64,000 bases of DNA, from the NCBI GenBank assembly GCA_963641445.1, contig CAVIBR010000002.1, positions 51,656-115,655 on the forward strand, given 5' to 3'. The position numbers and the translations under genes were made by a program. Positions within the stretch are counted from its first letter, which is position 1. Every line of letters begins with the position of its first letter. This document shows positions 1 to 64,000 of the stretch, one piece after another. Source of the stretch: Bacteroides uniformis (GTDB lineage Bacteria > Bacillota_I > Bacilli_A > RFN20 > CAG-826). A model generated the notes under the pieces. It had not been told where the DNA came from and ran no database searches. It was given only the letters and a program-made list of their open reading frames with translations.

Positions 1-1196
1 TTGAAATAGCCAAGGCCTAATTGAATTCTTGGCCCTTGATAAGAAGATGAAAGCAATGGTCCGATGGTGATGTATTCTTCATCGTACTTATATGGCGTAC
101 CGTCTTCTTTTAGATTGTTCTTGTCTTCATTTTGCGTGGTAATGATATACGGTGCGGCTGCGACAAAGGAGCCTAAACGTTTACCGTTTGTTGCCATTTG
201 TGAATCAGTTTTATTTTCGGGAGAGCTCTTATCCATCAAACCTGCTTTCCACATGGATGAAGCAGTTTTTAGATAGTTTCTAAAAGCATCCGTCTTAGGA
301 ACATAGGTGAATTTAGACCCGTCATTTTCAATTTCACAGCCATAAGAAACATATCCGTAGCTTTGTAAGATGAAGTTTCTAAAATATTCAAACGCCTTAG
401 AAGAAACGGCAATTTCATCATCTGTTTTTCCATTGTTATTTGCATCATACGTGTTGAAATCAGTCAAAATCCCAACATAATCATCAATGGTTAAAATCTT
501 GCTTGCATCATCGATTTCATGTGTTTTTGCATAGCTTTTTGGATATGAAGAATAAATATTCTTGATCCAAACGTTGTTAATGAACATCTTGTATGTCAAA
601 TCTCTTGCGACATCTTTGACTGAAAGCGAGCAATACATCTTTCCATCGGATACTGTTGCTGCATCTTTTGCATTTTCTTTTGCAGTATCGATACCAAAAT
701 TATTATCAAGAAGCTTCTTGTAATTTGGCATATAATTATCAATCAAAGATCCAATTTCCCCAGTGGAATCCTTGTACGTTGAATCATTGAACGGAGTTAA
801 TGCGTCAAAATGATTTTCGGCATATTGGACTTGTTCAGAAATAGGATTGTTGAATAAGAATAAGTCTGGTTTGTATTTTTTATCTTCCCAAACTGCTGCT
901 CTACGTGCTTGATAAGCGCTTGTGTCTGGAGTCGTAAATTCAAAATTCAAATTAGTTATTTTGCTAAGATATGTGAACATCTTCAAATCTTTGTATTCTG
1001 GATTGCCAGAACTATGTGGAGCAAAGATTTTGATAGTTACAGGATTCTTGACGATTTGATAAGGATTTTCACTTGTTCCATTAGGAAGGAAATTATCCGT
1101 GTCATAATTAGTGTTGTTTCCGCATGAAATTAGCGAAGCACATGATGCGAAGCCTAGAACGGTCTTGAATAAAAGCCTTTTTGTTTTGATTTTCAT
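1..1196 (-). CDS. Sugar ABC transporter substrate-binding lipoprotein (family-1 SBP, LplA-like). The 3' end is cut by the window edge. Start ATG at 1194-1196.
   Basis: Manual translation of the minus strand gives MKIKTKRLLFKTVLGFASCASLISCGNN..., a lipoprotein signal plus lipobox, followed by a long N/Y/D-rich SBP-like body. A GGAG RBS lies 7 nt upstream. Two CUT1 permeases sit immediately upstream in the same orientation. It is absent from the ORF track because it runs off the edge. Confidence 0.7.
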   Translation of the reverse strand, partial: MKIKTKRLLFKTVLGFASCASLISCGNNTNYDTDNFLPNGTSENPYQIVKNPVTIKIFAPHSSGNPEYKDLKMFTYLSKITNLNFEFTTPDTSAYQARRAAVWEDKKYKPDLFLFNNPISEQVQYAENHFDALTPFNDSTYKDSTGEIGSLIDNYMPNYKKLLDNNFGIDTAKENAKDAATVSDGKMYCSLSVKDVARDLTYKMFINNVWIKNIYSSYPKSYAKTHEIDDASKILTIDDYVGILTDFNTYDANNNGKTDDEIAVSSKAFEYFRNFILQSYGYVSYGCEIENDGSKFTYVPKTDAFRNYLKTASSMWKAGLMDKSSPENKTDSQMATNGKRLGSFVAAAPYIITTQNEDKNNLKEDGTPYKYDEEYITIGPLLSSSYQGPRIQLGLGYF

Positions 1197-1207
1197 ATTT
1201 TTTTCTC

Positions 1208-2074
1208 CTATCCTTTGACGCCACCCATAACGACGCCTTTTTCAAAATATTTTTGGAAAAATGGGTAAATAACTAATAATGGCAATGAACTAACAACGAT
1301 TGTTACGTATTTGAGTTGTTCCTGAACGTTAGGATCTCCTCCGCCAATAGAACCGCTATTGCTGACAAGCATGTCTTGTAAGACTCTTTGGAGTGGATAC
1401 AAGTCACTGGATTGAATGTATAAGAGGGCATTGAAATAGTTATTCCAATATCCAACTATGGCATACAGAACCATGACAAAGAGGATTGGACGGCAAAGAG
1501 GCAAAATAACCTTGAGGAATATTTGGAAATCTCCACATCCATCAATACGTGCCGCTTCTTGTATCTCATTTGGTATTGAAGTCGACATATATGTACGAAT
1601 AACGATGATATTAGAGACGCTCACGCATCCAGGAATTATGATTGCCCAGATCGTATCTAACATTTGAAGTTCGGAAATTAACAAGTAGGTAGGAATCATT
1701 CCTCCGCTTATGAACATCGTTAATGTGAGGAATATATTGAGGAATTTTCTTCCTTTGAAATCTTTACGGCTTAGAGGATATGCGCAAAGCATTTGCAAGG
1801 TTACTTGAATAAGGGTTCCTAGGAAAGTGTAAAGGAGAGAATTTAAGAACCCTCTAGTCAGGCTTCCGTTTGCAAAGACCTGTTTATATCCATCTAAGCT
1901 GAAATCAACAGGGATGAGGCCGACTTCTCCTGCTACAACTTTATCTGCACTAGAGAAGCTGCAGGCGAGGACATTTAAAAGAGGCAAAAGGAAAAGAATA
2001 GCCACAACCCCCATGATAATAGCAACGACGATATCGAATGTTTTTTCATGATTAATCTTTTTCATATGCATCAC
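1208..2074 (-). CDS. Carbohydrate ABC transporter permease (MalG/LplC-like, CUT1)
   Basis: 288 aa with 6 TM helices and the EAA-loop motif EAARIDGCGDFQIFLKVILPL. ATG candidates at 2071 and 2065 lie downstream of a GTG at 2074, so the start is approximate. Confidence 0.85.
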   Translation of the reverse strand: MMHMKKINHEKTFDIVVAIIMGVVAILFLLPLLNVLACSFSSADKVVAGEVGLIPVDFSLDGYKQVFANGSLTRGFLNSLLYTFLGTLIQVTLQMLCAYPLSRKDFKGRKFLNIFLTLTMFISGGMIPTYLLISELQMLDTIWAIIIPGCVSVSNIIVIRTYMSTSIPNEIQEAARIDGCGDFQIFLKVILPLCRPILFVMVLYAIVGYWNNYFNALLYIQSSDLYPLQRVLQDMLVSNSGSIGGGDPNVQEQLKYVTIVVSSLPLLVIYPFFQKYFEKGVVMGGVKG

Positions 2075-3063
2075 CAGAGCGAATTATCGCTGACCTTCTT
2101 TGAAATGAAATTAGCCGTAATAAGAATGATGATATTGATCACGCTGTTAAATAAGCCGATGGCAGTCGCATAAGAGAATTGAGGCATGCCGTAATCAGGG
2201 AAAGAAATACGATAGACATAGGTGGAAATAATTTCACTGCTAACGCTATTTCCGGCCGTATACATCAAGTAAACCTTTTCGAAACCTACGTTAAGAATGT
2301 TTCCAATAGACATGATTAACATGATGATGGCCAAAGGAACGATTGATGGGAAATTAACGGAGAATATTCTTCTAAATCTTCCTGCTCCATCAATCTTGGC
2401 GGCATCATGAAGATTCTTATCAACGTTTGCAAGACTTCCCATATAAACGATCGACCACCAGCCTAAGCCTTGCCAAAGTCCACTGATAATATAGATTGCA
2501 ACAAATGCTTTTGGATCAGACATAGCGCTTGTTGATTCAAAGCCTAAGGCCATCAATATACGAGTTATCGCACCTGTATCCGCCCTAAATAAGATGAAGA
2601 GAATGCCGACCATAACAACAGTAGAAATGAAATATGGGGCATACATGATGATTTGAATTGTCTTTTTTGCCCACTTATATCTAACTTCATTAAGGAAGAG
2701 AGCATAGATAATAGGCAATGTTGAGTTAAAGATGATGCTAAGGACAGAAAGAACTAATGTATTTTTTGTTAATGTCCAGAAGTTTGGCGCGGTAACAAAC
2801 GTATAGAAATGTTTGAATCCTCCCATGCTTGTCCAAGGAGATCCCCAAGTGCCTTGGAAAGAGTTATAGTCTTTGAAAGAAATTATTAATCCTTCAAGAG
2901 GCATATAGTGAAAAATAAAGACGTAAATTACCGTAGGTAATGCCATTAGGATCAATGTCATACCCATTTTTGACCATAAGCTCTTTGGTTTTGGCTTACG
3001 GATCAGTTCTTCTTTTGTGAAATTAATGCTGTTTTTGTTCATACTTTCTGGAAGCGCTTCCAT
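2071..3063 (-). CDS. Carbohydrate ABC transporter permease (MalF/LplB/YtcP-like, CUT1)
   Basis: 330 aa. The N-terminal region ...KPKPKSLWSKMGMTLILMALPTVIYVFIFHYMPLEGLIISF is typical of LplB-type polysaccharide permeases. EAA loop: DAAKIDGAGRFRRIFSVNFP. Confidence 0.85.
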   Translation of the reverse strand: MEALPESMNKNSINFTKEELIRKPKPKSLWSKMGMTLILMALPTVIYVFIFHYMPLEGLIISFKDYNSFQGTWGSPWTSMGGFKHFYTFVTAPNFWTLTKNTLVLSVLSIIFNSTLPIIYALFLNEVRYKWAKKTIQIIMYAPYFISTVVMVGILFILFRADTGAITRILMALGFESTSAMSDPKAFVAIYIISGLWQGLGWWSIVYMGSLANVDKNLHDAAKIDGAGRFRRIFSVNFPSIVPLAIIMLIMSIGNILNVGFEKVYLMYTAGNSVSSEIISTYVYRISFPDYGMPQFSYATAIGLFNSVINIIILITANFISKKVSDNSLW

Positions 3064-3160
3064 TATATAAGGGAATGCCGGTTAAATAGAATAAACTAAA
3101 TATTCAGAAATATATACTTTTTTGACTTTTATTTTTATTTGCATTATGTATAATTGACTT

Positions 3161-4030
3161 ATGGAAGAGAAAAATAAAGACATTCTAGAAAAGAGCGTTT
3201 ATTACAGTTATATACAAAATAGTTATGACTTCTCTATTAGCCCTTTGATTGTTGGATCAGAAAGATGCAAGAGAAACAAAGGGAAAATCAAGTTCAACAA
3301 AGCATGTTATGTCATGCATTACGTCTTAGCTGGGCAAGGTTCTATCAAAGCCGAGCAAGCAACATACGAAGTCAATCCTGGAGATTTCTTCATCTTTGTT
3401 CCTCATTCAAATGTCATATATGAGCCAAAAAGAGAGAATCCATGGAGCTATATTTGGATCGAGTTCAACGGTTCAAGTGTGAAAACAATGCTTGATGCAA
3501 CGTCTTTTAGCAACACAAACTTCATCTTCAAGGATGATAAAGATGAAACATTAAAAAGCACCTTGGTGGAAATGATTCATGAAGATAATTTATCTACCGA
3601 ATCATCTGAAGCTATATTGATTACTTCTTATATATTCAAAATCCTTTCCTTCTTGGTAAGGAATTATCCAAAGAATGAGAATGTAAATATCACCAAGAAA
3701 GAAGAAACGATTAAGAGAATCGAGCGTTATCTAAATATCCATTATAATGACACCAATTTTTCAATTGGGAATGTCGCGGAAGAATTTTCTTTCTCTCAAT
3801 CTTACATCACTAGGCTATTTAAATCTCAAACAGGAATAACTCCTATCCAGTATGTTGATGAACTTAGAATGAAAAAAGCGATTGAATTGTTAAATCACCA
3901 TACGTTAACAATCGATCAAATCGCGGAAAATATCGGTTATAAGAATCAATTCTATTTCACGAAAAGATTCAAAAGATATTACGGAATGCCTCCAACAAAA
4001 TATAAGCAAAAGAACTCGGTGGAGAATTAG
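3161..4030 (+). CDS. AraC-family transcriptional regulator (N-terminal cupin sensor plus C-terminal HTH)
   Basis: 289 aa. The C-terminal region ...YVDELRMKKAIELLNHHTLTIDQIAENIGYKNQFYFTKRFKRYYGMPPTKY is a canonical AraC HTH pair. TATAAT at 3149-3154 lies exactly 7 nt before the ATG with no SD, suggesting a leaderless transcript. Confidence 0.85.
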   Translation: MEEKNKDILEKSVYYSYIQNSYDFSISPLIVGSERCKRNKGKIKFNKACYVMHYVLAGQGSIKAEQATYEVNPGDFFIFVPHSNVIYEPKRENPWSYIWIEFNGSSVKTMLDATSFSNTNFIFKDDKDETLKSTLVEMIHEDNLSTESSEAILITSYIFKILSFLVRNYPKNENVNITKKEETIKRIERYLNIHYNDTNFSIGNVAEEFSFSQSYITRLFKSQTGITPIQYVDELRMKKAIELLNHHTLTIDQIAENIGYKNQFYFTKRFKRYYGMPPTKYKQKNSVEN

Positions 4031-5406
4031 TTATCTTTTTCATCCTTTTGAGATTCATCAAGAGGATTTTTTCTTTCTGTATTGTTGAAGCTTGTTGAAT
4101 CGAAATAAGGAGAATCAAGAATAACATGCCTTGCTTCTTCTTGTTCTTTCTTTTCTTCAGCCTCTTTTTCTTCCAAAGAACGATGGTCTTGATAATAACG
4201 TTTATCAATTACAATGGTTGAAGAAACAAGTTCAGCTAAAGATCTTTTATCTTTTCTTACTAACATGATAATTGAGTTGATAATGCATATGATAAATAAG
4301 ACGGCCGTGATATTGAAAAAGGATATGCCTATGCCATTTATTGATATTAGAGGGTACATCCAACCACTATTGAGTCCACCAGCAAAGAAACAAGAGAAAA
4401 GCATGCAAGAAAAGAAAGTAAAGAAAGAGATAAGGTCTCTTAGAAGGACTTCTCCTTTTGAAACTTCCAATCCATCTTTGTTAATGATTCCGGCTTTAAA
4501 AACAAATAAACCGATACTTTGCCCTTCTTTGAATAAGAACGTTGGTAGTAAATAACACAAAGCAAAGGTAACGATATAACTAATAAAAGAGAAAAGGGAA
4601 ATTATTTTTGAGCATGATGCGTAATGTTCTTTGTATTGTTGATAAACATTTTGATAACGAGAAGAATTGAATAAGACTTTCTCGGCATATTCAAATACAC
4701 CTTGATACTGGCTAATCAGGTAATTGTATGTATTTAAGCCCGCTTGGCCTCCTTCTTCAAAAGCGACATAGCGATAAAGAGTATACGCATAATCCATTTT
4801 TAAAGATGGAAGGGCATCTTCTCCTTCAAAATAATTCCATTCCGCGCCCATAGAATAGTTTTTCAAAAGAGTTTTGTAATGAGCCATATACGTTTCGTTA
4901 CTTGTTAAAGCGAAAAGATTATCGTTTTCATTGTTATCTTTAGCGTAATTAACGAAAAAATACGCTAAATAGTCATTGGAATATGATGCAGATTCAACAC
5001 CATATTCATCTTTAACTGTATATGGATTGTCATTTTCTTTAACGTATTTTGCATCCCAATTGTCTTTATTTAAATCATATGAATATAAGACATTGCTAAG
5101 AACGTATTTTTTGAAAATATCATTTTGAGAAACAAGGTTTTCATAATCAGTCTCGCCGTTATCTTTTGTTTTGAATTCAAAAAGTTTTGTTTCTTCTTGA
5201 ATCTTATACATATCAACACGTAAAGAGCTTATTGCATCAATCTGGCTTGAATATGCAGGGGTATTTCCAACGATAGCGTTAGATGCTAAAAGAAGGCAGA
5301 AAGAAACTACAACCATCAAAAGGGCATCGAGTAAGGAAGAATAGATTCTTCGAGTAAAAGATAGGTATCCTTCATTTCGATATTGTGAGGCGTATTTCTT
5401 TTCCAT
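4027..5406 (-). CDS. Polytopic membrane protein of unknown function (possibly RDD-family-like) with an N/Y/E-rich extracytoplasmic loop and a K/E-rich C-terminal tail
   Basis: 459 aa. An Arg-rich segment precedes the first TM (FTRRIYSSLLDALLMVVVSF) and a second LLRDLISFF segment precedes the C-terminal TM cluster. No catalytic motifs recognised. It abuts the stop of the upstream ATPase gene at 8 bp. Confidence 0.45.
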   Translation of the reverse strand: MEKKYASQYRNEGYLSFTRRIYSSLLDALLMVVVSFCLLLASNAIVGNTPAYSSQIDAISSLRVDMYKIQEETKLFEFKTKDNGETDYENLVSQNDIFKKYVLSNVLYSYDLNKDNWDAKYVKENDNPYTVKDEYGVESASYSNDYLAYFFVNYAKDNNENDNLFALTSNETYMAHYKTLLKNYSMGAEWNYFEGEDALPSLKMDYAYTLYRYVAFEEGGQAGLNTYNYLISQYQGVFEYAEKVLFNSSRYQNVYQQYKEHYASCSKIISLFSFISYIVTFALCYLLPTFLFKEGQSIGLFVFKAGIINKDGLEVSKGEVLLRDLISFFTFFSCMLFSCFFAGGLNSGWMYPLISINGIGISFFNITAVLFIICIINSIIMLVRKDKRSLAELVSSTIVIDKRYYQDHRSLEEKEAEEKKEQEEARHVILDSPYFDSTSFNNTERKNPLDESQKDEKDN

Positions 5407-5414
5407 AGGTGAGA

Positions 5415-7133
5415 TTATAGAATAATTTTCGTAGAAACCGAATCGAAAATATGAGCTCTGGAGAGATCAAGAACTACTTTGATATTTTCGTTAGCGTTTA
5501 TTAAACGTTTTGCTGCTATTTTAGCGACAAGATCCTTCTTATCAAAATCAATATGAATGAAATATTCATGTCCTAATAGTTCTGGAACGCTTACAAGTCC
5601 ATCAATTGGATCGCTAAGATTTCCGTCGGTGAAAACCTTACCAACTTCATAAATATCTTCTGGGCGTATGCCGAAAACGACATTGTATTTATTCTCTTTG
5701 ATGTATTTGGAGAATTCATTTATCGCTTTCTCTAAATATGCAAGACGTTCATTGGATTTTGTTACATGTTCTAACTCAAATTTGGTTTTCTCAATTTCAG
5801 ATGCTTTTTTAGGGGTATCCGGCAATGTTTCTAGATGTTCAAGTTTTTCTAAAAGCAGATTTCTTTCCTTAAAATTCTTTAAAAGGGTTTCTTTTTCAGT
5901 TTCATATTTCTTTAATTCGTTTGCATAGAAAGAAATTGCTTTTTCATAGTTTTCCTTACTTAGTTTGATTTCGTACCCATTTTCAAAATGGAGAATTCCG
6001 TTTTCTAATGTTGCAGTAAATAGGTTCATAGCTGGAGAACCAATAAACGTAGCAACAAAAAGGTTTGCTGGATGGTTATAGATTTCAACTGGCGTGCCAA
6101 TTTGTTGAATATGGCCTTTTTCCATGACAACAATACGGGATGCCATTGTCATAGCTTCAGTTTGGTCGTGGGTGACATATATCGTTGTTGCATTTAACCT
6201 ATTATGAAGTTTGATGATTTCCGATCTCATTTGAACACGGAGTTTTGCGTCCAAATTAGAAAGAGGCTCATCCATTAGGAATACTTTTGCATTTCTAACA
6301 ATAGCTCTGCCTAATGCAACACGTTGGCATTGCCCACCAGAAAGGGCTTTTGGTTTACGATCCAAATATTCAGTGATTTGAAGGATTTCTGCCGCATCTT
6401 TTACTCTTTCACGAATTTCTTCGTTTGGCATGTGTCTATTAACATATTTTGGTACGGGATTTTCTTTCAAATATTCAATTTTCGCCGTCAATTCCTCAAT
6501 ATCTTTATCGATTTGAGGTATTTTTTCTGATTCTGTTTCAAGACATTCATCATGGAAACGAAGGAGATTCTTCTTTTCTCTTTCTAAATCTTTGATTAAG
6601 CCGTTATTGATGGCTAAAACAGGATTTCCATCTTTATCTTTTACAAGCGTTGGGAATTTTCTTATTTTCAAACCAAAAGACATGTTTCCTGCGACAGTCT
6701 TATGAGGATAAAGAGCATAGGATTGGAAAACCATGGCTATATCACGATTCTTAGGCTCTAAATCGTTGGCGTAGATATTATCAATATACAAATCTCCTGC
6801 AGTGATATCTTCCAAACCTGCGATCATACGGAGGGTTGTAGATTTTCCGCACCCAGATGGGCCGACAAAAACAATAAATTCATGTTGTTTTATCTCTAAA
6901 TTGAAATCATAAACGGCTTGAACATGGTTATCATAGATTTTGTTGATATGTTGTAATGAAATGAAAGAATCTTTTGGAGCGATTTTTCTCTCTTTCTTAT
7001 GTTTTTTCTCATAAGAAATCATGTCATTATGGGCACGTTCTCTTTGTTCAGCTAAAGCTTTTTGCTGAATTTTTTCTTTTCTTCTTTCTTCTTTAATCTT
7101 TTCCAATTCAACTTTTCTTGCCATTTTTTCCAT
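5415..7133 (-). CDS. MsmK/MalK-like sugar ABC transporter ATP-binding protein with an N-terminal K/E-rich extension and a large coiled-coil insertion
   Basis: 572 aa. Walker [11 protein letters not shown]-loop, signature [14 protein letters not shown], Walker [16 protein letters not shown]-loop THDQ. About 70 aa of K/E-rich N-terminal extension. A roughly 100-aa insertion (…[30 protein letters not shown]…[20 protein letters not shown]…) lies between Q-loop and signature. Good RBS GGAG plus 7 nt. Confidence 0.85.
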
Positions 7134-7515
7134 GGTTTTTCTCCGTTTGTTTTCTTTCCTTAATTCTAGAACGAATGTAAGCGGTTTACTAGAATGCTAA
7201 ATTTTCCTCAAAATATACTTTTTTGACATTTTTTATTTGTCTATTATGACATCATGATTCATTATCTAATAATTATTTGGAATGTTATTCTTAAGAATAA
7301 GAATTTGCCACACTGTATTTGAAAAGTTTTTAGATGATTTCAGCAAATAATAATTATCTTGAACGTTTCTTTTAGGAAAATGAGCTTATATTCCCTTAAA
7401 TACGGGCTTTTGCGGGTGCGTTAAATGCAATTTACGCTGCTGTTCGTTATTCATCAAAGTTCTTTGGCTTTTGTCAGCTATTGCTATATTAGCAATACCG
7501 TATTTAAAAGAAAAA

Positions 7516-8745
7516 TCAAATACCCGCCAAAGGAAATGCGTATATATCCTTATCAAGCGGATAGATCGTATTCGTATTACAAATAATGCCTGATGTTCCA
7601 AGAATATAATTTGTGTTTTCTAAGCATTTGAAGCCTTTGATATAAGACTTATTAAAAGAAATACCCGCTTTGCATTCAACTCGATGAAGTTTTCCATTAT
7701 GAAGAATGACAAGATCGATTTCATTCATTCTGTCATCTCTATAGTAATAGAAATTAGGGTTTATTCCGTTATTGAGATATGACTTTCTTATTTCGTTGAT
7801 GATATATGTTTCAACAAATCTTCCATTTAGAAAGCTTGCTTGTAACATTTCCGGATCAGACACTCTTGCTAAATATGCAGCAAGCCCCGTATCAGAAAAA
7901 TAAAGCTTCGGTCTTTTTACAATTCTCTTTTTTATCGACAATTCATTATACGGTTCTAACAAATAGACGATATCTCCGGCCAATAATATTGAAATCCAAG
8001 ATTTAATCGTCTTCATATCAACGCCAACGCTTTTAGCTAAATTGTCAAAAACAAGCTCTTCTCCAGTCAAAGAAGCCAAAAGTTCCATAAATCTCGTAAA
8101 GGCAAATTTATCTTTAACATTAATAATTTGTGAAACATCTCTTTCAATGTATGTTTCAACATAATCAGAATAAAACATGTTAGGAGTTAGGTATTTATTT
8201 GAATACAATTCAGGATAGAATCCTTTGATTATTAGTTGATAAAGTTCACTGACAGAAAGAGGATTCATTTTTGATCTATCGTTTATTTTTAGGACATCAA
8301 AATCAAATACAGGCTCTTCTCTATCGAGGATTTCATTCCTTGAAAGCGGAGGCATATGAACAATAGAAACTCTTCCAGCCATCGATTCAGTAACATTGCT
8401 CATAAGGTTGTACATCTGGGATCCAGTAAGAATATACATTCCATAGTTATCAGGATTATTCATCTTTTCTTTGTTAACTATTTCTTCTATTGCATCAAAT
8501 AGACCTGGCGCTTTTTGAACTTCATCAATAATTAAAGGCCATTTATGAAGTTGCAAAAACATTTGAGGATCATTAACGGCAATCTCAAGCTGTCTTGAGT
8601 CATCTAAAGACACATAGGAAAAACCATTCTTCATGAATAATTGGGCAATAGTGGATTTACCAACTTGCCTAGCGCCAGTAATGAGAGTAACAGGCCTGCA
8701 TTTAACGGCTAATTCAATATGTTTTAAGATTGTTCTATTTATCAT
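7516..8745 (-). CDS. AAA+ ATPase of the DUF4143 family (COG1373-type, predicted ATPase). Paralog 1 of 3.
   Basis: 409 aa. P-loop LITGARQVGKST, followed by the DUF4143-like C-terminal region. Clear similarity to the ORFs at 29366-30592 and 27198-28109 (for example, YIERDV... and ...FSDTGLAAYL motifs are shared). RBS GAGGA. Confidence 0.7.
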   Translation of the reverse strand: MINRTILKHIELAVKCRPVTLITGARQVGKSTIAQLFMKNGFSYVSLDDSRQLEIAVNDPQMFLQLHKWPLIIDEVQKAPGLFDAIEEIVNKEKMNNPDNYGMYILTGSQMYNLMSNVTESMAGRVSIVHMPPLSRNEILDREEPVFDFDVLKINDRSKMNPLSVSELYQLIIKGFYPELYSNKYLTPNMFYSDYVETYIERDVSQIINVKDKFAFTRFMELLASLTGEELVFDNLAKSVGVDMKTIKSWISILLAGDIVYLLEPYNELSIKKRIVKRPKLYFSDTGLAAYLARVSDPEMLQASFLNGRFVETYIINEIRKSYLNNGINPNFYYYRDDRMNEIDLVILHNGKLHRVECKAGISFNKSYIKGFKCLENTNYILGTSGIICNTNTIYPLDKDIYAFPLAGI

Positions 8746-9189
8746 GGCTAATCCTCGAAATTATTATATTTGCGTAAAATTCGGAATTCAACTCCGATTT
8801 TGCGTAAATTGAATAGCCAAATAATTGAAAAATCATCTAATTAATGGTCAATTCAAAAAATGGTCGAAGAAATATATCAGTATTCATCGAAACTTTTTTG
8901 AATTTTCGACCAAATCGCCAATGCACTGGCGAAATAGTCGAAAAAATTAGTTTTGTGAACTATGTTGACTTGCTATTTTTTAACGATTTCATTGTAAAAA
9001 GCATCTGCAAGCATCAAATTTCTAAGGTAAACATTCCAAGTTTATTATTGCCCAATAGACTTAATTGGTTTGTGATTTTCTACGTAAATCACGTTTGTTT
9101 TAACATAACAGTTTAAATCCGAGTGGGTTTTGCATGGTATTTTTGGAAATATTGATTTTGAATATTTCTAAATCGATAAAAATCGCATT

Positions 9190-10914
9190 TTATTTAACGC
9201 GAATAATGTTATTACCGTAATTGGACGTATCTATTTTGTAATATGTTGCACCCGTTGGAATTGAATCATTTTTGAATGTTATATTTTCATCATACGAATG
9301 AATGTAATCAGGATATGTTTCATCTAACGTTTTCCCGTATATCGAAACATTTGAAAATGAAACGTTTTTCACATAATGTCCTTCATTTGGATAACCTAAT
9401 CTAGTTTCCATTGATCCTGTTACTTTAATTTTTGGATTGTCTATACCAGAAAGAACAAGAACATTTGAAACGTTAACTCCATCAATGTCTCCTAATGAAG
9501 TCTTTTTATGGTTATCGCTCCAAGTTGGACTATAGGAAACATCAAATTCAAAAAGATATGGCGTTCCATCTCCTTTGCCAATGGACGCGTCTTCAATCGT
9601 TATATTTTCATAACGTATATTCCTTATTTTTGCATTGTTTCCATTATGAATGTTTAACACTGGTTTGTGGTATGCGTGCAAAACAGTGATATTCCTAAAA
9701 GAAATATCTTCCATCTTTTCACCTATTGTCTCATATCCAATTTCCATCGATTGAGCTAAATCAGTAACGATCAAACAATCAGAAAAATGAACTCCTGAAG
9801 TAACTCCTTCTTCTTTGTTACGATAATTAACATAATTCTTAACAACTAAAGAATCATCCCATGTACGAAGGAAACAGCCTTCAACATTAACATTCTTAGA
9901 AGACTGGATTGAAATGCCATCACCATTGCTACGGCTAGAAATGACCTTTGTGTTCTTAATTAACAAATCATTGGCAAAATAAATATTAAATGCCCAGCCA
10001 GCTGGATCGATAACTGAGAAATCTTCTAATTTGAAGTTACTACAAAAATTAAAATCTAAAGGAATTGTCGCCGTTCCATCGTCTGGATTTCTTGGAAAAG
10101 AAGATCCATCAATTATTCCTGGACCTTCGATTGAGAAATTACTCGCATCTGTCGCAGTAAATCTTCCACGAATAACCGCTCCATCTTCTAGGTATATATG
10201 ATCATTGGAATGCACGATGATTTCGTTGTTACCAGAAATCCTACTGTCGTTATCTTTTGTATGAATTCCTTTTTTGAAAACAATTTTATTTGTTAAATCT
10301 TCATCTTTTATTTCGTTAACGAATAGGTGTAATGTTCTTTGCTTTGTTTCGATTAAATATTGTCCTGGAGAATCTATAACGAAAGATATGACCCACCTGG
10401 CATGATCAATCTCATAAGCTATATTCTTTCCTAATGGGCGTATAGTTACATCGTTTAATGGATTAAACGCACATTTTAAATAAATCTTCACTTTGCCTTT
10501 GATGGCAATTGTTGAATAAGCGGACATATCACGGACTCCTCCATCCGCTTTCCAAACACGATTCTGATTGATGTTAACTTTATAAATTGGAACTTCTTCT
10601 CCTGCGATATACATCTTCATTCTCGGATATAGTTCCATTCCTTCGACATAATCAGAAAATTTAACCTTATTCGTTTCTTTTGTATCATTCTCATCATATT
10701 CTGATTTGAAATAAGATGGATCAAATTGCTTGAATCCATCTTCATCACGTGGAAAAGAAGATTCCTCACTTGAAGAAATATCAAAAGATGGAGAAGATCG
10801 GTCTTCCGAAATGTTATTAGAGTTAGATGGATCGTTCTTGCATCCAGCAAGAGAAAGTACGAACATAGTTGTTACTAGAGCAACGATTCGCCGTTTTCCT
10901 TTGAAAAGAAACAT
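9190..10914 (-). CDS. Surface lipoprotein with a right-handed beta-helix (pectin-lyase fold) domain, a glycoside-hydrolase-like protein. Paralog of 23030-25690.
   Basis: 574 aa. Signal and lipobox MFLFKGKRRIVALVTTMFVLSLAGCKND. The motif SRSNGDGISIQSSKNVNVEGCFLRTWDDSLVVKNY is nearly identical to ARSNGDGISIQSCSDVEVNGGYVRTWDDSLVVKNS in the 886-aa paralog. It is the last gene of the sugar-utilisation operon. Confidence 0.6.
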   Translation of the reverse strand: MFLFKGKRRIVALVTTMFVLSLAGCKNDPSNSNNISEDRSSPSFDISSSEESSFPRDEDGFKQFDPSYFKSEYDENDTKETNKVKFSDYVEGMELYPRMKMYIAGEEVPIYKVNINQNRVWKADGGVRDMSAYSTIAIKGKVKIYLKCAFNPLNDVTIRPLGKNIAYEIDHARWVISFVIDSPGQYLIETKQRTLHLFVNEIKDEDLTNKIVFKKGIHTKDNDSRISGNNEIIVHSNDHIYLEDGAVIRGRFTATDASNFSIEGPGIIDGSSFPRNPDDGTATIPLDFNFCSNFKLEDFSVIDPAGWAFNIYFANDLLIKNTKVISSRSNGDGISIQSSKNVNVEGCFLRTWDDSLVVKNYVNYRNKEEGVTSGVHFSDCLIVTDLAQSMEIGYETIGEKMEDISFRNITVLHAYHKPVLNIHNGNNAKIRNIRYENITIEDASIGKGDGTPYLFEFDVSYSPTWSDNHKKTSLGDIDGVNVSNVLVLSGIDNPKIKVTGSMETRLGYPNEGHYVKNVSFSNVSIYGKTLDETYPDYIHSYDENITFKNDSIPTGATYYKIDTSNYGNNIIRVK

Positions 10915-12659
10915 ACATTTTCCAAACGGAATGAAACGTTGATTTCTTCCGCTTTCTTGAATCTTCCAAGTCCTTCAGTTGAAATGATTAGGTCATCATC
11001 TTTTCCTGCAATTGAAGCGTATACTAAAGTTTCCTCGCCTAATTGTTCAAAAAGATTTATCTTTGCTTTGAAGCCTTGTTCTTCGTAACGTAAATCGCCA
11101 TTAACGGATATTGCTTTAGGACGGATGCCCATAGTAACGATTTTGTCCAAATAGTTTTCATTGAAGTTTGTCATTCTTTCTTTTGGAAGTTCCATTTCTT
11201 CTTTGCCTAAGAATGAAACGAAATATCTATCGTCTTTCTTGCTTACTTTAGCATCAAAGAAATTCATTTGAGGGGTTCCTATAAATCCAGCGACAAATTG
11301 ATTTTTAGGATTTAAGAATATCTCTTCTGGTGTGCCTATTTGCTGAATTATTCCATCTTTCAAGACAACAATCTTGCTACCCATCGTCATTGCTTCAACT
11401 TGATCGTGAGTAACATAGATAAAGATTGTTTTTAGCTTATCGTGAAGACGGGTTATCTCACTTCTCATTGCAACACGCATCTTTGCATCAAGATTAGAAA
11501 GAGGCTCATCAAGTAAGAATACTTCAGGATCACGAACGATTGCTCTTCCTAAAGCAACTCTTTGTCTTTGGCCACCGGATAAATTAGCAGGTTTTCTATC
11601 AAGATAATCGCTTAAGCCAATCTTTTCTGCGGCTGCTTCAACTTTCTTTTTGATTTCTTCTTTTCTTTGTTTTCTGTACTTAAAATCAAAGAAATGTTTG
11701 AAAGGAATCTTTTCTACTTCAAGAGGAAAAGCAATGTTTTTAAAGACAGTTAAGTGAGGATATAAGGCATAGTTTTGGAAAACCATGGCAATATTACGAT
11801 TCTTCGCTTCTTCGTCAGTAACATCTTTTCCATCAAGATAAATGGATCCTTCTGTGACGTCTTCTAATCCGCCAATCATTCTAAGGACCGTGCTTTTACC
11901 ACAACCAGATGGTCCAACAAAAACAACAAATTCCTCATCATATATGTCTAAATTGAAATCCTTTACTGCCGTAACTCCGTTTGGATATGTCTTATAAATT
12001 GATTGAATTCTTAAACATGGTTCCTTAGAAAAATATTTCAAAATATCAGAAAATTTATTTAGTGGATGATCGGTGAATTCACTATCTGATGCATCGCCAA
12101 TGCCAAAAGAGGTAAAGCCGCCTTTCTTAGCTGCTTCAACACCTGCTTTAGCATCTTCTACGACGCCACATTCGCTTGGATCTAAACCAAGTTTCTTTGC
12201 AGCAAGGAGGAAAACTTCAGGATCTGGTTTTGAATGAGCTATCATGCTTCCATCAACAACTTCATCAAAGAAATTGGCTAAGCCAATTCTTTCAAGAATA
12301 AACGGAGCATTCTTGCTACCGCTTCCTAAAGCAAGTTTGATTCCTTTTTCTCTTAAAGCATTTAATGTAGATAGAACATCTTTATCTACATCATTAGGTG
12401 TTAAGGCATTCAAGGATTCACGGTACATCTCATTCTTTTTCTCACAAAGTTTTTCTTTTTCTTCTTCAAAATATTCCCTTGTGGCTTTCTCTAAAATGAT
12501 TTCTAAAGATGCCATTCTAGAAACGCCACGTAAGCGATTATTCACTTTTTCATCAAAAGGGATATTTTCTTCATCAGCCATCTTTTTCCATGCGGCATAA
12601 TGAAATTTGTCAGTGGAGATAATCACTCCATCTAAATCGAAGATCATTCCTTTAATCAT
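10875..12659 (-). CDS. Fusion protein: N-terminal beta-phosphoglucomutase (HAD superfamily, PgmB-like) fused to a C-terminal MalK/MsmK-like sugar ABC transporter ATPase
   Basis: 594 aa. N-terminal MIKGMIFDLDGVIISTD…SKPDPEVFLLAAKKLGL…VVEDAKAGVEAAKKGGF matches HAD motifs I-IV of beta-PGM. From about aa 215, ...[54 protein letters not shown] and [14 protein letters not shown] form a complete MalK NBD plus C-terminal regulatory domain. There is no stop or frameshift at the junction. RBS GGAGG. Confidence 0.8.
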   Translation of the reverse strand: MIKGMIFDLDGVIISTDKFHYAAWKKMADEENIPFDEKVNNRLRGVSRMASLEIILEKATREYFEEEKEKLCEKKNEMYRESLNALTPNDVDKDVLSTLNALREKGIKLALGSGSKNAPFILERIGLANFFDEVVDGSMIAHSKPDPEVFLLAAKKLGLDPSECGVVEDAKAGVEAAKKGGFTSFGIGDASDSEFTDHPLNKFSDILKYFSKEPCLRIQSIYKTYPNGVTAVKDFNLDIYDEEFVVFVGPSGCGKSTVLRMIGGLEDVTEGSIYLDGKDVTDEEAKNRNIAMVFQNYALYPHLTVFKNIAFPLEVEKIPFKHFFDFKYRKQRKEEIKKKVEAAAEKIGLSDYLDRKPANLSGGQRQRVALGRAIVRDPEVFLLDEPLSNLDAKMRVAMRSEITRLHDKLKTIFIYVTHDQVEAMTMGSKIVVLKDGIIQQIGTPEEIFLNPKNQFVAGFIGTPQMNFFDAKVSKKDDRYFVSFLGKEEMELPKERMTNFNENYLDKIVTMGIRPKAISVNGDLRYEEQGFKAKINLFEQLGEETLVYASIAGKDDDLIISTEGLGRFKKAEEINVSFRLENVCFFSKENGESLL

Positions 12660-14763
12660 TGTTTATTTCCTCCACTTTTGCTTCTTTTGAGCTTACTTTG
12701 ATGCGGTATAACTTATTTCTTGCCTTGATTTTATAACTCAAAGAAGAAATCTCTTTTGGCAATTGATTAGAACAAGATATTTCACCATTATCCGATATTT
12801 TCAAACCTGAAAATCCATATATTGCAGATAGATATGCTCCACCTGCACTTGCTGGATGGGTTCCACCAATATAGATTCCTCCGGCATATAGTTTTTGAGG
12901 ACCATATAAATCAATGGACGCACTCTTTCTAAACATCGAATAAGCGTATCCTCTTTCGCCTATTTCTGTAGCAAGCAAGGAATACATGCTGCTAGATAGA
13001 CTTGATCCATGCTCTGTACGAGGGAAATAATAATCATAATTCGCTTCTTTTATTGACAGAGGGAACTCATCACCTAAAAGCGAAAGCATTGCAGCGACAT
13101 CCGCTTGCTTGATTATTTGCGTTCCTCCTGCAGGACCATCTTTTCCTCCCCAATACTGTCTTGGGTCTTTTAAACGAGACCTAACAGTTTCTAAGGAACA
13201 ATCCTCTTTTTGAAAATAACCTTCAAATTGTTCTATGACACCATTAGAGTTTGGTTTAGGAAGATAAAGATTTTCTAAGAATTCTTCTAGTTTAGAAAGA
13301 ATTCCATTTGAATCTTCAATTAAATCCATGTTGTTTCTTAATGTTTTGATGGTAAAACGTAGAGCGTGTGCGACCATATAATTCGTAAATGCGTTGTCGT
13401 TCACTCTTTCGTGATATTCATCCGGGCCAATAACATCATCGATATGATAAAGGCCGTCTTTTCTTTTCTTCGCATAACTTAAAAAGAACAATGAGCATTG
13501 GCATAAAACATCTAGTGCTCCATCTGCAAAAATCGAATTATCCCCCGTAATAGTTAAGTATTTTTCTATCGCATAAGGAATATCCGCACTTATATGAATC
13601 TGTTTTTCGTTGAAATAGGTTCTAATTGGTTTGCCAGTTTTGTAATCTGTGACGTTGTATTTTGAGCATGCTTCAAGGCCACTTTCTTGGCTTTCCCAGG
13701 AATAGAATGCACCTTTGTAACCAAATTCTTTTGCTTTCGCTTTTGCACCAGGCAAAGTATTTACCCTATACATAATTAAGTTGCGGGCAACCTTTGGTTC
13801 GTTTAGAGCAAAAAATGGTAATAGGAATATTTCAGTATCCCAAAATATTGCACCTTTATAGGTTTGTCCAGAAACTCCACGAGCAGGAATGCTACGTTCT
13901 CTATTCTCATCTCCTAGAATCAATAATTCATATATCGAATACAAAAGTTCTTTTTCTCCATCTTCATCACCAATTAATTCAACTCTTGCTTGATGATATA
14001 AGGAGGAGAATATTTGGACGTGATCTTCTTTTTTGGCTAAGTATCCATCTTCGATTACTTCATTGATTTCTTTTTTAAAATCCGTTTTTGATTCAAAGAT
14101 CAAAGAATAAATACATAGTTCAAAAGTTTCATCTTTATTTAAAAAAACATCTAATTCATAGAAACCATTATTAAATGCTGGATTACCTTTGTTGAAAGAA
14201 TAATTCACTGCTTCAAAGATTGTCTTGTTTTCATTTGTTTTTCCTTCGAATAATAAGAAATTATCTTCCTTTGTTATATTCTTTTCTTTGAAATGAGGGC
14301 CATTAATGTCGTAAATATCTAAATCAAGGCCAAAAACAAAATGATATTTCTTTGATTCTTTGGCTTTGATTCCGATTTTAGCTGCAAGAAGATTATCTTG
14401 CTTCTTTGAGAGGAAACGTTCACTTTCGATGAAATAGGAAGGAAACTCACTTCTTCTTTTTAGGATACCTTCTTCAATATTTAATTCTAGTTCATGTGCT
14501 AACGGATCAATCGAATTAACGGTTTCTTCATTTCCATCTACGAACGTTTTGAAAAAGATTGGATCAGGAAGGTTAAGTGATTCTCTCCATTTATCTTGGT
14601 AACGATCATAGACTCCAACAAGATTGAATCCTTTCATGGAATCCTTGTTTTCTTCTTCTAATACTCCACGATATCCTAGATGCCCATTGCCAATAAGAAG
14701 GCGATTTCCCTCTTCGATTCTACTAGAACGATTGAATCCATGAATAATCAAAGAATCATTCAT
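12652..14763 (-). CDS. Glycoside hydrolase family 65 disaccharide phosphorylase (maltose/kojibiose/nigerose/trehalose phosphorylase family)
   Basis: 703 aa. N-terminal GH65 beta-sandwich, central (alpha/alpha)6 barrel and the conserved ...FPRTEHGSSLSSSMYSLLATE... segment. Sits in tandem with a second GH65 gene and next to the beta-PGM fusion. RBS GGAGA. Confidence 0.85.
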   Translation of the reverse strand: MNDSLIIHGFNRSSRIEEGNRLLIGNGHLGYRGVLEEENKDSMKGFNLVGVYDRYQDKWRESLNLPDPIFFKTFVDGNEETVNSIDPLAHELELNIEEGILKRRSEFPSYFIESERFLSKKQDNLLAAKIGIKAKESKKYHFVFGLDLDIYDINGPHFKEKNITKEDNFLLFEGKTNENKTIFEAVNYSFNKGNPAFNNGFYELDVFLNKDETFELCIYSLIFESKTDFKKEINEVIEDGYLAKKEDHVQIFSSLYHQARVELIGDEDGEKELLYSIYELLILGDENRERSIPARGVSGQTYKGAIFWDTEIFLLPFFALNEPKVARNLIMYRVNTLPGAKAKAKEFGYKGAFYSWESQESGLEACSKYNVTDYKTGKPIRTYFNEKQIHISADIPYAIEKYLTITGDNSIFADGALDVLCQCSLFFLSYAKKRKDGLYHIDDVIGPDEYHERVNDNAFTNYMVAHALRFTIKTLRNNMDLIEDSNGILSKLEEFLENLYLPKPNSNGVIEQFEGYFQKEDCSLETVRSRLKDPRQYWGGKDGPAGGTQIIKQADVAAMLSLLGDEFPLSIKEANYDYYFPRTEHGSSLSSSMYSLLATEIGERGYAYSMFRKSASIDLYGPQKLYAGGIYIGGTHPASAGGAYLSAIYGFSGLKISDNGEISCSNQLPKEISSLSYKIKARNKLYRIKVSSKEAKVEEINND

Positions 14764-17024
14764 CTTTTTATCTCCATCTTTTCTGAAACAGTAACATCTT
14801 GGCCGTATATATTCATCGAAACTGGTTCGCCTAAGTTTTCAATGCATAGTGAAGATGGATAGATGTCCAACCGTAAAGGTGAATTATGATAATTTAGTTT
14901 CACTGAATAATGTTTCCAACGACTTGGCAAGGTTGGATTGATTAGAAGTTTTTCACGATCACTTCTTAAGCCTAAATAACCATAAACGATATTCATCCAT
15001 GCTGCGGCAATGCTAGTCATATGGAGCCCTTCTGATGTATTGCGGTTGTAATCATCTAAATCTAGGCGTGTTGCAAAGCCAAAGAAATCAAGCGCTTCTT
15101 TTTCTTTGCCTAATTCTTGAGCGAGTATGCTATGAACGCTTGGAGAAAGAGAAGATTCGTGGATGCAACGTGGCTCGTAATATTCATAATTGGCTTTCTT
15201 TTCTTTTAAGGAGAAATCCTGGTTGTAAAGGAAGATGAACATCAAAACGTCTGGTTGCTTAATCATGTCGTTACGATAAATTCGATCATATGACCAATGG
15301 CTATATAAAGGGAAATCGGTGACAGGAATCTTATCTACGTCAATATGCGGAAGGTCATAGAACCCTGCATGTTGTTCGTATAGCTTTGTTTTTGGGTCGT
15401 AGAGAATTAGCATTTTATTCATTGCTTCAACCATTTCTTGAAGTTTTCTTGAATCAAAACCTGTCTCTTTCATTGTTTCTTCTTTTTCAATACGTTTGTC
15501 ATTTAATACGGACAGGGTGTATTCAAAAGTTTTCTTTGCCATGATATTGGTATACATATTGTGATTTACCATGACTTCAAATTCGTCTGGGCCCATTACT
15601 CCGTAATAACTGAAATGTTCTTTGGTTTGATTCCATTGCCCGCGGGTAAGTAAGAACTTATCAATTTCTAGTAACATTTTTAGTCCGTACTTATTCATGA
15701 AATCCCAATCTTGATAAAGATTCATGTAATGGAAAATCGCATATGCGACAGCGGTTGTTGGTTGAATTTGCGTTGAGGCGTGCTGCCAAAGAGTACATGC
15801 TTCCTCGCCATTTCTTGTAGCGATAGGGAAACACGCTCCTTCACAATCAAGGTCTTTTGCTCTTTCTTTTGCTTTTTCTAAGGTGTTATAACGGAATAGC
15901 AAGAGATCCCTAGCTGCTTTCTGGTTGGTGAAAAGATAATAAGGAAGGCAATATGTTTCGCTATCCCAGAATGCGTGGCCGCTATAAGCTTCACCAGTTA
16001 GTCCTTTTGCACCAATATTGTTATCAGGAGCAAGTCCGTTATAGGCTTGTTGGAGATTGAAAAGGCAGAAACGGATGCCTTGTTGATCTTCATCATCGCC
16101 ATCGATTTCAATATCGCTTTCTTTGATTCTTTCAGAGAAAAACGAACTATTTTCTTCAAAAAGGCCTGCAAAACCCTTCTCTTTTAATAAAGAGAGATTC
16201 TTTGAAGCACTCTCAATCATTTCTTTTTCATGCGTATCGCTCTTTTTATCAATGAGATTTTCGACATAACGGGCGAAAGTAATTTCCTTTCCTTCTGTTA
16301 GAGAAAAATCATAATTCAACGTTATTGATTTATCTTCAATCTTTTTTGATGATTGCGAAAACGGTGAATCAACCTTCATCACGCTAACGATTGCCTGATG
16401 AGTTGAAATTGTCTTCATGAAAAGTCCGTATTCATCGTTATTATCGATAATCTTGCCTAAGTTCCAATAACAATGATTTCCCCAATGAAGAATTCCTCCA
16501 TCGATAGTTAATGAAAGATGAACATCTGCTTCCTTATCAGATTTGAAGGAGATTCTTTGAATGGCGTTTTCTGACGATTTCATGCCAAGAAGTCTTTCGA
16601 ATGTCATTTCTACTTTCTTTCCACTTAAGGTGTTCCAAACGAAATTTCTTTTTAATAATCCGTTACGGAAATCAAGTGATCTAACAAAATCCGATTGGGA
16701 TATGATGGCTAAATCGAGTTTTTCACCATCAATTATGATTTCACATTTCAAATAGTTTGGAGAATTGATTGTAAAATGACTTTTTTTGGCAATTCCTTTA
16801 TAGGCGTTAGGGATTTCTTCAAGAGAATATTCAAAAATTCCGTTATAATACGTGCCAATTAATGAAGGTAAGGTTACTCCTTCTTCAAGGAAGCCACGAA
16901 CCCCGCTATATTCATTTCCTAAAGAAAAGATAGATTCGCTAACTTGGTTACGATCTTTGTGGAAGCCTTTTTCGACAACTCTCCATGGTTCTACTTCTAA
17001 GTATTTGTTACGAATTTTAGCCAT
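14760..17024 (-). CDS. Glycoside hydrolase family 65 disaccharide phosphorylase (second paralog)
   Basis: 754 aa with GH65 architecture. ...YYEPRCIHESSLSPSVHSILAQELG... matches the GH65 catalytic region. RBS AAGGAG. Confidence 0.85.
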   Translation of the reverse strand: MAKIRNKYLEVEPWRVVEKGFHKDRNQVSESIFSLGNEYSGVRGFLEEGVTLPSLIGTYYNGIFEYSLEEIPNAYKGIAKKSHFTINSPNYLKCEIIIDGEKLDLAIISQSDFVRSLDFRNGLLKRNFVWNTLSGKKVEMTFERLLGMKSSENAIQRISFKSDKEADVHLSLTIDGGILHWGNHCYWNLGKIIDNNDEYGLFMKTISTHQAIVSVMKVDSPFSQSSKKIEDKSITLNYDFSLTEGKEITFARYVENLIDKKSDTHEKEMIESASKNLSLLKEKGFAGLFEENSSFFSERIKESDIEIDGDDEDQQGIRFCLFNLQQAYNGLAPDNNIGAKGLTGEAYSGHAFWDSETYCLPYYLFTNQKAARDLLLFRYNTLEKAKERAKDLDCEGACFPIATRNGEEACTLWQHASTQIQPTTAVAYAIFHYMNLYQDWDFMNKYGLKMLLEIDKFLLTRGQWNQTKEHFSYYGVMGPDEFEVMVNHNMYTNIMAKKTFEYTLSVLNDKRIEKEETMKETGFDSRKLQEMVEAMNKMLILYDPKTKLYEQHAGFYDLPHIDVDKIPVTDFPLYSHWSYDRIYRNDMIKQPDVLMFIFLYNQDFSLKEKKANYEYYEPRCIHESSLSPSVHSILAQELGKEKEALDFFGFATRLDLDDYNRNTSEGLHMTSIAAAWMNIVYGYLGLRSDREKLLINPTLPSRWKHYSVKLNYHNSPLRLDIYPSSLCIENLGEPVSMNIYGQDVTVSEKMEIKR

Positions 17025-17027
17025 AAT

Positions 17028-17951
17028 TTACTCCTTGCTGCCTTTATTTGCTCCCACACCCATGATTTGACGTTGGAAGATAAGGAAAATGATTACTTGA
17101 GGGATAATTGATAAAACTAATAACATTAGGAATTCTTCAGGTTTTAAAATATCTCCAGCATTGCCAATGTCATAGATTCCAACCATTAATGTTTTGAGTT
17201 TGTTATTTTGCAAGACTAGATATGGCAAGAGGAAATCACTATATGATGCAGTCATAGCAAAAATAGCAACAATGCCAATGATTGGTTTTGATAAAGGCAA
17301 GATAATTCTAATAAATATTTGGAAGCGATCCGCTCCATCCATATTGGCTGCTTCGACAAGAGATTGAGGAAGTCTTGAGAAATAATCTTTAAATAAGGTG
17401 TAATAATAGGCGTTCGCGCCAAAAGAAAGCCAAAGAGAGAGGAACATCAAATAAGACTCGCTATCGGCTTGTAAAAGGCCAATCGCATTGATTTCCTTTA
17501 TAAGAGGGAAAATATTCAACACGGCTGGAATCATGTAGCCAAGAAAAACTAACTTATCGATGATTTTATATCCGGCTGGTTTTATTACTGCAATCGCATA
17601 AGCAAGCAAACTATTGAAGAATACCGCACATATAACCGCGCCAATAACATAAACGAAAGTATTTAAATAATAACGAGTGAAATCGATTTTCTCCCAAATG
17701 GTTGCAATCTTTCCCCAATCCCAAACTTTTGGCCAGAAAGTATATGTCGAACTATAAATCTCACCAGAACTTTTCAAAGCGGACGCAATCAAGTAAACAA
17801 TAGGAAAAAGAGCAATGAAAGAAAATAAGCAAAGGAAGAAAACGATCATTCCATATCCTGCTTTATGCCAAGGGCTACGATAATCAGCAAAATTGAGGAA
17901 ACCGCCTCTTTTATCTTTTAGGTGAGGAAATGCAAATTTACGTTTTTCCAT
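17028..17951 (-). CDS. Carbohydrate ABC transporter permease (LplC/MalG-like)
   Basis: 307 aa, 6 TM, EAA loop EAANMDGADRFQIFIRIILPLSKP. RBS GGAGGGG. Confidence 0.85.
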   Translation of the reverse strand: MEKRKFAFPHLKDKRGGFLNFADYRSPWHKAGYGMIVFFLCLFSFIALFPIVYLIASALKSSGEIYSSTYTFWPKVWDWGKIATIWEKIDFTRYYLNTFVYVIGAVICAVFFNSLLAYAIAVIKPAGYKIIDKLVFLGYMIPAVLNIFPLIKEINAIGLLQADSESYLMFLSLWLSFGANAYYYTLFKDYFSRLPQSLVEAANMDGADRFQIFIRIILPLSKPIIGIVAIFAMTASYSDFLLPYLVLQNNKLKTLMVGIYDIGNAGDILKPEEFLMLLVLSIIPQVIIFLIFQRQIMGVGANKGSKE

Positions 17952-17952
17952 A

Positions 17953-18870
17953 CTATTTCCCCTCCTTTTTCTTTAAGAATCGATCAAGAAGAGCATATCC
18001 AATGGTGAATAAAATGATGATTCCACCTAAAACCATCGCACATGCCGCACTCTTTCCGTATTCAAAATCTTCAAATGCATATAAATACGAAAGTAACATC
18101 AAAGACATCGAACTATCTAAAGGACCGCCTTTTGGTCCGATGATGAGTGGTTCATAGAAGACTTGGAAAACGCTAATAATTTGCAGGACTAATAAAGTTA
18201 GCATTGTTCCACGCAAAGCTGGAATGGTAATTCTCCAGAACCTTTGCCAAGAGCTAGCGCCATCACTTCTAGCCGCTTCATACATCGAATCATCAATAGA
18301 TTGAAAAGCGCTAAGGTAGATAAGAGCAGTACTTCCAGCTCCTTTCCAAGTCATTGCTAAAACAATAAGAGGAATAATTAAGGAAGTCGATCCTTTCCAT
18401 GGATGGGATTCAAATCCTAGCTTTGTGATAATAACGTTGAATAAATCCGTGTTAGAATCGCCATACATAGAATTAAAAAGGAAGACAACAGCCATTCCAC
18501 TAATCATGCACGGAAGATAAAGAACGATACGGAAAAATCCTTTCGCATGAATGACTTCGCTAAGAAGGAAACCTAAAATAACTGGAACAAGATATCCAAT
18601 AACAAGTGACCAAAGGATGTAAAGGAAAGTATTCTTTAACGCACTAAGGAAAGTTGGATCTTCAAATATCGCCTGAAAATTAGCAAATCCGACAAATTTA
18701 GCATCTTCATATCCATCTTGAAAAGAAAGAATGATATTACGTCCCATCGGATACCAAACAAAGAAAGCAAATAAAGTAAGAGGAATGATCATGAAAGCCC
18801 ACCCTACAAGATTCTTCTTAAGGGTTGATTTCCAATTCTTTTTTCGTTTTATAAGTGCTTTCTTTTTCAT
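17953..18870 (-). CDS. Carbohydrate ABC transporter permease (LplB/MalF-like)
   Basis: 305 aa, EAA loop EAARSDGASSWQRFWRITIPALRG. Lies 1 bp from the downstream permease. Confidence 0.85.
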   Translation of the reverse strand: MKKKALIKRKKNWKSTLKKNLVGWAFMIIPLTLFAFFVWYPMGRNIILSFQDGYEDAKFVGFANFQAIFEDPTFLSALKNTFLYILWSLVIGYLVPVILGFLLSEVIHAKGFFRIVLYLPCMISGMAVVFLFNSMYGDSNTDLFNVIITKLGFESHPWKGSTSLIIPLIVLAMTWKGAGSTALIYLSAFQSIDDSMYEAARSDGASSWQRFWRITIPALRGTMLTLLVLQIISVFQVFYEPLIIGPKGGPLDSSMSLMLLSYLYAFEDFEYGKSAACAMVLGGIIILFTIGYALLDRFLKKKEGK

Positions 18871-18885
18871 AAATAAAAGGCTCGC

Positions 18886-20298
18886 TTATTTGTTTACAGT
18901 CTTATCAAGTTCTTTTTGAAGTTGTTGGGATGCAGTTTGCAAGAGAGCTTTGCAATTAGCGTTTTCAAGGTTAACGAAAACACTTTGAATTACAGTATCT
19001 AATGCTTCATACATCTCTTGTGCGGCATATGGTTCTTCACTCTTTTTGTTTGCTTGAATCGTATCAAAGAATGGTGAGTAGTCTTTCATATCAACAGTGA
19101 TGTATTCTTTTTCTAATTTATTAGCTTCAGCTAGATATGTTTCATCTTTCCAAGGCATGATTGAAGGCAAAATAGGTTGATTTTTTGTTTTAGCTACTTC
19201 GTATCCCTCTTTTTTGGCTTTGAAATTATTTTCGCTTGTTGAAGGAGAACGACCAATATAATCAAAGAATTTAAGAATTCCTTCGACTTTCTCATCAGAA
19301 ACGTTCTTAGTGAAAACATAAGGTGTTCCGCCATAAAGAGAATAGTGATCTTTGTTATTTCCAGTTGGCATAGGAACGAAGGCTAAATCGCTCATTTCTA
19401 CGCTGCCTTGAAGTTTGGCTTGTTGGAGAACATCGCTTCCAACAACTGCCATAGCAACCTTATCACCAATATTGCCATACCAATCGTTATAAACAGTTCC
19501 AACCGCATCTTGCATTAGGCCATCAACTTTCATCTTTTTGACCCATTCGAGAGCGTTAACTGCTTCATTTGAGTCGAGATTCGCCGCCCATTTTCCGTTT
19601 TTTTGAATTTCTAGCTCTGCACCAAAATTCCAGGCGATATTGCTAAAAACCCAACCGCCGTTCTTATTAGCGCTATACATTAAGAAGCCTTTTGCGGAGT
19701 CTTCGTTTTCGTTAACGATCGTATTGCTGAAATCGTAAACCTGTTCCCATGTTGTTGGATAAGCAGGCGTTCCATCTTCGTTATAGATGTTATAAGTTCC
19801 ATCTTCGTTTTCTGGCAATAAGCCATTTTCACCGAGGATTCGCTTGTTAATCAATAAGCCAAGACCATACCCATCACGTGGAACTCCGTATATTTCGTTA
19901 TCGAATGTTAATGTGGATTTCATCTCATCGTCCATTTTCACATCCCAGCCAATATCTTTAAGTTGAGCCGTTATTGGACGGATGATTTTCTTTTCCATCA
20001 ATTTTTCTGGCTCGGTGAACCATGTTTGCCAAACATCAGGAAGGCTTCCCGTGCTTGCTTTTTGGTTAACTGTCTCCGTGCTATAGGTGTATGGCATTCC
20101 TTTGATCGTGTATTTTGGATTTTCTTCTTCAAAACGTTTTGCCCACGTTTCATACATAGCCACGTCTTGTTTTGATGCGCTTTCAGGCCAAAAACCAATT
20201 TTCAAAACAATTTTATCGCCATCGCCTCCTTCACCGCATGAAGCAAGCAAGATACAAGACAATGCTGATAAGATTTTTAAGTTTAAGGTTTTTTTCAT
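18886..20298 (-). CDS. Sugar ABC transporter substrate-binding lipoprotein. Start revised to the ATG at 20296-20298.
   Basis: The ORF track begins at a TTG (20313). The in-frame ATG five codons downstream yields MKKTLNLKILSALSCILLASCGEG, a lipoprotein signal with lipobox. It is preceded by GGAGG plus 8 nt. The body resembles a family-1 extracellular solute-binding protein. Confidence 0.8.
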   Translation of the reverse strand: MKKTLNLKILSALSCILLASCGEGGDGDKIVLKIGFWPESASKQDVAMYETWAKRFEEENPKYTIKGMPYTYSTETVNQKASTGSLPDVWQTWFTEPEKLMEKKIIRPITAQLKDIGWDVKMDDEMKSTLTFDNEIYGVPRDGYGLGLLINKRILGENGLLPENEDGTYNIYNEDGTPAYPTTWEQVYDFSNTIVNENEDSAKGFLMYSANKNGGWVFSNIAWNFGAELEIQKNGKWAANLDSNEAVNALEWVKKMKVDGLMQDAVGTVYNDWYGNIGDKVAMAVVGSDVLQQAKLQGSVEMSDLAFVPMPTGNNKDHYSLYGGTPYVFTKNVSDEKVEGILKFFDYIGRSPSTSENNFKAKKEGYEVAKTKNQPILPSIMPWKDETYLAEANKLEKEYITVDMKDYSPFFDTIQANKKSEEPYAAQEMYEALDTVIQSVFVNLENANCKALLQTASQQLQKELDKTVNK

Positions 20299-20315
20299 AT
20301 TTGAATCCTCCAAAG

Positions 20316-20347
20316 TGAGGGGGAGGGGAGAGACTTCCTCCCCCTCA
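20316..20347 (-). promoter_or_regulatory. Very GC-rich intercistronic stem-loop (11-bp stem) immediately upstream of the SBP Shine-Dalgarno. A putative mRNA processing/stability element or attenuating terminator.
   Basis: tgagggggaggGGAGAGACTTcctccccctca: perfect 11-bp stem of nearly pure G/C in an AT-rich genome. It sits between the 871-aa lipoprotein stop (20389) and the SBP RBS (20306-20310). Confidence 0.5.
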
Positions 20348-20388
20348 TCACATTTGTAATTAACGTTAAATTAATTAATGAGTTTTAA

Positions 20389-23004
20389 TCAAGCCCAAGT
20401 TTCAACATAGGTTGCTAATGCTGTTGAATACGGGATTTCTTCGCTATAAGCAGTTGCTGCGCCAAGAGTGAGTTTCCAAGCTGCATCTTGTGAGTTATGC
20501 AAATGAACTTCTCCATCTTTTTCGGTAGCAATTCCAGCTGCTTTTAAGTCAATAACTACTGTTACAGGGTCTTTTGTTAACTTATCGGTAAGAGTAATTG
20601 GGCTGCCATCAACGTTCTTAAGAAGCTCTGCATTATCCTTCGCCCAGATTGTCTTTCCTGCTGCTTCAACACGGAATTGAGATAAGTCAGAGGAAGAATC
20701 TTCACTAGACATAGCGATGTAGATCTTGTCGGTATGAGCAGTTGCTTTCCAGCCTCCGCAATATCCATATCCAGCAGCAGCTTCAACATTATTTGCACCC
20801 ATAGCATCAAATGAAATGCCTTTAGCTGCAGCAAAGATATTTGTAAAAGTGACTGTACCCGCACCATCTCCGCCAACATGTACGTGGGTAAATCCATCTC
20901 CTTCTGTCGGGAAGGTGCTGATATCCACATAATATGTTGTATCTTCTTCAGGGATAATGGTGTCTTTGTTTACTTTGCTTCCTTTCGTATCGTAAACATC
21001 AACTTCGTCTTTATTAATCCATTTTGTCTCACCATTGAGTTGGAAGCGGAATGTTGCAAATGTCGCGTCTTTTCCATCTCCTTTTACGGTGAAACCAACG
21101 TATTTAGCATCTAATGCTTTACCGACGTTACCAGCATATTTATAACCAGCTAGATCAATATCTGGTGTTGTATCAGTCCATCCATCAAGGACTTTTGCTG
21201 CACTAAATGCATTGGCATAGAAGATTGATGAGATGGAAATGGCTTTTTCACCAGAGTAGTAGATGTTGATTAAATCGTCAGCTTGAACGTTATGGTAATT
21301 TAGATCAACGACGTACCACGTGTATCCATCTTCTGTTAGATATGGGCTTGCAAAATTAGCATCGCCATAAGTCTTGACTCCTTCCATTGCCATAGCGGAG
21401 TTAAACCAAATTGCAGTTGCTGAACCCATTTCGAAACGGAAGGTAGATAAATCTGCGCCTTCTTCTCCTTTGATTGAGAAAACGATGTATTGAGCATCAG
21501 CAAATGTATGGGTTGAGCCAATTGTTACTTCATCATATCCTTCAGTTACGCCAGGAAGATGGAGAGCTCCTCCACTTGTAGAAATATTTGCTCCATTGGA
21601 ATAGGAAACGAATCCGTTAATGCCTGCGGCAATATTCTTTTCGTTAGCAGCTGAAGCATCCCAATCTGAGTCTAAAGAAGTAATATCACGTTCGAAGTTA
21701 TCAAAAGTTACCGCACTTTCAGCGTTGATATTTGGATATTTCTTATCAAGAACAGGTTCTTCAAAACTGGTTCCAAAAACATTTGCAATCATCAATTCAT
21801 TCTTGCCATCGTTCTTGATTGTGACGGTTTTGATATTTGCATCAGCTGGACCGGCAAATGTTGAAAGATCAATTGCAATAGAAGCAAAGATACCATCAAC
21901 AGTATTAACGACTGCATTATCGGTTTTTGCTTTAAGATCTTTGAAAGCTAATGCTTTTACGGTGTTAGCTGCATCATCATATGCGACTTCAACGCTACTT
22001 CCACTCATATCGCCAAGTGCTTCAAAGACAATATGTGAATATCCTCTTTGTTTTTCGCTTAAGACTGGTGTGGTGTATTTCTTGCCATTAGAGATTTCAA
22101 CGCCTTTACGGACTAAAACTGCATTCGCGCAATCTGTTGGACCCCAATATACGTTTGGATTTCCTGTAATTGTCGAACGGTTGAAATCGTCAATAATGAC
22201 TGTTGAATCGCCTTTGCTATAGGAAACTTCAGCAATTTCAATAACCGCAGACACTTCGATTCCACTCTTAACATATAAATGGAAACCTGTTGCTTCGGAA
22301 AGAACCTTTAATTGAGTTTCTGGGAAGAGGGTGTCTTCATCTCCGACCGATTCCGAAACCGAAACGGAAATGGTTTGGAATTCGTTTGTTAATTCTGGGA
22401 GAGCTTCTTGCTCACTATCAAGAGCATCGCCAAGATTAATTGGATACACGTGTCCGCTATTATCATCGCTTGGACGGATGCCAAGAATAAGATCTTTGAT
22501 GGAAAGCTTTCCGCTAGCAACGCGCATCTTGAAGTTGATTGATGATTGGCCAATAAGAGTTTTATCTCCGCCAAATGTCGCACTTGCCATCTTATATATG
22601 GCTGAATCAGGCGTGATTTGGAAGCTTTCTAAGTTGCTATCAACAACTTCTCTTAAATATGCCTTATGAGTTACTCCGTCAGTAGTTCCAAGAAGAGATT
22701 CGCCAGAGAAATCCTCGATGATCGTGTCGAAACGTTCGTCGTAATTACGAGTAATAGCCCCTTCCGCTAAAGTCTTATTAAGCCCTGCTCTATGAGTGAC
22801 TGGATCAGTTTTTGAACTACTCGTATCTTGTTGTTCAGATGAACTTATTGGAGTTTCGCTTGAAGATGCTGGAGGTGGAGTTACAGATGAGGTTGGAGAG
22901 TTTGATGAGGAAGATTGATCAGGTTTATTATCCGGACTGCAAGCAGCCAAGATCATGCCAACGCTAAATGGCAACATGACCAACAATAATTTTTTCCCTT
23001 TCAT
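20389..23004 (-). CDS. Large surface lipoprotein (871 aa) with an S/T/P-rich linker, unknown function (likely glycan-binding or surface component of the utilisation locus)
   Basis: MKGKKLLLVMLPFSVGMILAACSPDNKPDQSSSSNSPTSSVTPPPASSSETPISSSEQQDTSSSK... is a lipobox followed by a low-complexity linker, then about 750 aa rich in predicted beta structure. RBS AGGA. Co-oriented and adjacent to the beta-helix/discoidin lipoprotein. Confidence 0.55.
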   Translation of the reverse strand: MKGKKLLLVMLPFSVGMILAACSPDNKPDQSSSSNSPTSSVTPPPASSSETPISSSEQQDTSSSKTDPVTHRAGLNKTLAEGAITRNYDERFDTIIEDFSGESLLGTTDGVTHKAYLREVVDSNLESFQITPDSAIYKMASATFGGDKTLIGQSSINFKMRVASGKLSIKDLILGIRPSDDNSGHVYPINLGDALDSEQEALPELTNEFQTISVSVSESVGDEDTLFPETQLKVLSEATGFHLYVKSGIEVSAVIEIAEVSYSKGDSTVIIDDFNRSTITGNPNVYWGPTDCANAVLVRKGVEISNGKKYTTPVLSEKQRGYSHIVFEALGDMSGSSVEVAYDDAANTVKALAFKDLKAKTDNAVVNTVDGIFASIAIDLSTFAGPADANIKTVTIKNDGKNELMIANVFGTSFEEPVLDKKYPNINAESAVTFDNFERDITSLDSDWDASAANEKNIAAGINGFVSYSNGANISTSGGALHLPGVTEGYDEVTIGSTHTFADAQYIVFSIKGEEGADLSTFRFEMGSATAIWFNSAMAMEGVKTYGDANFASPYLTEDGYTWYVVDLNYHNVQADDLINIYYSGEKAISISSIFYANAFSAAKVLDGWTDTTPDIDLAGYKYAGNVGKALDAKYVGFTVKGDGKDATFATFRFQLNGETKWINKDEVDVYDTKGSKVNKDTIIPEEDTTYYVDISTFPTEGDGFTHVHVGGDGAGTVTFTNIFAAAKGISFDAMGANNVEAAAGYGYCGGWKATAHTDKIYIAMSSEDSSSDLSQFRVEAAGKTIWAKDNAELLKNVDGSPITLTDKLTKDPVTVVIDLKAAGIATEKDGEVHLHNSQDAAWKLTLGAATAYSEEIPYSTALATYVETWA

Positions 23005-23029
23005 TTTATTTTTCCTTTCTGAAAGTTAT

Positions 23030-25690
23030 TTATTTAACCCCATAAGCGCTTACTTCGGATAATTGCGCACCATATCCGCCAGGCGCATCGTTGGAGTAAA
23101 TAACGATTTTTAGATAACGACATTTAGCATTTCCCATATCGATAAGAACGCGATTTCCACTTTGAGGGTCGAAAAGATAATCTTGTCTTTCCTTAACGAT
23201 CGTGAAGCTTGTGCTTGAGCTGCTATATTCAAGATTGCTGTCGCTAACAAGAATTTCGATATTTTGGGTTCTTGCACTCCAAGTGAGGATTGGAGGTAGG
23301 CAAAGAACGAGTTTTTGTAAGGAATATACGTCGCCTAAATCAATTACGAGATAAGCTGGAAGAGACTTACTTTCATAGTAACTTGTTCCCGTTGGATCGC
23401 CATCAACCACTTTTCCAACTGGATATACATCGTTATGTTCAGTCGCATCGACAACGGATTTCATGTAAGTCAAAGATGGTGGATAGAACTCAATTTCACT
23501 AACGACATATTGTTTTGGTGAACGAATTCCTTCCGTTTTCACAAAACGAAGTTGCAAGCCAGCAAAGTCTTGTGTTGGCAAGTTGATATCAACAACATTG
23601 CCATTCGCTGGAGACATCGTGTAAGACTTTGTCGTTACCAAACGAGTATATTTTTCACTCATTTCCGTTGATCCGGTCTTCTTTTTTCTAGCCCATATTT
23701 GAATGCTATAGGTAAGACTATATTCATTATCTTGATCGCCATATAGACGGATGACTCCAACATTTGTGACGGCCGAGAAATCAAGAGTTAACGTTGCAAA
23801 TTCATTATCTTCACCTTTCCATTCGCCAGAGATGTATTTTGTTGATTTATCTCCATCGAAGGCATAGCTTGCTTTGCTTCCAGGAGCAAGGAAATCACCG
23901 CTTCCATCATCACCTGGGGTTGTTGTTTTTGTTCCAGCGCCATGCGTGGCAGAGGAATTTCCTCCAACTTCAGCTTTAACGCCAATGAAACTTGCTTCGC
24001 CTTTGTAGAAAGCGAATTCAGGAACTATAAGTCCTTCTTGAGAAATTGTTTTTACGCTTGTTTTGCTTACATTGGCATCCGTTAAAGCGGATTTGTATGG
24101 CAAATTGATATATGCTCCATGAACTTTTTCCATCTTTTGGAAAGTTAGGCCACTTACAAATTCATTTGTCGCTAATCCGAGTTCTTCTGCGCTTGTGATT
24201 TGTTTTCCTTCGATTTCAAGACCTTTGATTTCGATGTTTTTTAATGCACTATCAGAATCTTCTCCACGCATTCTTGCACATACGCTATCGGCCATTTTGT
24301 AGACTTTGACGTTTTCGATATGAATACCGTCTACCGATCCACGCTTATCACCACTTTTTGTCCAATCCGCGTTATATGCAATGGTGAAATCAATTAAAAA
24401 GTCGTTTTCTTTGTCTCCGCGATCATCACCAAGGCATTCTGCATCTTCGACTGTAATGTTTTTGTATGTGACATCACTTATCTTTGCCTGATCGCAATTA
24501 TGGAGTGAGATAACAGCTTTATGCATCGCATGAACAACAGTGATATTTTTAAATTTGATGTTATTCATTATTGGACCATATGTCTCATATCCAACTTCCA
24601 TTGATTGGGCTAAATCAGTCCAAACAACGACATCATGTATGTAAATATTGTTTGTTGAGCCCATCTCGGAGTTTTTAACAACGAGGGAATCATCCCATGT
24701 ACGGACATATCCTCCATTAACTTCAACATCAGAGCAGCTTTGGATGGAAATGCCATCTCCATTGCTTCTAGCAGTAATGATTTTTACGTTATTTACTTTG
24801 ACATTTTCACATTTCCAGAGGTGAAGAGTCCATCCGGCTGGGTCAAAGAATACCACATCTTCAATCGTTAAGTTCTTAACATTTCTCATTACAACTGGAA
24901 TGGTGTATTCATTAGAACTATTTCTATTATAAATGCTTCCGGAAACGATGCCTCTTCCACGAATGGTAACATTACTGACTGCTTCCGCGGAGAATTGACC
25001 ATAAACATAGGCTCCACCAGCTAAATATATCGTCGTATTGTTTTTAATTGGAAAGACACCTGCATCATAAATTCCAGGGCCTACGTAGATGATATTTTCA
25101 TCTTTTTTAGCATCTTCTTCCGTTATAGGATCCTTTTCTATTGGGTTTGCGAATATTTGTATAGCGTTCTCACTATTATCGTTATATTCAAGGACGTAAT
25201 TTCCGTTATGAGTTAAATCAAAAGAAATTGTATGCTCATTAAATGTTGGTGAAATTCCATAAACGCTTGGACGAAGGATGGCACTTGTAATAACGGTTTC
25301 CTTGATTGTTACATCTAAATGGACCGTTCCTTCAAAATCAAAAATGACCGCTTGAGTCATAGTATTTGGTGCAGCCCAGGAAAAAACACGACCATGATTT
25401 ACGCGAGTTTCATATACGAATAAATCAATGTCGTTGACTTTGACACTTACGGATTTGGAGCTTTCTAATAAAGATGGTCCTTCGTAAGTTACAAGCTTTG
25501 TTGTTTTTACTTCATTTGTTGGAGTTATCAAAGCGTCAGGATCATAATGATCATTGCTTATTGAAGATTCAGATGATTGAGCCTCGCTTGATGAATCAAC
25601 AACTTCTCCACACGAGGTTAATCCAATAGCACCAAAAAGCATGAAAGCGCTTACTTCACGAAATGTTTTTGTCAAAAATGATTTCTTCAT
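23030..25690 (-). CDS. Surface lipoprotein: right-handed beta-helix glycoside-hydrolase-like domain plus two C-terminal F5/8-type-C (discoidin) carbohydrate-binding-like domains
   Basis: 886 aa. Lipobox ...MLFGAIGLTSCGEV. Beta-helix motif ARSNGDGISIQSCSDVEVNGGYVRTWDDSLVVKN is shared with the 9190-10914 paralog. The C-terminal about 300 aa shows two repeats with discoidin-like features (…YAFDGDKSTKYISGEW…; …VVDGDPTGTSYYESKSLPAYLVIDLG…). Confidence 0.6.
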   Translation of the reverse strand: MKKSFLTKTFREVSAFMLFGAIGLTSCGEVVDSSSEAQSSESSISNDHYDPDALITPTNEVKTTKLVTYEGPSLLESSKSVSVKVNDIDLFVYETRVNHGRVFSWAAPNTMTQAVIFDFEGTVHLDVTIKETVITSAILRPSVYGISPTFNEHTISFDLTHNGNYVLEYNDNSENAIQIFANPIEKDPITEEDAKKDENIIYVGPGIYDAGVFPIKNNTTIYLAGGAYVYGQFSAEAVSNVTIRGRGIVSGSIYNRNSSNEYTIPVVMRNVKNLTIEDVVFFDPAGWTLHLWKCENVKVNNVKIITARSNGDGISIQSCSDVEVNGGYVRTWDDSLVVKNSEMGSTNNIYIHDVVVWTDLAQSMEVGYETYGPIMNNIKFKNITVVHAMHKAVISLHNCDQAKISDVTYKNITVEDAECLGDDRGDKENDFLIDFTIAYNADWTKSGDKRGSVDGIHIENVKVYKMADSVCARMRGEDSDSALKNIEIKGLEIEGKQITSAEELGLATNEFVSGLTFQKMEKVHGAYINLPYKSALTDANVSKTSVKTISQEGLIVPEFAFYKGEASFIGVKAEVGGNSSATHGAGTKTTTPGDDGSGDFLAPGSKASYAFDGDKSTKYISGEWKGEDNEFATLTLDFSAVTNVGVIRLYGDQDNEYSLTYSIQIWARKKKTGSTEMSEKYTRLVTTKSYTMSPANGNVVDINLPTQDFAGLQLRFVKTEGIRSPKQYVVSEIEFYPPSLTYMKSVVDATEHNDVYPVGKVVDGDPTGTSYYESKSLPAYLVIDLGDVYSLQKLVLCLPPILTWSARTQNIEILVSDSNLEYSSSSTSFTIVKERQDYLFDPQSGNRVLIDMGNAKCRYLKIVIYSNDAPGGYGAQLSEVSAYGVK

Positions 25691-25747
25691 AGTGTTTTCC
25701 TTCTGACTAAATTATTTCACTTAGACAAACAAAATGAAAGAAAAATC

Positions 25748-25791
25748 GTTAACCGCTTAACTAAAACTAATTGTTATATCCTTAAGGATAT
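25748..25791. promoter_or_regulatory. Putative LacI-family operator(s) upstream of the 23030-25690 operon: GTTAACCGCTTAAC (25748-25761) and the perfect 16-bp palindrome ATATCCTTAAGGATAT (25776-25791)
   Basis: These dyad-symmetric sequences lie 57 and 100 bp upstream of the operon start codon (25690) and directly downstream of the lacI-family gene. A near-identical motif, GTTAACCTGTTAAC, is upstream of lacI itself. Confidence 0.4.
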
Positions 25792-25815
25792 ACTTTCTAA
25801 AAAATTTATTTATTT

Positions 25816-26853
25816 TTATGAAAGCCCTTTCTTGCTCTCGTGCTTAATCGTACTATTTCTGACCAAAATGCTGGATTCAATAACGTAGTTTTTCTTGCTT
25901 GTCGATTTGTTGTTAATCTCTTCAAGAATCGTTGTGGCGCTTAGTTTGCCTTTTTCTCTGATATCCTGGTGAACTGTCGTTAATGTTGGATGAATATATT
26001 GTGCTGGTTGGATATCATCGAAGCCAACGATAGATAGATCGTTTGGCAAGTTAACGCCTAATTCAAGCAAACGTCTTATTAATCCAATAGCAACGATATC
26101 AGCGTCCACTGCTACAGCGCTCATCAAAGAAAGCTTGTTCTTTATTGTTTCACCCATCGAATAGCCACCTTCTAATGTGGTAAGTGTGTGAAAAACAAGT
26201 TCTTTATTGATTGGGATATTGCTTTCTAACAAAGCTTTTTCATATCCGCAATAACGTTTGTAGTTAACAATTGACGTACTTGGACCACCAACAAAGCCTA
26301 TTTTCGTATGTCCAAGTTCAATTAAATGGCGAACGGCAAGATATTCTCCTCTTTCATCATCGATACGGATGTTGGTAAATGGTGCGGAATATTCTTCGTA
26401 AACATCAACTAAAACCGTTGGCGCATTCATTTCCGTCAAAGCTTTTTCCATATCTTTTGAAAGGGAACCTAAAACAACTATTCCATCTAATGCACGTGAT
26501 TTATACCAACGTTCGAATCCTGATACTGTTTGGTTGGAACACATGATTACGTCATATCCTTTTTCTTGAAGGGCTTCTTCAAAAGAGCCAAGGAACTCAC
26601 CATAGAAAGGATTATTGAAGAATGCCTCACTAGTCGCATTTAGTGGGAGAGCTATACCGATTAGATGGCTTTTCCCAGTTGAAAGAGAAACTGCCGCATG
26701 ATCACGCGTGTAGCCTAATTCATCCATAGCCTTATAGATGCGTTTCTTTGTTGCTTCAGAGACTTTTCCTTCTTTCCCATTAAGAACATAGGAAACTGCC
26801 GCACTAGAAACATTAACGTGCTTAGCTATGTCATAAATACTTGGTTTTTTCAT
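25816..26853 (-). CDS. LacI-family transcriptional regulator
   Basis: 345 aa. N-terminal HTH MKKPSIYDIAKHVNVSSAAVSYVLNG...TRDHAAVSLSTGKS, then a periplasmic-binding-protein-like sugar-binding fold. TATACT lies 7 nt upstream of the ATG with no SD (leaderless candidate). Confidence 0.9.
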   Translation of the reverse strand: MKKPSIYDIAKHVNVSSAAVSYVLNGKEGKVSEATKKRIYKAMDELGYTRDHAAVSLSTGKSHLIGIALPLNATSEAFFNNPFYGEFLGSFEEALQEKGYDVIMCSNQTVSGFERWYKSRALDGIVVLGSLSKDMEKALTEMNAPTVLVDVYEEYSAPFTNIRIDDERGEYLAVRHLIELGHTKIGFVGGPSTSIVNYKRYCGYEKALLESNIPINKELVFHTLTTLEGGYSMGETIKNKLSLMSAVAVDADIVAIGLIRRLLELGVNLPNDLSIVGFDDIQPAQYIHPTLTTVHQDIREKGKLSATTILEEINNKSTSKKNYVIESSILVRNSTIKHESKKGLS

Positions 26854-26939
26854 CGATATGAGTATAACGGTAAAGTTAATGAATTAACAAACAAAAAATT
26901 AGTAAATACGGGGATTATTGATGAAATAAACGCAATTTT

Positions 26940-26953
26940 GTTAACCTGTTAAC
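26940..26953. promoter_or_regulatory. Operator-like dyad GTTAACCTGTTAAC, about 87 bp upstream of the lacI-family start (putative autoregulation site)
   Basis: Same half-sites (GTTAAC) as the motif at 25748-25761. A further TAGTTAACC lies 5 bp downstream. Confidence 0.35.
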
Positions 26954-27197
26954 TAAATAGTTAACCTTGAAATTAAACGAGAATGCTAATTCTTTTTAAA
27001 TTCATAGCGAGCGAGATATGCACAAACGCGATTGCCGTGTGGCAAAAAATCATCCCCTAAACAGCAAATGATTATATATATTGCAACGAATATGAGTCAA
27101 ATAAACACCAATTTTGAAAAGTTTCGGTTTTATCGCATCTTTTTTGCTTGAAATTCCCAAAAGGTGCAATTAATGCCTCTTTAGATATACCGAAAAG

Positions 27198-28109
27198 GTG
27201 CAATTAACCATTTATCCTTTAGATTTTGAAGAGTTCCTATATAACTCAAATAGAATCCTATATAACGTCATTAAAGATGCGTACGAGAAGAAGGCGAAAA
27301 TCGATGAATCAATACATGAATTGGCTTTGAGGCAGTTTTACGATTATTTGGTCATTGGCGGTATGCCTGAAGTCGTAAATGAATTTTTAAAAACAAAATC
27401 ATATCAATCAGCAAAAGAAATACTGATTGACCTATATGACAATTACTTAGGGGATATGGAGTTATATCAAGCTAGTCCAGAATCGATTGTTTGTTCTAAG
27501 AAAGTTTTCGAAACAGTTTATTCTCAACTCAACAAGAAGTCTAAAAACTTCAAAACGTCTTTGATTGATAAGAATCTAAAAGGAAGGGATTTGCAAACTC
27601 CTATTGATTGGCTAACGCTTGCTTTTTTGGTAAATAAATCGTCGTTAGTAAAAGAAAAAGTATCCATCCCATTAATCAGCTCAAACGAATCGCTATTTAG
27701 ATTGTATTTGTCTGATATGGGCATGTTCACATATCAAAGCAGCATTAATCCAAAAGTATTTTTATCAAACGAAGGGATAAACACGCTTAGTGGAATATTT
27801 TTTGAGAATTATGTTGCGATAGAGTTAGTAAATTATGGATATGAACTATTCTATTGGAAAGGGAAGGGCGATTCTGAATTCGAATTTGTCATCGAAAGTG
27901 AATCAAGTATCATTCCTATAGATGTTAAGAAATCAAATGGAAAACTGAACTCACTTAAGAAATATACGGAACATAACACATTGAAATACGCAGTTAAAGT
28001 ATCAAAAAACAATTACGGATTTGATGAGGAAAACAAGATTTTGACAATACCATTTTATTTCCTTCCATTTTATTTAAAAGAACTCCGTAAGAAAGAAGAA
28101 ATAGATTGA
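27198..28109 (+). pseudogene. N-terminally truncated DUF4143 AAA-ATPase paralog (the P-loop half is missing). A likely gene remnant.
   Basis: 303 aa starting at a GTG. It aligns to residues from about 125 onward of the 408/409-aa paralogs (…YPLDFEEF… versus …MPLSTKEI…; shared …YLSDMGMFTY… region) and lacks the GxxGxGKST P-loop. 16-bp direct repeats AAAAGGTGCAATTAA at 27159-27173 and 27193-27207 flank the truncation point. Confidence 0.5.
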
Positions 28110-28276
28110 TCTAAATAAGCCTCGGTATGCTTATGCCTTATCACTCCCGTAAAATCGTTTAACTTGCAAAAACGCATTAAAAAGAAAATTAATGTGGATT
28201 TAGAATTAATTTAATTTTAAATATAGCGAGTATAAATATTCAAAAAATCTCAAATTCCCTTGCAAAAGCCCCCCCA

Positions 28277-29048
28277 TTAATTACCTTTCATAAACAGAAG
28301 ATCAGGCATATTATTGATTTCAATAATTGTTTTTAACTTTTCTGCAAATCCATTTGGATCTTGCATTTGATATTGCGCGTGATTATATCCGTCAAATACA
28401 GGGAAATTTGCATTTTGATAGGATTTCATGGCTGAATCGCGATACTTGAAATGGTCTTCAATATTATCAAATTCAAAATAGGCATGTTTTTGCAATTATT
28501 CAGAAAGAGGAGGAAACTCCTTCTTCTCTAATGAATCGCTTAGTTGACGACGTAAATTTCTATAGGTGAGATTTTTGCCTGCTTCAATGAAATAAGGCGA
28601 ATAATCATCGCGCCACATGATTTTCTTAAGAGTTTTCCTTTGTTCCAGTATAGGCTTTTGATCGCAAAATAAAGGAATAGAGTCATGATACGTCTTGTTG
28701 CTTTGCCAATTTGAGCAAATTACCCTCCATCAAAGAAGACATGTTCAACCTTATAATTTGTTTTAGAAAGAAAGGCTATAGCTAAATCTGTGCCAATCGA
28801 GGATGCAACAACTAAGGTTAAATCTTCAATTCCATTTTCTTTTAAGAATGTTTCTACCTATTTGACTTCATCTTCTTTGCTAATGTATTTTTGCCATTTG
28901 CAATAAACGGTTGACGTCGGCATGAAGCAAAAAATAATCATTTTCTCGAAATTATACTACACGCTCACCACTACCTCCGTTAACTCCCATCGCATGGAAA
29001 AATAAAATCGCTGGGTTCTCTTTATTTCCTATTGTTCTAAAATTCATA
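28277..29048 (-). pseudogene. Decayed alpha/beta-hydrolase gene (multiple frameshifts and stops)
   Basis: Minus-strand translation from the ATG at 29046-29048 gives MNFRTIGNKENPAILFFHAMGVNGGSGERVV*, a typical alpha/beta-hydrolase N-terminus, then a stop. Downstream fragments in other frames (…LTLVVASSIGTDLAIAFLSKTNYKVEHVFFDGG…, …MWRDDYSPYFIEAGKNLTYRNLRRQLSD…) end in the annotated 72-aa ORF (28277-28495). Confidence 0.55.
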
Positions 29049-29150
29049 ACTGCCCCCTGTTTGCTCATAAGCAAATATTATCAGTTAGTAATATAACTAT
29101 CAGTAAGATATTACGAACCGGATAATTTCATTGGCAGTTAAAAATGCATT

Positions 29151-29217
29151 TACTTCAAAGTCACTTCAATGTCTACTTCAAAGTCACTTCAAAGAAACAT
29201 TGAAGTACTTCAAAGTC
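29151..29217. repeat. Tandem direct repeats of TACTTCAAAGTCACTTCAA (two full copies plus a partial third), embedded in the 14-bp perfect palindrome TTGAAGTACTTCAA (29199-29212)
   Basis: Copies at 29151-29169, 29174-29192 and 29206-29217. Located about 150-215 bp upstream of the DUF4143 gene at 29366. TATAAT at 29323-29328. Confidence 0.5.
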
Positions 29218-29365
29218 TTTTTGAAATACTGATAGAATTGGCATGTTTATCTGCTTATTCATTTAGTACATCTGTGACTTTTGCTTTTTTTGTGGAAAAT
29301 AGCTTATATTTCCATTATAATCAATCCGAGAAAAATAAAGTCTACTTCAGAAAACTCGGTATTTT

Positions 29366-30592
29366 ATGAATTACATCAGACGACAATTAGAAAAAACAGT
29401 AGAAAAATTATCAAAGCAATTTCCTGTGATTATGCTTTGTGGGCAAAGGCAAACCGGGAAATCAACAATGTTAAGACATATCGCTGAAAAAGACAGGGTA
29501 TACGTTAGTTTTGATGATAATAAAGCAAGAACATTAGCGAAAAACGACCCTGAGTTGTTTTTTGAAAGATATGGAACAAAACTAATTATTGATGAATTTC
29601 AAAGAGTTCCAGAGATTTTGTTAGAAATCAAAAAAATAGTTGATGAAAAAACATACAATGATGAGGATTCCTCAGGAATGTTTTGGTTATCGGGCTCGCA
29701 AAAATTCGTTATGATGAAAAACATTTCTGAAACATTAGCGGGTAGAGTTGCCATACTAAGCTTAATGCCTTTATCTACAAAGGAAATCAATGGGCAAGAT
29801 GAAGATGTTTTCCACCCATACATCGAAACATTAAAAAAATTAGATCCACAAAAAGTAACGCAAAGCAAGATATTCGAAAGAATATTCCAAGGCGGGCTGC
29901 CAAAGATTATTGCTAATCAAGAATTGGATAGAGATGTTTATTATTCAAGCTATATAAACACTTATATCGAAAGAGATGTATCCGCACTAGAGCAGATTGG
30001 AAAACTTGATGAATTTAGAGATTTCATCACATATATGGCCGCGAATACAGCCCAGGAATTAAAATATGAAACTATATCAAAGGTTGTTGGAGTATCTTCT
30101 CCTACCATAAAAGAATGGGTAAGCATTTTGGAACGTTCCGGAATAATATATATCTTACGTCCTTATAATAATTCAGTAAGCAAAAGATTGGTTAAAACGC
30201 CGAAATGCTATTTCATAGATACAGGATTAGCAGCGTATCTAACTTCTTGGCCAACAGCAAGAACATTAGAGAATGGAGCAGCAGCTGGCGCTTTTTATGA
30301 AACGTATGTGGTATCCGAAATACTAAAAAGCTATTTTAACAACGGAAAAGAGCCAAATATTTATTATTATCGAGACATCGATCAAAAAGAAATCGATTTA
30401 TTGATTGTAGAGGGAGATAAGATCTATCCAATTGAAATAAAAAAGAATAAATTCCCGTCAAACCCGGATAAAAATTTTAAAGCGTTGGAAAAATTCAATC
30501 TTAAAATCATGCCAGGCATAATTCTTTGTATGAGTGATCAATTAATTCCTTATAACAGAGATTGCTGGCTATGCCCTATAAGTTTGATTTGA
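29366..30592 (+). CDS. AAA+ ATPase of the DUF4143 family (paralog 3)
   Basis: 408 aa. P-loop LCGQRQTGKST. Shares …YIERDV…, …KPKLYF(S/I)DTGLAAYL… and …YYYRD…EIDL… blocks with 7516-8745. Confidence 0.7.
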   Translation: MNYIRRQLEKTVEKLSKQFPVIMLCGQRQTGKSTMLRHIAEKDRVYVSFDDNKARTLAKNDPELFFERYGTKLIIDEFQRVPEILLEIKKIVDEKTYNDEDSSGMFWLSGSQKFVMMKNISETLAGRVAILSLMPLSTKEINGQDEDVFHPYIETLKKLDPQKVTQSKIFERIFQGGLPKIIANQELDRDVYYSSYINTYIERDVSALEQIGKLDEFRDFITYMAANTAQELKYETISKVVGVSSPTIKEWVSILERSGIIYILRPYNNSVSKRLVKTPKCYFIDTGLAAYLTSWPTARTLENGAAAGAFYETYVVSEILKSYFNNGKEPNIYYYRDIDQKEIDLLIVEGDKIYPIEIKKNKFPSNPDKNFKALEKFNLKIMPGIILCMSDQLIPYNRDCWLCPISLI

Positions 30593-30674
30593 TCATCCTC
30601 ATATCAAACATCTTTATAGTTCAAAGAAAATTGGTCATTCAAAAGAAGAATCTGAAATGTTTTATTAAACACAT

Positions 30675-30790
30675 TAATCTTTACGAAATTAAAATAATCT
30701 TTCGGATTTTTAATTATTCTCTCGGAAATTGAAATAATCTTTCGGAAAATCGATTATTCTTTCGGAAAATTCCCGAAAGATTATTGGCAA
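30675..30790. repeat. Array of about five 20-bp imperfect direct repeats (consensus AATTATTCTTTCGGAAAAT) ending in one inverted copy. A repeat-rich intergenic region upstream of the zinc-ribbon/SPFH/TIR gene cluster.
   Basis: taatctttacgaaatt / aaataatctttcggatttt / taattattctctcggaaatt / gaaataatctttcggaaaat / cgattattctttcggaaaat / tcccgaaagattattgg (inverted). Contiguous, with no spacers. Confidence 0.6.
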
Positions 30791-31180
30791 ATATGTTTTT
30801 TTCATAACTAAAATAAAATGGTTTTACAGTCAATTTCTTTTCAGAATATCGAGGATCTAACATAAAACTCGCATAATTAATGCTATTAATCATTAGTCAT
30901 GAAACAGCGATTGTTCAAAGACTAATGCCGTTTTTAAATCGTTTGAATATCAAATTCATAAATTTTTCAGAAAACTTAAACTGACACTTGTTTGAGAGAT
31001 GTAATTTATAATTAATGGGTGTTTTATAGGGTATTTTTAGATTTTTAAAGAATGATATTGTTTTAAAATTCTCCTTTCAATGAAATTTGACAAATATTTC
31101 TCGCTTTGAGTTGGCACTTTGTTGGCGCATGTTTTCTTATACTCTTTGAGTAAAAAATACAAAAGAAAGGTAACAGTCAT

Positions 31181-32821
31181 ATGAGTAAGTTTTACATTAA
31201 ATGTCCTAATTGTGGCAAATTCCATCTAGCATCAACCGGATTATTCGCTAGCAAACATATCGATTGCGATTGCGGTTATTCGATAAGTGTCAAAAACGAC
31301 AGAATGTCTTCCACAACATGCCCTGAATGCGACAACACTGTCGTTTACGATCAAGCAAAGGCGGGCAATGCTGAATGCCCAGTTTGTCATAAGCATTTAG
31401 ACCCATTAAAAGGGAATGGCTTAGTTAGCATTCATTGTCCAACATGCAATATCCAAACTAACGTAGATAAAGCGGCAAAATATTACACTTGCCCAGTTTG
31501 CGATACTACTATTGATGTTCAAAAGCAGATCGTTAAAGAGAATGCAGCAAATAGCAAAAAGATCTCTATTATCAAATACGAAGGCCCTAAAGATGTTATT
31601 TGCTATAAATATCCAGTCGAAGACTTTATTACAGGTTCAGAATTGATTGTTCATGAATCTCAAGTCGCAGTCTTCTTCAAAGATGGTGAAGCGTTAGATA
31701 CTTTCGGACCGGGAAGGCATTTCTTAACGACTGATAGGCTTCCTTTGATTGGAAAGTTCTACAAATTAGATACAAATCAAAACGCTCAGCCTTTCCATTG
31801 TGAAATATATTTCGTAAATATGTCCACCATAATGGGCGTCAAATGGGGCACGCCAAACAAAGTAGGCTTATTTGATCCTCATTCTGGTCTTCATGTCGAT
31901 ATTGGCGCATGCGGAACATTTAACCTAGTCGTCAAAGATGCAAGGAAACTCTTATTCAAGATTGTTGGCACAAGCAATGGCCTTTTTGAAGATGACATCA
32001 TTGGCGAAGATAGATTCTCTGGCATTTTCAAAGACTTGCTTGTTAACAAAGTTAAATCAAATCTTGCAAAAACAATCAGAGAAAGCAACATCAATATCCT
32101 TGAAGTAGACGAACATATCGATGAGATATCCGATGTTTTGAAGAAAGTGGTCAATCCAACACTTGAAGAATACGGGTTATCAATAACTGAATTCTACGTT
32201 GTTAACATTCTTCTTCCTAACGATGATCCAAACTTCAAGAAAATGAAGGAACAATATGCCGAGCAATATTTGAAAGTGAGAAACGAAAACATCCTTAAAG
32301 ATGAAGCGTTAGCAAAGCAGCAAAGAAGAATGGTTGAACTTCAAACTGAACAAAATGAAGAAATAATCAGAGCCCAAGCAAAAGCTCAAGCGTATCGTTT
32401 GCAAGCTCAAGCTGAAGCCGATGAAATGAAAATGAAGGGATACACCTACCAACAAGAAACCCAAAGACAGGTTGCATTAGGTGCAGTAACGAATGCGAGT
32501 GGAGAAGGCGGAGGAGTATCCGGAACTGCTTCAAGTATGATTGATTTGGGAATTGGCCTGGGAATGATGAAGGAGGTTGCAAAAACCGTTGGTGAAACAT
32601 TAAAACCAGGACTAGAAGAAAGTAAAAACGTCATATCAGAAACAATAAGTCCTTCTTCCACTTGGGAATGCCCTGAGTGCCATGCCAAAGGGCTAACTTC
32701 TAAGTTCTGCCCAGAATGTGGAGCAAAGAAGCCAGACGAAGAATGGACTTGTCCTGAATGCCATACCGAACATATCAAAACAAAATTCTGTCCTAATTGC
32801 GGACACAAAAGAGGAGAATAA
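31181..32821 (+). CDS. Multi-zinc-ribbon protein with a central SPFH/Band-7 (Band_7_1, YdjI-like) domain and a coiled-coil region
   Basis: 546 aa. The N-terminal 120 aa carry six CxxC pairs (CPNCG, CDCG, CPECD, CPVCH, CPTCN, CPVCD). Residues about 130-330 (IIKYEGPKDVICYKYPVEDFITGSELIVHESQVAVFFKDGEALDTFGPGRHFLTTD…FHCEIYFVN…GACGTFNLVV…) match the SPFH-like Band_7_1 fold. Then a Q/A/E-rich coiled coil and a Gly-rich linker. The C-terminus has two more zinc ribbons (CPECHAKG…CPECGAK; CPECHTEH…CPNCGHK). Confidence 0.65.
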   Translation: MSKFYIKCPNCGKFHLASTGLFASKHIDCDCGYSISVKNDRMSSTTCPECDNTVVYDQAKAGNAECPVCHKHLDPLKGNGLVSIHCPTCNIQTNVDKAAKYYTCPVCDTTIDVQKQIVKENAANSKKISIIKYEGPKDVICYKYPVEDFITGSELIVHESQVAVFFKDGEALDTFGPGRHFLTTDRLPLIGKFYKLDTNQNAQPFHCEIYFVNMSTIMGVKWGTPNKVGLFDPHSGLHVDIGACGTFNLVVKDARKLLFKIVGTSNGLFEDDIIGEDRFSGIFKDLLVNKVKSNLAKTIRESNINILEVDEHIDEISDVLKKVVNPTLEEYGLSITEFYVVNILLPNDDPNFKKMKEQYAEQYLKVRNENILKDEALAKQQRRMVELQTEQNEEIIRAQAKAQAYRLQAQAEADEMKMKGYTYQQETQRQVALGAVTNASGEGGGVSGTASSMIDLGIGLGMMKEVAKTVGETLKPGLEESKNVISETISPSSTWECPECHAKGLTSKFCPECGAKKPDEEWTCPECHTEHIKTKFCPNCGHKRGE

Positions 32822-32826
32822 AAACC

Positions 32827-33525
32827 ATGGTTAAGAAAGAAACTTATATTTTCGCTGGAATTATTACGGCCTTATCTTTATTGGCGTATTCTCTTCTATT
32901 TTTCCTCATTCCATTTCCAGTAAAGGATTCTAATGGACACATATTGAATTATGTGACAACGCTTGTGCTTGCTATCACCTTTGTCTGTTCTTTCCTTTTT
33001 GGCTTGTGGAAAAGAAAAGATGTCGCAGGACTTGTTTATAGAATTCCATTAATCAAGTTGATAATCGGATTTGTTATTGCCAACGTAATCGTTTCAATCA
33101 TTGAATGTACCATTAACTCCTTCGTGCCAATGCCATTCTATGCGCCAATAATTGTTGGAATCTTTGAACTCATCTTCTTCTTCAGTTTATTTGTGTTAAA
33201 AAGACAAAATATAACTCACATCGAAAATAACGAAGATAAACAAAAAGAAATGACAAGCGTCATTAAAGAATTAAGAACAAGAGCTAACGTTATCTTCAAT
33301 AACTGCAACGATGATGTTTCAAAAGAAAATATGAAGAAAGTTGTAGACGCTCTTCAATATTCTGATCCTGTTTCTTCTAAAGCGACAATTGAAAATGATG
33401 GCAAAATTGCTTCATTGTTAAATCAATTAGAAGAAATGGTTAATGATGGAAAATCCATAACATCCGTTGATGAAATATTAAAAGCAATTAGCAAAAGAAA
33501 CATAACAGCAATCAATAACAAATAA
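32827..33525 (+). CDS. Small membrane protein (4 predicted TM helices plus a C-terminal cytoplasmic helical domain), unknown function. Start revised to the ATG at 32827.
   Basis: The ORF track starts at a TTG (32797) inside the upstream gene. The ATG at 32827 (MVKKETYIF…) is preceded by AGAGGAGAA plus 8 nt and lies 5 nt after the upstream stop. Four hydrophobic segments, then a charged tail …KELRTRANVIFNNCNDDVSKENMKKVVDALQYSD…. Confidence 0.5.
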   Translation: MVKKETYIFAGIITALSLLAYSLLFFLIPFPVKDSNGHILNYVTTLVLAITFVCSFLFGLWKRKDVAGLVYRIPLIKLIIGFVIANVIVSIIECTINSFVPMPFYAPIIVGIFELIFFFSLFVLKRQNITHIENNEDKQKEMTSVIKELRTRANVIFNNCNDDVSKENMKKVVDALQYSDPVSSKATIENDGKIASLLNQLEEMVNDGKSITSVDEILKAISKRNITAINNK

Positions 33526-33540
33526 TCAGGAGTCTCTTTT

Positions 33541-36500
33541 ATGGCTTTATTTAAATGCAAAATGTGTGGGGGAGATCTCGTGGTCAAAGAGGGTGAGAAA
33601 GTAACCAAATGCCCCTATTGTGAGACAGCCCAAACAATCCCTAATCAAAAAGATGAACAAACAGTCAAATTAATTAACCGCGGAAATTTATTACGTAACC
33701 AAGGTGAATTCGATAAAGCGTATGGTATATTTTCCCAACTTCTAAATTCAGAAACCGAAGACGCGGAATTATATTGGAACCTTCTTCTTTGCAAATACGG
33801 CATAACATATGTCGATGATTATGATGGGAAGAAGATTCCAACCATCAATAGAATGTCACGCACCTCAATTCTTGATGATGACGATTATAAGAAAGTACTC
33901 TCTTTAGCAGATGTCGTTGCAAAAGATAATTATGTTGATGAAGCGAACAAAATAGCTAAGATTCAGGAGGGAATTTTGAAAATTGTTAATTCTGAAGAAC
34001 CATACGATGTCTTCATTTCCTACAAAGAAAGTGATGAAACAGGCGATAGAACAAGAGATTCCATTTTAGCGCAGGAAATCTACGATACTTTCACTAAAGA
34101 GGGATATCGTGTTTTTCTTTCCCGCATAACTCTTTCTAACATTATCGGAAAAGAATACGAACCATACATTTATTCTGCATTGTATTCATCAAAAATAATG
34201 TTATTGGTTTGCACGGATGAAAGTTACGTCAATTCCGTTTGGGTCAAAAATGAATGGACCAGATTCTTAGGCATGATGAAAGAGGATAAGAGTAAAACGC
34301 TTATCCCATGTTATAGAGATCTTGATCCATATGATTTGCCTAAGGAAATCAGAAACCTTCAAGGACTTGATATGTCCAAGCTTGGCTTCATCCAAGATTT
34401 AAAAACAGGCGTTTGCAAAATCCTTGGCAAAAAGAAAGCTGAGGCTGTTCCTTCTCCTACTCCAGCAAAAACGGAAAACAAGAACGAATCTCTAGATTTA
34501 GTCACCAAAATGATCAAAAGAGGATTCAGCTTCCTTGAACAAGAAAAGGGTGAACAAGCCAAAAAGATGTTTGAAGAGTCTTTGCTATATGAAGAAAGAA
34601 CCTACGCTTATTTAGGGTTACTTTGTCTTAAATACAATTGTTCAACAGTTGAAGAATTATATGCGCTTGATGATAAAAACATTGCAAACCAACCTCTTTT
34701 CAAAAAAGCTTTAAGCGTTGCTAACGAACAAGAACGAGAAACGTTAAATAACATCGTTAAAAGCATTACGGACAAAACATATAAGAAGGATCTAGCTAAA
34801 TACAATGCCGCTTTGAAATTGAAAAACGATGGCAATTATCATGACGCAATTCAAGCGTTTAATGCAATTCTAGATTTTTCCGATTCAAAGAATCAAATCA
34901 AAGAATGTGAAAATTTAATTCTAGAAGGTAAAAAAGCAATCCTTTACGAAAGACTATGCAAACAATATCAAGATAAATATTTCAAAGGCGTTTTAGAAAC
35001 GTTCCAAGAATTATATAAATTAGATAAAGATTATAAAGATTCTCGTAAATTGCAAGATGAATCCATTATCGCTTTATGCAACAATTTATTAAAAAGGAAC
35101 GATTATGTTAAAGTTCGAAAACTACTTAATGAAAATAGGTGTTTTTCCAAGGAATACATTGATGAAACATATAAAAAATGTGATCAGATTGAAAGAGAAA
35201 CTGAAAGCAAACAAGCAGAACATAAAAGAAGGCAAAACATTTATCAAGAATGTGATGTAATCAAAGAAAATGAAACGCTTTCTGACCTAGAAGCAAAATT
35301 GAACAAACTTCTTACGTGCAAGGGCGATGATTGCTATCCAGAATATACAGAGCAAAAGCTCAAAACAGCCATTAGGAAGAAAAAAGCAAAAAAAGGAATA
35401 TTCATAACTATCACCACAATGATTGTTTTAGCCGTTGGCGGAGGGATTCTCGCTAATGTAATCGTTAGCAAGATCAATGACAAAAAAGAGGCGGAGAGAT
35501 TATCTTCAATCGAAGAAAGACAATCTCAAGAACTATCTTCATTAAAGAAAAAATACGCCGCACCTATATTCAATTTCGAAGAAAAAACGATGACGTATGG
35601 CGTTTATCCACAAACTGTCGTTGATGATGAATCACTCATTGGCAAATTAAACGATTTAACAGGAGATTCTCAACATGAAAATGAATTTTATTATTACAAC
35701 GAAGAATATTATTATCCGGTAAAAGCAAATCCGAATAAGAGTAACTACGTTTTTAGCAATGGATCAAATATCATTAGTTCCACAAAATATTGGTTCAAAG
35801 TAGAGCCAATAAAATGGAAGATGATAAATGCTAGCGAAGACAGCATCACTTTAACAAGTACGGCATTGGTAACTAGACAGGCTTTTGCTGCCTCAACATA
35901 TGCCAATTCAGATGCAAGGAAATGGATTAATGGAGGATTTTATAACAAAGCTTTTTGTTTAGATGATTCCTTAATTCTTACTAGTGAGGTTGATAATAGT
36001 CATTCGATGCAAGATACATGTGGTAGCAAATATTACGAAGACAATACAAACGATAAGTTATATCTTTTAAGTTACCAAGATATTTATCAAAGAAAATACG
36101 AACTATCAACCGATACGACTGATCCTTATAACACCGGTTGCAAAATAACGGATTACATTAGAGCGTGTGGCGCATATTGCGACCTAAAAACTGGCTATGA
36201 ATATAATGGTGATTATTGGACGCGTTCCCTTTGCTCATCATCGGGCAATCCATCATGCGTAAATTCAAATGACACAATTAATCATAGCGTAGGTAATCGA
36301 AACTATAATGCATGCCTTAGACCATGCATGAAAATATCACACAAATGGACAGATGAAGAAAAAGCGTTAGCAAATAAGAACAATAATCAATTATCAGAGG
36401 GAAAGGCCGAGATTAAAGAAAAATATGGCAAACCTGTCGTAGATTTAGCTAATAACACGGTGAAATATGGCATATATCCACAAACTCTTGTTTCCGATGA

Positions 36501-37158
36501 AGCGTTAACAACTAAGTTAGATTCATCCTCTATTTACGATAGCGCTAACGGATGGTCTTACTATAACGGCGAATATTATAAGAAGTTTAAAGCTAACCCA
36601 TATGATAGTTCTTATACATACGATAACGATGAAACAATCGTAAGCGGAACATATTATTGGTTTAAATGTGAGCAAGTCGAATGGAAGATAATGAAAACGG
36701 GCGATGATGGCACATATCAACTAATAACTTCAAAACTGATAGATTGCAGATACTATTCATCAACACCAATGGATGATAGTTTTGCCAATTCATCAATAAG
36801 GACATGGCTTAACGGAACTTTTTATAATCAGATTTTTCTTGATCAGTCATATGTTCAAGAAACAAGCGATGAAAATAAATTTTATTTTTTAAGTGAGGAC
36901 GAATTATGCAGCTCAGATTATGGTTTTTCCTCCGATAATGCTTCGCGCTATTGCAAGACAACAGACTACGCTAGAGCGAATTATGCTTGTATTTATACTG
37001 ATGATGAAACTAAATATAACGGAATGTATTGGACTAGGACATATTATAAAGGTGGAGGCGGAGTTTTTTATGTCATCAAAAACGGATTTAACGATAGAGA
37101 CTCTGAATCAAGCATTATTTGCATTCGTCCATGCGTGAATATCAAAATCTCCGAATAA
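33541..37158 (+). CDS. Single-pass membrane TIR-domain protein: N-terminal zinc ribbon, TPR-like repeats, TIR domain, TPR-like region, one TM helix, then two extracellular DUF1566/Fib_succ_major-like lectin-type modules
   Basis: 1205 aa. Zinc ribbon CKMCGG…CPYCET. TIR: …PYDVFISYKESDETGDRTRDSILAQEIYDTFTKEGYRVFLSRITLSNIIGKEYEPYIYSALYSSKIMLLVCTDESYVNSVWVKNEWTRFLGM (DVFISY start, alphaC-like SxWxxNEW with Glu). TM at about aa 620, GIFITITTMIVLAVGGGILANVIV, preceded by KKKAKKG (N-in). The C-terminal 560 aa contain two repeated modules, each ending Y/MYWTRS/T…C(L/I)RPC(M/V)(K/N)I. RBS CAGGAG. Confidence 0.7.
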   Translation: MALFKCKMCGGDLVVKEGEKVTKCPYCETAQTIPNQKDEQTVKLINRGNLLRNQGEFDKAYGIFSQLLNSETEDAELYWNLLLCKYGITYVDDYDGKKIPTINRMSRTSILDDDDYKKVLSLADVVAKDNYVDEANKIAKIQEGILKIVNSEEPYDVFISYKESDETGDRTRDSILAQEIYDTFTKEGYRVFLSRITLSNIIGKEYEPYIYSALYSSKIMLLVCTDESYVNSVWVKNEWTRFLGMMKEDKSKTLIPCYRDLDPYDLPKEIRNLQGLDMSKLGFIQDLKTGVCKILGKKKAEAVPSPTPAKTENKNESLDLVTKMIKRGFSFLEQEKGEQAKKMFEESLLYEERTYAYLGLLCLKYNCSTVEELYALDDKNIANQPLFKKALSVANEQERETLNNIVKSITDKTYKKDLAKYNAALKLKNDGNYHDAIQAFNAILDFSDSKNQIKECENLILEGKKAILYERLCKQYQDKYFKGVLETFQELYKLDKDYKDSRKLQDESIIALCNNLLKRNDYVKVRKLLNENRCFSKEYIDETYKKCDQIERETESKQAEHKRRQNIYQECDVIKENETLSDLEAKLNKLLTCKGDDCYPEYTEQKLKTAIRKKKAKKGIFITITTMIVLAVGGGILANVIVSKINDKKEAERLSSIEERQSQELSSLKKKYAAPIFNFEEKTMTYGVYPQTVVDDESLIGKLNDLTGDSQHENEFYYYNEEYYYPVKANPNKSNYVFSNGSNIISSTKYWFKVEPIKWKMINASEDSITLTSTALVTRQAFAASTYANSDARKWINGGFYNKAFCLDDSLILTSEVDNSHSMQDTCGSKYYEDNTNDKLYLLSYQDIYQRKYELSTDTTDPYNTGCKITDYIRACGAYCDLKTGYEYNGDYWTRSLCSSSGNPSCVNSNDTINHSVGNRNYNACLRPCMKISHKWTDEEKALANKNNNQLSEGKAEIKEKYGKPVVDLANNTVKYGIYPQTLVSDEALTTKLDSSSIYDSANGWSYYNGEYYKKFKANPYDSSYTYDNDETIVSGTYYWFKCEQVEWKIMKTGDDGTYQLITSKLIDCRYYSSTPMDDSFANSSIRTWLNGTFYNQIFLDQSYVQETSDENKFYFLSEDELCSSDYGFSSDNASRYCKTTDYARANYACIYTDDETKYNGMYWTRTYYKGGGGVFYVIKNGFNDRDSESSIICIRPCVNIKISE

Positions 37159-37221
37159 AACAAAAATCCATTTTTCCCCATCAAAAGCCTTACGGATTTA
37201 CATTTTAGTAAGGCTTTTTAA

Positions 37222-38883
37222 TTAACTTTGTTTTTCACATTTAATAGAAACTTTGTTTTTATAGAAACTAACACCAAACAAAAGGGTATTCTTAATACCT
37301 AGATTTTTTAATTCTTGATCGTATCCTTGCGTTTTTATTTGTTTTATAGCATTCTCTGTTGAATTTTCTAATCTCGATTCAATTGTTCTAGTTTTTAAAG
37401 ATTTAACTTCAACCACAAATCCTAAATCTTTGTTATCTTTTGGTATGACTACTATATCCGCTCTGCCACTACCAGCATTGAATTCGTTTTTGATGTATGC
37501 GTCATCGAATATTACGGCTAAAGTCGTAGATAACAATATTTGGTAGTTTTTCTCTAAATTCATCTCATATGATGAGAAAGTAGACAAGAGATATTTTTCC
37601 ATTAAGTCCTTAAGATTAGAAGAATCTCCATCTTGGAAGGCCTTCTTCAATTTATAGACTAGAGGAATTTGATCACTCCTAAGATATCTGGAACGGATTT
37701 CTCTTCTGAACACTGCTTTGATTTCTTTGTTAGGTATAACAAGGCTGTAAAATTCTTCGTAGTTATCCGAGATTGATAAGTAACCACTAGCTAAAAGATA
37801 AGAACATACCGAAATAAACGAATCGTCTAAATCCTTATAGGAAAGAGCTATATCTATCTCGGTATTAATCTTCTTATCAGATAATAAAGGCAATAAGGAA
37901 TTTAAACGTTCTAAGCTAAGTATCTTTCCTAAAGTTTTGCTTTCGCCAGTATTGTTCCAATACATTCCATCTTCTCCCCCGTTTTGAATAAAGCTCAAAA
38001 CAGATAATGGATTGAATATTTTAGAATTTCCAAACTTATATCCTCCATACCAGGAGCAGACATCATCATATCTCTCAGAATAGTCATAATATTCAAGCAT
38101 ATCTTTGACTTCATTTTCGGTGAAGCCAAATCCTTCATCCATATTCTTAGAAAGAATTGAGTTGGTAACTAAATTATTAACCCCGGAGAATAATGATTCT
38201 TTTGCGATTTGCAGTATTCCAGTTATCACGGCTAAACGAAGAGATTGATTGGTCTTTAAGCTTTCACCGAAATATTGTTTGAAGAACATGATCGTTTCAT
38301 CATAGAAACCATAATCAAAAGAATAATGAACAGGAGAATCATATTCATCAATTAAGATGATGACCTTTTTATTAGTCGTTTTATATAGCATCTCAGACAA
38401 TCTTAGCAAGGAACTAGAAAGATCGTTTATCGTAGAATCCTTAGCGACAATTGATTGAAAATATTCTTTTTCTTCAGAATTTAATGTCGATGAAGAAAGA
38501 ATATAGGCATGGCGTTGATACTCTTTGCTCATACATTCTTTCATTTTTTCAATCAATGTTTCAAAATCCATTCCTATTACATTTTTTAAATTGATATGTA
38601 TAAGCGGGTATTTTTGGAATTCATTTTCAATAACTTCTTTGTTATTCCATATTTTTTTACCTTTGAAATATTGACTTTTATCGGTTTCGTCTTTTTCAAA
38701 AAACTCTTGAAGCATTGATAACATCAAAGTTTTGCCAAATCTTCTAGGACGAGTAAAAAGTAAGCATGTTCCAGTAGGAAATTTTGAAATAGTCTCAATA
38801 ATGTTTGTTTTGTCTACGTAATAACATTCATTCGATACTGTCTCGAAGAATTCAATTCCTAATGGTACAGGTTTCTTTTCCAT
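37222..38883 (-). CDS. AAA-ATPase_like N-terminal domain plus C-terminal PD-(D/E)XK nuclease-like domain protein (DUF1703-type predicted AAA-ATPase)
   Basis: 553 aa. Hallmark N-terminal region …ECYYVDKTNIIETISKF…LFTRPRRFGKTLMLSMLQEFF… and Walker-B-like ILIDEYDSPV. C-terminal …NAGSGRADIVVIPKDNKDLGFVVEVKSLK… matches the PD-(D/E)XK (D…EVK) core of DUF1703. RBS CAGGAG. Convergent with the TIR gene. Confidence 0.65.
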   Translation of the reverse strand: MEKKPVPLGIEFFETVSNECYYVDKTNIIETISKFPTGTCLLFTRPRRFGKTLMLSMLQEFFEKDETDKSQYFKGKKIWNNKEVIENEFQKYPLIHINLKNVIGMDFETLIEKMKECMSKEYQRHAYILSSSTLNSEEKEYFQSIVAKDSTINDLSSSLLRLSEMLYKTTNKKVIILIDEYDSPVHYSFDYGFYDETIMFFKQYFGESLKTNQSLRLAVITGILQIAKESLFSGVNNLVTNSILSKNMDEGFGFTENEVKDMLEYYDYSERYDDVCSWYGGYKFGNSKIFNPLSVLSFIQNGGEDGMYWNNTGESKTLGKILSLERLNSLLPLLSDKKINTEIDIALSYKDLDDSFISVCSYLLASGYLSISDNYEEFYSLVIPNKEIKAVFRREIRSRYLRSDQIPLVYKLKKAFQDGDSSNLKDLMEKYLLSTFSSYEMNLEKNYQILLSTTLAVIFDDAYIKNEFNAGSGRADIVVIPKDNKDLGFVVEVKSLKTRTIESRLENSTENAIKQIKTQGYDQELKNLGIKNTLLFGVSFYKNKVSIKCEKQS

Positions 38884-38904
38884 AAAATAACTCCTGTTAT
38901 TATC

Positions 38905-38940
38905 TTACAACATCAAACAACATCAAACAACATTTGTCTC
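38905..38940. repeat. Tandem decamer CATCAAACAA x3, plus a flanking pair of 20-bp repeats (TTG(T/C)AAGCGTTGT(T/A)TGAG on the minus strand) in the promoter region of the DUF1703-type gene
   Basis: acatcaaacaacatcaaacaacatcaaacaacatttg, then …catacaacgcttgcaacat…catcaaacaacgcttacaacat. The region lies between the XRE stop (39083) and the DUF1703 start (38883). Confidence 0.5.
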
Positions 38941-39082
38941 TCTCATACAACGCTTGCAACATTTTTACTCATCAAACAACGCTTACAACATAAAATCATC
39001 AAAAATAAAGTAAAAAAATCCAAAAATCAGCATAATCGTAAAAATCTATCTAGTGTTTTAGAATTAAATATTCAAAAAAAGA

Positions 39083-39298
39083 TTAATCCTCTTGGCTCTT
39101 TCTTTCCTTACGGATCGGTCCAGCTTCCATGCCAAACATTTCAAGAGCTACATTAACTTTGTCCATGCGCACTGTTGGCTTTCCTTGTTCTAAATCTCTA
39201 ATAAAGCGTAATCCGAGACCAGAACGCATCGCAAACTCTTCTTGGGTAAGCCCTGCTTCTTTTCTGCTTTTCTTAACAAATTCTGCTATTGGATTCAT
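39083..39298 (-). CDS. XRE-family (Cro/CI-type) helix-turn-helix transcriptional regulator, 71 aa
   Basis: MNPIAEFVKKSRKEAGLTQEEFAMRSGLGLRFIRDLEQGKPTVRMDKVNVALEMFGM… is a canonical HTH_XRE. Confidence 0.8.
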   Translation of the reverse strand: MNPIAEFVKKSRKEAGLTQEEFAMRSGLGLRFIRDLEQGKPTVRMDKVNVALEMFGMEAGPIRKERKSQED

Positions 39299-39324
39299 AA
39301 ATAATTCTCTTTATGCATATAATT

Positions 39325-39383
39325 TATACCCTTAAAGGTATAGTTTCAATGAAATTTGTATTTTTTATACCTTAACGGGTATG
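39325..39383. promoter_or_regulatory. Pair of inverted-repeat operator-like sites (TATACCCTTAAAGGTATA at 39325-39342; TATACCTTAACGGGTATG at 39366-39383) in the XRE gene promoter region
   Basis: Each site is internally dyad-symmetric (ATACC…GGTAT). The two are mutually inverted, 24 bp apart, and start 27 bp upstream of the XRE start codon. Confidence 0.4.
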
Positions 39384-39534
39384 TTTTATATTCATAATGG
39401 TTTTCATTGAAATAATTTGATAAAAGATACTCATCTCTGAAATTATTTACAATTTATTTACATTTTCGATAAATGCTTAACTTTTTATGCATGCAGAAAA
39501 TGTCAAAAAACATACAAAATATATTACATTTTTA

Positions 39535-39569
39535 TGAAAACGCTTACTGAAAACGCTTACTGAAAAGCC
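39535..39569. repeat. Tandem 13-mer TGAAAACGCTTAC x2 plus a partial third copy, upstream of the small ORF at 39651
   Basis: tgaaaacgcttactgaaaacgcttactgaaaagcc. A possible sigma70-like promoter follows (TTTACC 39578-39583, 18-bp spacer, GATAAT 39602-39607). Confidence 0.45.
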
Positions 39570-39650
39570 TTTCATATTTTACCTTCTTGAAATCGTTTTA
39601 AGATAATGGCGCTTTGGGAAACAAAGCAATGTAATTAAGGAGGAATTCAT

Positions 39651-39740
39651 ATGTTCTTCAGAAAGAAAAGCAAAAACTACAGCGAATACAGCAAATTGCT
39701 TGCCGCTATTGCTAAAGAAGGTCCAATTTTCCGCGACTAA
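39651..39740 (+). CDS. Small basic protein (29 aa) with a consensus Shine-Dalgarno and its own rho-independent terminator. Unannotated small-ORF candidate.
   Basis: TAAGGAGGAATTCAT-ATG. Product MFFRKKSKNYSEYSKLLAAIAKEGPIFRD. Followed by the terminator at 39780-39810. Too short for the ORF track (which has a cutoff of about 60 aa). Confidence 0.4.
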   Translation: MFFRKKSKNYSEYSKLLAAIAKEGPIFRD

Positions 39741-39779
39741 TTGAAAAACGACGGCTTATCTAATTAAGCCAAGATTCCC

Positions 39780-39810
39780 CCGTCCAAAAAATAAGGACGG
39801 TTTTCTTTTT
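39780..39810 (+). terminator. Rho-independent terminator (plus-strand specific)
   Basis: ccgtcc-aaaaaataa-ggacgg followed by TTTTCTTTTT. The minus-strand version lacks a U-tract. Confidence 0.6.
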
Positions 39811-39812
39811 AC

Positions 39813-41132
39813 TTAAATCCCACACATTAGATATATTCCTAATGATGATGAAATAATTGCAACAGGCGCAAGAATAATTCCATATTTAACAAAAGAAACG
39901 AAATTAAAATCTAAATCGTTTTTCTTTAGGATGGACATCCACATGATTCCTGCTAAGGCACCAATTGGAGTGAGATATGCGCCAATATTCGATCCAATGA
40001 TCGTTGAGAATATCGCTAATTCATTTTTTCCTTCAAGAATTGATGAATATAAAACAGACATTGGAATGTTATTGATAACGTTATCGAACAAAGTGGATGA
40101 AACAGTATACGTAAATGTCTCGGCTAACGGATTAATGGATAAGGTATCCAATATCTTTTGTAATTCGCTTATTATTCCATTCTCTTTTAATGATAGAACC
40201 AATATGAACATCGATAAGATGAATGGTATAAGGTTATATGGCAATCTTTTGTATGTTACAAACAAATATTCTCCGTTCTTTTTCAACAACGAATATATTG
40301 CTAAAACAAGAGACATCGTAGCCATTCCACCTAAGCAGATCGCCCACATCTCTAAGGAAACATAATTAGATATAACTAGAAGAATGGTTGTTATTCCTAA
40401 AACACAAAGATTGATAATTACTAAAGGTTTGTTATTAAGCTGAGCTTCTTCTACTTCAACATCTTCAATCTTCTTAGATAGATCTTTTCTGAATATAAGG
40501 AAAATCGTTATCAATGTAGCAAGTCCTGCAAATAATGTTGGTAACCACATCTTTGAAAGATAATAAGCAAAAGAAATATCACTAGACCCAGAAAGGTAGA
40601 TATTTGTTGGGTTTCCAATCGATAATAACATCGAATAAGTGTTTGCATTAACAAATTCGCAAATAAGATAAGGCAATGGATTTATCTTAGCTTTCTTTGA
40701 GAAAGAAATAATAAATGGAGTAAAAGTTAGAATAACAATATCGTTAGATGTAAAGACAGTAAGCAAAGCGACAAGAAGATAAATTGAAAAGAATATCTTA
40801 TATCGGCTGCCTTTAGCTTTATTTAGAACCTTTGTCGCAAGGAAATTGAAGAAATTTAGCTCATCTAATGAAATAGATATCATTGATAAGGAAATGAACA
40901 AGACAAGAATCTTTATTGGATTCATCTTCCCCGTAGTTAAATCGTTCCATAAAGATGAAAGATTTATTTGATTTGAGGCTAAAACAACTATTGCTCCGAT
41001 AAGAGGAGGAATCCAAAAAGTTTGAAAAGAGACCTTACCTATACTCATATTTGGCTTGAATATGATTAGAATCATCATCAAGAAGACGCTAATTATGAAT
41101 GTGGATAAAGAATGAGCCATAAAAAATACCAA
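39813..41132 (-). CDS. ArsB/NhaD (ion-transporter superfamily, YbiR-like) permease
   Basis: 439 aa, about 11-12 TM, with the duplicated-hairpin layout and Gly/Pro-rich re-entrant loops (…LLSIGNPTNIYLSG… and …IIGSNIGAYLTPIGALAGIM…) typical of ArsB/NhaD/CitMHS transporters. The ORF track start is a TTG (41132). An in-frame ATG at 41120 (MAHSL…) is equally possible. Neither has an SD. Confidence 0.6.
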   Translation of the reverse strand: MVFFMAHSLSTFIISVFLMMILIIFKPNMSIGKVSFQTFWIPPLIGAIVVLASNQINLSSLWNDLTTGKMNPIKILVLFISLSMISISLDELNFFNFLATKVLNKAKGSRYKIFFSIYLLVALLTVFTSNDIVILTFTPFIISFSKKAKINPLPYLICEFVNANTYSMLLSIGNPTNIYLSGSSDISFAYYLSKMWLPTLFAGLATLITIFLIFRKDLSKKIEDVEVEEAQLNNKPLVIINLCVLGITTILLVISNYVSLEMWAICLGGMATMSLVLAIYSLLKKNGEYLFVTYKRLPYNLIPFILSMFILVLSLKENGIISELQKILDTLSINPLAETFTYTVSSTLFDNVINNIPMSVLYSSILEGKNELAIFSTIIGSNIGAYLTPIGALAGIMWMSILKKNDLDFNFVSFVKYGIILAPVAIISSSLGIYLMCGI

Positions 41133-41149
41133 CGGGTATTATACGGCTA

Positions 41150-43216
41150 TTAGTTTAAGGCGATAGAAGAAATAACCATCAATCCAGCAAATACGTATCC
41201 CATTGCAAAGAACACGCCATATAAAATCAAGGTGAAATAATCTAAAGGCTTATTCCTGCTTCCGAAATGTGGGTGATAGAAAAGTAGCATTGGAGCTAGA
41301 TAGATAATTTCCCAATATCCTCCTAATCCCCTATTTCCTTTTGTTGAATGGGCGAGCAAATATTCCGTTAAGGAAAGAACGCAGATAATCACGCAGATAA
41401 GAATATTCTTCATAAAATAGAATTTATTGCCGTTAAAGAAACGTCCTGCAACTTCAGGTCCATATCTGAATTTAAAGAAGAGTCTAAGGAAATAAAGACC
41501 GATCAAGTAAGAGCAGCATAATAAGGAGAATTGAGGTCTTTCGGAATTGAAGAAATAAACCTGCCATGTATTAAAGTTTAGGCCCCATTTCTTGTAGTTT
41601 TGGAAAATAACGGTTGAAATGATAATCCATGCTAAAGGAAGAATGGCTAAGCACCTAAAACCTATTGTTTTCTTCTTTGAATCCATCCAGCCTGGAGAAT
41701 AGAAAAGGAAGACCATGATGCCAAAATAACAAGCGATCGTAGAAAAGTTATTCGGAATGACATAGAAAAGATCGACTATCTTAGCAACTCCTCTTGTCAT
41801 GCTGAAATATTGAACCAATGTTGCTTCAAGAATATATAATCCAAAGAAAACAATGAAATAAAGGAAGAAATTTCTAAGACTTCTTCTATCATTAAGGAAA
41901 ATATCGAAATCAATGAAATATAGTAAGAACATTCCAACCGTGAAATACATGAACAAGCTTAAGGAAGTAGATTCGAAATCGGATTGATCGATTCCTGTGA
42001 AGGTGAAAAGATTTATCGTATAAAGAATGATTCTTATCGAGCCGAAAAAGACAAGACCTATTCCAATTAATTCATATATCGTTTCAGGAACAAATGGATA
42101 GAAACGTATGTCTTTCTTCGGTGTCACGCATGATCTAGATATTGGAGCGTCGTTTGCTAATTTAAGTTCACGTGCTGCATCCTTTGCTAATCTCTTTTTG
42201 CTCTTTCCACCAAAGAAGATGGCAAAGAGAATGAAGAAAAGGAATCCACCAGTTAGAATAACTCCGCCTAAACCAAAGCCAAGAGAAGAAATCTCCGCAT
42301 AAAGATTCTCCGTCGCGCTTTCTGCATGATCGACAAGCAATTCGTTATAGAAATTGTAATCTAAGTCTAATTTCTCTTTGATTAAAGATGTGAAGGCGTC
42401 GTTAAGCTCATTAACATGTTCTAAGGCCTTATCTTTTAATTTTAGATACACCTCACTAGAAGATTCATAATGGTTATATGCCCCATCATAGAGATCATCG
42501 GTGAATTTAAACTCACTTTTATCATCGTCTCTTTGTAGGTTGTTCGTGTATTTTACGAGGGTTTCGCGGTCGATATATTGAAATTTGATTGTTGTTAATG
42601 CTTTTTTTGCATCATTAGGAATGATGTAATAAATATTCTCTTCCTCGCTTGAATAACAAACATATGCGTTAAGACTTCTAATAGCGTAGTCTTCCGTTGA
42701 AGTACTAATAGAGGTAAATCTCCCATTAGAAGATGAATGAATCTCAGGTCTAGTCATCTCGTGGAGGAGGGAAACTGTTGTTCCGCCTTTTTCTCTCATT
42801 GTATAAGCGAATGTTAGATATCTTTCGTTATAGAAATCAGTCGCATGATCCATGACATAGCCATAACGGCAAAAGCCGAATATCGTTAAGCCAATTGATG
42901 CAAGAAGGAAAACCAATATTCCTATTTTGACATATACCTTTGATAATAATTTCTGATAGAACTTAACAAACCAACCGACCTTTTCAGGCAATTCAGCAGG
43001 ATAAGAGGAGACTCCTTCAAGATATTGAGAATAATCAACGCCTAATGCTTTAGAAATTCTTTCAACGTATTTTTTGCCTGGTTTGACATATCCATTTTCG
43101 TAATAAGAATAAAAAAGAGGGGGTACGTTAAGCAGTTTTGCAAACTTTCGCTTAGTTAATCCCATCTCCATTCTTCTCTTGTAGAGATATTCGTTATAGG
43201 CGATGCTTACTTCCAT
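41150..43216 (-). CDS. Membrane protein with an N-terminal cytoplasmic XRE-type HTH domain fused to a large polytopic membrane domain (membrane-anchored one-component regulator candidate)
   Basis: 688 aa. N-terminal …YLYKRRMEMGLTKRKFAKLLNVPPLFYSYYENGYVKPGKKYVERISKALGVDYSQYLEG is HTH_XRE. Then 1 TM, an extracytoplasmic domain of about 230 aa, a second TM and a basic loop (GKSKKRLAKDAAREL), then about 8 further TM helices. TGT-TATACT (extended -10) lies 7 nt upstream of the ATG: leaderless candidate. Confidence 0.6.
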   Translation of the reverse strand: MEVSIAYNEYLYKRRMEMGLTKRKFAKLLNVPPLFYSYYENGYVKPGKKYVERISKALGVDYSQYLEGVSSYPAELPEKVGWFVKFYQKLLSKVYVKIGILVFLLASIGLTIFGFCRYGYVMDHATDFYNERYLTFAYTMREKGGTTVSLLHEMTRPEIHSSSNGRFTSISTSTEDYAIRSLNAYVCYSSEEENIYYIIPNDAKKALTTIKFQYIDRETLVKYTNNLQRDDDKSEFKFTDDLYDGAYNHYESSSEVYLKLKDKALEHVNELNDAFTSLIKEKLDLDYNFYNELLVDHAESATENLYAEISSLGFGLGGVILTGGFLFFILFAIFFGGKSKKRLAKDAARELKLANDAPISRSCVTPKKDIRFYPFVPETIYELIGIGLVFFGSIRIILYTINLFTFTGIDQSDFESTSLSLFMYFTVGMFLLYFIDFDIFLNDRRSLRNFFLYFIVFFGLYILEATLVQYFSMTRGVAKIVDLFYVIPNNFSTIACYFGIMVFLFYSPGWMDSKKKTIGFRCLAILPLAWIIISTVIFQNYKKWGLNFNTWQVYFFNSERPQFSLLCCSYLIGLYFLRLFFKFRYGPEVAGRFFNGNKFYFMKNILICVIICVLSLTEYLLAHSTKGNRGLGGYWEIIYLAPMLLFYHPHFGSRNKPLDYFTLILYGVFFAMGYVFAGLMVISSIALN

Positions 43217-43284
43217 ACGTATGAGTATAACATTTTAAAGTTTCTTTCTATTATCTTTTTCTTTTGATTGCTACAATATATCAG

Positions 43285-45147
43285 ATGAAATTTAAGAAGA
43301 TTTTAGTATATTCAACGCTTACCATCTTCCTTTGTTCCTGTGACCAAAAAAAGCCGGGGAATTTCTCATTTCGTTATTCTCAAGCAGTAAGCAATGATTA
43401 TACTGGTCAAGCTTATTATACAGATGAATATTTCAAAAAGGATTCGATTGAATATAATCAATCGCTATCCACTTCATCTCTTTGCTTTGCTATGTCTGCT
43501 TTTGCCAGCAATTCAACTCAATCCTACAGTAATAAATATATAAACGTTCAAAGCTTCCTTGAAAGAAATGGATTTAGCAAGATTGATGTGAATCAATATT
43601 TCAAAGTTAAACCTACAGCAGATTCTCTAGGCGTTTGTTTTGGAATGAAACAAATTGATGGAGTTACTTTGGTTGCAGCCGGAATTCGTGGCGCAGGATA
43701 CGAAATGGAATGGGCGAGCAACCTTACCATCGGCGATGGAGAGAAAATCAAACAGCACCAAGGCTTTTATGAAGCATCATCAATTTATCTTGAATCTTTA
43801 CATGATTATTTAAAAAACAATGCAATAACCGGCTCGATTAAGCTTTGGAGCGTTGGTTATTCACGTGCAGCCGCGACAAATAATCTTGCATGTGGAAGAA
43901 TTGATCAAAGAATAGATGAGAATAAAACTATCTTTGATGATTTGGATGTTACAATCAAAAAAGAGGACCTTTTCGCATATTGTTTTGAATGCCCTCAAGG
44001 AGCGTCATGGAACGAGACAATCTCTCCAAGAGATAAAATATATTCAAACATTCACAACATCATAAATTCCAACGATCCTGTTCCAATGGTCGCGATGTCT
44101 GCCTTCCATTTCACACGTTATGGGATTGATTATTATCTTCCTGATTCGATTAGAAATTCTAACTACTCATCTTTTGAACCAAGAATGCTTGAGTTATATA
44201 ACAAACTAGATAATCGTTCTGCTTTAGGGGATTACGTTATTGATGATTTCAATATGCGTGGAAGCAAGGAAGAAAATCTAGATGCGTCAAAATCAACAAA
44301 TGCTAGAAAGAATTGGACATCAGGCTTGTTCTTAAATGAATTATTAAACAATCTTTCTACGTACGGCATTGGTTCAGTTGCCAATTACTTCACCAACATC
44401 CAAGCTGGTCTTAGAACAGTTTGTGAGATTCTTTTCAATAATAGCCAAGCTAAATTCTCTTTAATGAATCTAGGCGTATCCTTAGCAAGAATATTCGTTA
44501 ATGACTCAAACGTTGATATTGTCGTCAATAACCTTTTCCATGATTTAAGTGCGTTTAAAAATGATTTGTTATATGCGTTAAAAATCGCCTTTGATTCGAT
44601 GGGGATAACAACGAATCCTAACGATATAATCGATGCCTTAGAATCTTTAGTTAGTGCATTAGTAAAAACTTTATCAATGCATTTTGAATATTTCTTTGTT
44701 TTCCTTTCTACATCGAATATCAAAGCACTTGCCCAGGCGCACTTCCCTGAATTGTGTTTTTCTCATATGATGGCATTAGACACCAATTATAACGATACGG
44801 TTAAAGAATATAACAATGACGGAAGCTATTATTATTTGCAAATACCTGATTTAAATGACAAAACAAAGATCACAATAACAAACAAAGAAGGCAAGCAAGT
44901 CGCGGGATTAGATGCCTATCAGTTATATGCGAATGGAACTCTTTCTTATGCGGTTATGGAAAATACGTTTGTTGCATATATTCCAGTTGATGAAGAATAT
45001 ACGATAAATATTGAAAATGGAACTGGCTACGACCTTTCTTATTTCGACCAAAGATATGAAGATATGATTTCATATAAGTTAGGCGAAATAAAAGATGAAA
45101 CATTTTCCTTAAGCACAGAAACATATCCGGAAAAGAAAGTGCAATAA
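43285..45147 (+). CDS. Secreted/lipoprotein alpha/beta-hydrolase (lipase-like, GYSRA nucleophile-elbow) protein. Start revised to the ATG at 43285.
   Basis: The ORF track starts at a TTG (43264). The ATG at 43285 gives MKFKKILVYSTLTIFLCSCDQKK (signal plus Cys). GxSxG-like motif …IKLWSVGYSRAAATNNLAC… Lipase_3-like context (…GVTLVAAGIRGAGYEMEWASN…). TACAAT lies 7 nt upstream of the ATG (leaderless candidate). Confidence 0.5.
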   Translation: MKFKKILVYSTLTIFLCSCDQKKPGNFSFRYSQAVSNDYTGQAYYTDEYFKKDSIEYNQSLSTSSLCFAMSAFASNSTQSYSNKYINVQSFLERNGFSKIDVNQYFKVKPTADSLGVCFGMKQIDGVTLVAAGIRGAGYEMEWASNLTIGDGEKIKQHQGFYEASSIYLESLHDYLKNNAITGSIKLWSVGYSRAAATNNLACGRIDQRIDENKTIFDDLDVTIKKEDLFAYCFECPQGASWNETISPRDKIYSNIHNIINSNDPVPMVAMSAFHFTRYGIDYYLPDSIRNSNYSSFEPRMLELYNKLDNRSALGDYVIDDFNMRGSKEENLDASKSTNARKNWTSGLFLNELLNNLSTYGIGSVANYFTNIQAGLRTVCEILFNNSQAKFSLMNLGVSLARIFVNDSNVDIVVNNLFHDLSAFKNDLLYALKIAFDSMGITTNPNDIIDALESLVSALVKTLSMHFEYFFVFLSTSNIKALAQAHFPELCFSHMMALDTNYNDTVKEYNNDGSYYYLQIPDLNDKTKITITNKEGKQVAGLDAYQLYANGTLSYAVMENTFVAYIPVDEEYTINIENGTGYDLSYFDQRYEDMISYKLGEIKDETFSLSTETYPEKKVQ

Positions 45148-45225
45148 GTCATTGTTAATTGAATAAAAATAGAAAAAGGCCGAACGCGTGTATGCAAATT
45201 CGGTCTTTTCATTTAATTAAGAATA

Positions 45226-46416
45226 TTATTTATTCTCTTCGTTATTTTTGACTTCTTCTTTTGGTGTATCATCGAAAGCATAATCGGAGAAATCCCAGTC
45301 AGGATGTTTTTCAACAACCTTTCTTAAGGATTCCTTGATCAAATCAAGTTCGATATCTTTCTTTTCTTCACCGGAATCTTTAATAGCTTTATCTGCGTTA
45401 GCAAGAGCCGTTTTCGCTTCAGTCTCACTTTCTTCGATAAGACCGGAGATCAATAAATAAGCTCTAACTGCTGGCGCACTGCTTAAGTTAGCAATGAACT
45501 TCTTCTCTTCAAGAGGGAGTGAAACATATTCTTCTCTGGAAGCTTCAAGGTCGCCATTTAATAAATGGATGGAAAGTCTTTGAGCAATTGCATTGTTATA
45601 AACCTTAGAAGACACTTTTGCTTTAGATGAAATCGTATATTCATTGATCTCTAATGCGGTAGCAAAATCTCTTTCTTTTAACGCTTTATAAACGGAGACT
45701 TGGTTAAGGGAATTGGTGAAGTCTGTAACTTCTTTATAAATAGGCGTCTCAGGTAATTCTTCTCCAAGAGCCATTTTTTCTTGAGCAAGAAGAAGATTGT
45801 TATATGCTTCAACGTTTGTTTTGTTATTTAGAATTGTCATTAAATAGCCGTCGTTTTTGCTATCTAATGCGGCAGGGAATATGTTATATAAGTTAACGAG
45901 AACGCAGATAGTAAGAACGATTAAGCCTGCGACATAAACCGATTCCCAAAGAGCGTTGTTGTCTTTGAAGAAGGCTTTGCCCATAACAACACAGGCCGCA
46001 CATGCAGCGATTTCAAGCAAGAAAATAACAAGCGGGGAATATATAACGTGTCTTGGATTTACTTTTTTGCCTTCTTTTGGCGCGATAGCGGTTTCGCCCG
46101 TTAGGCCATCAAAGGAGAAGGAGAAGGAGAAATGTAGGTGATTGTCTTTTTCTCTTTTCCACTGGATTCCAAGAATGTTGACTTTGGTAATTTTATATCC
46201 ACCAATCTTAGCGCCAATTATATGTCCAACTTCGAGTAAGATTGCTGATAATAAAACACCAACAACAACTGCGATAATGACATATAGAATTGAGTTCATT
46301 GGTAAGTATGAACCATTTGAGCCTAATTCTGGTCTAAGCATCACGAAGCCTACGACGGCTGCAATGCCTAGCATAAGGATGTATACAATCCATCCCATTG
46401 CTTCATTTTTCTTCAT
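45226..46416 (-). CDS. Membrane protein of unknown function (N-terminal 5-6 TM region plus C-terminal TPR-like/helical domain)
   Basis: 396 aa. TM segments in residues 1-200, then a soluble helical region …YNNLLLAQEKMALGEE…YKALKERDFATALEINEY…AYLLISGLIEE…. RBS TAGGAGGA. Confidence 0.45.
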   Translation of the reverse strand: MKKNEAMGWIVYILMLGIAAVVGFVMLRPELGSNGSYLPMNSILYVIIAVVVGVLLSAILLEVGHIIGAKIGGYKITKVNILGIQWKREKDNHLHFSFSFSFDGLTGETAIAPKEGKKVNPRHVIYSPLVIFLLEIAACAACVVMGKAFFKDNNALWESVYVAGLIVLTICVLVNLYNIFPAALDSKNDGYLMTILNNKTNVEAYNNLLLAQEKMALGEELPETPIYKEVTDFTNSLNQVSVYKALKERDFATALEINEYTISSKAKVSSKVYNNAIAQRLSIHLLNGDLEASREEYVSLPLEEKKFIANLSSAPAVRAYLLISGLIEESETEAKTALANADKAIKDSGEEKKDIELDLIKESLRKVVEKHPDWDFSDYAFDDTPKEEVKNNEENK

Positions 46417-46557
46417 AATTATTTAATCCTCCTATGGATTTGTGAGGGAGATGACCATCACACGTGTATCATCGTCTTTTGCATTCGATAGAAGGCTACC
46501 TCTAAGCGGGTTTAATTATAGTCTTTCCATCATTTTTTTAAACTATAAAGTTTATGA

Positions 46558-47118
46558 TTATCTCTTTTTCTCTTCTTTTATCATTGAAACGATCGCAGGA
46601 TAAAGGATAAGCGTTGCTGAATTGATGTATTTCTTTAAGAATGTTTCTAGTTTAACAACCGTGATTCCTTGGCTTTTAAATGCAAAGGAGAATTCTTGTG
46701 ACACACTAGCGGCAAATCTTCTTGCAACATTACGGTATGTCGTTTTAGTTAAGCCTATCCCGCTTTCATGAGGGGAATAAACAGTAATTAACCTTGTGAG
46801 TATCTTGTTGTAATAGAAATCATTAACTAAATCAGCACCTGCAGATTGATATGTGAAAAGTAAGAAATCGAAGTTTCTTTTTGAATATTCAAGCAAACAT
46901 TCAAGGATTTCTTTAACGTTATTGCAATCAATCAAGCCAGGAACATCTTCATTAAGAAAAATCGAGGCAAGCAAATCATAGATGTCTTGGTAGTGATAAT
47001 AGAATGTTTGCCTATGCAGATGCAACTTATTGCAAAGCGAGGTAACGTTTATCTCGCTAAGCGGTTTAGTTTGCATCATTTCTCTTAGAGCTGTTTTAAA
47101 TCTTTGTTCTGTGGTCAT
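46558..47118 (-). CDS. TetR/AcrR-family transcriptional regulator (DhaS-like), translationally coupled to psuG
   Basis: 186 aa. N-terminal HTH …RFKTALREMMQTKPLSEINVTSLCNKLHLHRQTFYYHYQDIYDLL…. The start ATG overlaps the psuG stop (TAATG). Confidence 0.6.
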   Translation of the reverse strand: MTTEQRFKTALREMMQTKPLSEINVTSLCNKLHLHRQTFYYHYQDIYDLLASIFLNEDVPGLIDCNNVKEILECLLEYSKRNFDFLLFTYQSAGADLVNDFYYNKILTRLITVYSPHESGIGLTKTTYRNVARRFAASVSQEFSFAFKSQGITVVKLETFLKKYINSATLILYPAIVSMIKEEKKR

Positions 47119-48035
47119 TAATTAGACCCCTTATTTTTCATTGAGGCGTATTCCACGGCGATTTTTGCGCCAAGTTCAGCATTATTCAAGACTAAGGCGA
47201 TGTTTGTATCAAGGCTCTTTCCGCCAGTGACTTCAGCAATCTTTGCTAATAAGAATGGAGTGATGTCTTTGCCTTTGATGCCTTTTTCATCGCATTCTTT
47301 GATAGCCGCGTCAATAATGGAATCAATGTATTCGTGGGAAAGGGCGTACTCTTCTGGGACTGGGTTAGCAATTAGCATTCCACCAGTTAAGCCAAGATCA
47401 CGTTTAGCTTTGATGATTTCCGCTGCTTCTTTTGCTGAATTGAAAACAACATCGACAGGTTTTCCTGAATTACGGCAATAGAAATTAGCAAAACCTTTTT
47501 CTTTATAGGACATGACAGTCACACCTTGAGTTTCAAGGACTTCTAAGGTTTTATCAATATCAAGAATAGCCTTGCATCCAGCGCAAACAACGGTAACTGG
47601 ATTTTCGCCGATTTCATATAAATCACGGGAGACATCCATCGTATTTTCTGCTCCACGATGAACTCCGCCAATTCCACCAGTGACAAAAACTTCAATTCCA
47701 GCAGCCTTTGCCATAAGTATTGTTCCGCTTACTGTTGTGGCTCCCCAGCCTTTTGATGCAACAACGACAGGGAAATCTCTTTTAGAAACTTTAGCGATTC
47801 CTTTTCTTTTGCCGAATTCTTCGATTTGCTCTGGGCTCATTCCGACGATAGGCTCTCCATCAATGATGCCCATTGTTGCAGGAACGGCGCCATTTTCACG
47901 AATGACTCTTTCAACATCTAAAGCAGTTTTGACATTCCTTGGATAAGGCATGCCATGAGAGATAATTGTGCTTTCTAAAGCAACTACTGCTTTTCCTTCT
48001 TTTAAGGCTTTTTCAACTTCTGGATTGATTTTCAT
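47118..48035 (-). CDS. psuG: Pseudouridine-5'-phosphate glycosidase
   Basis: 305 aa with strong full-length similarity to YeiN/PsuG (…VVALESTIISHGMPYP…ATMGIIDGEPIVG…GATTVSGTILMAKAAGIEVFVTGGIGGVHRGAE…VTVVCAGCKAILDI…). RBS AAGGAG. Confidence 0.9.
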   Translation of the reverse strand: MKINPEVEKALKEGKAVVALESTIISHGMPYPRNVKTALDVERVIRENGAVPATMGIIDGEPIVGMSPEQIEEFGKRKGIAKVSKRDFPVVVASKGWGATTVSGTILMAKAAGIEVFVTGGIGGVHRGAENTMDVSRDLYEIGENPVTVVCAGCKAILDIDKTLEVLETQGVTVMSYKEKGFANFYCRNSGKPVDVVFNSAKEAAEIIKAKRDLGLTGGMLIANPVPEEYALSHEYIDSIIDAAIKECDEKGIKGKDITPFLLAKIAEVTGGKSLDTNIALVLNNAELGAKIAVEYASMKNKGSN

Positions 48036-50529
48036 TTTGATCTCCTTTTTTCATCTTCATGAAGTAATGGCTATCGATATAGTTAAGAATGAAATAGATA
48101 ATTATTAAAACGCCGGTGACTCCTGCAACCATCCAAATGTGGGTTGGAGTGAGGCAGTGATATTTTAAACCAAATATGCTTGTTATGCCTTTCTGGCTTG
48201 CTTTATCTCCCAAAATAAAGCTAAGTAATTGAGTCCCAAAGAAGTAATCGAGGATGAATAAGCCTACTCCTGTAACAAGCAAGAAAGCAAATATTCCTCC
48301 ACGGTACTTATCGAATTTCCAAGATACTTTTCCTAGAACGCAATAGGAAAGAACACTAAAGCTAATAACAGACATCAATAAAACTTGATCATCATTAATA
48401 AAATCTGGATCAGCCATATGAATGGAATAGAAAATAAGAACGGTGACTATTTGAACAAATCCACCAGGGATGGCCTTCCTAAGGACGTTACTCATGAAAG
48501 TTCCATTGATTCGATCGTTGGTTTTTTGTAAGGCCAAGAAGAAACCTCCTCCACCAATGGTAACAATTTCCCAAATATAAAGATTCTTTGTCGTGAATGG
48601 ATAATTCATTCCTCCGCAAGAACCGATAATAAAGAAAGCGAAGGTAAGCATTACGGCAAAAATTGTTTTCGCTAAGAAAAGTGACGCGCTTCTTTGAAGA
48701 TTATTTATTGCTCTTCTTCCTTCAGCAACGACATCTGGAAGTTTAGAGAAATCATTATCCGCAGAAACGATATGAGAAACGTTTCTTGCCGCTGATGAGC
48801 CAGAGCCCATGGCTATTGAACAATCCGCTTTCTTAAGGGCGAGAATATCGTTAACGCCATCGCCAGTCATGGCGACTTTATGATCTTTTTCTTGTAAGGC
48901 AGCAATGATATTTGCTTTTTGTTCTGGTTTAACGCGGCCAAATACGGCGTATTTTTCTACAATTGTAGGAATTTCTTCATCTAAAACGTTTTCCATTGAG
49001 ATGCATCTATCCGCATTAGGGACTCCAGCTTGTGCAGCAATATACGAAACAGTATCCGCATTGTCGCCGGAAATGACTTTTACTTGGACACCGTTACTAA
49101 CAAACCATTCAATATTTGCTTTGGCATCATCTTTGATATGATCGCTAAGAGAAATGATTGCAGCGAGTTCTAAATCGTTAGGAAGATTTTCTCCATCAAG
49201 ATTGGATTTTGAATGGAATACGCCAAGAACTCTAAAGCCTTTTGCCGTAAGTTCTTTCAAACGGTCTTTTCCTTCCTCATTCATTTCTCCAGGAATAAAT
49301 TCAGGGGCGCCATATACGAATAAACCGACATTTTCAAAATATCCAGCCGCATATTTTTTCTCGGAATCAAAAGCGATTGTCGTTTTAGGCTCAACGCTAT
49401 CTTCCTTGAATGAGGCTAAAAGGCAATTGGCTGTTTGATTTGAATCACCATTCTTTTTTATGATTGAACGAAGATATTTTTCTATGTCTTCTTTTGAAAG
49501 ATCGCCATATATGTCTGTTGAGTGCAAAGACAAAGAACCATCCGTGAGAGTTCCAGTCTTATCAAAGCAAATGGTATCTACTTTAGCTAGCATCTCCACG
49601 CAATAAAGTTCTTGGACATTCATCTTCTTTTGAGCAAGTCTTCCAACGGAAACTGCAAGAACCATCGAAACAAGTAAATACAATCCAGCCGGAATCATTG
49701 CAATCATTGAACCAGATAAAGATGGTACAAATCTTTTAAATGATTCATAGTTAAGATCGTTTCTTGCTAGAGATCTAAATATCCAAGAAAGGGTTGTGGC
49801 AATTCCAAGAGTCATCGAAACAATGCCAGTTGTTAAGAATATTCTTAAGCAAGAGGATTTAAGCTCGCTCTTTGGGCGTTTGAAAGTTTTTGCGCTTGCT
49901 TGAATGCTTTCAGAGTAATTGGCATTACCTATCGCACAAACTCTAACATACGCCTTGCCAGATTTTACATATGTCGCACTTAAAATCTTATCTCCAACAT
50001 TCTTGCTTACTTTGACAGATTCTCCGGTTAAAAGAGATTCATCCATCTCTATTTTTCCTTCGAGAACAATTGAATCAGTGCAGATTTGCTCTCCTGCGGA
50101 AACAAGCATGACATCATTTAAAACGACTTCATTTACAGGAATAGAAACCTCTTTCCCATCACGAACTACTGTTGCTTTAGGGTCAGTAACCAAACGTAAC
50201 TTTTCTACAAGGTGACGAGTGTGAATATCTGTGAATAAGCCGATTGAAATGTTAAAAAGAACAGGGATAACAAACATGAAATTAGTGAAATCCATGCCTG
50301 CGGCAATCATAAAAGCGACAATAACGAAATAAACAATGTTGAAGAATGTGAAAACGTTATCAGCAAAAATTTGCCAATAAGTTTTAGTAACGCTTTTCTT
50401 TGTTTTGTTTGAAAAGCCTTCTTTCCTTTGGAATTCTACTTGTTCTGAATTTAGTCCAATGTGTGGATCAACTTCAATAGGAGTAGCATTTTTGATTTTT
50501 TCTATAAGATCTTCTCGCAAATTCATCAT
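48013..50529 (-). CDS. Cation-transporting P-type ATPase (E1-E2 type, P2/Ca2+/Mg2+-like)
   Basis: 838 aa. TGES (LTGESVKV), phosphorylation site CFDKTGTLT, hinge MTGDGVNDILALKKADCSIAM, 10 TM. Overlaps psuG by 23 nt. Confidence 0.9.
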   Translation of the reverse strand: MMNLREDLIEKIKNATPIEVDPHIGLNSEQVEFQRKEGFSNKTKKSVTKTYWQIFADNVFTFFNIVYFVIVAFMIAAGMDFTNFMFVIPVLFNISIGLFTDIHTRHLVEKLRLVTDPKATVVRDGKEVSIPVNEVVLNDVMLVSAGEQICTDSIVLEGKIEMDESLLTGESVKVSKNVGDKILSATYVKSGKAYVRVCAIGNANYSESIQASAKTFKRPKSELKSSCLRIFLTTGIVSMTLGIATTLSWIFRSLARNDLNYESFKRFVPSLSGSMIAMIPAGLYLLVSMVLAVSVGRLAQKKMNVQELYCVEMLAKVDTICFDKTGTLTDGSLSLHSTDIYGDLSKEDIEKYLRSIIKKNGDSNQTANCLLASFKEDSVEPKTTIAFDSEKKYAAGYFENVGLFVYGAPEFIPGEMNEEGKDRLKELTAKGFRVLGVFHSKSNLDGENLPNDLELAAIISLSDHIKDDAKANIEWFVSNGVQVKVISGDNADTVSYIAAQAGVPNADRCISMENVLDEEIPTIVEKYAVFGRVKPEQKANIIAALQEKDHKVAMTGDGVNDILALKKADCSIAMGSGSSAARNVSHIVSADNDFSKLPDVVAEGRRAINNLQRSASLFLAKTIFAVMLTFAFFIIGSCGGMNYPFTTKNLYIWEIVTIGGGGFFLALQKTNDRINGTFMSNVLRKAIPGGFVQIVTVLIFYSIHMADPDFINDDQVLLMSVISFSVLSYCVLGKVSWKFDKYRGGIFAFLLVTGVGLFILDYFFGTQLLSFILGDKASQKGITSIFGLKYHCLTPTHIWMVAGVTGVLIIIYFILNYIDSHYFMKMKKGDQNENQSRS

Positions 50530-53405
50530 TCTCCCCTTAAAGCAACAACTGGGTCTTTTTTCGCCCCGAGTCTAGCTGGGATAAAGCCAGAAATGAAGGA
50601 AAGTAGAACCGAAACAACTATTAATATAAAAGCGTGTAGAGGATTTAATGATGCGATATGGCTTAAACCATTTCCTGGGAAAAGATGGTCAATTATGGCC
50701 GATAATGGGAAATTTAAGATCAACGTAACAACAATTCCGAGTATGCCTGCGACTAAACCTATAATCAAGCATTCAGTCTCAAAAAGATGACCGACGTCAC
50801 TCTTTCTTGCTCCACACGCCCTAACTATGCCTATCTCTTTAGTTCGTTCGATAACTGAAACATAGGTGATATTTGCTGTCATAATTGATGAAACGATCAA
50901 GGAAATAGAGGCGAAAATGATGAAAACAACGGAAATCAAAGAAATGAACGTTCCTAATGTCGAAGTATAGGAAGACATGATGTCCGTGTAATAAACGTTT
51001 TGATCGGATGAAGTTTCCTTGTTCCATTGGTCCATTCTTGCTTTGATTGCACCTTTATTCGAAATCGATGATGGGAAAATCATTACTGAAGAAATAAGTG
51101 AATATGATTGAAAATATGCAACAAAATCAAGGATGTTGAAATCTAGATTCAATTCATCTGATTTTAAATCGTATGTAGGACTCTTGTAGTTGAGTTCATA
51201 GAAAGAGGATTCGCTCAATCTAAGAATGAGTTTTTTAAGTAAGTTGGCTTTTGTATCGGAATCAGAAGAATAGAATTTATCAACAAACTTTCCAACGAGG
51301 TCTTCTCTAAAATCCTGTCCTATACGTCTTGCTCCATTAAAGTAGCCGGAGTAGTATGGGACAACTCTTGTTCCTTCATCGATGTTTTTTTGCTTTGCGA
51401 AGAAATATTCGTAATTTAAAGATGAAGCAATATTAGCTGCGACAGTCGTGCTAATGGTATCGGAATCGGAAGATAAAGACTTAATAAGTTCGCTCATGGC
51501 AGAAGACAGTCTATCAAGTCCGTCTTTGCCGTTTGAATCTTTACCAGCAGTAAAAAACCAGGCTTTCGCAGAGGTATTTTGCATTTCTGAACAATTTTTG
51601 CTTACATCTTCAACAAATTCATTCTTCAAAGACTGAACGTATCCAATCGAAGCAGGCATAAGATTCATATACGATGTTTCAGATGGTCTTAGGACTCCAA
51701 CTATCTTTAAAGTCTTTGGAGAATATGTTGCATCATCGTTATAAATCTTCTCGAGTCCTTTTTGATTTGTGTTAGGTTCAATATAACGTTGGATTGTTCT
51801 TGTGCTTGGCGTGCCAGAATATGTTATTTGTCCAGTGGTTAAATCATAACTTGGCTTGATGTCTGAATAAGCAGGCAAATCCAATTTGTATGAATCGTTA
51901 TCCGTGGCTTGGAAATATTTTGATGGCTTATACGCTTTATAAGTTGTTCCAAGAAGATCGCTAAATGAAATGCTTGATGTGGTTTTATCAGTTGATGCAA
52001 TGAGACCGAGATTAACTAATGTTGTCTTTTTTACTCTGTTATATCTATCCGTTATCAAAACGATTTCATCACTTGATTTAGGAAAACGACCGCATATTGT
52101 GTCATACATGCTGCTTAAGTCTTTGTCTTCACCATAGAGTTCGTGGAAAATAGTTGTTGGAACAGATATGACCGTGTCTAAAATAGAACCAGTCGCAGAC
52201 GCACTCTTACTTTGATCGATTTGAATATAGGTGGTATTTCCGTCTGGATCAGTTATTTGTTTGATTATGTTAAAACTTAGTCCATCACGATTTAAGATTA
52301 CGGATTGAGCTAAACCATCTTTAACCATTGGGTTTAGAACTTTTTGGATGTATTCTTCAGAAAATGAGTTGGTGTGAGCGATGCTTTTTGTTGAAGATGT
52401 ATCGTAAACGTATATTTTTTCATCGCTTGGATATTGCTTATATCCATCGTTTAAGTCGTTTGATGAATATGAGTAGGAAACTTTGCTTATCGTGATTGGC
52501 ACGCTTGAAGCAACCGAAGTTTCGAGGTTGCTAACGTATTCGCTAAAACCATTTGTGATTGATAAAACGAGTGCAACACCGATAATACCAATGGATGATG
52601 CAACGGATGTCATTGCTGTTCTAGCTTTTTTTGTGCTTATGTTCTTAACTGATGTTTTGATTGTTGTCCATAAGCTCATCGAAGTTTTCTTTTTTTCAAG
52701 TGAAGGTGGATTTTTGATTTCTTCTATTGGCAAAGGAGAGGAATCTTTAATGATTTCTCCGTCTTTCATTTCGATGATTCTATCTGAATATTTGTAAGCT
52801 AATTCAGAATTATGAGTAACCATAACGACAAGACAAGTCTTACTCATAGATTTGAGAATTTCCATGATTTGCACAGATGTTATTGAATCAAGTGCGCCTG
52901 TAGGCTCATCCGCTAAAATGATTTTTGGGTTGTTAATGATTGCTCTAGCTATTGCAACTCTTTGCATTTGGCCGCCAGATAATTGATTTGGTTTTTTCTT
53001 CTCTGAGCCTTTTAATCCGACAATTTCTAATGCTTTTAAGGCTCTTTCTTTTCTTTCTTTTGCTGAAACGCCGTTTAGCAACAAAGCGGTTTCAACATTT
53101 GAAAGAACATTTTGATAATCGATTAAGTTATAGTTTTGAAAAACAAAACCAACTTGTTCGTTACGATATGCATCCCAGTCTTTGTCTTTGAAATCTTTAG
53201 TTGATTTGCCATTAACTAGCAAATCGCCGCTCGTGTAATGATCGAGCCCACCAATAATGTTAAGGGTTGTTGTTTTACCACAACCGCTTGGGCCAAGAAT
53301 TGAAACGAATCCAACATCAGCAAAAGAGACGCTAATATCTTTCAAAGCAGAGAATGGCTTTTTGTCTACATAATAATCTTTTTTGACGTGGATTAAATTG
53401 ATCAT
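50526..53405 (-). CDS. MacB/FtsX-type ABC transporter, fused ATPase-permease with an unusually large (about 550 aa) extracytoplasmic domain
   Basis: 959 aa. N-terminal NBD (GPSGCGKTT, LSGGQMQRVAIARA, ILADEPTGALD). TM1 at about aa 265, a long extracellular region to about aa 820, then 3 TM (FtsX fold) …IERTKEIGIVRACGARKSDV…. Confidence 0.85.
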   Translation of the reverse strand: MINLIHVKKDYYVDKKPFSALKDISVSFADVGFVSILGPSGCGKTTTLNIIGGLDHYTSGDLLVNGKSTKDFKDKDWDAYRNEQVGFVFQNYNLIDYQNVLSNVETALLLNGVSAKERKERALKALEIVGLKGSEKKKPNQLSGGQMQRVAIARAIINNPKIILADEPTGALDSITSVQIMEILKSMSKTCLVVMVTHNSELAYKYSDRIIEMKDGEIIKDSSPLPIEEIKNPPSLEKKKTSMSLWTTIKTSVKNISTKKARTAMTSVASSIGIIGVALVLSITNGFSEYVSNLETSVASSVPITISKVSYSYSSNDLNDGYKQYPSDEKIYVYDTSSTKSIAHTNSFSEEYIQKVLNPMVKDGLAQSVILNRDGLSFNIIKQITDPDGNTTYIQIDQSKSASATGSILDTVISVPTTIFHELYGEDKDLSSMYDTICGRFPKSSDEIVLITDRYNRVKKTTLVNLGLIASTDKTTSSISFSDLLGTTYKAYKPSKYFQATDNDSYKLDLPAYSDIKPSYDLTTGQITYSGTPSTRTIQRYIEPNTNQKGLEKIYNDDATYSPKTLKIVGVLRPSETSYMNLMPASIGYVQSLKNEFVEDVSKNCSEMQNTSAKAWFFTAGKDSNGKDGLDRLSSAMSELIKSLSSDSDTISTTVAANIASSLNYEYFFAKQKNIDEGTRVVPYYSGYFNGARRIGQDFREDLVGKFVDKFYSSDSDTKANLLKKLILRLSESSFYELNYKSPTYDLKSDELNLDFNILDFVAYFQSYSLISSVMIFPSSISNKGAIKARMDQWNKETSSDQNVYYTDIMSSYTSTLGTFISLISVVFIIFASISLIVSSIMTANITYVSVIERTKEIGIVRACGARKSDVGHLFETECLIIGLVAGILGIVVTLILNFPLSAIIDHLFPGNGLSHIASLNPLHAFILIVVSVLLSFISGFIPARLGAKKDPVVALRGE

Positions 53406-53624
53406 AATAACATTTTTTCAACATATAACATCTTAACATAAAGTTAAGAGTTATTCGAATAAACATTGAATTTTTTATACATTGTATTATCAGCAGTAAA
53501 ATTCATTCCTTCGTTTGAAGAAATTAAATGATTTTGTTTATTTTGAAAGAAAGTATTTGCGTTATTAAAATCCATGTGGTTTTTATAGGCGATTTATGGA
53601 TTTTTGGATTTTTGAAAAATTGAA

Positions 53625-54071
53625 CTATCTCTTCTTCTTGAAAAACTCTTTTAGTAAGGAATCGCATTGATTATCCAAAATTCCCCCGTAAATCAATGGT
53701 CTTTCGTGAATTGAAGGTTGGTCAAAGACAAAGTAATTAGAAAGTACTGCGCCATCTTTTTTATCTTTTGATGCGAAAACGATTTTGGAGATTCTTGCCT
53801 GCAAGATAGCACCTGAACACATAAGGCACGGTTCCAACGTCACATAGAGAGCCGTTCCATCAAGCCGCCAATTATTTAAAAAACATTCAGCTTCTTTGAT
53901 GGCTTCAATTTCTGCATGAGAAGAAATATCATTCATCCCTTCACGATGATTATGACCTCTTCCGATTATCTTGCCATCTTTTACGATTATTGCGCCAACC
54001 GGCACTTCATCTTCTTCATAGGCTTTTAAGGCCTCTAAGTAAGCCTCATGCATATATTCTTCATCATTCAT
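53625..54071 (-). CDS. tadA: tRNA-specific adenosine-34 deaminase. Start placed at the internal ATG (54069-54071).
   Basis: HAEIEAIKEA and TLEPCLMCSGAI zinc-binding motifs. MNDEEYMHEAYLEALKAYEEDEVPVGAIIV aligns with TadA N-termini. The longer ORF-track start (54116) would overlap the SRP RNA. Confidence 0.85.
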   Translation of the reverse strand: MNDEEYMHEAYLEALKAYEEDEVPVGAIIVKDGKIIGRGHNHREGMNDISSHAEIEAIKEAECFLNNWRLDGTALYVTLEPCLMCSGAILQARISKIVFASKDKKDGAVLSNYFVFDQPSIHERPLIYGGILDNQCDSLLKEFFKKKR

Positions 54072-54091
54072 ACAGTTACAATTATAAAAAG

Positions 54092-54178
54092 AAAACCACC
54101 GCACAGGAATCTCCACTTATGGCTGCTACCTTCCGATCCTGACCAGGTTCATGGAGGCTTCCTCACGATGGCATGGAT
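54092..54178 (-). ncRNA. ffs: Small (4.5S-type) signal recognition particle RNA
   Basis: The minus-strand RNA contains AACCUGGUCAGGAUCGGAAGGUAGCAGCC, which is near-identical to the universally conserved SRP domain-IV motif ACCAGGUCAGGUCCGGAAGGAAGCAGCC. The termini (CGUGAGGAAGCCUCCAUG / GUGGAGAUUCCUGUGCGG) pair into a long helix. A UUUUC tail follows. The ends are approximate. Confidence 0.75.
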
Positions 54179-54250
54179 ATTATAACAAGAATTAGATATT
54201 TTTCATTAAATTTAAATGCGTTGGATTTTCGTTTAATTTAAAATGATTTC

Positions 54251-55282
54251 ATGAAACAAGCAGAATTTTTAAAGACTGGTTCAAAAATAACAATGATTGC
54301 TCCATCTTTTGGAGTAACGACTGAACCTTATATGACTAGGTACGAGGCTTCGAAGAAGAATCTAATTAAGCGAGGCTATCAAATAAACGAAGGCAGAAAT
54401 GTTCATTTAGCTGAAGGTGTTGTCGCCTCTTCAACCCCAAAAGAAAGAGCATTGGAGTTCATGAACGCATACACGTCTGACGCCAATTTGATTCTTTCGG
54501 TCGGCGGAGGAGAATTAATGAATGAAATTCTCCCTTATGTTGATTTTGATTTAATAAAGGCTTTACCAGCAAAATGGTTTATGGGTTTTTCTGATAATAC
54601 CCATCTAACGTATACTCTAACCACTATCGCGGATGTAATTACAATATATGGCCCTAACGCTCCATCATTCTTTGAGAAGCCATTACGCTTGAATCAATTA
54701 GACGCATTAAGGGTACTTAATGGAGAAAAAGAATTCTTTGGATACGAAAAATGGAACAAGCCAAACTTTAAAAAGAAATTTGATCCAAGCGTTAAAAAGG
54801 AAATAAATCCTCTCCATAGGTTCCGTTATATGAGTAAGAAAATCATCACTCCATATAATTGGACAAATGATGTTGAAGGAAGATTATTAGGTGGATGCCT
54901 TGACTGTTTAATCATGCTATGTGGAACTCCTTTTGATAAAACCAATGAATTTTTAGATCGTCATTCAGAAGGAATTGTTTGGTATCTTGAAGCATGCGAT
55001 CTTTCACCTCTTTCAATTAGACGCGCATTATTCCAACTAAAACAAGCAGGTTGGTTTAAAACCGCGAAAGCGTTCCTTATTGGTCGTCCATTATGTTGGG
55101 ACCAAGAACAATTCGGTCTAAACCGTTTTGACGCGGTAACAGGAGTTTTATCGGATTTAAACGTTCCGATATTGTTTGATATTGATTTAGGCCACTATTC
55201 TCCGGCTTTGCCAATTAAAAACGGTGCGGTGGCAAATATTTCATATGAAAATAACAATATTCATTTTACATATAAAGAATGA
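54251..55282 (+). CDS. LD-carboxypeptidase (peptidase S66; LdcA/MccF family)
   Basis: 343 aa. …GSKITMIAPSFGV…, GFSDNTHL (Ser nucleophile context), and a C-terminal His/Glu region …DIDLGHYSP…. Typical S66 layout. Confidence 0.8.
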   Translation: MKQAEFLKTGSKITMIAPSFGVTTEPYMTRYEASKKNLIKRGYQINEGRNVHLAEGVVASSTPKERALEFMNAYTSDANLILSVGGGELMNEILPYVDFDLIKALPAKWFMGFSDNTHLTYTLTTIADVITIYGPNAPSFFEKPLRLNQLDALRVLNGEKEFFGYEKWNKPNFKKKFDPSVKKEINPLHRFRYMSKKIITPYNWTNDVEGRLLGGCLDCLIMLCGTPFDKTNEFLDRHSEGIVWYLEACDLSPLSIRRALFQLKQAGWFKTAKAFLIGRPLCWDQEQFGLNRFDAVTGVLSDLNVPILFDIDLGHYSPALPIKNGAVANISYENNNIHFTYKE

Positions 55283-55309
55283 TATTCTTATCGAAAGGAG
55301 AAAAGAAAA

Positions 55310-55822
55310 ATGAAAAAAGCTATCAAAATTACAAGTATCATCTTCACAGTACTTTCTGCTCTTGCTGCAATCGGCTTATTTGCTGGCGCTATAGGATACA
55401 CTGTTTTGTTGAGCGATCCAGAATTCATAAAGCAAATGATGAACTCGATGAACGAAGGGGTTTCACCAGCCAACCAATACACTGAGCAAATGGTAAGAGA
55501 TTCTATTACATTAGTAATTACTTGGATGAAAATCGAAGGAATACAGATGCTAATCGCATTCGGACTTAACCTTACTTTGGCCATTCTTGCTTCAAAGAAG
55601 AAAGAATATAGCAAATACACATGGATTACACTTGGAATTATCACTCTCATTTGCGCTTCATTAGTAACTGGTATCCTTGCTATTGTTTATGGAGCTACGG
55701 CTTATAAAAGCAAAGATAACGGACCAACGATTCAAGAAGTTAAATTCACTGAAGCGGATGCCACCACTGATCAATCACGTCCAAGCCCATCAGATTACGA
55801 TGCACCGGATCATCTTGATTAA
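55310..55822 (+). CDS. Small membrane protein, unknown function
   Basis: 170 aa, 4 predicted TM helices, acidic C-terminal tail. Strong RBS AAGGAG. Confidence 0.5.
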   Translation: MKKAIKITSIIFTVLSALAAIGLFAGAIGYTVLLSDPEFIKQMMNSMNEGVSPANQYTEQMVRDSITLVITWMKIEGIQMLIAFGLNLTLAILASKKKEYSKYTWITLGIITLICASLVTGILAIVYGATAYKSKDNGPTIQEVKFTEADATTDQSRPSPSDYDAPDHLD

Positions 55823-55842
55823 TCGATCAAAAGGTATGAAAA

Positions 55843-55881
55843 AGCTCTCAGCCGTTATAGTTGAGAGTTTTTATTTTTCCG
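55843..55881. terminator. Bidirectional rho-independent terminator between 55310-55822 (+) and serS (-)
   Basis: agctctca-gccgttatagt-tgagagtt: an 8-bp stem flanked by an A-run on the 5' side and TTTTATTTTT on the 3' side, so a U-tract is available on both strands. Confidence 0.55.
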
Positions 55882-55888
55882 TTAATGT

Positions 55889-57172
55889 TTATTTCTTAAC
55901 AGGTTTCAAGACTGAGATGCCGCCCATAAATGGACGTAAGACCTCTGGGATGATAACTGATCCATCAGCTTGTTGATTTTGTTCAAGTAAGGCTGGATAG
56001 ACACGAGATGTAGCAAGACCAGAGCCATTTAAGGTGTGGCAGAAATGCATCTTACCATCTTTGTCTTTGTAACGAATCATTCCACGACGTGCTTGATAAT
56101 CTCTTGCGTTAGAAACTGAAGATACTTCTTTGAAGATGCCCATAGAAGGAATCCAAACTTCGATATCATAGGTTCTAGCCATAGAATGCGAGCAATCGCC
56201 TGCGGCCAATTTATCTAATTGATAGCAAAGGCCTAATCCTTCTAAGAGGTGTTGTGCTTTCTTCACTAATTCATCAAATGCTGCATCAGAGCCATCGTCA
56301 GTGGTGTATTGAACCATTTCGACTTTATCGAATTGATATCCACGGATCATGCCTCTTTCTTCGGTTCTATAAGAGCCAGCTTCGCGACGGTAGCATGGAG
56401 TATAGGCGAAATATTTCTTAGGAAGATCTTCTTCAGAAAGAACTTCATCTCTATGAAGGTTAACTAAAGCTGTTTCAGCTGTTGGAAGGATGAATTTAGC
56501 CGGTTCAGCACCATCAAGCCAGAATACTTCGTTTTTGAATTTAGGGAATTGGCCAGCTGTATATCCAGATTGTTCATTGAGCAAATGCGGAGGAAGAATC
56601 ATTGTATATCCATCTGCGATATGTGTTGTGATGAAATAATTCAACAATGCCCATTCCAATTGAGCGCCAAGGCCTGTGTAAACCCATGTTCCTGTTCCAG
56701 AAATCTTAGCAGCTCTCTTATAATCGATTAAGCCAAGGGATTCGGCTAATTCAACATGGTCTTTTGGCGTGAATCCGTCAAATGTAGGTTTCTTGCCATA
56801 AGAATAGATTGGATGGTTGTTTTCCTTTCCGCCAGCGACTAAATCATCATCTGGTAAATTTGGAAGAACTTCAATTTGGCTCTTGATTTCAGCCTCAACT
56901 TTCTTGAGTTCTTCTTCTGCATCTTTGTTTTTAGCAGCAAGTTCTTTTACTTGAGCAAAGATCTCTTGAACGTTTCCTCCTTCTTTCTTGACCTGCGGAA
57001 CAGATTTAGAAAGGCGGTTTTGTTGGGCTTTATTTTCTTCAACTGTTTTTGTTAATTCTCTTCTCTTTTGAAAAAGAGCAAGTAATGGTTCAGGATCGAA
57101 ATCCCAAAGTTTTTTAGCTAAGGCCTCTTTTACGTATTCAGGTCTTGCTTCAATTAATTTTGCGTCAATCAT
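55889..57172 (-). CDS. serS: Seryl-tRNA synthetase
   Basis: 427 aa. N-terminal coiled-coil arm plus class-II core motifs (…FYWLDGAEPAKFILPTAE…, …RREAGSYRTEERGMIRGYQFDKVEM…, …HTLNGSGLATSRV…). RBS AAGGAGG. The start overlaps the stop of the upstream gene (ATGA). Confidence 0.95.
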   Translation of the reverse strand: MIDAKLIEARPEYVKEALAKKLWDFDPEPLLALFQKRRELTKTVEENKAQQNRLSKSVPQVKKEGGNVQEIFAQVKELAAKNKDAEEELKKVEAEIKSQIEVLPNLPDDDLVAGGKENNHPIYSYGKKPTFDGFTPKDHVELAESLGLIDYKRAAKISGTGTWVYTGLGAQLEWALLNYFITTHIADGYTMILPPHLLNEQSGYTAGQFPKFKNEVFWLDGAEPAKFILPTAETALVNLHRDEVLSEEDLPKKYFAYTPCYRREAGSYRTEERGMIRGYQFDKVEMVQYTTDDGSDAAFDELVKKAQHLLEGLGLCYQLDKLAAGDCSHSMARTYDIEVWIPSMGIFKEVSSVSNARDYQARRGMIRYKDKDGKMHFCHTLNGSGLATSRVYPALLEQNQQADGSVIIPEVLRPFMGGISVLKPVKK

Positions 57173-58182
57173 TTGTAATCCTCCTTAAGAATCAACGATT
57201 TGTATAAATCGATTAGCTTTTTACCAAGAATTGATAAATTATTCCTTTCGGCAATCTCGTACTCCTTCATTATAGTCTCTTCGTAAGTGTTTTTATCAAA
57301 CGAAGTGAGAAAATTGATTGTTTCTTCTGCCGAATTGAAATTTTTAACGATGTCCGGATAACTTTTTGCAGAATCTGAATTATTCAAATTTCCTATATGA
57401 AACACAGGTGTTTTTGATGCAAAAGCCTCTAAAACAGCCATGGAATTTTCGATTATTGAGTCAAACAAGAGATATCCAGAAGCGTTTTTAAGTGCTGAGC
57501 AGTATAAATCTTCATCAATAATTGGCAAAAAGCTAAGATTTGCAGGTGTTTTTTTATTTATTGTTTTTAACGGAGAAGCTTTTGAGCCAACTCCTCCGCC
57601 AAGAAAGAAGAACCGGGATTGAGGGACGAATCTTGCAATTGTTATCAACGTCTTGATTGTTTCGAAATCAGCATAATTGCCAATCGTAAGATAATATTTC
57701 TCTTCTTTTGCGAAACGTTGATAACGGACGAAGGATAAATCCGATGACGCATCAGCGAAATCGAAACGCAAAGGATTAACCCCTGGCGTTACGATCTCGA
57801 TGCGTTTGAACGGAAATTCTTCTTCTATTATTTCTTTCGCTTTGGCTGAAGGAACCAACACTAAGTCAGCAAAATCTATAAGTCTTCTTGCTTTTGGAGT
57901 AAGCAATGGATGATTTTGAAGACCAAGCATAAGGAAGTTAGCCGCTGGATCTTCTTCTGAATATAAGGCAGAAACAACTACAGGTATGCCCTCGTTTTTA
58001 GCGTATTTCGCGATATCGTCATCTAATGGTGAGATAAGATGAGCGACATCGGGAAATGCATAAACGGAATCTACCCATTGAACATTGTTTAATTCCAAAG
58101 CGTTTTTAAGACTTTTTCTTAAACGCGTTCCAGCGAAATTGTCTTTCTTTCTGCCAGGATCAAAATGGATAAGTACCCTCAT
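57169..58182 (-). CDS. GT-B fold glycosyltransferase-like protein (GT4-like), unknown function, inserted between gyrA and serS
   Basis: 337 aa. C-terminal …ENSMAVLEAFASKTPVFHIGN… resembles the GT4 E-x7-E nucleotide-sugar-binding region. Rossmann-like …FFFLGGGVGSK…. Translationally coupled on both sides (TAATG with gyrA, ATGA with serS). Confidence 0.45.
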   Translation of the reverse strand: MRVLIHFDPGRKKDNFAGTRLRKSLKNALELNNVQWVDSVYAFPDVAHLISPLDDDIAKYAKNEGIPVVVSALYSEEDPAANFLMLGLQNHPLLTPKARRLIDFADLVLVPSAKAKEIIEEEFPFKRIEIVTPGVNPLRFDFADASSDLSFVRYQRFAKEEKYYLTIGNYADFETIKTLITIARFVPQSRFFFLGGGVGSKASPLKTINKKTPANLSFLPIIDEDLYCSALKNASGYLLFDSIIENSMAVLEAFASKTPVFHIGNLNNSDSAKSYPDIVKNFNSAEETINFLTSFDKNTYEETIMKEYEIAERNNLSILGKKLIDLYKSLILKEDYK

Positions 58183-58184
58183 TA

Positions 58185-60872
58185 CTATTCAACGTCGTTT
58201 GGTGTTGGATTATTGGCGTTGTCTCCTTCTGCGACATCATTTGGCGTTGGGTTGTTTGTTTCTTCCATTTCACCAACTAATGCTGGATTGATTTCATCAT
58301 CTTCAACAATAGTTTCTTCTTCAACTGTTTCATCCTCATGAGGAACAATCGTTAATGAAGCAACTTTGTTTCCTGCATCTAAAGAGATGACTTTGACACC
58401 AACGGTATTTCTTCCGGCAATATGAACTTGTGAAAGTGGAGTACGGATAACAATGCCTTTGTTTGTGATGACGATTAAGTCTTCATCACCGTTAACAGCA
58501 CGTAAAGCAGTTAATGAACCGTTCTTGCCATTGTCTTTGATTGAGAAGACACCTTTAGCGCCTCTAGATGTTAAACGATATCCATCATAATGCGTTGTTG
58601 TGCCATCTTCGTTTTGAATATCGGTATCAGCGAAATATGATAATTTTCCGAAACCGTTAGAAGTCAAGGCAAGAGCAATGTTTCCATCCATTGAACCGGT
58701 GATATCAACTAAGTGTGAGCCATCTTTGAGATTCATGCCGGTGACACCAGCTGCAGTCCTTCCCATCGCACGAACTTCATCTTCGTAGAATGAGCAGACT
58801 TTTCCATTACTTGAAGCAAGGGAGATTAAATCATGACCATGGGTCTTCTTGACGTTAAGTAATTCATCGCCATCTTTTAAGGTGATAGCTCTCTTACCGT
58901 TTGAATGGATTGAAGCAAATTCGCCTAAAGCAGTTCTCTTAACAACGCCATTTACGGTTGCGAAGAATAAGTAATCATCCTCACCATATTCATCGCAAGG
59001 AACAATAGCGACAATCTTTTCGTCTTGAGCAAGATTTAGAAGGTTTACGGCCGGGATTCCTTTGGAGTTTCTTTCACCATCTGGAATCATGTATCCACGT
59101 AAACGATAGACAAATCCAAGACTAGAGAAGAACATGATGTCTGTATGGGTCTTTGTATGAAGCATGAGTTGGACGAGGTCGCCAGAAGTTGTTGTAATGC
59201 CTTTAACGCCTCTTCCACCTCTATTTTGCGTACGGAATGTATCATCAGACATTCTCTTGACGTAGCCCTTCTTTGTTAAGACGACCAAGATATTCTCTTG
59301 TGGTAAGAGGTCTTCGTTATCGATATCGGCAGCTTGGTTAGAGATTTCTGTCATACGATCATCGCCGAATTTGTTTCTGATTTCTTCTAATTCGGTGATC
59401 ATCATATCAAGGATATTCTTCGTATCAGAGAGTAACCAGTTGTAATGCTCAATATTCTTTGTTAATTCTATATGTTCGTTTTGAAGTTTTTCTTGTTCTA
59501 ATCCTTCTAAACGACGTAAGGTCATAGCTAAAATGGCATCTGTTTGAGGCTTGCTTAAGCCGAATGCTTCATTTAATTTTGCTGCTGATTCATCATCGGT
59601 TTTTGAGCCACGGATGATATGAATGACTTCATCGATATTATCGTGGGCAAGAATTAAGCCGACGACGATATGATCACGATCAGTATCTCTCTTAAGCAAA
59701 TATTTCGTACGACGTGTTAAGACATCCATTTGGTGGTCAATGTAGCATTGAATCATTGGAACAAGACCTAAGACTTTAGGCTCGCCATTGACTAAGCAAA
59801 GGTTGATAACACCATAAGAAATTTGAAGTTGAGTATGTTTAAGAAGGTTATTGGCAATAACTTCTGGAATTGTGTCGCGGCGTACTTCAATGACTACACG
59901 TATGCCTTCTTTTGAAGATTCATCACGAATATCCGTTATTCCATCGATGACCTTATCGCGAACTAATCCAGCCATGTTTTCGATCATTGCAGCCTTGTTA
60001 ACTTGATAAGGAATTTCAGTTACGATGATGGAAGCTTTGCCATTTGCCGCTTCTTCAATGTGATATTTTGAACGAATAGCAATAGAGCCAGTACCATTGG
60101 TGAAATAATCAAGGATTCCTTGTCTTCCTAAAATGACACCACCAGTAGGGAAATCAGGGCCATAGATATAATTTTGCATTAATTCTAATGGAGTGATCTC
60201 TGGGTTTCTAGCAACGGCGATTGTGGCGTTTATCGCTTCGGTAAGATTGTGCGTTGGCATATTTGTTGCCATACCAACGGCAATACCTTCAGATCCGTTT
60301 ACAAGTAAGTTAGGGAAACGAGATGGTAAAACGGAAGGTTCTCTTTCTGTACCATCATAGTTATCGACGAAATCAACGACGTTCTTATCTAGGTCACGAA
60401 CCATTTCAACGGCTAATTTTGTCATACGTGCTTCCGTATAACGCATAGCAGCTGCTTCATCGCCATCGACGTCACCGAAGTTTCCGTGACCATCAACTAA
60501 GCAATATCTCATAGCGAATGGTTGGGCTAAACGAACGAGCGTTCCGTAAAGCGCTGAGTCGCCGTGTGGGTGATATTTACCCATTACGTCACCAACGATA
60601 CGAGCTGATTTCTTATATGGTTTGCCAGGTTGCATACCAGATTCGTTCATACCGAAAATGATACGTCTTTGAACTGGTTTTAAGCCGTCGCGAACATCAG
60701 GAATAGCACGGCTCTCGATGACAGACATCGAGTAATTAAGGAAGGCCGTTTGAACTTCTTCGGTAATCTCTCTATCGATTAATCCAGGAACTATGCCAGC
60801 CATTGCCCCTTCATCATTTGAAGATTCATTCTCTTCTGGAACGATATTTTCATCTTTAATTTCTTCTGCCAT
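58185..60872 (-). CDS. gyrA: DNA gyrase subunit A
   Basis: 895 aa. …[24 protein letters not shown]…[10 protein letters not shown]… (active-site Tyr region), C-terminal beta-pinwheel repeats. RBS AGGAGA. Acidic N- and C-terminal extensions. The C-terminal tail carries a duplicated NNPTPNDV(A/E) motif. Confidence 0.95.
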
Positions 60873-60887
60873 AAGTTTCTCCTTTCA

Positions 60888-62972
60888 TTAGATATCGAGA
60901 TTTTGAACGAACTTAGCGTTCTTAGAAATGAATTCCTTACGTGGCAAGACTTCATCTCCCATCAAGTCGGTGAAGGCTTTATCAGCTAAGGTTGCATCAT
61001 CAATTGTGATACGAATCATCTTTCTTGCCGCTGGATCCATCGTGGTTTCCCAAAGTTGTTGGGCATCCATTTCGCCAAGTCCTTTATAACGTTGGAATGG
61101 ATAACCTTGTTTTAATTGCAATGCTTTCTTGAGATCTTCAAGCTGAGCATCGTTATATGCATAATAAGCTTGTCCTTTGTAATCAATCTTATAGAGTGGA
61201 GGTTGAGCGATATAAACATATCCTCCATCGATAAGTGGTTTCATGAAACGATAGAAGAATGTGAGTAAAAGGATTCTGATGTGGTCGCCGTCGACATCAG
61301 CATCGGTCATAATGACGATTTTGTGATATCTGATTTTGCTAACATCAAAGTTTTCACGAATTCCAGCGCCAATAGCGGTAATCATGTTACCAATTTCAGC
61401 ATTACGGAAAATACGTTCTTCGTTTGCTTTTTCAACATTAAGGATTTTGCCTCTTAAAGGAAGAATGGCTTGGGTGCGTCTATCACGTCCGGTTTTTGCT
61501 GAACCGCCTGCTGAGTTACCCTCAACGATATAGAGTTCGCATTCGCTTGGGTCTTTTGAAGAGCAATCAGCTAATTTACCCGGTAATGTTGTTATGCCAA
61601 GAGCACTCTTACGTGTTGATTCGCGAGCTTTTTGAGCAGCCATACGTCCGGAGGCGGCTAATTTGACTTTTTCAACGATAGCTTTTCCTTGAGCTGGATG
61701 TTCGAGTAAATATTCAGATAAGTAATTGCCAACGACGGTTGAAACAATCTTTCTCACTTCGGAGTTACCGAGTTTTGTTTTTGTCTGACCTTCATATTGT
61801 GGATTAGGGTGTTTGACGGAGATGACGCAAGTAAGGCCTTCACGGCAGTCATCCGTGGTGAAATTCGAAGATTTCTCGTCTAAGAATTTATTCTTACGAG
61901 CGTAATCGTTGATGATTCTATTTAAAGCGAGGTTAAAGCCCTCAACGTGAGTTCCGCCTTCTTTTGTGGAGATGTTGTTGCAGAAAGAGTAGACGCCATC
62001 GCTATTATAATAGTCAGTCCATTGGAAAGCGACTTCAGCGTAGATTCTTTCTTTTGTTCCATCAAGCAAGGTGACTTCTTCTGCGCCTTGAGCGTATAAG
62101 ACTTCTTCATTGATTGCGGTTTTGCCGGCGTTGATGAAGGAAACGTATTCACGGATACCACCATCATAGAGGAAAACTTCACTTACTGGCGTATCGCCAC
62201 GTAAATCGGTTAATGTGATTTTCACGCCACCATTTAAGAAAGCCATTTGACGTAAATGGTTCTTGATTGTTTCGTAATTATAAACAGTGGTTTCGGTGAA
62301 GATATCTGGATCCGGTAAGAAGTGAACCTTTGTTCCGTGTTCTTCAGGAGAACAAGTGCCAACTTTCTTTAAATGCTCAACGATATGGCCGCCGTTTTCG
62401 AATTTAACATAATAGACTCCGCCATCTTTATGAACTGTGACTTCGCATAAAGTTGAAAGAGCGTTAACGACTGAAGCGCCAACACCGTGAAGACCGCCTG
62501 AGACTTTATATCCGCCGCCTTCGCCGAACTTACCACCAGCGTGAAGAATTGTATAAGCAGTTTCAACACCTGATAAGCCTGATTTAGAAACGATATCAAC
62601 AGGGATACCACGACCATTATCTGAAACAGTGATTGAGTTATCTTTTTCGATTGTGACCTCAATATGATCACAATAGCCAGCTAAAGCTTCATCGATGGAA
62701 TTATCGACGATTTCCCAAACAAGGTGGTGAAGACCTGCACTAGCTGTTGTGGCGATATACATACCAGGACGTTTTCTAACGGCTTCTAAGCCTTCAAGAA
62801 CTTGGATGTTTTCGGCCGTGTATTTCGCATCGGCTTTTTCGATTTTCTTTTCGTCGGTGACTTCTTCCATTTTATACTGGAACTTGTCTTCTTCTTGCAA
62901 AGACTCAGCACTAGCTCCACTATCTTGAGCAGCGGCTAGAATTTCTTGTTCATTCTTTTTTTCTTCTGCCAT
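60888..62972 (-). CDS. gyrB: DNA gyrase subunit B. Start placed at the ATG at 62970-62972.
   Basis: GHKL ATPase motifs (…VLEGLEAVRKRPGMYI…, …DNGRGIP…), Toprim (…EGNSAGGSAK…) and the C-terminal region. AAGGAGG lies 7 nt upstream of the MAEEKKNEQ… ATG. The protein still carries a K/E/A/Q-rich N-terminal extension of about 50 aa before the conserved core. Confidence 0.95.
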   Translation of the reverse strand: MAEEKKNEQEILAAAQDSGASAESLQEEDKFQYKMEEVTDEKKIEKADAKYTAENIQVLEGLEAVRKRPGMYIATTASAGLHHLVWEIVDNSIDEALAGYCDHIEVTIEKDNSITVSDNGRGIPVDIVSKSGLSGVETAYTILHAGGKFGEGGGYKVSGGLHGVGASVVNALSTLCEVTVHKDGGVYYVKFENGGHIVEHLKKVGTCSPEEHGTKVHFLPDPDIFTETTVYNYETIKNHLRQMAFLNGGVKITLTDLRGDTPVSEVFLYDGGIREYVSFINAGKTAINEEVLYAQGAEEVTLLDGTKERIYAEVAFQWTDYYNSDGVYSFCNNISTKEGGTHVEGFNLALNRIINDYARKNKFLDEKSSNFTTDDCREGLTCVISVKHPNPQYEGQTKTKLGNSEVRKIVSTVVGNYLSEYLLEHPAQGKAIVEKVKLAASGRMAAQKARESTRKSALGITTLPGKLADCSSKDPSECELYIVEGNSAGGSAKTGRDRRTQAILPLRGKILNVEKANEERIFRNAEIGNMITAIGAGIRENFDVSKIRYHKIVIMTDADVDGDHIRILLLTFFYRFMKPLIDGGYVYIAQPPLYKIDYKGQAYYAYNDAQLEDLKKALQLKQGYPFQRYKGLGEMDAQQLWETTMDPAARKMIRITIDDATLADKAFTDLMGDEVLPRKEFISKNAKFVQNLDI

Positions 62973-62973
62973 G

Positions 62974-64000
62974 TCATTTCCTCCTTGTGGCATTATTCTT
63001 AGAGACGTCTATTATGGCATCCCCCTCTATTGAACACTCAGCCGAAGTAATGAACACCTGGCCAAGTTTGTTTAATAAGCAATTTAATTTTTCCGACCTT
63101 TTCTCATCTAGTTCGCTATAAACGTCATCGAGAATTGTGATCGGTTTCTTGTTCGTATCCTCGATTAAGAAGAACGGCGCTATTTTTAAGGCAATAGCAA
63201 CAAGCCTGTTTTCTCCTTGTGACCCATATAACGAGATATCTTTCCTGTCTAGGAATAAGGAGAAATCTTCGCGATGAGCTCCTTTGGAAGTAGTTTTCCG
63301 AAAAAGATCGTTCGAATAATTGTTCTCGTATAGTTTTTTTGCGTTTGTTTGGAAATTCTCTAATTCGAGAAATTGATGATAGTCGATATGCAACTCTCTT
63401 TGACTGTCATACAGAGCGTTTGCTACCTCGGTAAGGATTCCATTCAATTCAGCCACATATTTCTTTCTATAGCGAATTATTGGCTCGGAAACGGCTATCA
63501 ATTGATTGGTTATCACTTCAAGATAGGTGGAGTCGACGTTTTCTTTCTTAAGAATCGCATTCCTTTCTTGAAGAATTTTCGAATATTCACCCACGAGAGA
63601 TAAATATTCTGGATACTTCTTAGAAATCGCGATATCTAAGAAACGGCGTCTTGCGGATGGGGGGCTCTTGAAGATATTTACATCTTCAGGAGCGAAGACG
63701 ATGACGTTAACTAGCTTCGACAATTCACTAAGACGTCTAGCCGGTTTGCCATCAATCGTTATCTTCTTTTCTTTCTGAGAGATAAATATTTCGATCGTCT
63801 TCCTTATCGCGCCTTCGCAAACGTATGCGCGTATAAAAGCAGAATCTTCTCCAGAGCGAATTAACGTCCTGATGTCATTATTTCTCCAACTTTTGCATAA
63901 AGATAAGAGATAAATAGCTTCGACGATATTCGTTTTCCCGCTGCCATTAAGGCCTAAAATAACGTTGTTCTTAGGCGAAAAATCAAGTGTCAGAGAAGAA
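62974..64000 (-). CDS. recF: DNA replication and repair protein RecF (5' end beyond window)
   Basis: The reading frame is open to the window edge. It contains the Walker A …LGLNGSGKTNIVEAIYLL… near 63950 and the RecF signature/Walker B region (…LVLLDDVYSELD…-like ITILDDVYSELDEKR). The stop lies 1 nt from the gyrB start. Confidence 0.9.
   Translation of the reverse strand, partial: SSLTLDFSPKNNVILGLNGSGKTNIVEAIYLLSLCKSWRNNDIRTLIRSGEDSAFIRAYVCEGAIRKTIEIFISQKEKKITIDGKPARRLSELSKLVNVIVFAPEDVNIFKSPPSARRRFLDIAISKKYPEYLSLVGEYSKILQERNAILKKENVDSTYLEVITNQLIAVSEPIIRYRKKYVAELNGILTEVANALYDSQRELHIDYHQFLELENFQTNAKKLYENNYSNDLFRKTTSKGAHREDFSLFLDRKDISLYGSQGENRLVAIALKIAPFFLIEDTNKKPITILDDVYSELDEKRSEKLNCLLNKLGQVFITSAECSIEGDAIIDVSKNNATRRK

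What the first reader, a model, noticed from the sequence alone, without database searches (positions are those of the whole stretch)
10875..12659. In-frame fusion of beta-phosphoglucomutase to a MalK-type ABC ATPase
The N-terminal 215 aa have all HAD/beta-PGM motifs (DLDGV nucleophile, S/T motif II, K motif III, EDAKAG-type motif IV). The join to a complete MalK-like NBD has no linker stop or frameshift. The MalK part begins at its normal second or third residue (…LRIQSIYKTYPNG…). It sits directly downstream of two GH65 phosphorylases, whose product (beta-glucose-1-phosphate) is the beta-PGM substrate. It is also the only ATPase in the operon for the two permeases at 17028-18870. The fusion would tether the first cytoplasmic metabolic step to the importer. 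I do not recognise this as a standard architecture, although MalK-type ATPases with accessory domains are common in Mollicutes.
Basis: seen in the sequence. Interest (0 to 1): 0.65.

Follow-up and report, generated by a model that had tools for sequence, protein, structure and literature searches.

The report
Sugar enzyme fused to transporter motor
One real, conserved gene in a group of uncultured gut bacteria joins an ordinary sugar-phosphate enzyme (beta-phosphoglucomutase) to the ATP-driven motor subunit of the sugar importer encoded next to it. Close relatives keep the two as separate neighbouring genes only one stop codon apart, so it is a tidy gene fusion and not a new kind of machine.

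Summary
Window 10875-12659 (minus strand) is one 594-aa ORF. Residues 1-210 are a complete beta-phosphoglucomutase (TIGR01990, above cutoff). A 5-residue linker follows, then a complete MalK/MsmX-type ABC ATPase with its regulatory domain.

It is not an assembly artefact. At least 120 protein clusters (56-92% identical) and 13 species-representative genomes carry the same fusion. Wherever flanks were read, 14 loci in all, it sits in the same operon: binding protein, two permeases, two GH65 phosphorylases, fusion, usually then a GH28-like lipoprotein. All catalytic residues of both halves are invariant in 74 aligned homologues, and dN/dS is 0.007-0.09.

The fusion is confined to one lineage, probably RFN20/CAG-826 Bacilli. 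Related metagenomic contigs have the same operon unfused. In two of them pgmB and malK are adjacent and in the same frame, separated by one or two stop codons and a ribosome-binding site. E. coli ycjT-ycjU-ycjV has the same order as separate genes.

The beta-PGM domain carries no fusion-specific conserved residues. The best reading is a neighbouring-gene ("Rosetta-stone") fusion giving a bifunctional subunit. Channelling or allosteric coupling is untested, and the split relatives show the link is dispensable. I found no paper describing it. Interest is modest.

The parts
10875..12659 (-). Fused gene pgmB-malK: 594 aa plus stop
   Evidence: ORF list and translation. Two-domain hits in Pfam and NCBIfam. 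The exact protein is present in public collections.
12030..12659 (-). Beta-phosphoglucomutase domain, aa 1-210 (HAD core plus cap, including the normal C-terminal helix)
   Evidence: TIGR01990 scores 238.7 bits against a cutoff of 189.4. It aligns to 3NAS/1LVH with all catalytic residues. Those residues are invariant in 74 homologues. It is 59% identical to the stand-alone 211-aa PgmB of L083, which ends at the equivalent of aa 210.
12015..12029 (-). Junction/linker, aa 211-215 (SKEPC)
   Evidence: Junction sequence has no stop or frameshift. Across homologues this stretch varies by 0-12 residues, and aa 189-215 are only 34% identical. It corresponds to the stop, ribosome-binding site and ATG region of the split operons.
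11280..12014 (-). ABC nucleotide-binding domain, aa 216-460 (MalK/MsmX/UgpC type), with a 13-aa insert in the helical subdomain
   Evidence: PF00005. UgpC and MalK models match from profile positions 4-5. PDB 7X0Q and 6YIR (MsmX) at E of about 1e-107 or lower. Foldseek TM-score (target) 0.85-0.91. The insert is visible against YcjV and is shared with the split MalK of L087.
10875..11279 (-). MalK-type C-terminal regulatory (OB/TOBE-like) domain, aa 461-594, plus stop
   Evidence: PF17912 OB_MalK. Full-length alignment to MalK-type PDB chains.
12652..14763 (-). GH65 phosphorylase homologue b (703 aa)
   Evidence: Glyco_hydro_65N/m. Best PDB matches are 4KTP and 3WIQ kojibiose phosphorylase. Syntenic in all fused loci.
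14760..17024 (-). GH65 phosphorylase homologue a (754 aa)
   Evidence: Glyco_hydro_65N/m/C. 923 bits to PDB 6W0P, deposited as 'kojibiose phosphorylase'. 27% identical to E. coli YcjT.
17028..18870 (-). Two ABC permease genes (307 and 305 aa)
   Evidence: BPD_transp_1 in both. Syntenic.
18886..20313 (-). Substrate-binding lipoprotein (475 aa), divergent
   Evidence: No Pfam hit of its own. It is 45% identical over its full length to the L082 protein, which carries SBP_bac_1/8. Lipobox LLASC.
20389..25690 (-). Two large surface lipoproteins: 871 aa with no family, and 886 aa GH28-like with F5/8-type C domains. Accessory parts of the locus.
   Evidence: The 871-aa protein is syntenic in the fused loci.
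25816..26853 (-). LacI-family regulator at the head of the locus
   Evidence: LacI and Peripla_BP_3.
9190..10914 (-). GH28-like lipoprotein (574 aa), last gene of the operon. It overlaps the 3' end of the fusion by 40 nt.
   Evidence: Glyco_hydro_28. Only weak PDB matches. Present downstream of the fusion, or of the split malK, in 10 of the 13 fused loci and in L087.
9183..9202 (-). Terminator-like hairpin plus T-run at the end of the operon

Best explanation
This is a genuine neighbouring-gene ('Rosetta-stone') fusion. In an alpha-glucoside (kojibiose-type) utilisation operon of uncultured, probably wall-less gut Bacilli (likely RFN20/CAG-826), the beta-phosphoglucomutase gene pgmB lay directly upstream of the operon's own MalK/MsmX-type ATPase gene. 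The two were in the same reading frame, separated only by a stop codon and a short ribosome-binding-site spacer. Loss of the stop produced one 594-aa polypeptide.

Both halves keep their ordinary jobs:
- The C-terminal 379 residues form the nucleotide-binding subunit. It would sit as a dimer under the two permeases and power uptake of the glucoside delivered by the lipoprotein binding protein.
- The two soluble GH65 phosphorylases split the imported glucoside with phosphate into glucose (or an acceptor) and beta-glucose-1-phosphate.
- The N-terminal 210 residues convert beta-G1P to glucose-6-phosphate for glycolysis.

The consequences of the fusion would be obligatory co-expression, a fixed ratio of two mutase domains per transporter, and placement of the mutase at the membrane.

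Shown here: the architecture, its conservation, purifying selection on both halves, the operon context, and the existence of the split forms. Inferred: both catalytic activities, the substrate class, the stoichiometry, and the direction of the event (stop loss, as opposed to later fission).
For: 1. One ORF holds two complete domains, each matching its family over full length.
2. The fusion is present in at least 120 protein clusters at 90% identity (56-92% identical, 586-603 aa apart from one 572-aa entry). It is present in 13 species-representative genomes, always behind the GH65 genes, with the full binding-protein, permease and GH65 order upstream wherever the contig reaches that far. The most divergent member, P0121, has the same context.
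3. D8, D10, T16, H20, R48, S51, K75, S113, K116, N117, K144, E168, D169 and all ABC motifs are invariant in 74 sequences.
4. dN/dS between the window and L001: beta-PGM 0.054, linker 0.088, NBD 0.007, regulatory domain 0.041.
5. Split forms of the same operon exist:
   - L087: perm-perm-GH65-GH65-pgmB(212 aa)-TAG-GAGGTGAAAAAT-ATG-malK(441 aa)-GH28-like. The two genes are in frame, and this MalK shares the IPFKHFF..KYRK insert.
   - L083: pgmB-TAATAA-AGGAGG-ATG-malK, in frame, each part 59% identical to the window protein.
   - L085: pgmB and malK separated by the GH28-like gene.
6. E. coli K-12 has ycjT (kojibiose phosphorylase), ycjU (beta-PGM) and ycjV (ABC ATPase) in the same order. The fusion is 42% identical to YcjU and 52% to YcjV.
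7. Only one position is conserved in fused but not in stand-alone beta-PGMs: L86 against M. The domain is an ordinary beta-PGM.
8. The linker is short and variable in length and sequence.
9. The AlphaFold model has pLDDT 90.9 and pTM 0.75 with no disordered segment, and its C-terminal MalK part superposes on solved MalK-type chains; the beta-PGM part was not compared structurally.
Against: - No enzymatic, transport or proteomic data exist. Neither activity nor the existence of the 67-kDa product is shown.
- The direction of the event is not resolved. In neighbour-joining trees the split L083 pair falls inside or near the fused clade. The beta-PGM domain tree does not recover the fused proteins as one clade (0 of 40 bootstraps). 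Repeated fusion or later fission therefore cannot be excluded.
- P0121 groups apart from the other fused proteins in the MalK tree.
- Retention of the fusion down to 49% identity could mean it gives an advantage beyond co-expression.
- The GH65 enzymes are assigned as phosphorylases by homology only.
Confidence: 0.8

Rival explanations
1. Functional coupling. The fusion exists because the beta-PGM domain talks to the motor. One version is a sensor: cap closure on beta-G1P or G6P, passed through the short linker to strand 1 and the A-loop Tyr225, would tune ATP binding and give product feedback on uptake. Another version is a scaffold that recruits the GH65 phosphorylases into a membrane-bound metabolon.
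For: - The fusion is retained across a family spanning 49-92% identity.
- The linker is very short, so the mutase must sit against the NBD, only 9-10 residues from the A-loop tyrosine.
- The AlphaFold model is compact, with pTM 0.75 and high pLDDT through the junction.
- Accessory regulatory domains on ABC importer ATPases are an established theme (my own knowledge: MalK/EIIA-Glc, MetN, ModC, OpuA CBS domains).
Against: - Relatives work with split genes, even non-adjacent ones.
- No fusion-specific conserved residues in the beta-PGM domain mark an interface.
- Linker length and sequence are not conserved.
- Beta-PGM does not act on the transported molecule itself.
Confidence: 0.12
2. The fused ATPase is not the energiser of this transporter. 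The separate MalK-type ATPase at 5415-7133 would serve as a shared 'multitask' ATPase (MsmX-like), and the fused NBD would have another role or be redundant.
For: - A second MalK-type ATPase is encoded 3.7 kb downstream on the same strand, 46% identical over the aligned region.
- In Bacillus and Streptococcus, one MsmX/MsmK serves several CUT1 importers (my own knowledge; the closest PDB hits are MsmX and Clo1313_2554).
Against: - Most forms of the operon read (fused, split-adjacent, split non-adjacent) carry their own malK; the one variant read without one (L089) continues into a GH2 and an MFS transporter.
- The NBD is the most strongly constrained part of the protein (dN/dS 0.007) and all its motifs are intact.
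- The second ATPase lies behind a terminator-like site and an unrelated AAA_14/DUF4143 gene.
Confidence: 0.05
3. Assembly or sequencing artefact: a lost stop codon or an indel merging two real genes in this one assembly.
For: None beyond the general possibility. Split in-frame versions exist that differ from a fusion by a single stop codon.
Against: - The same continuous ORF is found in independent assemblies from many samples and sources: at least 120 clusters and 13 species representatives.
- Linkers diverge in sequence and length but are always open.
- There is no long homopolymer at the junction.
Confidence: 0.01
4. The N-terminal domain is a decayed or repurposed HAD domain (a pseudo-enzyme or a simple sugar-phosphate phosphatase), not a working beta-PGM.
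For: HAD phosphatases and beta-PGMs are close relatives. Activity was not measured.
Against: - It scores above the trusted cutoff of the beta-PGM equivalog model.
- Every catalytic and cap residue of L. lactis beta-PGM is present and invariant.
- 66 positions are at least 90% conserved in both fused and stand-alone beta-PGMs, and dN/dS is 0.054.
- No other beta-PGM gene is seen in this operon, although two GH65 phosphorylase homologues are.
Confidence: 0.02

Closest known systems
E. coli K-12 ycj cluster: ycjN-O-P (ABC binding protein and permeases), ycjT (kojibiose phosphorylase, GH65), ycjU (beta-phosphoglucomutase), ycjV (ABC ATPase, a pseudogene in K-12)
   Same: Same functional set and the same local order GH65, then beta-PGM, then MalK-type ATPase. 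The fusion is 42% identical to YcjU and 52% to YcjV.
   Different: - ycjU and ycjV are separate genes, 13 nt apart and in different frames.
- There is only one GH65.
- Extra dehydrogenase and epimerase genes are present.
- GH65a is only 27% identical to YcjT.
Unfused versions of the same operon in related uncultured Bacilli (loci L087, L083, L085)
   Same: - Same gene set and order (permeases, two GH65, pgmB, malK, GH28-like lipoprotein).
- Same MalK insert IPFKHFF..KYRK.
- 51-59% identity to each half of the fusion.
   Different: - pgmB (211-212 aa) and malK (365-441 aa) are separate.
- In L087 and L083 they are in frame, and only a stop codon (TAG or TAATAA), a ribosome-binding site and an ATG divide them.
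- In L085 the GH28-like gene lies between them.
MsmX (B. subtilis, PDB 6YIR), Clo1313_2554 (C. thermocellum, 7X0Q) and MalK (E. coli): CUT1-family ABC importer ATPases
   Same: Same NBD plus C-terminal regulatory-domain fold, about 40-49% identity, Foldseek TM-score (target) 0.85-0.91. All motifs are present.
   Different: - None has an N-terminal enzyme domain.
- The fusion is below the MalK equivalog cutoff (375 against 568 bits) and marginally below the UgpC subfamily cutoff (427 against 432 bits).
- It has a 13-aa insert in the helical subdomain.
Lactococcus lactis beta-phosphoglucomutase PgmB (PDB 1LVH and many others) and B. subtilis-type beta-PGM (3NAS)
   Same: Same HAD core and cap and the same catalytic residues. 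E-values 4e-44 to 2e-46 over the whole domain.
   Different: Those are stand-alone soluble proteins of 221-233 aa. Here the C-terminal helix runs straight into the ABC domain.
ABC subunits carrying accessory domains (OpuA CBS, MetN C2, ModC TOBE, peptidase domain of PCAT exporters) and bifunctional HAD fusions (Acinetobacter MtlD, PDB 7OCN)
   Same: The general theme: an extra domain is covalently attached to an ABC subunit, or a HAD domain is fused to the enzyme of a neighbouring pathway step (7OCN appears among the HAD hits; PCAT appears in the listing). The remaining examples are from my own knowledge.
   Different: In those cases the accessory domain is regulatory or acts on the transported substrate itself. 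Here it is a housekeeping isomerase acting two steps after transport, and no regulatory link has been shown.

Membership tests
Beta-phosphoglucomutase (EC 5.4.2.6; HAD superfamily subfamily IA; NCBIfam TIGR01990) | Scores above the trusted cutoff of the equivalog model over its full length | tested here: met
   238.7 bits against a cutoff of 189.4; aa 2-188 match profile positions 1-187 of 187.
Beta-phosphoglucomutase (EC 5.4.2.6; HAD superfamily subfamily IA; NCBIfam TIGR01990) | HAD motifs I-IV: DxD nucleophile and acid/base, Ser/Thr, Lys, Glu-Asp for Mg2+ | tested here: met
   D8/D10, S113, K144 and E168/D169 align to D8/D10, S114, K145 and E169/D170 of 1LVH. They are invariant in 74 homologues.
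Beta-phosphoglucomutase (EC 5.4.2.6; HAD superfamily subfamily IA; NCBIfam TIGR01990) | Helical cap with the sugar-phosphate binding residues (H20, G46, R49, S52, K76 in L. lactis numbering) | tested here: met
   H20, G45, R48, S51 and K75 are present and invariant. The model shows the helical cap.
Beta-phosphoglucomutase (EC 5.4.2.6; HAD superfamily subfamily IA; NCBIfam TIGR01990) | Catalyses beta-G1P to G6P via beta-G1,6-bisphosphate | not testable with these tools
   Needs an enzyme assay.
CUT1-type ABC importer ATPase (MalK/MsmX/UgpC group) | ABC NBD with A-loop, Walker A, Q-loop, LSGGQ signature, Walker B, D-loop and H-loop | tested here: met
   Y225, G249-T257, Q295, L360-Q364, D384-E385, SNLD and H418 are all present and invariant. 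PF00005 at 3.8e-36.
CUT1-type ABC importer ATPase (MalK/MsmX/UgpC group) | C-terminal MalK-type regulatory (OB/TOBE) domain | tested here: met
   PF17912 at aa 461-516. Full-length structural match to MalK, MsmX and SugC with TM-score (target) 0.84-0.91.
CUT1-type ABC importer ATPase (MalK/MsmX/UgpC group) | Encoded with two BPD_transp_1 permeases and an extracellular binding protein | tested here: met
   Permeases at 17028-18870 and binding lipoprotein at 18886-20313 are in the same operon. Synteny holds in 13 genomes.
CUT1-type ABC importer ATPase (MalK/MsmX/UgpC group) | Reaches the curated score of a named NCBIfam model (MalK equivalog NF008233, UgpC subfamily NF008653) | tested here: not met
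   MalK: 374.9 against 568 bits. UgpC: 427.4 against 432 bits. It belongs to the broad group but is not an orthologue of E. coli MalK or UgpC.
CUT1-type ABC importer ATPase (MalK/MsmX/UgpC group) | Energises uptake by ATP hydrolysis in complex with the permeases | not testable with these tools
   Needs reconstitution or genetics.
Shared 'multitask' ATPase of the MsmX/MsmK kind | One ATPase gene, usually unlinked, serving several CUT1 permease pairs | tested here: inconclusive
   The fused gene is always operon-linked, which points to a dedicated ATPase. A second, unlinked MalK-type gene (5415-7133) and another permease pair (1208-3063) lie in the window. Which ATPase serves which permeases cannot be decided from sequence.
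Transport metabolon / substrate-channelling fusion | The enzyme acts directly on the transported molecule or on the product of the adjacent active site, with a conserved physical interface | tested here: not met
   Beta-PGM's substrate is made by the separate GH65 enzymes, not by the transporter (pathway logic). There are no fusion-specific conserved residues, the linker is variable, and split relatives exist. Physical interaction itself was not testable.

The most novel reading that the evidence does not exclude
The covalent link is adaptive because it builds a membrane-anchored catabolic unit. In this reading, two beta-PGM domains flank the NBD dimer, dock the GH65 phosphorylases and/or sense beta-G1P or G6P. 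Uptake and phosphorolytic breakdown of the glucoside would then be kinetically or allosterically coupled. That would make it a natural enzyme-ABC-importer 'transport metabolon', with split relatives available as built-in controls.
Probability: 0.12. Interest if true: 0.65.

Novelty: new variant of a known kind. Interest (0 to 1): 0.35.

Why it matters
A metabolic enzyme fused to the motor subunit of an ABC importer is an unusual domain combination, and I found no paper that describes this one. Pipelines annotate it either as 'beta-phosphoglucomutase' or as 'ABC transporter ATP-binding protein', and each label hides half of the protein.

Practical value:
1. Annotation and metabolic reconstruction. 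Genomes of this uncultured gut lineage would otherwise appear to lack either the operon's ATPase or its beta-PGM.
2. It is a clean natural Rosetta-stone pair. Fused, split-adjacent (one stop codon away) and split non-adjacent versions of the same operon all exist. That set could be used to test whether tethering an enzyme to a transporter changes flux.
3. It links beta-PGM functionally to a kojibiose-type GH65 locus in wall-less gut Bacilli.

It does not reveal a new mechanism.

Tried and rejected
- Assembly artefact: rejected on conservation across independent assemblies and on the junction sequence.
- Reverse-order or other beta-PGM/MalK fusions: I checked eight of the long (563-849 aa) MalK-type representatives from the exhaustive search, chosen mainly for extra matched stretches. 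They carry only ABC, OB_MalK and TOBE domains plus unassigned C-terminal extensions, with no HAD domain. Only P0049, P0121 and the fragment P0132 are fused.
- A solved structure spanning both domains: none by sequence or by fold. The AFDB library was not available, so UniProt-wide architecture could not be surveyed by structure.
- Literature: five searches (beta-PGM with ABC fusion; phosphoglucomutase with MsmK; ycjU/ycjV; NBD fused to a metabolic enzyme; transport metabolon) found nothing on this fusion.
- Origin by phylogeny:
  - The MalK-domain neighbour-joining tree keeps the fused proteins together, except P0121, but nests the split L083 protein among them.
  - The beta-PGM-domain tree with 120 stand-alone sequences is unresolved.
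  - A first bootstrap run timed out.
  - Single versus multiple origin, and fusion versus fission, are left open.
- L065 (Erysipelotrichaceae) has GH65 and pgmB near a MalK gene but in a different order, so it is not a precursor state.
- Internal translation start for a separate MalK: there is no in-frame ATG or GTG at the junction, and the only TTG (Leu207) lacks a ribosome-binding site. Rejected.
- Fusion-specific residues in the beta-PGM domain that might mark an interface: only L86 against M.
- dN/dS beyond the closest pair: synonymous sites are saturated, so only window versus L001 is usable.
- Substrate identity from the GH28-like lipoproteins: only weak matches to GH28 and pectate-lyase-fold proteins. 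Not pursued.

Full report
**1. What is there**

The finding's coordinates are exact, but the gene is on the minus strand. Window 10875..12659 is one 594-aa ORF with an ATG start. A GGAGGA ribosome-binding site lies about 8 nt upstream, and the start overlaps the stop of the upstream GH65 gene by 8 nt.

Pfam finds HAD_2/Hydrolase at aa 2-186, ABC_tran at 233-387 and OB_MalK at 461-516. NCBIfam places aa 2-188 in the beta-phosphoglucomutase equivalog TIGR01990 (238.7 bits, cutoff 189.4). It places aa 216-591 in the UgpC/MalK group, starting at profile positions 4-5.

Aligned with L. lactis beta-PGM (1LVH) and 3NAS, the N-terminal part has these residues:
- the nucleophile and acid/base pair D8 and D10;
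- cap residues H20, G45, R48 and S51;
- S113, K116, N117, K144 and the Mg2+ pair E168/D169.

The stand-alone PgmB of a relative ends at the equivalent of residue 210. So the mutase is complete, only about five residues (SKEPC) act as a linker, and the ATPase starts at what is residue 4 of unfused homologues. The ATPase has every ABC motif and a MalK-type regulatory domain. Its best solved relatives are C. thermocellum Clo1313_2554 and B. subtilis MsmX. No stop, frameshift or long homopolymer lies at the junction.

**2. Surroundings**

On the same strand the locus reads as follows:

| Coordinates | Gene |
|---|---|
| 25816-26853 | LacI regulator |
| 23030-25690 | 886-aa GH28-like lipoprotein with F5/8-type C domains |
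| 20389-23004 | 871-aa lipoprotein with no family |
| 18886-20313 | divergent substrate-binding lipoprotein |
| 17028-18870 | two permeases |
| 14760-17024 | GH65a |
| 12652-14763 | GH65b |
| 10875-12659 | the fusion |
| 9190-10914 | GH28-like lipoprotein |

GH65a scores 923 bits against PDB 6W0P, deposited as a kojibiose phosphorylase. GH65b is closest to 4KTP and to the kojibiose phosphorylase 3WIQ. Both are therefore probably phosphorylases that release beta-G1P, though this rests on homology only.

A terminator-like hairpin follows the last gene (9183-9202). A promoter-like site precedes the next gene, an AAA_14/DUF4143 ATPase. A second MalK-type ATPase (5415-7133) is 46% identical over the aligned region and has an N-terminal extension and large insertions. 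It therefore lies in another transcription unit.

The window is chromosomal, carrying gyrB, gyrA, serS and a recF-like gene.

**3. Is the fusion real and conserved?**

Yes.
- A search of 5.8 billion proteins returned at least 120 clusters (at 90% identity) of full-length fused homologues. They are 56-92% identical and 586-603 aa long, apart from one 572-aa entry.
- The window's exact protein is itself in public collections. Examples with accessions are CDD93930.1 (Coprobacillus sp. CAG:826), HBB05635.1 and MBR0294482.1. They are named 'beta-phosphoglucomutase' or 'CUT1 ABC ATP-binding protein'.
- Thirteen species-representative genomes carry the fusion at 65-95% identity. It always follows the GH65 genes, the full lipoprotein, binding-protein, permease and GH65 order is seen upstream wherever the contig reaches that far, and the GH28-like gene follows in ten of them.
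- In an exhaustive HMMER scan of 1.84 billion 50%-identity representatives, only two full-length clusters (P0049, P0121) and one fragment are fused. Every other top hit begins at query residue 216.

The fusion is thus confined to one family. The most divergent member, P0121 (49% identical), has the same operon context.

Record titles point to the uncultured order RFN20, family CAG-826. These bacteria are described as small-genome gut organisms predicted to lack peptidoglycan and spores. The titles are Candidatus Enteromonas, Coprobacillus sp. CAG:826 and 'Bacilli bacterium'. This placement is an inference from homologue names.

**4. Are both halves alive?**

In a 74-sequence alignment all catalytic residues of both domains are invariant. 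Mean identity to the window protein by region:

| Region | Mean identity |
|---|---|
| beta-PGM | 64% |
| NBD | 77% |
| regulatory domain | 51% |
| tail and linker | 34% |

For the closest pair (window and L001), dN/dS is 0.054 for beta-PGM, 0.088 for the linker, 0.007 for the NBD and 0.041 for the regulatory domain.

The AlphaFold2 model has pLDDT 90.9 and pTM 0.75 with no disordered stretch, and pLDDT of about 88 across the junction. Its MalK part superposes on solved MalK-type chains with a TM-score of 0.85-0.91, and no solved chain spans both parts.

**5. Where it came from**

The closest unfused MalK representative (P0122, 59% identical) sits on contig L083, directly behind a separate 211-aa pgmB that is also 59% identical to the window's domain. 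The junction there reads ...ISDILKHI-TAA-TAA-AGGAGG-ACTGCTTAC-ATG-MAFIELKHVKKIYPNG, and both ORFs are in the same frame.

Contig L087 has the whole operon: permease, permease, GH65 (758 aa), GH65 (692 aa), pgmB (212 aa), malK (441 aa), GH28-like (589 aa). Its junction reads ...ILKYID-TAG-GAGGTGAAAAAT-ATG..., again in frame. Its MalK shares the characteristic IPFKHFF..KYRK insert. That arrangement is one stop codon away from the fusion.

A third form (L085, a 431-kb Bacilli contig) has pgmB and malK separated by the GH28-like gene. E. coli K-12 has ycjT (kojibiose phosphorylase), ycjU (beta-PGM) and ycjV (ATPase) in the same order as separate genes.

This is the classic signature of a Rosetta-stone fusion of operon neighbours. 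The direction and number of events are not resolved:
- The split L083 pair nests in or near the fused clade in neighbour-joining trees.
- The 210-residue beta-PGM tree gives no support for one fused clade.

**6. How it most likely works**

Shown:
- a single polypeptide with two intact, selected domains in a conserved glucoside-utilisation operon;
- split equivalents in relatives.

Inferred:
- The C-terminal part dimerises beneath the two permeases and drives uptake.
- The soluble GH65 enzymes phosphorolyse the imported alpha-glucoside.
- The N-terminal domains, two per transporter, convert beta-G1P to G6P.
- The fusion guarantees co-expression and a fixed ratio, and puts the mutase at the membrane.

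Direct channelling from the importer is not possible, because beta-PGM's substrate is produced by separate enzymes.

A comparison of 74 fused with 120 stand-alone beta-PGMs found only one position conserved in the fused set alone (L86 against M). Sixty-six positions are at least 90% conserved in both sets. The linker varies by 0-12 residues. These results, and the viable split forms, argue against an evolved interface or allosteric role. I keep that as the main rival at 0.12, because the tether is very short and attaches 9-10 residues from the A-loop tyrosine. Long retention of the fusion also leaves the possibility open.

**7. Comparison, novelty and verdict**

Each half is an ordinary member of a well-known family: a beta-PGM by every sequence criterion, and a CUT1-group ATPase that is not an orthologue of E. 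coli MalK or UgpC. What is new is their covalent combination. Literature searches found no description of it, and databases label only one half.

I rate it a new variant of a known kind. It is real, conserved and useful for annotation, and it offers a natural fused/split comparison, but it is mechanistically unsurprising. Interest is 0.35.

Noticed in passing
window 5415-7133 (-): A second MalK-type ATPase (572 aa). It has a Lys/Glu-rich N-terminal extension of about 55 aa, an insertion of about 65-80 aa in the helical subdomain (the same site as the 13-aa insert of the fused protein) and a further insertion in the regulatory domain. The signature reads LSGGQCQR. It is followed by an RDD-family membrane protein (4027-5406).
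   Followed up: partly
search result (e.g. P0143, 849 aa; P0124, 699 aa; P0138, 744 aa): Many MalK-type ATPase representatives are 560-870 aa long. The MalK part occupies residues 4 to about 370, and C-terminal extensions of 200-480 residues have no Pfam family. What these extensions are is unknown.
   Followed up: partly
window 7516-8745 (-), 27198-28109 (+), 29366-30592 (+): Three copies (one truncated) of an AAA_14/DUF4143 ATPase gene are scattered around the sugar locus. One sits between the operon and the second MalK gene.
   Followed up: no
window 31181-37158 (+): A possible defence island. It holds an SPFH/Band-7 protein with a C-terminal zinc-ribbon-like hit (546 aa), a 242-aa protein with no family, and a 1205-aa protein with a TIR domain and DUF6273. 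A predicted AAA-ATPase/PD-(D/E)XK protein follows at 37222-38883 (-).
   Followed up: no
window 20389-23004 (-): An 871-aa lipoprotein with a Ser/Pro/Thr-rich N-terminal linker and no detectable family, even at E = 1. It is conserved in position in front of the binding protein in all fused loci that reach it (35-88% identity). It may be a novel glycan-binding or glycan-degrading surface protein.
   Followed up: partly
loci L001, L002, L005, L007, L010 (record titles): The contigs carrying this low-GC Bacilli operon belong to 'cleanbin' assemblies titled Alistipes communis, Faecalibacterium prausnitzii, Alistipes shahii, Roseburia hominis and Prevotella sp. CAG:755. These organism names do not fit the content and look like mislabelled or contaminated bins.
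   Followed up: no
window 50526-53405 (-): A 959-aa protein with an N-terminal ABC ATPase domain fused to an FtsX-like permease (MacB-type fused architecture). This is another ABC fusion in the same window.
   Followed up: no
window 10875-10914 and 12652-12659: Gene packing is very tight. The GH28-like gene starts 40 nt inside the 3' end of the fusion gene, and the fusion starts 8 nt inside GH65b. GH65a and GH65b overlap by 4 nt. Such packing makes stop-loss fusions easy.
   Followed up: partly
window 1208-3063 (-) and 3161-4030 (+): Another pair of CUT1-type permease genes sits next to an AraC-family regulator, with no ATPase gene beside them inside the window. They are candidates to be served by the stand-alone MalK-type ATPase at 5415-7133.
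   Followed up: no
L001 (95% identical fusion), downstream of 11782: In the closest relative, the GH28-like gene that follows the fusion in the window and in most other loci gave no tblastn hit within 10 kb downstream. This suggests a recent rearrangement or loss at the operon's end.
   Followed up: no

Follow-up and report, generated by a model that had tools for sequence, protein, structure and literature searches.

Tandem-repeat operators are a familiar kind of array. parC of R1, bound by ParR, and tubC, bound by TubR, are clusters of 11-12-bp direct repeats that form both a centromere and the operator of the binder's own operon. That operators may be left orphaned after their regulator has been lost is a general phenomenon.

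Bacterial Schlafen nucleases have been shown only recently to be phage-defence effectors. In a survey (Nat Microbiol 2026, PMC13056530) 19.2% of 5,930 prokaryotic Schlafen (pSlfn) proteins have a 'HisKinase-HTH' composition. About one in five of the prokaryotic Schlafen proteins carries a helix-turn-helix (HTH), the role of which is not addressed there; the architectures tested were other ones, and operators, autoregulation and repeat arrays go unmentioned (PMC13056530). Text searches of the literature returned no description of repeat arrays linked to these genes, and the tie of such arrays to this class of protein appears to be undescribed. Here we describe an array of 20-bp repeats in a 64-kb stretch of DNA, called the window throughout and meaning the whole stretch that was analysed. 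On balance this array is probably an orphaned copy of a putative multi-site operator, through which a pSlfn gene would be autorepressed by the winged helix of its own product.

The array lies in an AT-rich non-coding stretch (30593-31180) of 588 bp, where the preliminary description had counted 590 bp. On its left, as had been stated, is a DUF4143 gene (29366-30592, plus strand), which encodes an intact AAA_14+DUF4143 ATPase and matches the PADLOC candidate PDC-S01. On its right is a zinc-ribbon/SPFH gene (31181-32821, plus strand), the first gene of an SPFH / 232-aa / TPR-TIR-DUF6273 system. Exact look-ups of the two window proteins that flank the array gave no match. Leftwards of the array the DUF4143 gene is accompanied by a truncated DUF4143 copy and fragmentary open reading frames. 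An 11-bp array is also present in the window at 29152-29217; a scan for DUF4143 relatives in viral contigs, by which this second array was to be assessed as a family feature, returned nothing.

Five 20-bp units run head-to-tail from 30673 to 30772, all on the plus strand, and end in an inverted copy at 30770-30785. Unit 1 (30673-30692, ATTAATCTTTACGAAATTAA) is degenerate, with three mismatches to the 12-bp core, and unit 2 (30693-30712, AATAATCTTTCGGATTTTTA), degenerate in its 3' half, also has three; unit 3 (30713-30732, ATTATTCTCTCGGAAATTGA) has two. Unit 4 (30733-30752, AATAATCTTTCGGAAAATCG) and the terminal unit 5 (30753-30772, ATTATTCTTTCGGAAAATTC) match the core consensus of the family perfectly, and the inverted copy is likewise perfect. 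The mismatches are unevenly spread, at 8/36 core positions in units 1-3 against 0/24 in units 4-5 (Fisher p=0.017), and in arrays linked to a gene there are about none. The sequence after unit 5 reads CCGAAAGATTATT. The inverted copy itself, on the minus strand, is TTCCCGAAAGATTATT as read and AATAATCTTTCGGGAA on its own strand, and this arm is 94% complementary to unit 4 and complementary to unit 2 at 13/13 positions. With unit 5 it makes up the imperfect palindrome that had been noticed earlier, which measures 33 bp (30753-30785).

The sequence, TRF and a repeat search agree on the five imperfect repeats and the inverted copy of the preliminary description; its start at 30675 has to be moved to 30673, and the consensus that it gave is exact only in units 4 and 5. 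TRF reports 30675-30768 with a period of 20, 4.7 copies, 74% matches and a score of 90, and in a second reading a period of 40, 2.1 copies, 84% matches and a score of 119, the longer period arising because AATAATC and ATTATTC heads alternate. The repeat search recovers a four-copy family at a spacing of 20 bp, plus the inverted arm. A unit consensus was derived from 22 units of six loci; the window units match this family consensus, AATAATCTTTCGGAAAATCA, with the heads alternating as above. The core TCTTTCGGAAA with at most one mismatch occurs four times within 110 bp (six times at up to two mismatches), as compared with five times elsewhere in the 64 kb, both strands counted. At two mismatches its count across the window equals chance, as judged by its frequency in shuffled sequence, so the clustering is local and the motif is no dispersed repeat within the window; the array motif has no other copy there. 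CRISPR was rejected, here as in the preliminary description, since the units are contiguous at 20-bp spacing and unique spacers are absent. The anatomy fits a set of sites for a sequence-specific DNA-binding protein, in line with the earlier suggestion of a multi-operator array, each unit being a presumptive site.

Through a homologue 98% identical to the window SPFH protein two loci were reached, L171 (GCA_963653265.1) and L172, the latter an independent Logan contig. Both are collinear with the window over 30692-40824, at 96.5% identity overall and 96.6-98.3% in genes, and L171 is a same-species relative of the window. The homology ends on the left at 30692..30693, the boundary between units 1 and 2, with unit 1 just outside the homologous region and unit 2 the first to align with the array of the relative. 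Left of this boundary L171 has a -10 box and a pSlfn gene (6035-7480, minus strand), which encodes a 481-aa AlbA_2+HATPase_c_4 protein and is divergent from SPFH; the window has the 3' flank of the DUF4143 gene, which holds the position of the pSlfn gene of L171. By tblastn no pSlfn homologue or remnant was found in the 64-kb window, and no promoter-like site was found on its minus strand. The window array is classed as an orphan because both are absent. Since homology with the closest relative stops at the outer edge of the array, near 30692, the array marks a boundary of strain-variable DNA. This much of an earlier proposal that it is a boundary or replication site holds; for replication, only the repeats fit an iteron.

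Both configurations, with pSlfn or with DUF4143 beside the array, probably coexist in the species. A pSlfn protein that is 98% identical (P0007) and an SPFH variant are both found on NCBI contigs of 11,278 bp, and variants of the DUF4143 and SPFH proteins of the window are both found on Logan contigs of 25,727 bp, a match in length that supports the DUF4143 configuration indirectly.

A sliding-window comparison with L171 gives 81.6% identity in the array, 55.6% in the 225-bp spacer that separates the array from the SPFH promoter region (30791-31015) and 96.6-98.3% in the coding flank; shuffled controls of the spacer give 36%, with a maximum of 46%. The array is therefore a conserved island in fast-diverging intergenic DNA. 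Given also its perfect dyad end, the array, or at least that end, has been kept while the DNA nearby diverged. An array identity of about 84%, set beside 96% in the flanks, had suggested that the array evolves the faster; the same comparison overturned this, the spacer being only 55.6% identical.

To find the array in other genomes, one genome per species was scanned with the two-core pattern CTTTCGGAAA-N8-12-CTTTCGGAAA. The matches listed are mostly unrelated repeats, and the relevant loci among them are L021, L080 and L107, which have the same alternating units and inverted ending. By blastn the window array aligns with that of L080 at 85.6% over 97 nt and also with those of L021 and L107; outside the array blastn found no similarity between these three loci and the window. 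Of the 155 DNA-pattern loci listed, a pSlfn homologue is encoded at L021 and L080 alone, and both of these bear the array. In metagenome and viral scans the 19-mer AATAATCTTTCGGAAAATC gave single chance matches only and no arrays, and a two-unit pattern had no match in viral contigs. In L021 and L080 the start of the gene is separated by 25-40 bp from the outermost unit, and transcription leads away from the array. The product of the array-linked gene has about 470-480 aa and consists of PF04326 (Schlafen/AlbA_2), PF13749 (HATPase_c_4, GHKL-like) and a C-terminal winged helix, and the N-terminal E-x4-E-x-K motif is kept in the array-linked proteins. What the preliminary description overlooked is this presumptive cognate protein, identifiable by comparison as a Schlafen-nuclease/GHKL/winged-helix protein encoded beside the array in relatives.

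Further loci were fetched through homologues with 53-72% protein identity (L156, L157, L158-160, L161-165 and L166-170). The distinct pSlfn loci of the clade are L021, L080, L156, L157, L158, L161, L166 and L171, with protein identities of 53-100%. The presence and copy number of the array in related loci had been proposed as a check, and in 8/8 of these loci an array of 2-5 units lies directly upstream of the gene in the same orientation. A divergent pSlfn gene 25-40 bp from unit 1, with its promoter over unit 1, is seen in L171, L021, L156, L157, L158, L161 and L166, an arrangement that is absent from the window. In L021, L080, L107, L157 and L166 the terminal unit is followed by an inverted unit with its core at +20. 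In the window and L171 the inverted core is at +11 from the terminal core, a distance shorter by 9-10 bp. The orthologous pSlfn genes lie in at least six different neighbourhoods, with neighbours such as MATE, prs, PPIase and nagB. A second orphan array, an intact one, precedes a MATE transporter gene at L107.

On the pSlfn coding strand of L171, L021, L156, L157 and L158 the best sigma-70-like match is TTGATT-17-TATAxT, where 21-23 nt separate the end of the -10 from the ATG; L166 has a promoter-like TTGAAA-16-TACAAT. The -35 falls where units 2 and 1 meet, the spacer is taken up by the core of unit 1, and the -10 is found immediately outside the array, so that binding of a protein to unit 1 would block the promoter.

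The repeat core is uniform within each locus and different between orthologues. Five loci have TTTCGG, with a predicted recognition helix KKNTVTTQ in the adjacent protein. The core is TCTCACGG/TCTCTCG in L157 (predicted helix KKSTITNQ), CTGCCGG in L161 (MKRTMTAQ, predicted) and TCTCTCG in L166, where the predicted helix is RKATSTAK and the inverted end has changed to match (TCTCGCG...GCGAGA). A core that varies with the protein encoded next to it argues for a cis-encoded, locus-specific binder rather than a global regulator. This co-variation of core and predicted recognition helix is correlative, with four motif classes that are too few for statistics, and it points to the adjacent protein; concerted evolution of tandem units could alone keep the units of one locus alike. 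In the AF2 model of pSlfn (mean pLDDT 89, pTM 0.81) the C-terminus forms a winged helix of three helices and two strands (H-H-H-wing, residues 405-465), and Pfam HTH matches in four homologues are weak and fall at residues 410-470. Foldseek relates this C-terminal domain to the winged helices of MarR, ArsR, TubR and AspA and the middle domain to histidine-kinase ATPase domains, and for the whole protein it returns 3LMM, an uncharacterised structure. The fold prediction and the co-variation suggest, indirectly, that the pSlfn winged helix may bind the units.

Homology, position, gene absence, the promoter-like match embedded in the array, the winged helix as a fold prediction and the association of arrays with the family at large are observed; as to DNA binding by pSlfn, autorepression and the present function of the window array, or its lack of one, we infer the following. 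In an intact locus the array, 25-40 bp from the start codon of a gene that points away from it and with the dyad at its far end, would be bound unit by unit by the winged helix of the pSlfn protein itself. Units two helical turns apart would place all sites on one face of the DNA. Binding may nucleate at the terminal dyad and spread cooperatively over the promoter, which would leave a potentially toxic nuclease tightly autorepressed. In the window the pSlfn gene, its ribosome-binding site and its -10 box have been lost, with the DUF4143 gene in their place; the three units that would once have covered the promoter have decayed, and units 4-5 and the inverted copy are still perfect.

The window array is probably a vestige, because the gene, the -10 box and the minus-strand promoter are gone and units 1-3 have decayed. 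At most it would serve to dock or titrate a paralogue whose gene lies elsewhere in the genome, since the intact units 4-5 and inverted copy leave room for use by such a regulator. Decay as uneven as this sits poorly with a pure relic and is a hint of retained function, or else of a recent gene conversion. The array, or at least its dyad, may have been kept by selection that lasted until the gene was recently lost, by gene conversion, or because a paralogue encoded elsewhere still uses it. The intact orphan array of L107 counts against the reading as an orphaned operator, and so does the length of the arrays in some relatives, which at up to 550 bp is more than simple autorepression would require.

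Arrays are also found with more distant members of the family. A family-profile search of IMG/VR returned 73 distant relatives with 24-37% identity. In the 260 bp upstream of 49 non-redundant genes, tandem arrays with a period of at least 9 and a score of at least 40 are present at 18/49, against 8/143 for control regions upstream of other long open reading frames in the same IMG/VR loci (Fisher p=4.6e-7). These arrays are mostly of perfect 11-bp repeats, the motif differing from gene to gene, and a promoter-like gap is often flanked by two clusters, the distal one of about three units and the proximal one of 1-3. Larger arrays accompany two homologues on plasmids of cultured Firmicutes. The homologue on the S. 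aureus plasmid p59736-1 has a 235-bp array of 11-bp units that ends about 65 bp before the start codon. On the L. iners plasmid pC0094A1 about 550 bp of TAATCGTGAGT clusters, again built of 11-bp units, extend up to the ribosome-binding site, and two further units follow the stop codon. No array lies upstream of the gene for a homologue of 660 aa, with another architecture, on a Burkholderia plasmid. Plasmids rarely carry pSlfn homologues (25/72,556 records). In these relatives the arrays extend from as few as 2-5 units of 20 bp up to 235-550 bp built of 11-bp units, and some genes have them on both sides.

The preliminary description had placed the array upstream of a candidate system; the array is not part of this ZnR-SPFH/TIR system. 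The three genes for the SPFH protein, the 232-aa protein and the TPR-TIR-DUF6273 protein recur together in L171, L173, L247 and L248. In L248, where the SPFH protein is 77% identical, a helicase gene lies upstream and there is no array in 460 bp, and the proximal element of the system is kept. In the window this element (31110-31143, plus strand), outside the array, consists of GTTGGCAC-N3-GTTGGCGC followed by TATACT; the form common to the window, L171, L173 and L248 is GTTGGCAC-N3-GTTGGCRC then TATAMT, 40-70 bp before the start codon. It is likely to be the control region of the SPFH operon itself. Conversely, pSlfn with its array adjoins genes unrelated to SPFH elsewhere. The array is thus unsuitable for defining the boundaries or the regulation of the SPFH-TIR candidate system.

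Other explanations of the window array can be set against that of an orphaned operator. It could be a working cis-element whose intact dyad is bound by a paralogue or another regulator encoded outside the window, serving for titration or anchoring or to modulate rightward transcription of SPFH-TIR. The perfect units 4-5 and inverted copy beside decayed units 1-3, the better conservation of the array than of the adjoining spacer and the intact orphan upstream of the MATE gene at L107 all speak for this, as do promoter-like hexamers on the plus strand within the array (TTGAAA-17-GATTAT at 30729-30757). Such promoter-like matches are, however, not above shuffled sequence (three found, 5.2 expected). 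The SPFH start is 390 bp beyond the array end, in an operon with its own conserved proximal element, the homologous SPFH system of L248 is wholly without the array, and no pSlfn homologue lies within the 64-kb window. We regard a working element as possible and rather unlikely. A different proposal is that the arrays are primarily recombination substrates bounding a movable or deletable pSlfn cassette, which homologous or site-specific exchange between the upstream and downstream copies would insert or excise, with the window an emptied or rearranged site. A second, near-identical array stands 0-3 bp after the stop codon in L156, in L166 and at the second paralogue of L158, the unit is repeated downstream of the L. 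iners plasmid gene too, and L107 equals the MATE/PPIase locus of L157 and L080 minus the Schlafen open reading frame and promoter, as after a precise loss, with one array left beside the former downstream gene. The homology of the window with L171 breaks off at the edge of the array, and orthologous pSlfn genes occur in at least six different neighbourhoods, both as a cassette would have it. Yet no recombinase or transposase gene is near any examined array locus, a downstream array copy is absent from 5/8 of the close loci and 49/49 of the viral-contig loci, and the promoter embedded in the array is left unexplained. Nor does a simple deletion from array to array turn L171 into the window layout, since the left flank of the window differs from the DNA downstream of pSlfn in L171 and the two left flanks are unrelated. 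Where direct repeats of 70-80 bp flank the gene, deletions like that of L107 would be possible, which may explain orphan arrays. As an account of the window in its own right the cassette is unlikely; recombination is compatible with the operator model and would complement it, not replace it.

Still broader is the idea that gene-specific tandem arrays typify the pSlfn-GHKL-winged-helix class as a whole and, beyond autorepression, serve as assembly platforms that store the nuclease as an inactive, DNA-bound oligomer; phage attack would release it or de-repress its synthesis, with orphans as threshold-setting titration sites and as recombination handles for the gain and loss of cassettes. Taken as a whole this is a doubtful proposal. 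Five tandem 20-bp direct repeats, within the 17-22 bp criterion for iterons, and a terminal inverted repeat also recall an iteron-type replication origin or a plasmid or phage incompatibility locus, the more so where relatives have arrays on both sides of the gene and a promoter inside the upstream array. In form such a layout resembles incC-repA-incA of P1 and ori2-repE-incC of F. No Rep-family gene stands beside any copy, however, the neighbours being DUF4143/AAA_14 and SPFH in the window and pSlfn in the relatives. There are no DnaA boxes (at most one mismatch) in 30400-31200, a megablast of 27000-39000 against plasmid and phage collections gave no match, the context is chromosomal, syntenic with L171 and with sugar-utilisation and transporter genes, and the rarity of pSlfn homologues on plasmids given above points the same way; an iteron origin is barely credible here. 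The TTTC-G-GAAA core forms a dyad that resembles the central part of the CodY consensus, AATTTTCWGAAAATT, and the array region as single-stranded DNA folds better than shuffled sequence (z=-2.8), which could suggest a cluster of global-regulator sites or a structured RNA. None of the units is within three mismatches of AATTTTCWGAAAATT, whose 15 matches in the window all lie outside the array, and a core that changes from locus to locus with the adjacent protein would not be tolerable for a conserved global regulator. The fold signal arises from the inverted repeat. Rfam gives no family at the gathering threshold in the window and five related loci, the best match in the array having 24 bits against a threshold of 80, and a weak 'Gut-1' match in the window was rejected, as the cleaner arrays of relatives do not reproduce it. 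Both forms of this explanation are very unlikely.

The result is deflationary for the window itself, as the array is no control element of the SPFH-TIR candidate system. For the family, a repeat sequence that changes with the protein predicts the DNA target of the pSlfn HTH domain, and arrays over promoters suggest how a potentially toxic nuclease may stay silent. The arrays also offer a sequence signature for finding pSlfn genes and places where they have been lost.

Among described systems the array-linked gene of the relatives, with PF04326, PF13749 and a C-terminal winged helix, has the composition of the 'HisKinase-HTH' pSlfn proteins (PMC13056530). A role in defence is putative for the array-linked clade, and the window itself is without the gene. 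To the iteron plasmids pPS10, P1 and F the arrays are alike in their 4-5 contiguous repeats of about 20 bp, an inverted repeat of the same motif and a promoter within the array, and in some relatives in flanking the gene on both sides. They differ in that the array loci have no Rep initiator, DnaA boxes, replicon context or plasmid or phage match.

The likeness to parC and tubC is one of architecture: tandem repeats lie over or beside the promoter from which the expected binder is transcribed, and in distant pSlfn relatives two clusters of 11-bp repeats lie around a promoter-like gap. The predicted fold of the pSlfn winged helix also resembles TubR and AspA. In contrast to the partition systems, no gene for a partition NTPase (ParM or TubZ) lies close to the window array or at the related loci, the setting is chromosomal, the presumed binder carries nuclease and ATPase domains, and the units are of 20 bp with an internal dyad. 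From the usual picture of an orphan operator the window array departs in its uneven decay, with the terminal dyad perfect and the array better conserved than the spacer. It shares with orphan operators a cluster of sites that has been kept, with partial decay, after the gene for its presumptive cis-encoded regulator was replaced.

The spacer beside the 20-bp array (30791-31015) shares only 55.6% identity with its counterpart in the same-species relative L171 (7606-7835), whereas the flanking genes are 97-98% identical, a disparity suggesting that the segment from about 31015 leftwards did not diverge in place but was exchanged with that of a more distant lineage. To the right of this segment, 40-70 bp before the start of the SPFH gene, a direct repeat, GTTGGCAC-N3-GTTGGCRC, followed by TATAMT, is conserved across four loci, with 77-98% identity between their SPFH proteins and that of the window: the window itself (31110-31143), L171 (~7927-7960) and two loci with a related SPFH system, L173 (~10-45) and L248 (~4935-4965). 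The true control region of the SPFH/232-aa/TIR-DUF6273 operon is probably this element, which does not match standard -35/-10 spacing.

The last protein of this operon, in which TPR/TIR_2 and DUF6273 are joined, is encoded by a single ORF of 1205 aa in the window (33541-37158), as it is in L173 (1001 aa), L248 (1235 aa) and L247, a further locus with a related system (924 aa). In L171 and L172, a Logan contig that is likewise collinear with the window, these domains are instead split between overlapping ORFs, one of 582 aa and the other of 635 aa (L171 10360-13976), suggesting that the gene carries a frameshift there. Against NCBIfam the protein weakly matches the Thoeris type III protein ThcB4, with an E-value of 5.5e-7 and a score of 28.7 bits that lies below the cutoff of 220. 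Further along, between an AAA-ATPase_like/PDDEXK_9 gene and a CitMHS transporter gene, are two intergenic tandem repeats, ACAACATCAA x2.7 within a 29-bp-period array (38907-38991; L171 15724-15750) and a perfect TGAAAACGCTTAC x2.5 (39535-39566; L171 16352-16383). L171 keeps both, with a 71-aa HTH_3 gene between them. The small bacterial SRP RNA on the minus strand at 54090-54174 (Rfam RF00169, 58 bits), adjoining a 163-aa ORF, is an ordinary housekeeping gene.

The left flank of the window (27198-28109 and 28277-29074) appears degraded: a DUF4143 copy without the AAA_14 N-terminal half, accompanied by the 15-bp direct repeat AAAAGGTGCAATTAA (27158 and 27192), is followed by a series of short minus-strand ORFs (28277-29074) that have no Pfam match and may be a broken gene. 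Ahead of the intact DUF4143/AAA_14 gene (29366), at a distance of 150-215 bp, lies a second array (29152-29217), different in type from the 20-bp array. Its period is 11 bp, with about 5-6 copies of ACTTCAAAGTC and one inverted copy, CATTGAAGT; ACTTCA recurs beyond it at ~29344.

This array resembles those of 11-bp units that precede distant Schlafen-HTH genes, and the likeness extends to the ACTTCAC repeats upstream (7407-7439) and downstream (8965-8997) of the second paralogue in the related locus L158. In three viral contigs from IMG/VR (L189, L193 and L201) an 11-bp array, GATTTATCTAC x2.5-4, precedes the Schlafen-HTH gene and begins about 10 bp past GGTTCGATTCCCGTCACTCGC, apparently the 3' terminus of a tRNA gene. 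The Schlafen-HTH gene would therefore lie at the border of an integrated element. In several relatives one array is repeated, in direct orientation, on both sides of the Schlafen-HTH gene (L156 6498-6538, L166 5446-5497, L250 3190-3214 and the downstream L158 repeats), with the downstream copy beginning 0-3 bp past the stop codon. This array-gene-array arrangement is cassette-like, and is formally akin to that of P1 and F, whose iterons flank repA.

Follow-up and report, generated by a model that had tools for sequence, protein, structure and literature searches.

Three adjacent genes between positions 31,181 and 37,158 of a 64,000-nucleotide stretch of DNA assigned to Bacteroides uniformis (the window) raise the question of whether a bacterium can couple a sensor on its surface to a TIR domain inside the cell. 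The original prediction had taken the genes, here called A, B and C, for an undescribed membrane signalling or defence module. All the computational checks it had set as possible refutations were carried out, and it withstood each of them. None of the three proteins had a PADLOC match, and no description of the system was found in NCBIfam or in the literature searched, so the claim of novelty stands within these sources. We consider the chances about even that A, B and C form a conserved three-component membrane TIR receptor system, in which receptor arrays on a YdjI-like SPFH platform would cleave NAD+ when clustered. This reading draws on sequence, structural models and analogy.

Gene layout and the SPFH protein

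Gene A (31181-32821, plus strand, 546 aa) encodes an SPFH scaffold protein, gene B (32827-33525, plus strand, 232 aa) a membrane protein, and gene C (33541-37158, plus strand, 1205 aa) a single-pass receptor. The predicted tight, co-oriented packing was recovered from the ORFs: the A-B gap is 5 nt, the B-C gap is 15 nt, and the ribosome-binding-like motifs GAGGAG and AGGAG lie ahead of B and C, respectively. Gene B starts at the ATG at 32827. The TTG at 32797, given as its start in the ORF listing, lacks support because the homologues start with MVKKETY. Between C and a convergent gene (37222-38883), a hairpin followed by a T-run was read from the sequence (AAAAGCCTTAC...GTAAGGCTTTTT, 37183-37219, no strand assigned). 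It is absent from the hairpin scan because its loop exceeds 8 nt, and it is probably a bidirectional terminator closing the operon.

Protein A proved to be the multi-zinc-ribbon SPFH/Band-7 protein that had been expected. Its YdjI-type SPFH domain (aa 149-348; 31625-32224, plus strand) matched Band_7_1 in Pfam (PF13421) with 136.3 bits against a cut-off of 24 (E=1.4e-39). Five Cys4 zinc ribbons flank this domain, three N-terminal (aa 8-107) and two C-terminal (aa 497-540), and Pfam gave a C-terminal match to the double zinc ribbon DZR. A coiled coil at about aa 350-430 separates the SPFH domain from a Gly-rich low-complexity stretch, which together with a conserved hydrophobic DLGxGLG segment occupies about aa 440-475. 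The domain layout and invariant Cys columns were recovered in a 13-sequence alignment. Hydropathy revealed no TM helix, and there is no signal peptide. By sequence, A is a soluble, cytoplasmic scaffold protein of the YdjI type, and its homologues fall into 5947 clusters at 90% identity.

In Bacillus subtilis, YdjI consists of a Band_7_1 domain, a stretch of low complexity and a zinc ribbon at the C-terminus and has no TM helix (PMC8581546). It needs the membrane proteins YdjG and YdjH and recruits the client PspA; YdjG itself comprises two zinc ribbons, an NTF2-like domain and a TM segment (PMC8581546, PMC11237479). Protein A shares the soluble Band_7_1 SPFH domain, the low-complexity segment and the C-terminal ribbon, and it too is without its own anchor in the membrane. 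The two systems are also alike in their prominent zinc ribbons and in co-encoding the SPFH protein with one or more integral membrane partners needed for membrane placement and a client. They differ in that the client here would be a TIR receptor rather than PspA, that the SPFH protein itself bears the extra zinc ribbons as fusions, and that one to five receptor paralogues bearing ectodomains are attached. B also differs from YdjH and YdjG, being a four-TM protein with a helical bundle and with neither a TPM nor an NTF2-like domain. Genes for PspA, TPM-domain YdjH or NTF2-like YdjG were found neither in the window's module nor in 13 annotated related loci. The proposed analogy with pspA-ydjGHI thus holds for A but not for the partner proteins, and identity with the PspA-YdjGHI envelope-stress operon was rejected, B having no Pfam match.

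Protein C as a candidate membrane receptor

Protein C consists, in order, of a zinc ribbon, an N-domain, a TIR domain, TPR-like helices, a TM helix, a stalk and two DUF6273 domains. The ribbon (C6xxC9...C24xxC27) and N-domain together span 33550-33960 (plus strand), so that a zinc ribbon opens C as N-terminal ribbons open A, in line with the original prediction. The N-domain (aa 38-140) is family-specific, with helical and beta-hairpin secondary structure in the AlphaFold2 model. Orthologues are about 70% identical over ribbon and N-domain; in the alignment C9, C24 and C27 are invariant and the motif YW..L.LCKYGI.YVDD is conserved.

The TIR domain (aa 141-297; 33961-34431, plus strand) matched TIR_2 in Pfam (PF13676) over aa 157-280 with 53.9 bits against a cut-off of 28 (E=3.2e-14). 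The AlphaFold2 model of aa 1-620 had a pLDDT of 87, and its TIR part has the flavodoxin-like TIR fold. In Foldseek it matched AbTir (7uxu) with a TM score of 0.70 and probability 1.0; L7 (7vu8), Roq1 (7jlx), MAL (5uzb), SPARTA (8qlo) and TIR-STING were also matched with probability 1.0. Profile searches and structure prediction therefore agree with the domains first assigned to A and C, as both SPFH and TIR score above their Pfam cut-offs and the modelled fold matches those of the NADases AbTir, L7, Roq1 and SPARTA, among them plant TIR NADases. The segment SVWVKNEW (aa 232-239) had been singled out for its putative catalytic Glu, and this residue is indeed intact. Of 243 family members, 239 have Glu238, which lies within W234-V-K-N-E238-W and is encoded by GAA at 34252-34254; the remaining four have a gap here, and 238 of the 243 have W234. 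Profile alignment paired E238 with the Glu in Roq1's WCLEEL, which is the catalytic position. By sequence and model, the TIR domain of C looks catalytically competent and is likely to cleave NAD.

Between the TIR domain and the membrane lies a cytoplasmic, all-helical, TPR-like region (aa 316-615; 34486-35385, plus strand), whose helices have pLDDT >90 in the model and find TPR matches in Foldseek. It is poorly conserved among orthologues (33-52% identity), and conservation within C is highest in the TIR domain (78-86%). The single TM helix, IFITITTMIVLAVGGGILANVIV (aa 620-642; 35398-35466, plus strand), comes just after AIRKKKAKKG. Across the family, K and R average 5.0 ahead of the helix and 1.5 behind it, and a signal peptide is absent in 120 of 120 members. 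Cys4 ribbons are expected to need the reducing cytosol. From the charge distribution, the Cys4 ribbons and the missing signal peptide, the TIR domain was placed inside the cell. These indicators agree with the cytoplasmic position first argued from KKKAKKG before the sole TM helix, and C is predicted to be single-pass, with the N-terminus in and the C-terminus out. At least 200 aa follow the TM helix in 79 of the 104 family members that have one; in 23 of the 104 fewer than 60 aa follow, leaving almost no ectodomain.

The ectodomain was not what had been predicted. DUF1566 and Fib_succ_major gave no Pfam match in C even at E<=1, and two DUF6273 domains (PF19789, cut-off 23.5) were found instead, at 35881-36336 (plus strand, 52.6 bits) and 36742-37146 (plus strand, 31.5 bits). 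The second is missing in some orthologues, such as P0005 and P0007. DUF6273 has a C-type-lectin fold (PMC10743442). Among the C paralogues, an N-terminal module with 60-74% identity is joined to different ectodomain families, namely DUF6273, LRR_5, RCC1 propeller, Listeria-Bacteroides repeats or DUF1566 (Pfam), and ectodomain modules are gained and lost between orthologues. The same lectin-fold variable module, in the same ecosystem, is found in Tentaclins, the receptor-binding proteins of gut phages (PMC10743442). In Tentaclins, however, DUF6273 sits on the phage tail and is diversified by a DGR, whereas in C it belongs to a bacterial membrane receptor. No reverse transcriptase lies close to these genes, no template/variable repeat pair with adenine-specific mismatches was found in the window or in 172 related loci, and C was rejected as a DGR target.

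These ectodomains also bear on a different view, that the C proteins are surface adhesins or glycan-binding proteins whose TIR domain serves only in assembly, linking them to an SPFH lattice under the membrane, with no enzymatic signalling. DUF6273, LRR_5/BspA-like domains, Listeria-Bacteroides repeats and RCC1 propellers are characteristic of surface proteins in Bacillota, the carriers live in gut and rumen, and the Foldseek matches of the TIR include the MAL filament. TIR domains in animals also serve as pure assembly modules. A domain used for scaffolding only would, however, leave the near-invariant W-x-x-x-E and the very high TIR conservation unexplained, and it fits poorly with the 23 members almost without an ectodomain. 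We regard this view as very unlikely.

The original prediction had likened C to the Toll-like receptors. Like metazoan Toll-like and IL-1 receptors, C belongs to a family of paralogues with different ectodomains. It would also have, as they do, a binding domain outside, a single TM helix and a TIR domain inside; this part of the claim stood. The orientation did not, since C is predicted to be a type II protein with an N-terminal TIR and a C-terminal ectodomain, whereas TLRs are type I with an N-terminal LRR ectodomain and a C-terminal TIR, which is non-catalytic and signals by way of TIR adaptors. The ectodomains of the C family are mostly lectin-fold and not LRR horseshoes, the TIR of C keeps the catalytic Glu that TLR TIR domains are without, and there is no adaptor or kinase cascade here. 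C is thus not a metazoan Toll-like receptor. The likeness is functional and topological only, and it is most simply read as convergence rather than homology of the whole architecture. Plant SPFH (HIR) proteins organise immune receptors (PMC13534476), a further likeness in that receptors are associated with an SPFH microdomain protein.

Conservation, protein B and known TIR systems

Co-occurrence of the zinc-ribbon SPFH gene with the zinc-ribbon TIR-TM gene holds in both directions. In the species-level scan seeded with A (n=35 loci flanked on either side by at least 4 kb), 34 of 35 loci hold one to five family-C TIR genes, none on the opposite strand, and B is present in 32 of 35. In the metagenome scan seeded with the TIR domain (n=31 loci of at least 12 kb), A is present in 28 of 31. 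In single look-ups, the partner genes adjoined all 5 homologues of the TIR protein and all 3 of A, with unrelated flanks and both gene orders. One A-B pair with one to five co-oriented C paralogues is the near-constant arrangement. This reciprocal co-occurrence, together with strict co-orientation, short gaps and varied flanks and gene orders, effectively refutes the idea that the genes are unrelated neighbours brought together by chance in one genome, which we hold to be negligibly probable. No fourth widely conserved gene, including an effector-like one, was found at the related loci. At least 587 species-level genomes contain the system, the carriers being hundreds of Bacillota species of gut and rumen, and viral contigs rarely encode A (7 matches among 2.9 million). 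Such very widespread, often syntenic occurrence is less typical of patchy defence systems.

Protein B has four TM helices (aa 10-28, 43-61, 73-91 and 106-124), the last of which extends as one long helix that enters a helical bundle in the cytosol, where the motif YSDPVS (aa 178-183) is nearly invariant. B could be assigned to none of the families in Pfam, NCBIfam, PADLOC or PHROG, a sub-threshold MFS_1 match being its sole Pfam match at E<=0.01; no NfeD-family partner, the mark of an SPFH-NfeD operon, was recognised at that threshold. In the loci without B (L019, L062 and L016), the adjoining TIR proteins themselves hold 3-5 TM helices. It would seem that the system needs a polytopic membrane part, which may be provided in cis.

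With Thoeris ThsB, TIR-SAVED and TIR-STING in CBASS, SPARTA TIR-APAZ and AbTir, C shares the TIR fold with Glu and Trp at equivalent positions, and induced oligomerisation is the expected activation logic. These proteins are soluble and respond to cues within the cell, such as nucleotides, guide-target duplexes or phage proteins. C, in contrast, is predicted to cross the membrane once and to expose a large binding region outside the cell, and its gene is coupled to those for an SPFH and a four-TM protein; ThsA, a cyclase and an Argonaute partner are absent. In NCBIfam, the TIR of C weakly matched Thoeris type III ThcB4, with 28.7 bits against a cut-off of 220 (E=5.5e-7). On this score, the lack of PADLOC matches and the lack of a conserved effector-like fourth gene, Thoeris types I-IV were rejected.

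A two-step scheme resembling Thoeris could still be imagined, in which the TIR makes a cADPR isomer or an ADPR conjugate and B, A or both act as effector, the bundle of B binding the signal and its four TM helices permeabilising the membrane. Effectors that combine TM segments with a ligand-binding domain occur commonly in CBASS, Pycsar and type II Thoeris, B joins a four-TM part to a conserved soluble domain with YSDPVS, and the weak ThcB4 match points the same way. That match lies far under its cut-off, however, PADLOC recognises none of the three proteins, and B has no recognisable SLOG, Macro, SAVED or CARF fold. B is also dispensable in the loci with polytopic TIR proteins. We find this scheme improbable.

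Proposed mechanism and genomic context

For the receptor system favoured here, we infer NADase activity, contacts between A, B and C, and oligomerisation. B would tether an oligomeric platform of A to the inner membrane face, as YdjG and YdjH tether YdjI in B. subtilis, and each C paralogue would dock on it through its conserved zinc ribbon and N-domain. A surface ligand or perturbation, such as a phage particle, a glycan or cell-wall damage, might then alter receptor clustering and drive the TIR domains into head-to-tail assemblies, as make other TIR domains active NADases. NAD+ would be cleaved, and through depletion or a signal the cell would arrest or die. It counts against this scheme that the module encodes neither an effector acting downstream nor a receiver for such a signal. 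Surface-triggered immunity or stress-induced growth arrest is the most likely role, and this is the least certain step. As the trio is conserved in hundreds of species and no description of it was found, it may be a bacterial counterpart of Toll-like receptor signalling. More tentatively, and with less than an even chance, gut and rumen Bacillota would possess germline-encoded arrays of TM pattern-recognition receptors, with a lectin, LRR or propeller outside and a catalytic TIR inside, which on an SPFH 'raft' scaffold turn extracellular recognition (phage adsorption, a foreign glycan) into NAD+ cleavage. If true, outside-in TIR immune signalling would here be seen in prokaryotes for the first time, and it would correspond in function to TLRs coupled to flotillin/HIR microdomains.

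The genomic context in the window contains all the features noted at the outset: a DUF4143 ATPase (29366-30592; PADLOC PDC-S01 match, 4e-110), a truncated DUF4143 copy (27198-28109), the convergent AAA-ATPase_like+PDDEXK_9 gene behind the probable terminator, an XRE HTH gene (39083-39298) and a 20-nt repeat array (30675-30783). The conclusion that context supports a defence or accessory role did not hold in general. The immediate neighbours at related loci (115 proteins from 80 species) are a mixed set: 7 are integrases or resolvases, and PADLOC recognised AbiLi, AriA and a few PDC candidates one time each. Because the neighbours are heterogeneous and defence matches scattered, the guilt-by-association case for defence is weak, and since they form no consistent defence island, the proposed biological role is tentative.

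Several loci sit in housekeeping surroundings, and here the main competing explanation has its footing. The trio could be an envelope-stress or membrane-maintenance module like pspA-ydjGHI, in which B-anchored A organises microdomains and TIR clients monitor the wall or surface, with a non-lethal regulatory output (an NAD-derived signal or pure scaffolding) instead of anti-phage suicide. The YdjI architecture of A, the surroundings with no defence enrichment by eye, the number of genomes and the rarity of A in viral contigs are all in its favour. Yet the 13 annotated loci have no PspA, TPM or NTF2-like YdjG, B has no Pfam match, and arrays of paralogous receptors, as many as five and with their binding domains exchanged, look like diversified recognition, not housekeeping. 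The strict conservation of the catalytic Glu and Trp speaks for a TIR with enzymatic activity. To our knowledge, all characterised bacterial enzymatic TIR domains are tied to NAD+ cleavage in conflict systems. We judge the maintenance module unlikely, at roughly one chance in four. The repeat array upstream of A is unique to the window and was rejected as part of the system.

Three-gene module and its linkage

The three open reading frames of the original prediction were verified in the sequence. The SPFH zinc-ribbon gene A (31181-32821, + strand) encodes 546 aa, gene B (32827-33525, + strand) encodes 232 aa, and the TIR receptor gene C (33541-37158, + strand) encodes 1205 aa. The gaps between A and B and between B and C are 5 nt and 15 nt, respectively, and ribosome-binding-type motifs lie 5' of B (GAGGAG) and of C (AGGAG). 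The ATG start of B is backed by homologues that begin with MVKKETY or similar. Between C and the convergent gene 3' of it lies a hairpin with a T-run (37183-37219).

The linkage of these genes was the strongest result of the analysis. Five TIR homologues, which were either 46-62% identical to C over the full length or alike in the N-terminal module only, were examined singly, and the partner genes were found alongside in every case. The same was true of all three A homologues examined (50-54% identical). The flanking genes were unrelated between these loci, and the TIR gene stood either before or after the A-B pair. A scan seeded with the A alignment found A in at least 587 genomes, counting one genome per species, and the carriers were gut and rumen Lachnospiraceae, Oscillospiraceae, Ruminococcus, Acutalibacteraceae, and Erysipelotrichales-like 'Bacilli'. 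Of the A-seeded loci, 35 extended 4 kb or more to either side of A, and all but one of these (34) contained one to five TIR genes of family C (the homologues of C). The TIR genes lay only upstream in 11 loci, only downstream in 13, and to both sides of A in 10. B lay directly 3' of A in 32 of the 35, and no TIR genes on the opposite strand were found in these loci. When the search was seeded with the TIR domain, a same-strand A was present in 28 of 31 metagenome loci of at least 12 kb. The co-occurrence of the genes across genomes, on which the original prediction depended, was thereby confirmed, and A, B and C form a conserved triad. After clustering of the other ORFs, no fourth conserved component appeared in more than 10 of 93 loci.

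Some loci depart from the common arrangement. Strict A-B adjacency is broken by a TIR-family gene of about 558 aa between A and B in L045 (11870-13549) and L050 (11861-13537). A second module style was observed at L007 (3079-18998), between GmrSD, AbiH, and an SbcC-like ATPase. Its A is short (403 aa) and probably without most of the zinc ribbons, its B has 237 aa, and its TIR protein (669 aa) is tail-anchored; a solo TIR receptor of 1607 aa is encoded 1.3 kb away. The closest A among the genome matches listed (84% identical) belongs to L014 (CAVIJE010000007.1), labelled Sodaliphilus sp. (Bacteroidales). This contig is probably mis-binned, because its GC content (35.6%) and gene content agree with the Bacillota loci. 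Equal caution is due for the labels 'Chloroflexi' (L064) and 'Bacteroidales' (L023).

Domains, conservation and predicted topology

The SPFH call for A was borne out by a Pfam match to Band_7_1 (E=1.4e-39, above the curated cut-off), and the Pfam scan also detected a double zinc ribbon at its C-terminus. Zinc ribbons had been proposed in both large proteins, and Cys4 ribbons were indeed counted in both, five in A and one in C. A has no hydrophobic helix and B has four. The A family comprises 5947 clusters at 90% identity and has a constant plan. Three N-terminal ribbons, whose cysteines are invariant, are followed by the SPFH domain, a coiled coil, and a Gly-rich segment; next come a hydrophobic DLGxGLG stretch, also conserved, and two to six ribbon repeats at the C-terminus. 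Short forms of 368-424 aa are frequent among metagenome loci. A profile search found no solved structure for Band_7_1, and the same search with A matched only its zinc ribbons, to ribosomal protein L32 and PolD. Among the listed relatives of A and C, no functional names were present, and the two names given by sources were generic ('hypothetical protein' and 'TPR repeat protein').

B evolves fast, so a word-indexed search retrieved just 5 relatives. A full HMMER profile search recovered 2494 clusters at 50% identity, nearly all of 225-240 aa. If the mechanism proposed below is true, B would define a new family of 4-TM proteins with about 2500 clusters at 50% identity. B is absent from three loci, where the TIR proteins adjoining A finish with 3-5 TM helices in place of one helix and an ectodomain (L019:11644-13854; L062:11802-14012 and 14028-16475; L016:1365-3641). 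No homology to B was detectable in these polytopic TIR proteins. This hints that the system needs a polytopic membrane part, which the TIR protein can supply in cis, replacing B.

The TIR domain of C was confirmed both by a TIR_2 match above the Pfam cut-off (E=3.2e-14) and by the fold in a predicted structure. An AlphaFold2 model of aa 1-620 was built with 40 homologues (mean pLDDT 87), and its TIR part matched AbTir (7uxu, target TM 0.70), flax L7, Roq1, TIR-STING, SPARTA TIR-APAZ, and MAL in Foldseek, all with probability 1.0. The remainder of the model resembles TPR proteins. Matches of the cytosolic part to designed WD40 proteins in the PDB were rejected as artefacts of many summed sub-significant repeats; its genuine PDB sequence matches were the L6/L7 TIR domains only. 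In the family profile, which also matched the Brucella TIR protein 4lzp, the putative catalytic residue E238 was aligned with the Glu of WCLEEL in Roq1. E238 is kept in 239 of 243 aligned family members, the remaining four having a gap, and W234 and N237 are almost invariant in the same set. W-x-x-x-E is the active-site arrangement in AbTir. With these predicted catalytic residues intact, and with the modelled fold, the TIR domain of C looks catalytic.

Conservation is uneven along C. The TIR domain is the best-conserved part, with 78-86% identity among orthologues that are 46-62% identical overall, and identity is lowest, at 20-52%, in the helical linker and TM helix. C contains two DUF6273 domains, both above curated Pfam cut-offs, and the second of them is missing from some orthologues. 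The ectodomain had been labelled 'DUF1566/Fib_succ_major-like', which is inexact, as DUF6273 alone was matched in C. A phage study assigned DUF6273 to the C-type-lectin fold (PMC10743442). Family C comprises at least 6601 clusters at 90% identity, with the best 8000 candidates scored. Its highly conserved N-terminal module consists of the zinc ribbon, a helical/beta-hairpin N-domain, and the TIR domain, and reaches 74% identity where the C-terminal halves of the compared proteins are unrelated. Past the TM helix, members carry DUF6273, Flg_new (Listeria-Bacteroides repeats), LRR_5, RCC1_2/WD40_RLD, DUF1566, or almost nothing. The binding domains predicted to lie outside the cell are interchangeable.

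The proposed orientation, with the TIR domain inside and the ectodomain outside, agrees with the following features. No N-terminal hydrophobic signal-like segment was found in any of 120 family members; the 15 residues before the TM helix contain on average 5.0 K/R, against 1.5 after it; and the ribbons are of the Cys4 type. In C itself, the single hydrophobic helix (aa 620-642) is preceded by AIRKKKAKKG. At least 200 residues follow the helix in 79 of the 104 members that have one. Judged by these features, the zinc ribbon, the TIR domain, and the TPR-like region of C are placed on the cytoplasmic side and its lectin domains on the outer side; A and the soluble domain of B are likewise predicted to be cytoplasmic. 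We consider it very probable that the triad is a functional unit with this topology.

The metagenome loci L008 and L009 differ only in their second TIR receptor gene (2945-6265). L009 has an intact copy (1106 aa, with an RCC1 propeller), and in L008 the gene is split into ORFs of 680 aa and 368 aa without TIR annotation. The difference points to decay or variation of single receptor paralogues at the strain level. Diversification of the DUF6273 ectodomains by a diversity-generating retroelement (DGR) was ruled out, since the window contained no long repeats and 172 related loci contained no TR/VR-like pairs with adenine-biased mismatches.

Comparison with known systems and proposed mechanism

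The original prediction had named the pspA-ydjGHI operon of B. subtilis as a possible analogue, and A is YdjI-like. The membrane clusters of YdjI require YdjG and YdjH, and YdjI recruits PspA (PMC8581546). YdjG has two zinc ribbons, an NTF2-like domain, and a TM segment, and YdjH is a TPM-domain protein (PMC11237479). The triad shares with this operon the plan of a soluble SPFH protein, a membrane tether, and a client. It differs from it in that no PspA, TPM, or NTF2-like domain was present in the module or the annotated related loci. The analogy stands for the common plan and fails for identity with that operon. Unlike the known TIR systems, the triad has no ThsA, cyclase, or Argonaute partner. 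Assignment to a known defence family was also rejected: no PADLOC model matched A, B, or C, NCBIfam gave for C one ThcB4 match far below its cut-off, and PHROGs gave nothing meaningful. A full-text search, which left most subscription journals outside, found no paper linking SPFH/Band-7 with bacterial TIR domains and none on transmembrane bacterial TIR receptors. The TIR survey PMC7075850 does not describe family C, and PMC11237479, the single match that looked promising, deals with CesT/Tir chaperones, not TIR domains. As far as we could check, the triad is an undescribed system, as had been supposed, and a very widespread one. Its parts are known and their arrangement is new, a bacterial TIR system with a TLR-like outside-in layout and an SPFH scaffold. 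The interpretation first offered holds with three corrections, one each on the ectodomain family, on how far the defence context generalises, and on the repeat array.

We propose that A forms an oligomeric platform, which B would tether beneath the membrane, and that each C paralogue may dock on it through its zinc ribbon and N-domain, which are invariant. A ligand or perturbation at the surface would alter receptor packing, bring TIR domains into assemblies, and switch on NAD+ cleavage; loss of NAD+ or a nucleotide product could then arrest or kill the cell. That the TIR domain is an NADase controlled by clustering is the reading we favour, with some reserve. Only tentatively can a phage or other extracellular attacker be named as the trigger. 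To our knowledge, the characterised bacterial TIR systems all sense intracellular events. If the mechanism is true, wiring extracellular binding to a TIR enzyme would convert surface recognition directly into NAD+-based signalling or suicide. It would also bring bacterial TIR effectors conceptually closer to animal Toll-like receptors, and provide YdjI-type SPFH proteins, which are poorly understood, with a definite client and function. Because the triad is very common among the Clostridia and Erysipelotrichales of the human gut and rumen, it could shape phage-host and host-microbe interactions in the microbiome.

Genomic surroundings and the repeat array

A defence role had been argued from the neighbouring genes. 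The surroundings of the module in the window do look accessory in character, and this part of the argument stood; it did not generalise. Across 80 species, 115 immediate neighbours were compared with PADLOC and Pfam (raw counts without background control), and they were heterogeneous with no dominant theme. They included five HTH_3 proteins and seven integrases or resolvases, and the defence matches (AbiLi, AriA, and a few PDC candidates) occurred singly. One related locus lies on a mobilisable element and others lie among housekeeping genes; the module region of the window is chromosomal and flanked by sugar-utilisation and transporter genes. Defence-island context thus neither supports nor excludes defence, which is plausible for the triad and not backed by its setting. 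The triad may have a broader role in surface sensing or envelope stress. A phage-borne origin was rejected because relatives of A occurred in only 7 viral contigs.

Upstream of the module are two DUF4143 paralogues. The copy at 27198-28109 is probably a truncated pseudogene, since it lacks the AAA_14 ATPase half and has a GTG start. The copy at 29366-30592 is full length and matches PDC-S01, a PADLOC candidate system (4e-110). In L001 and L002, different DUF4143 and SLFN/AlbA_2 ATPase genes occupy the equivalent position, which marks a variable spot beside the syntenic module. Just 3' of the DUF4143 gene and about 400 nt 5' of A lies an array (30675-30783) of five direct 20-nt repeats (consensus TAATCTTTCGGAAATTAAAA) and one inverted copy. 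Its core motif occurs more often in the window than expected (8 matches against 2.3). The array had been cited among the context for an accessory or defence role, and we considered it as an operator of the module. It does not belong to the system, because 176 of 179 related loci lack the motif and the other three have one match each. It could be a regulator-binding array or a mobile-element remnant.

Downstream, a gene with AAA-ATPase_like and PDDEXK_9 domains (37222-38883, - strand) is convergent to C. Just upstream of its start is a small tandem repeat (38907-38991) with a 29-nt period and 2.8 copies. The gene at 41150-43216 (- strand) encodes a 688-aa protein in which a polytopic membrane region is joined to an HTH_3 domain, and it is divergent from the gene of a 627-aa protein with no Pfam match (43264-45147, + strand). 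This pair also flanks the module in L001 and L002 and serves as a syntenic anchor in the lineage. Three ORFs of 871 aa (20389-23004), 475 aa (18886-20313), and 396 aa (45226-46416), all on the - strand and with no Pfam match at 1e-5, sit among glycoside hydrolase (GH65, GH28) and transporter genes.
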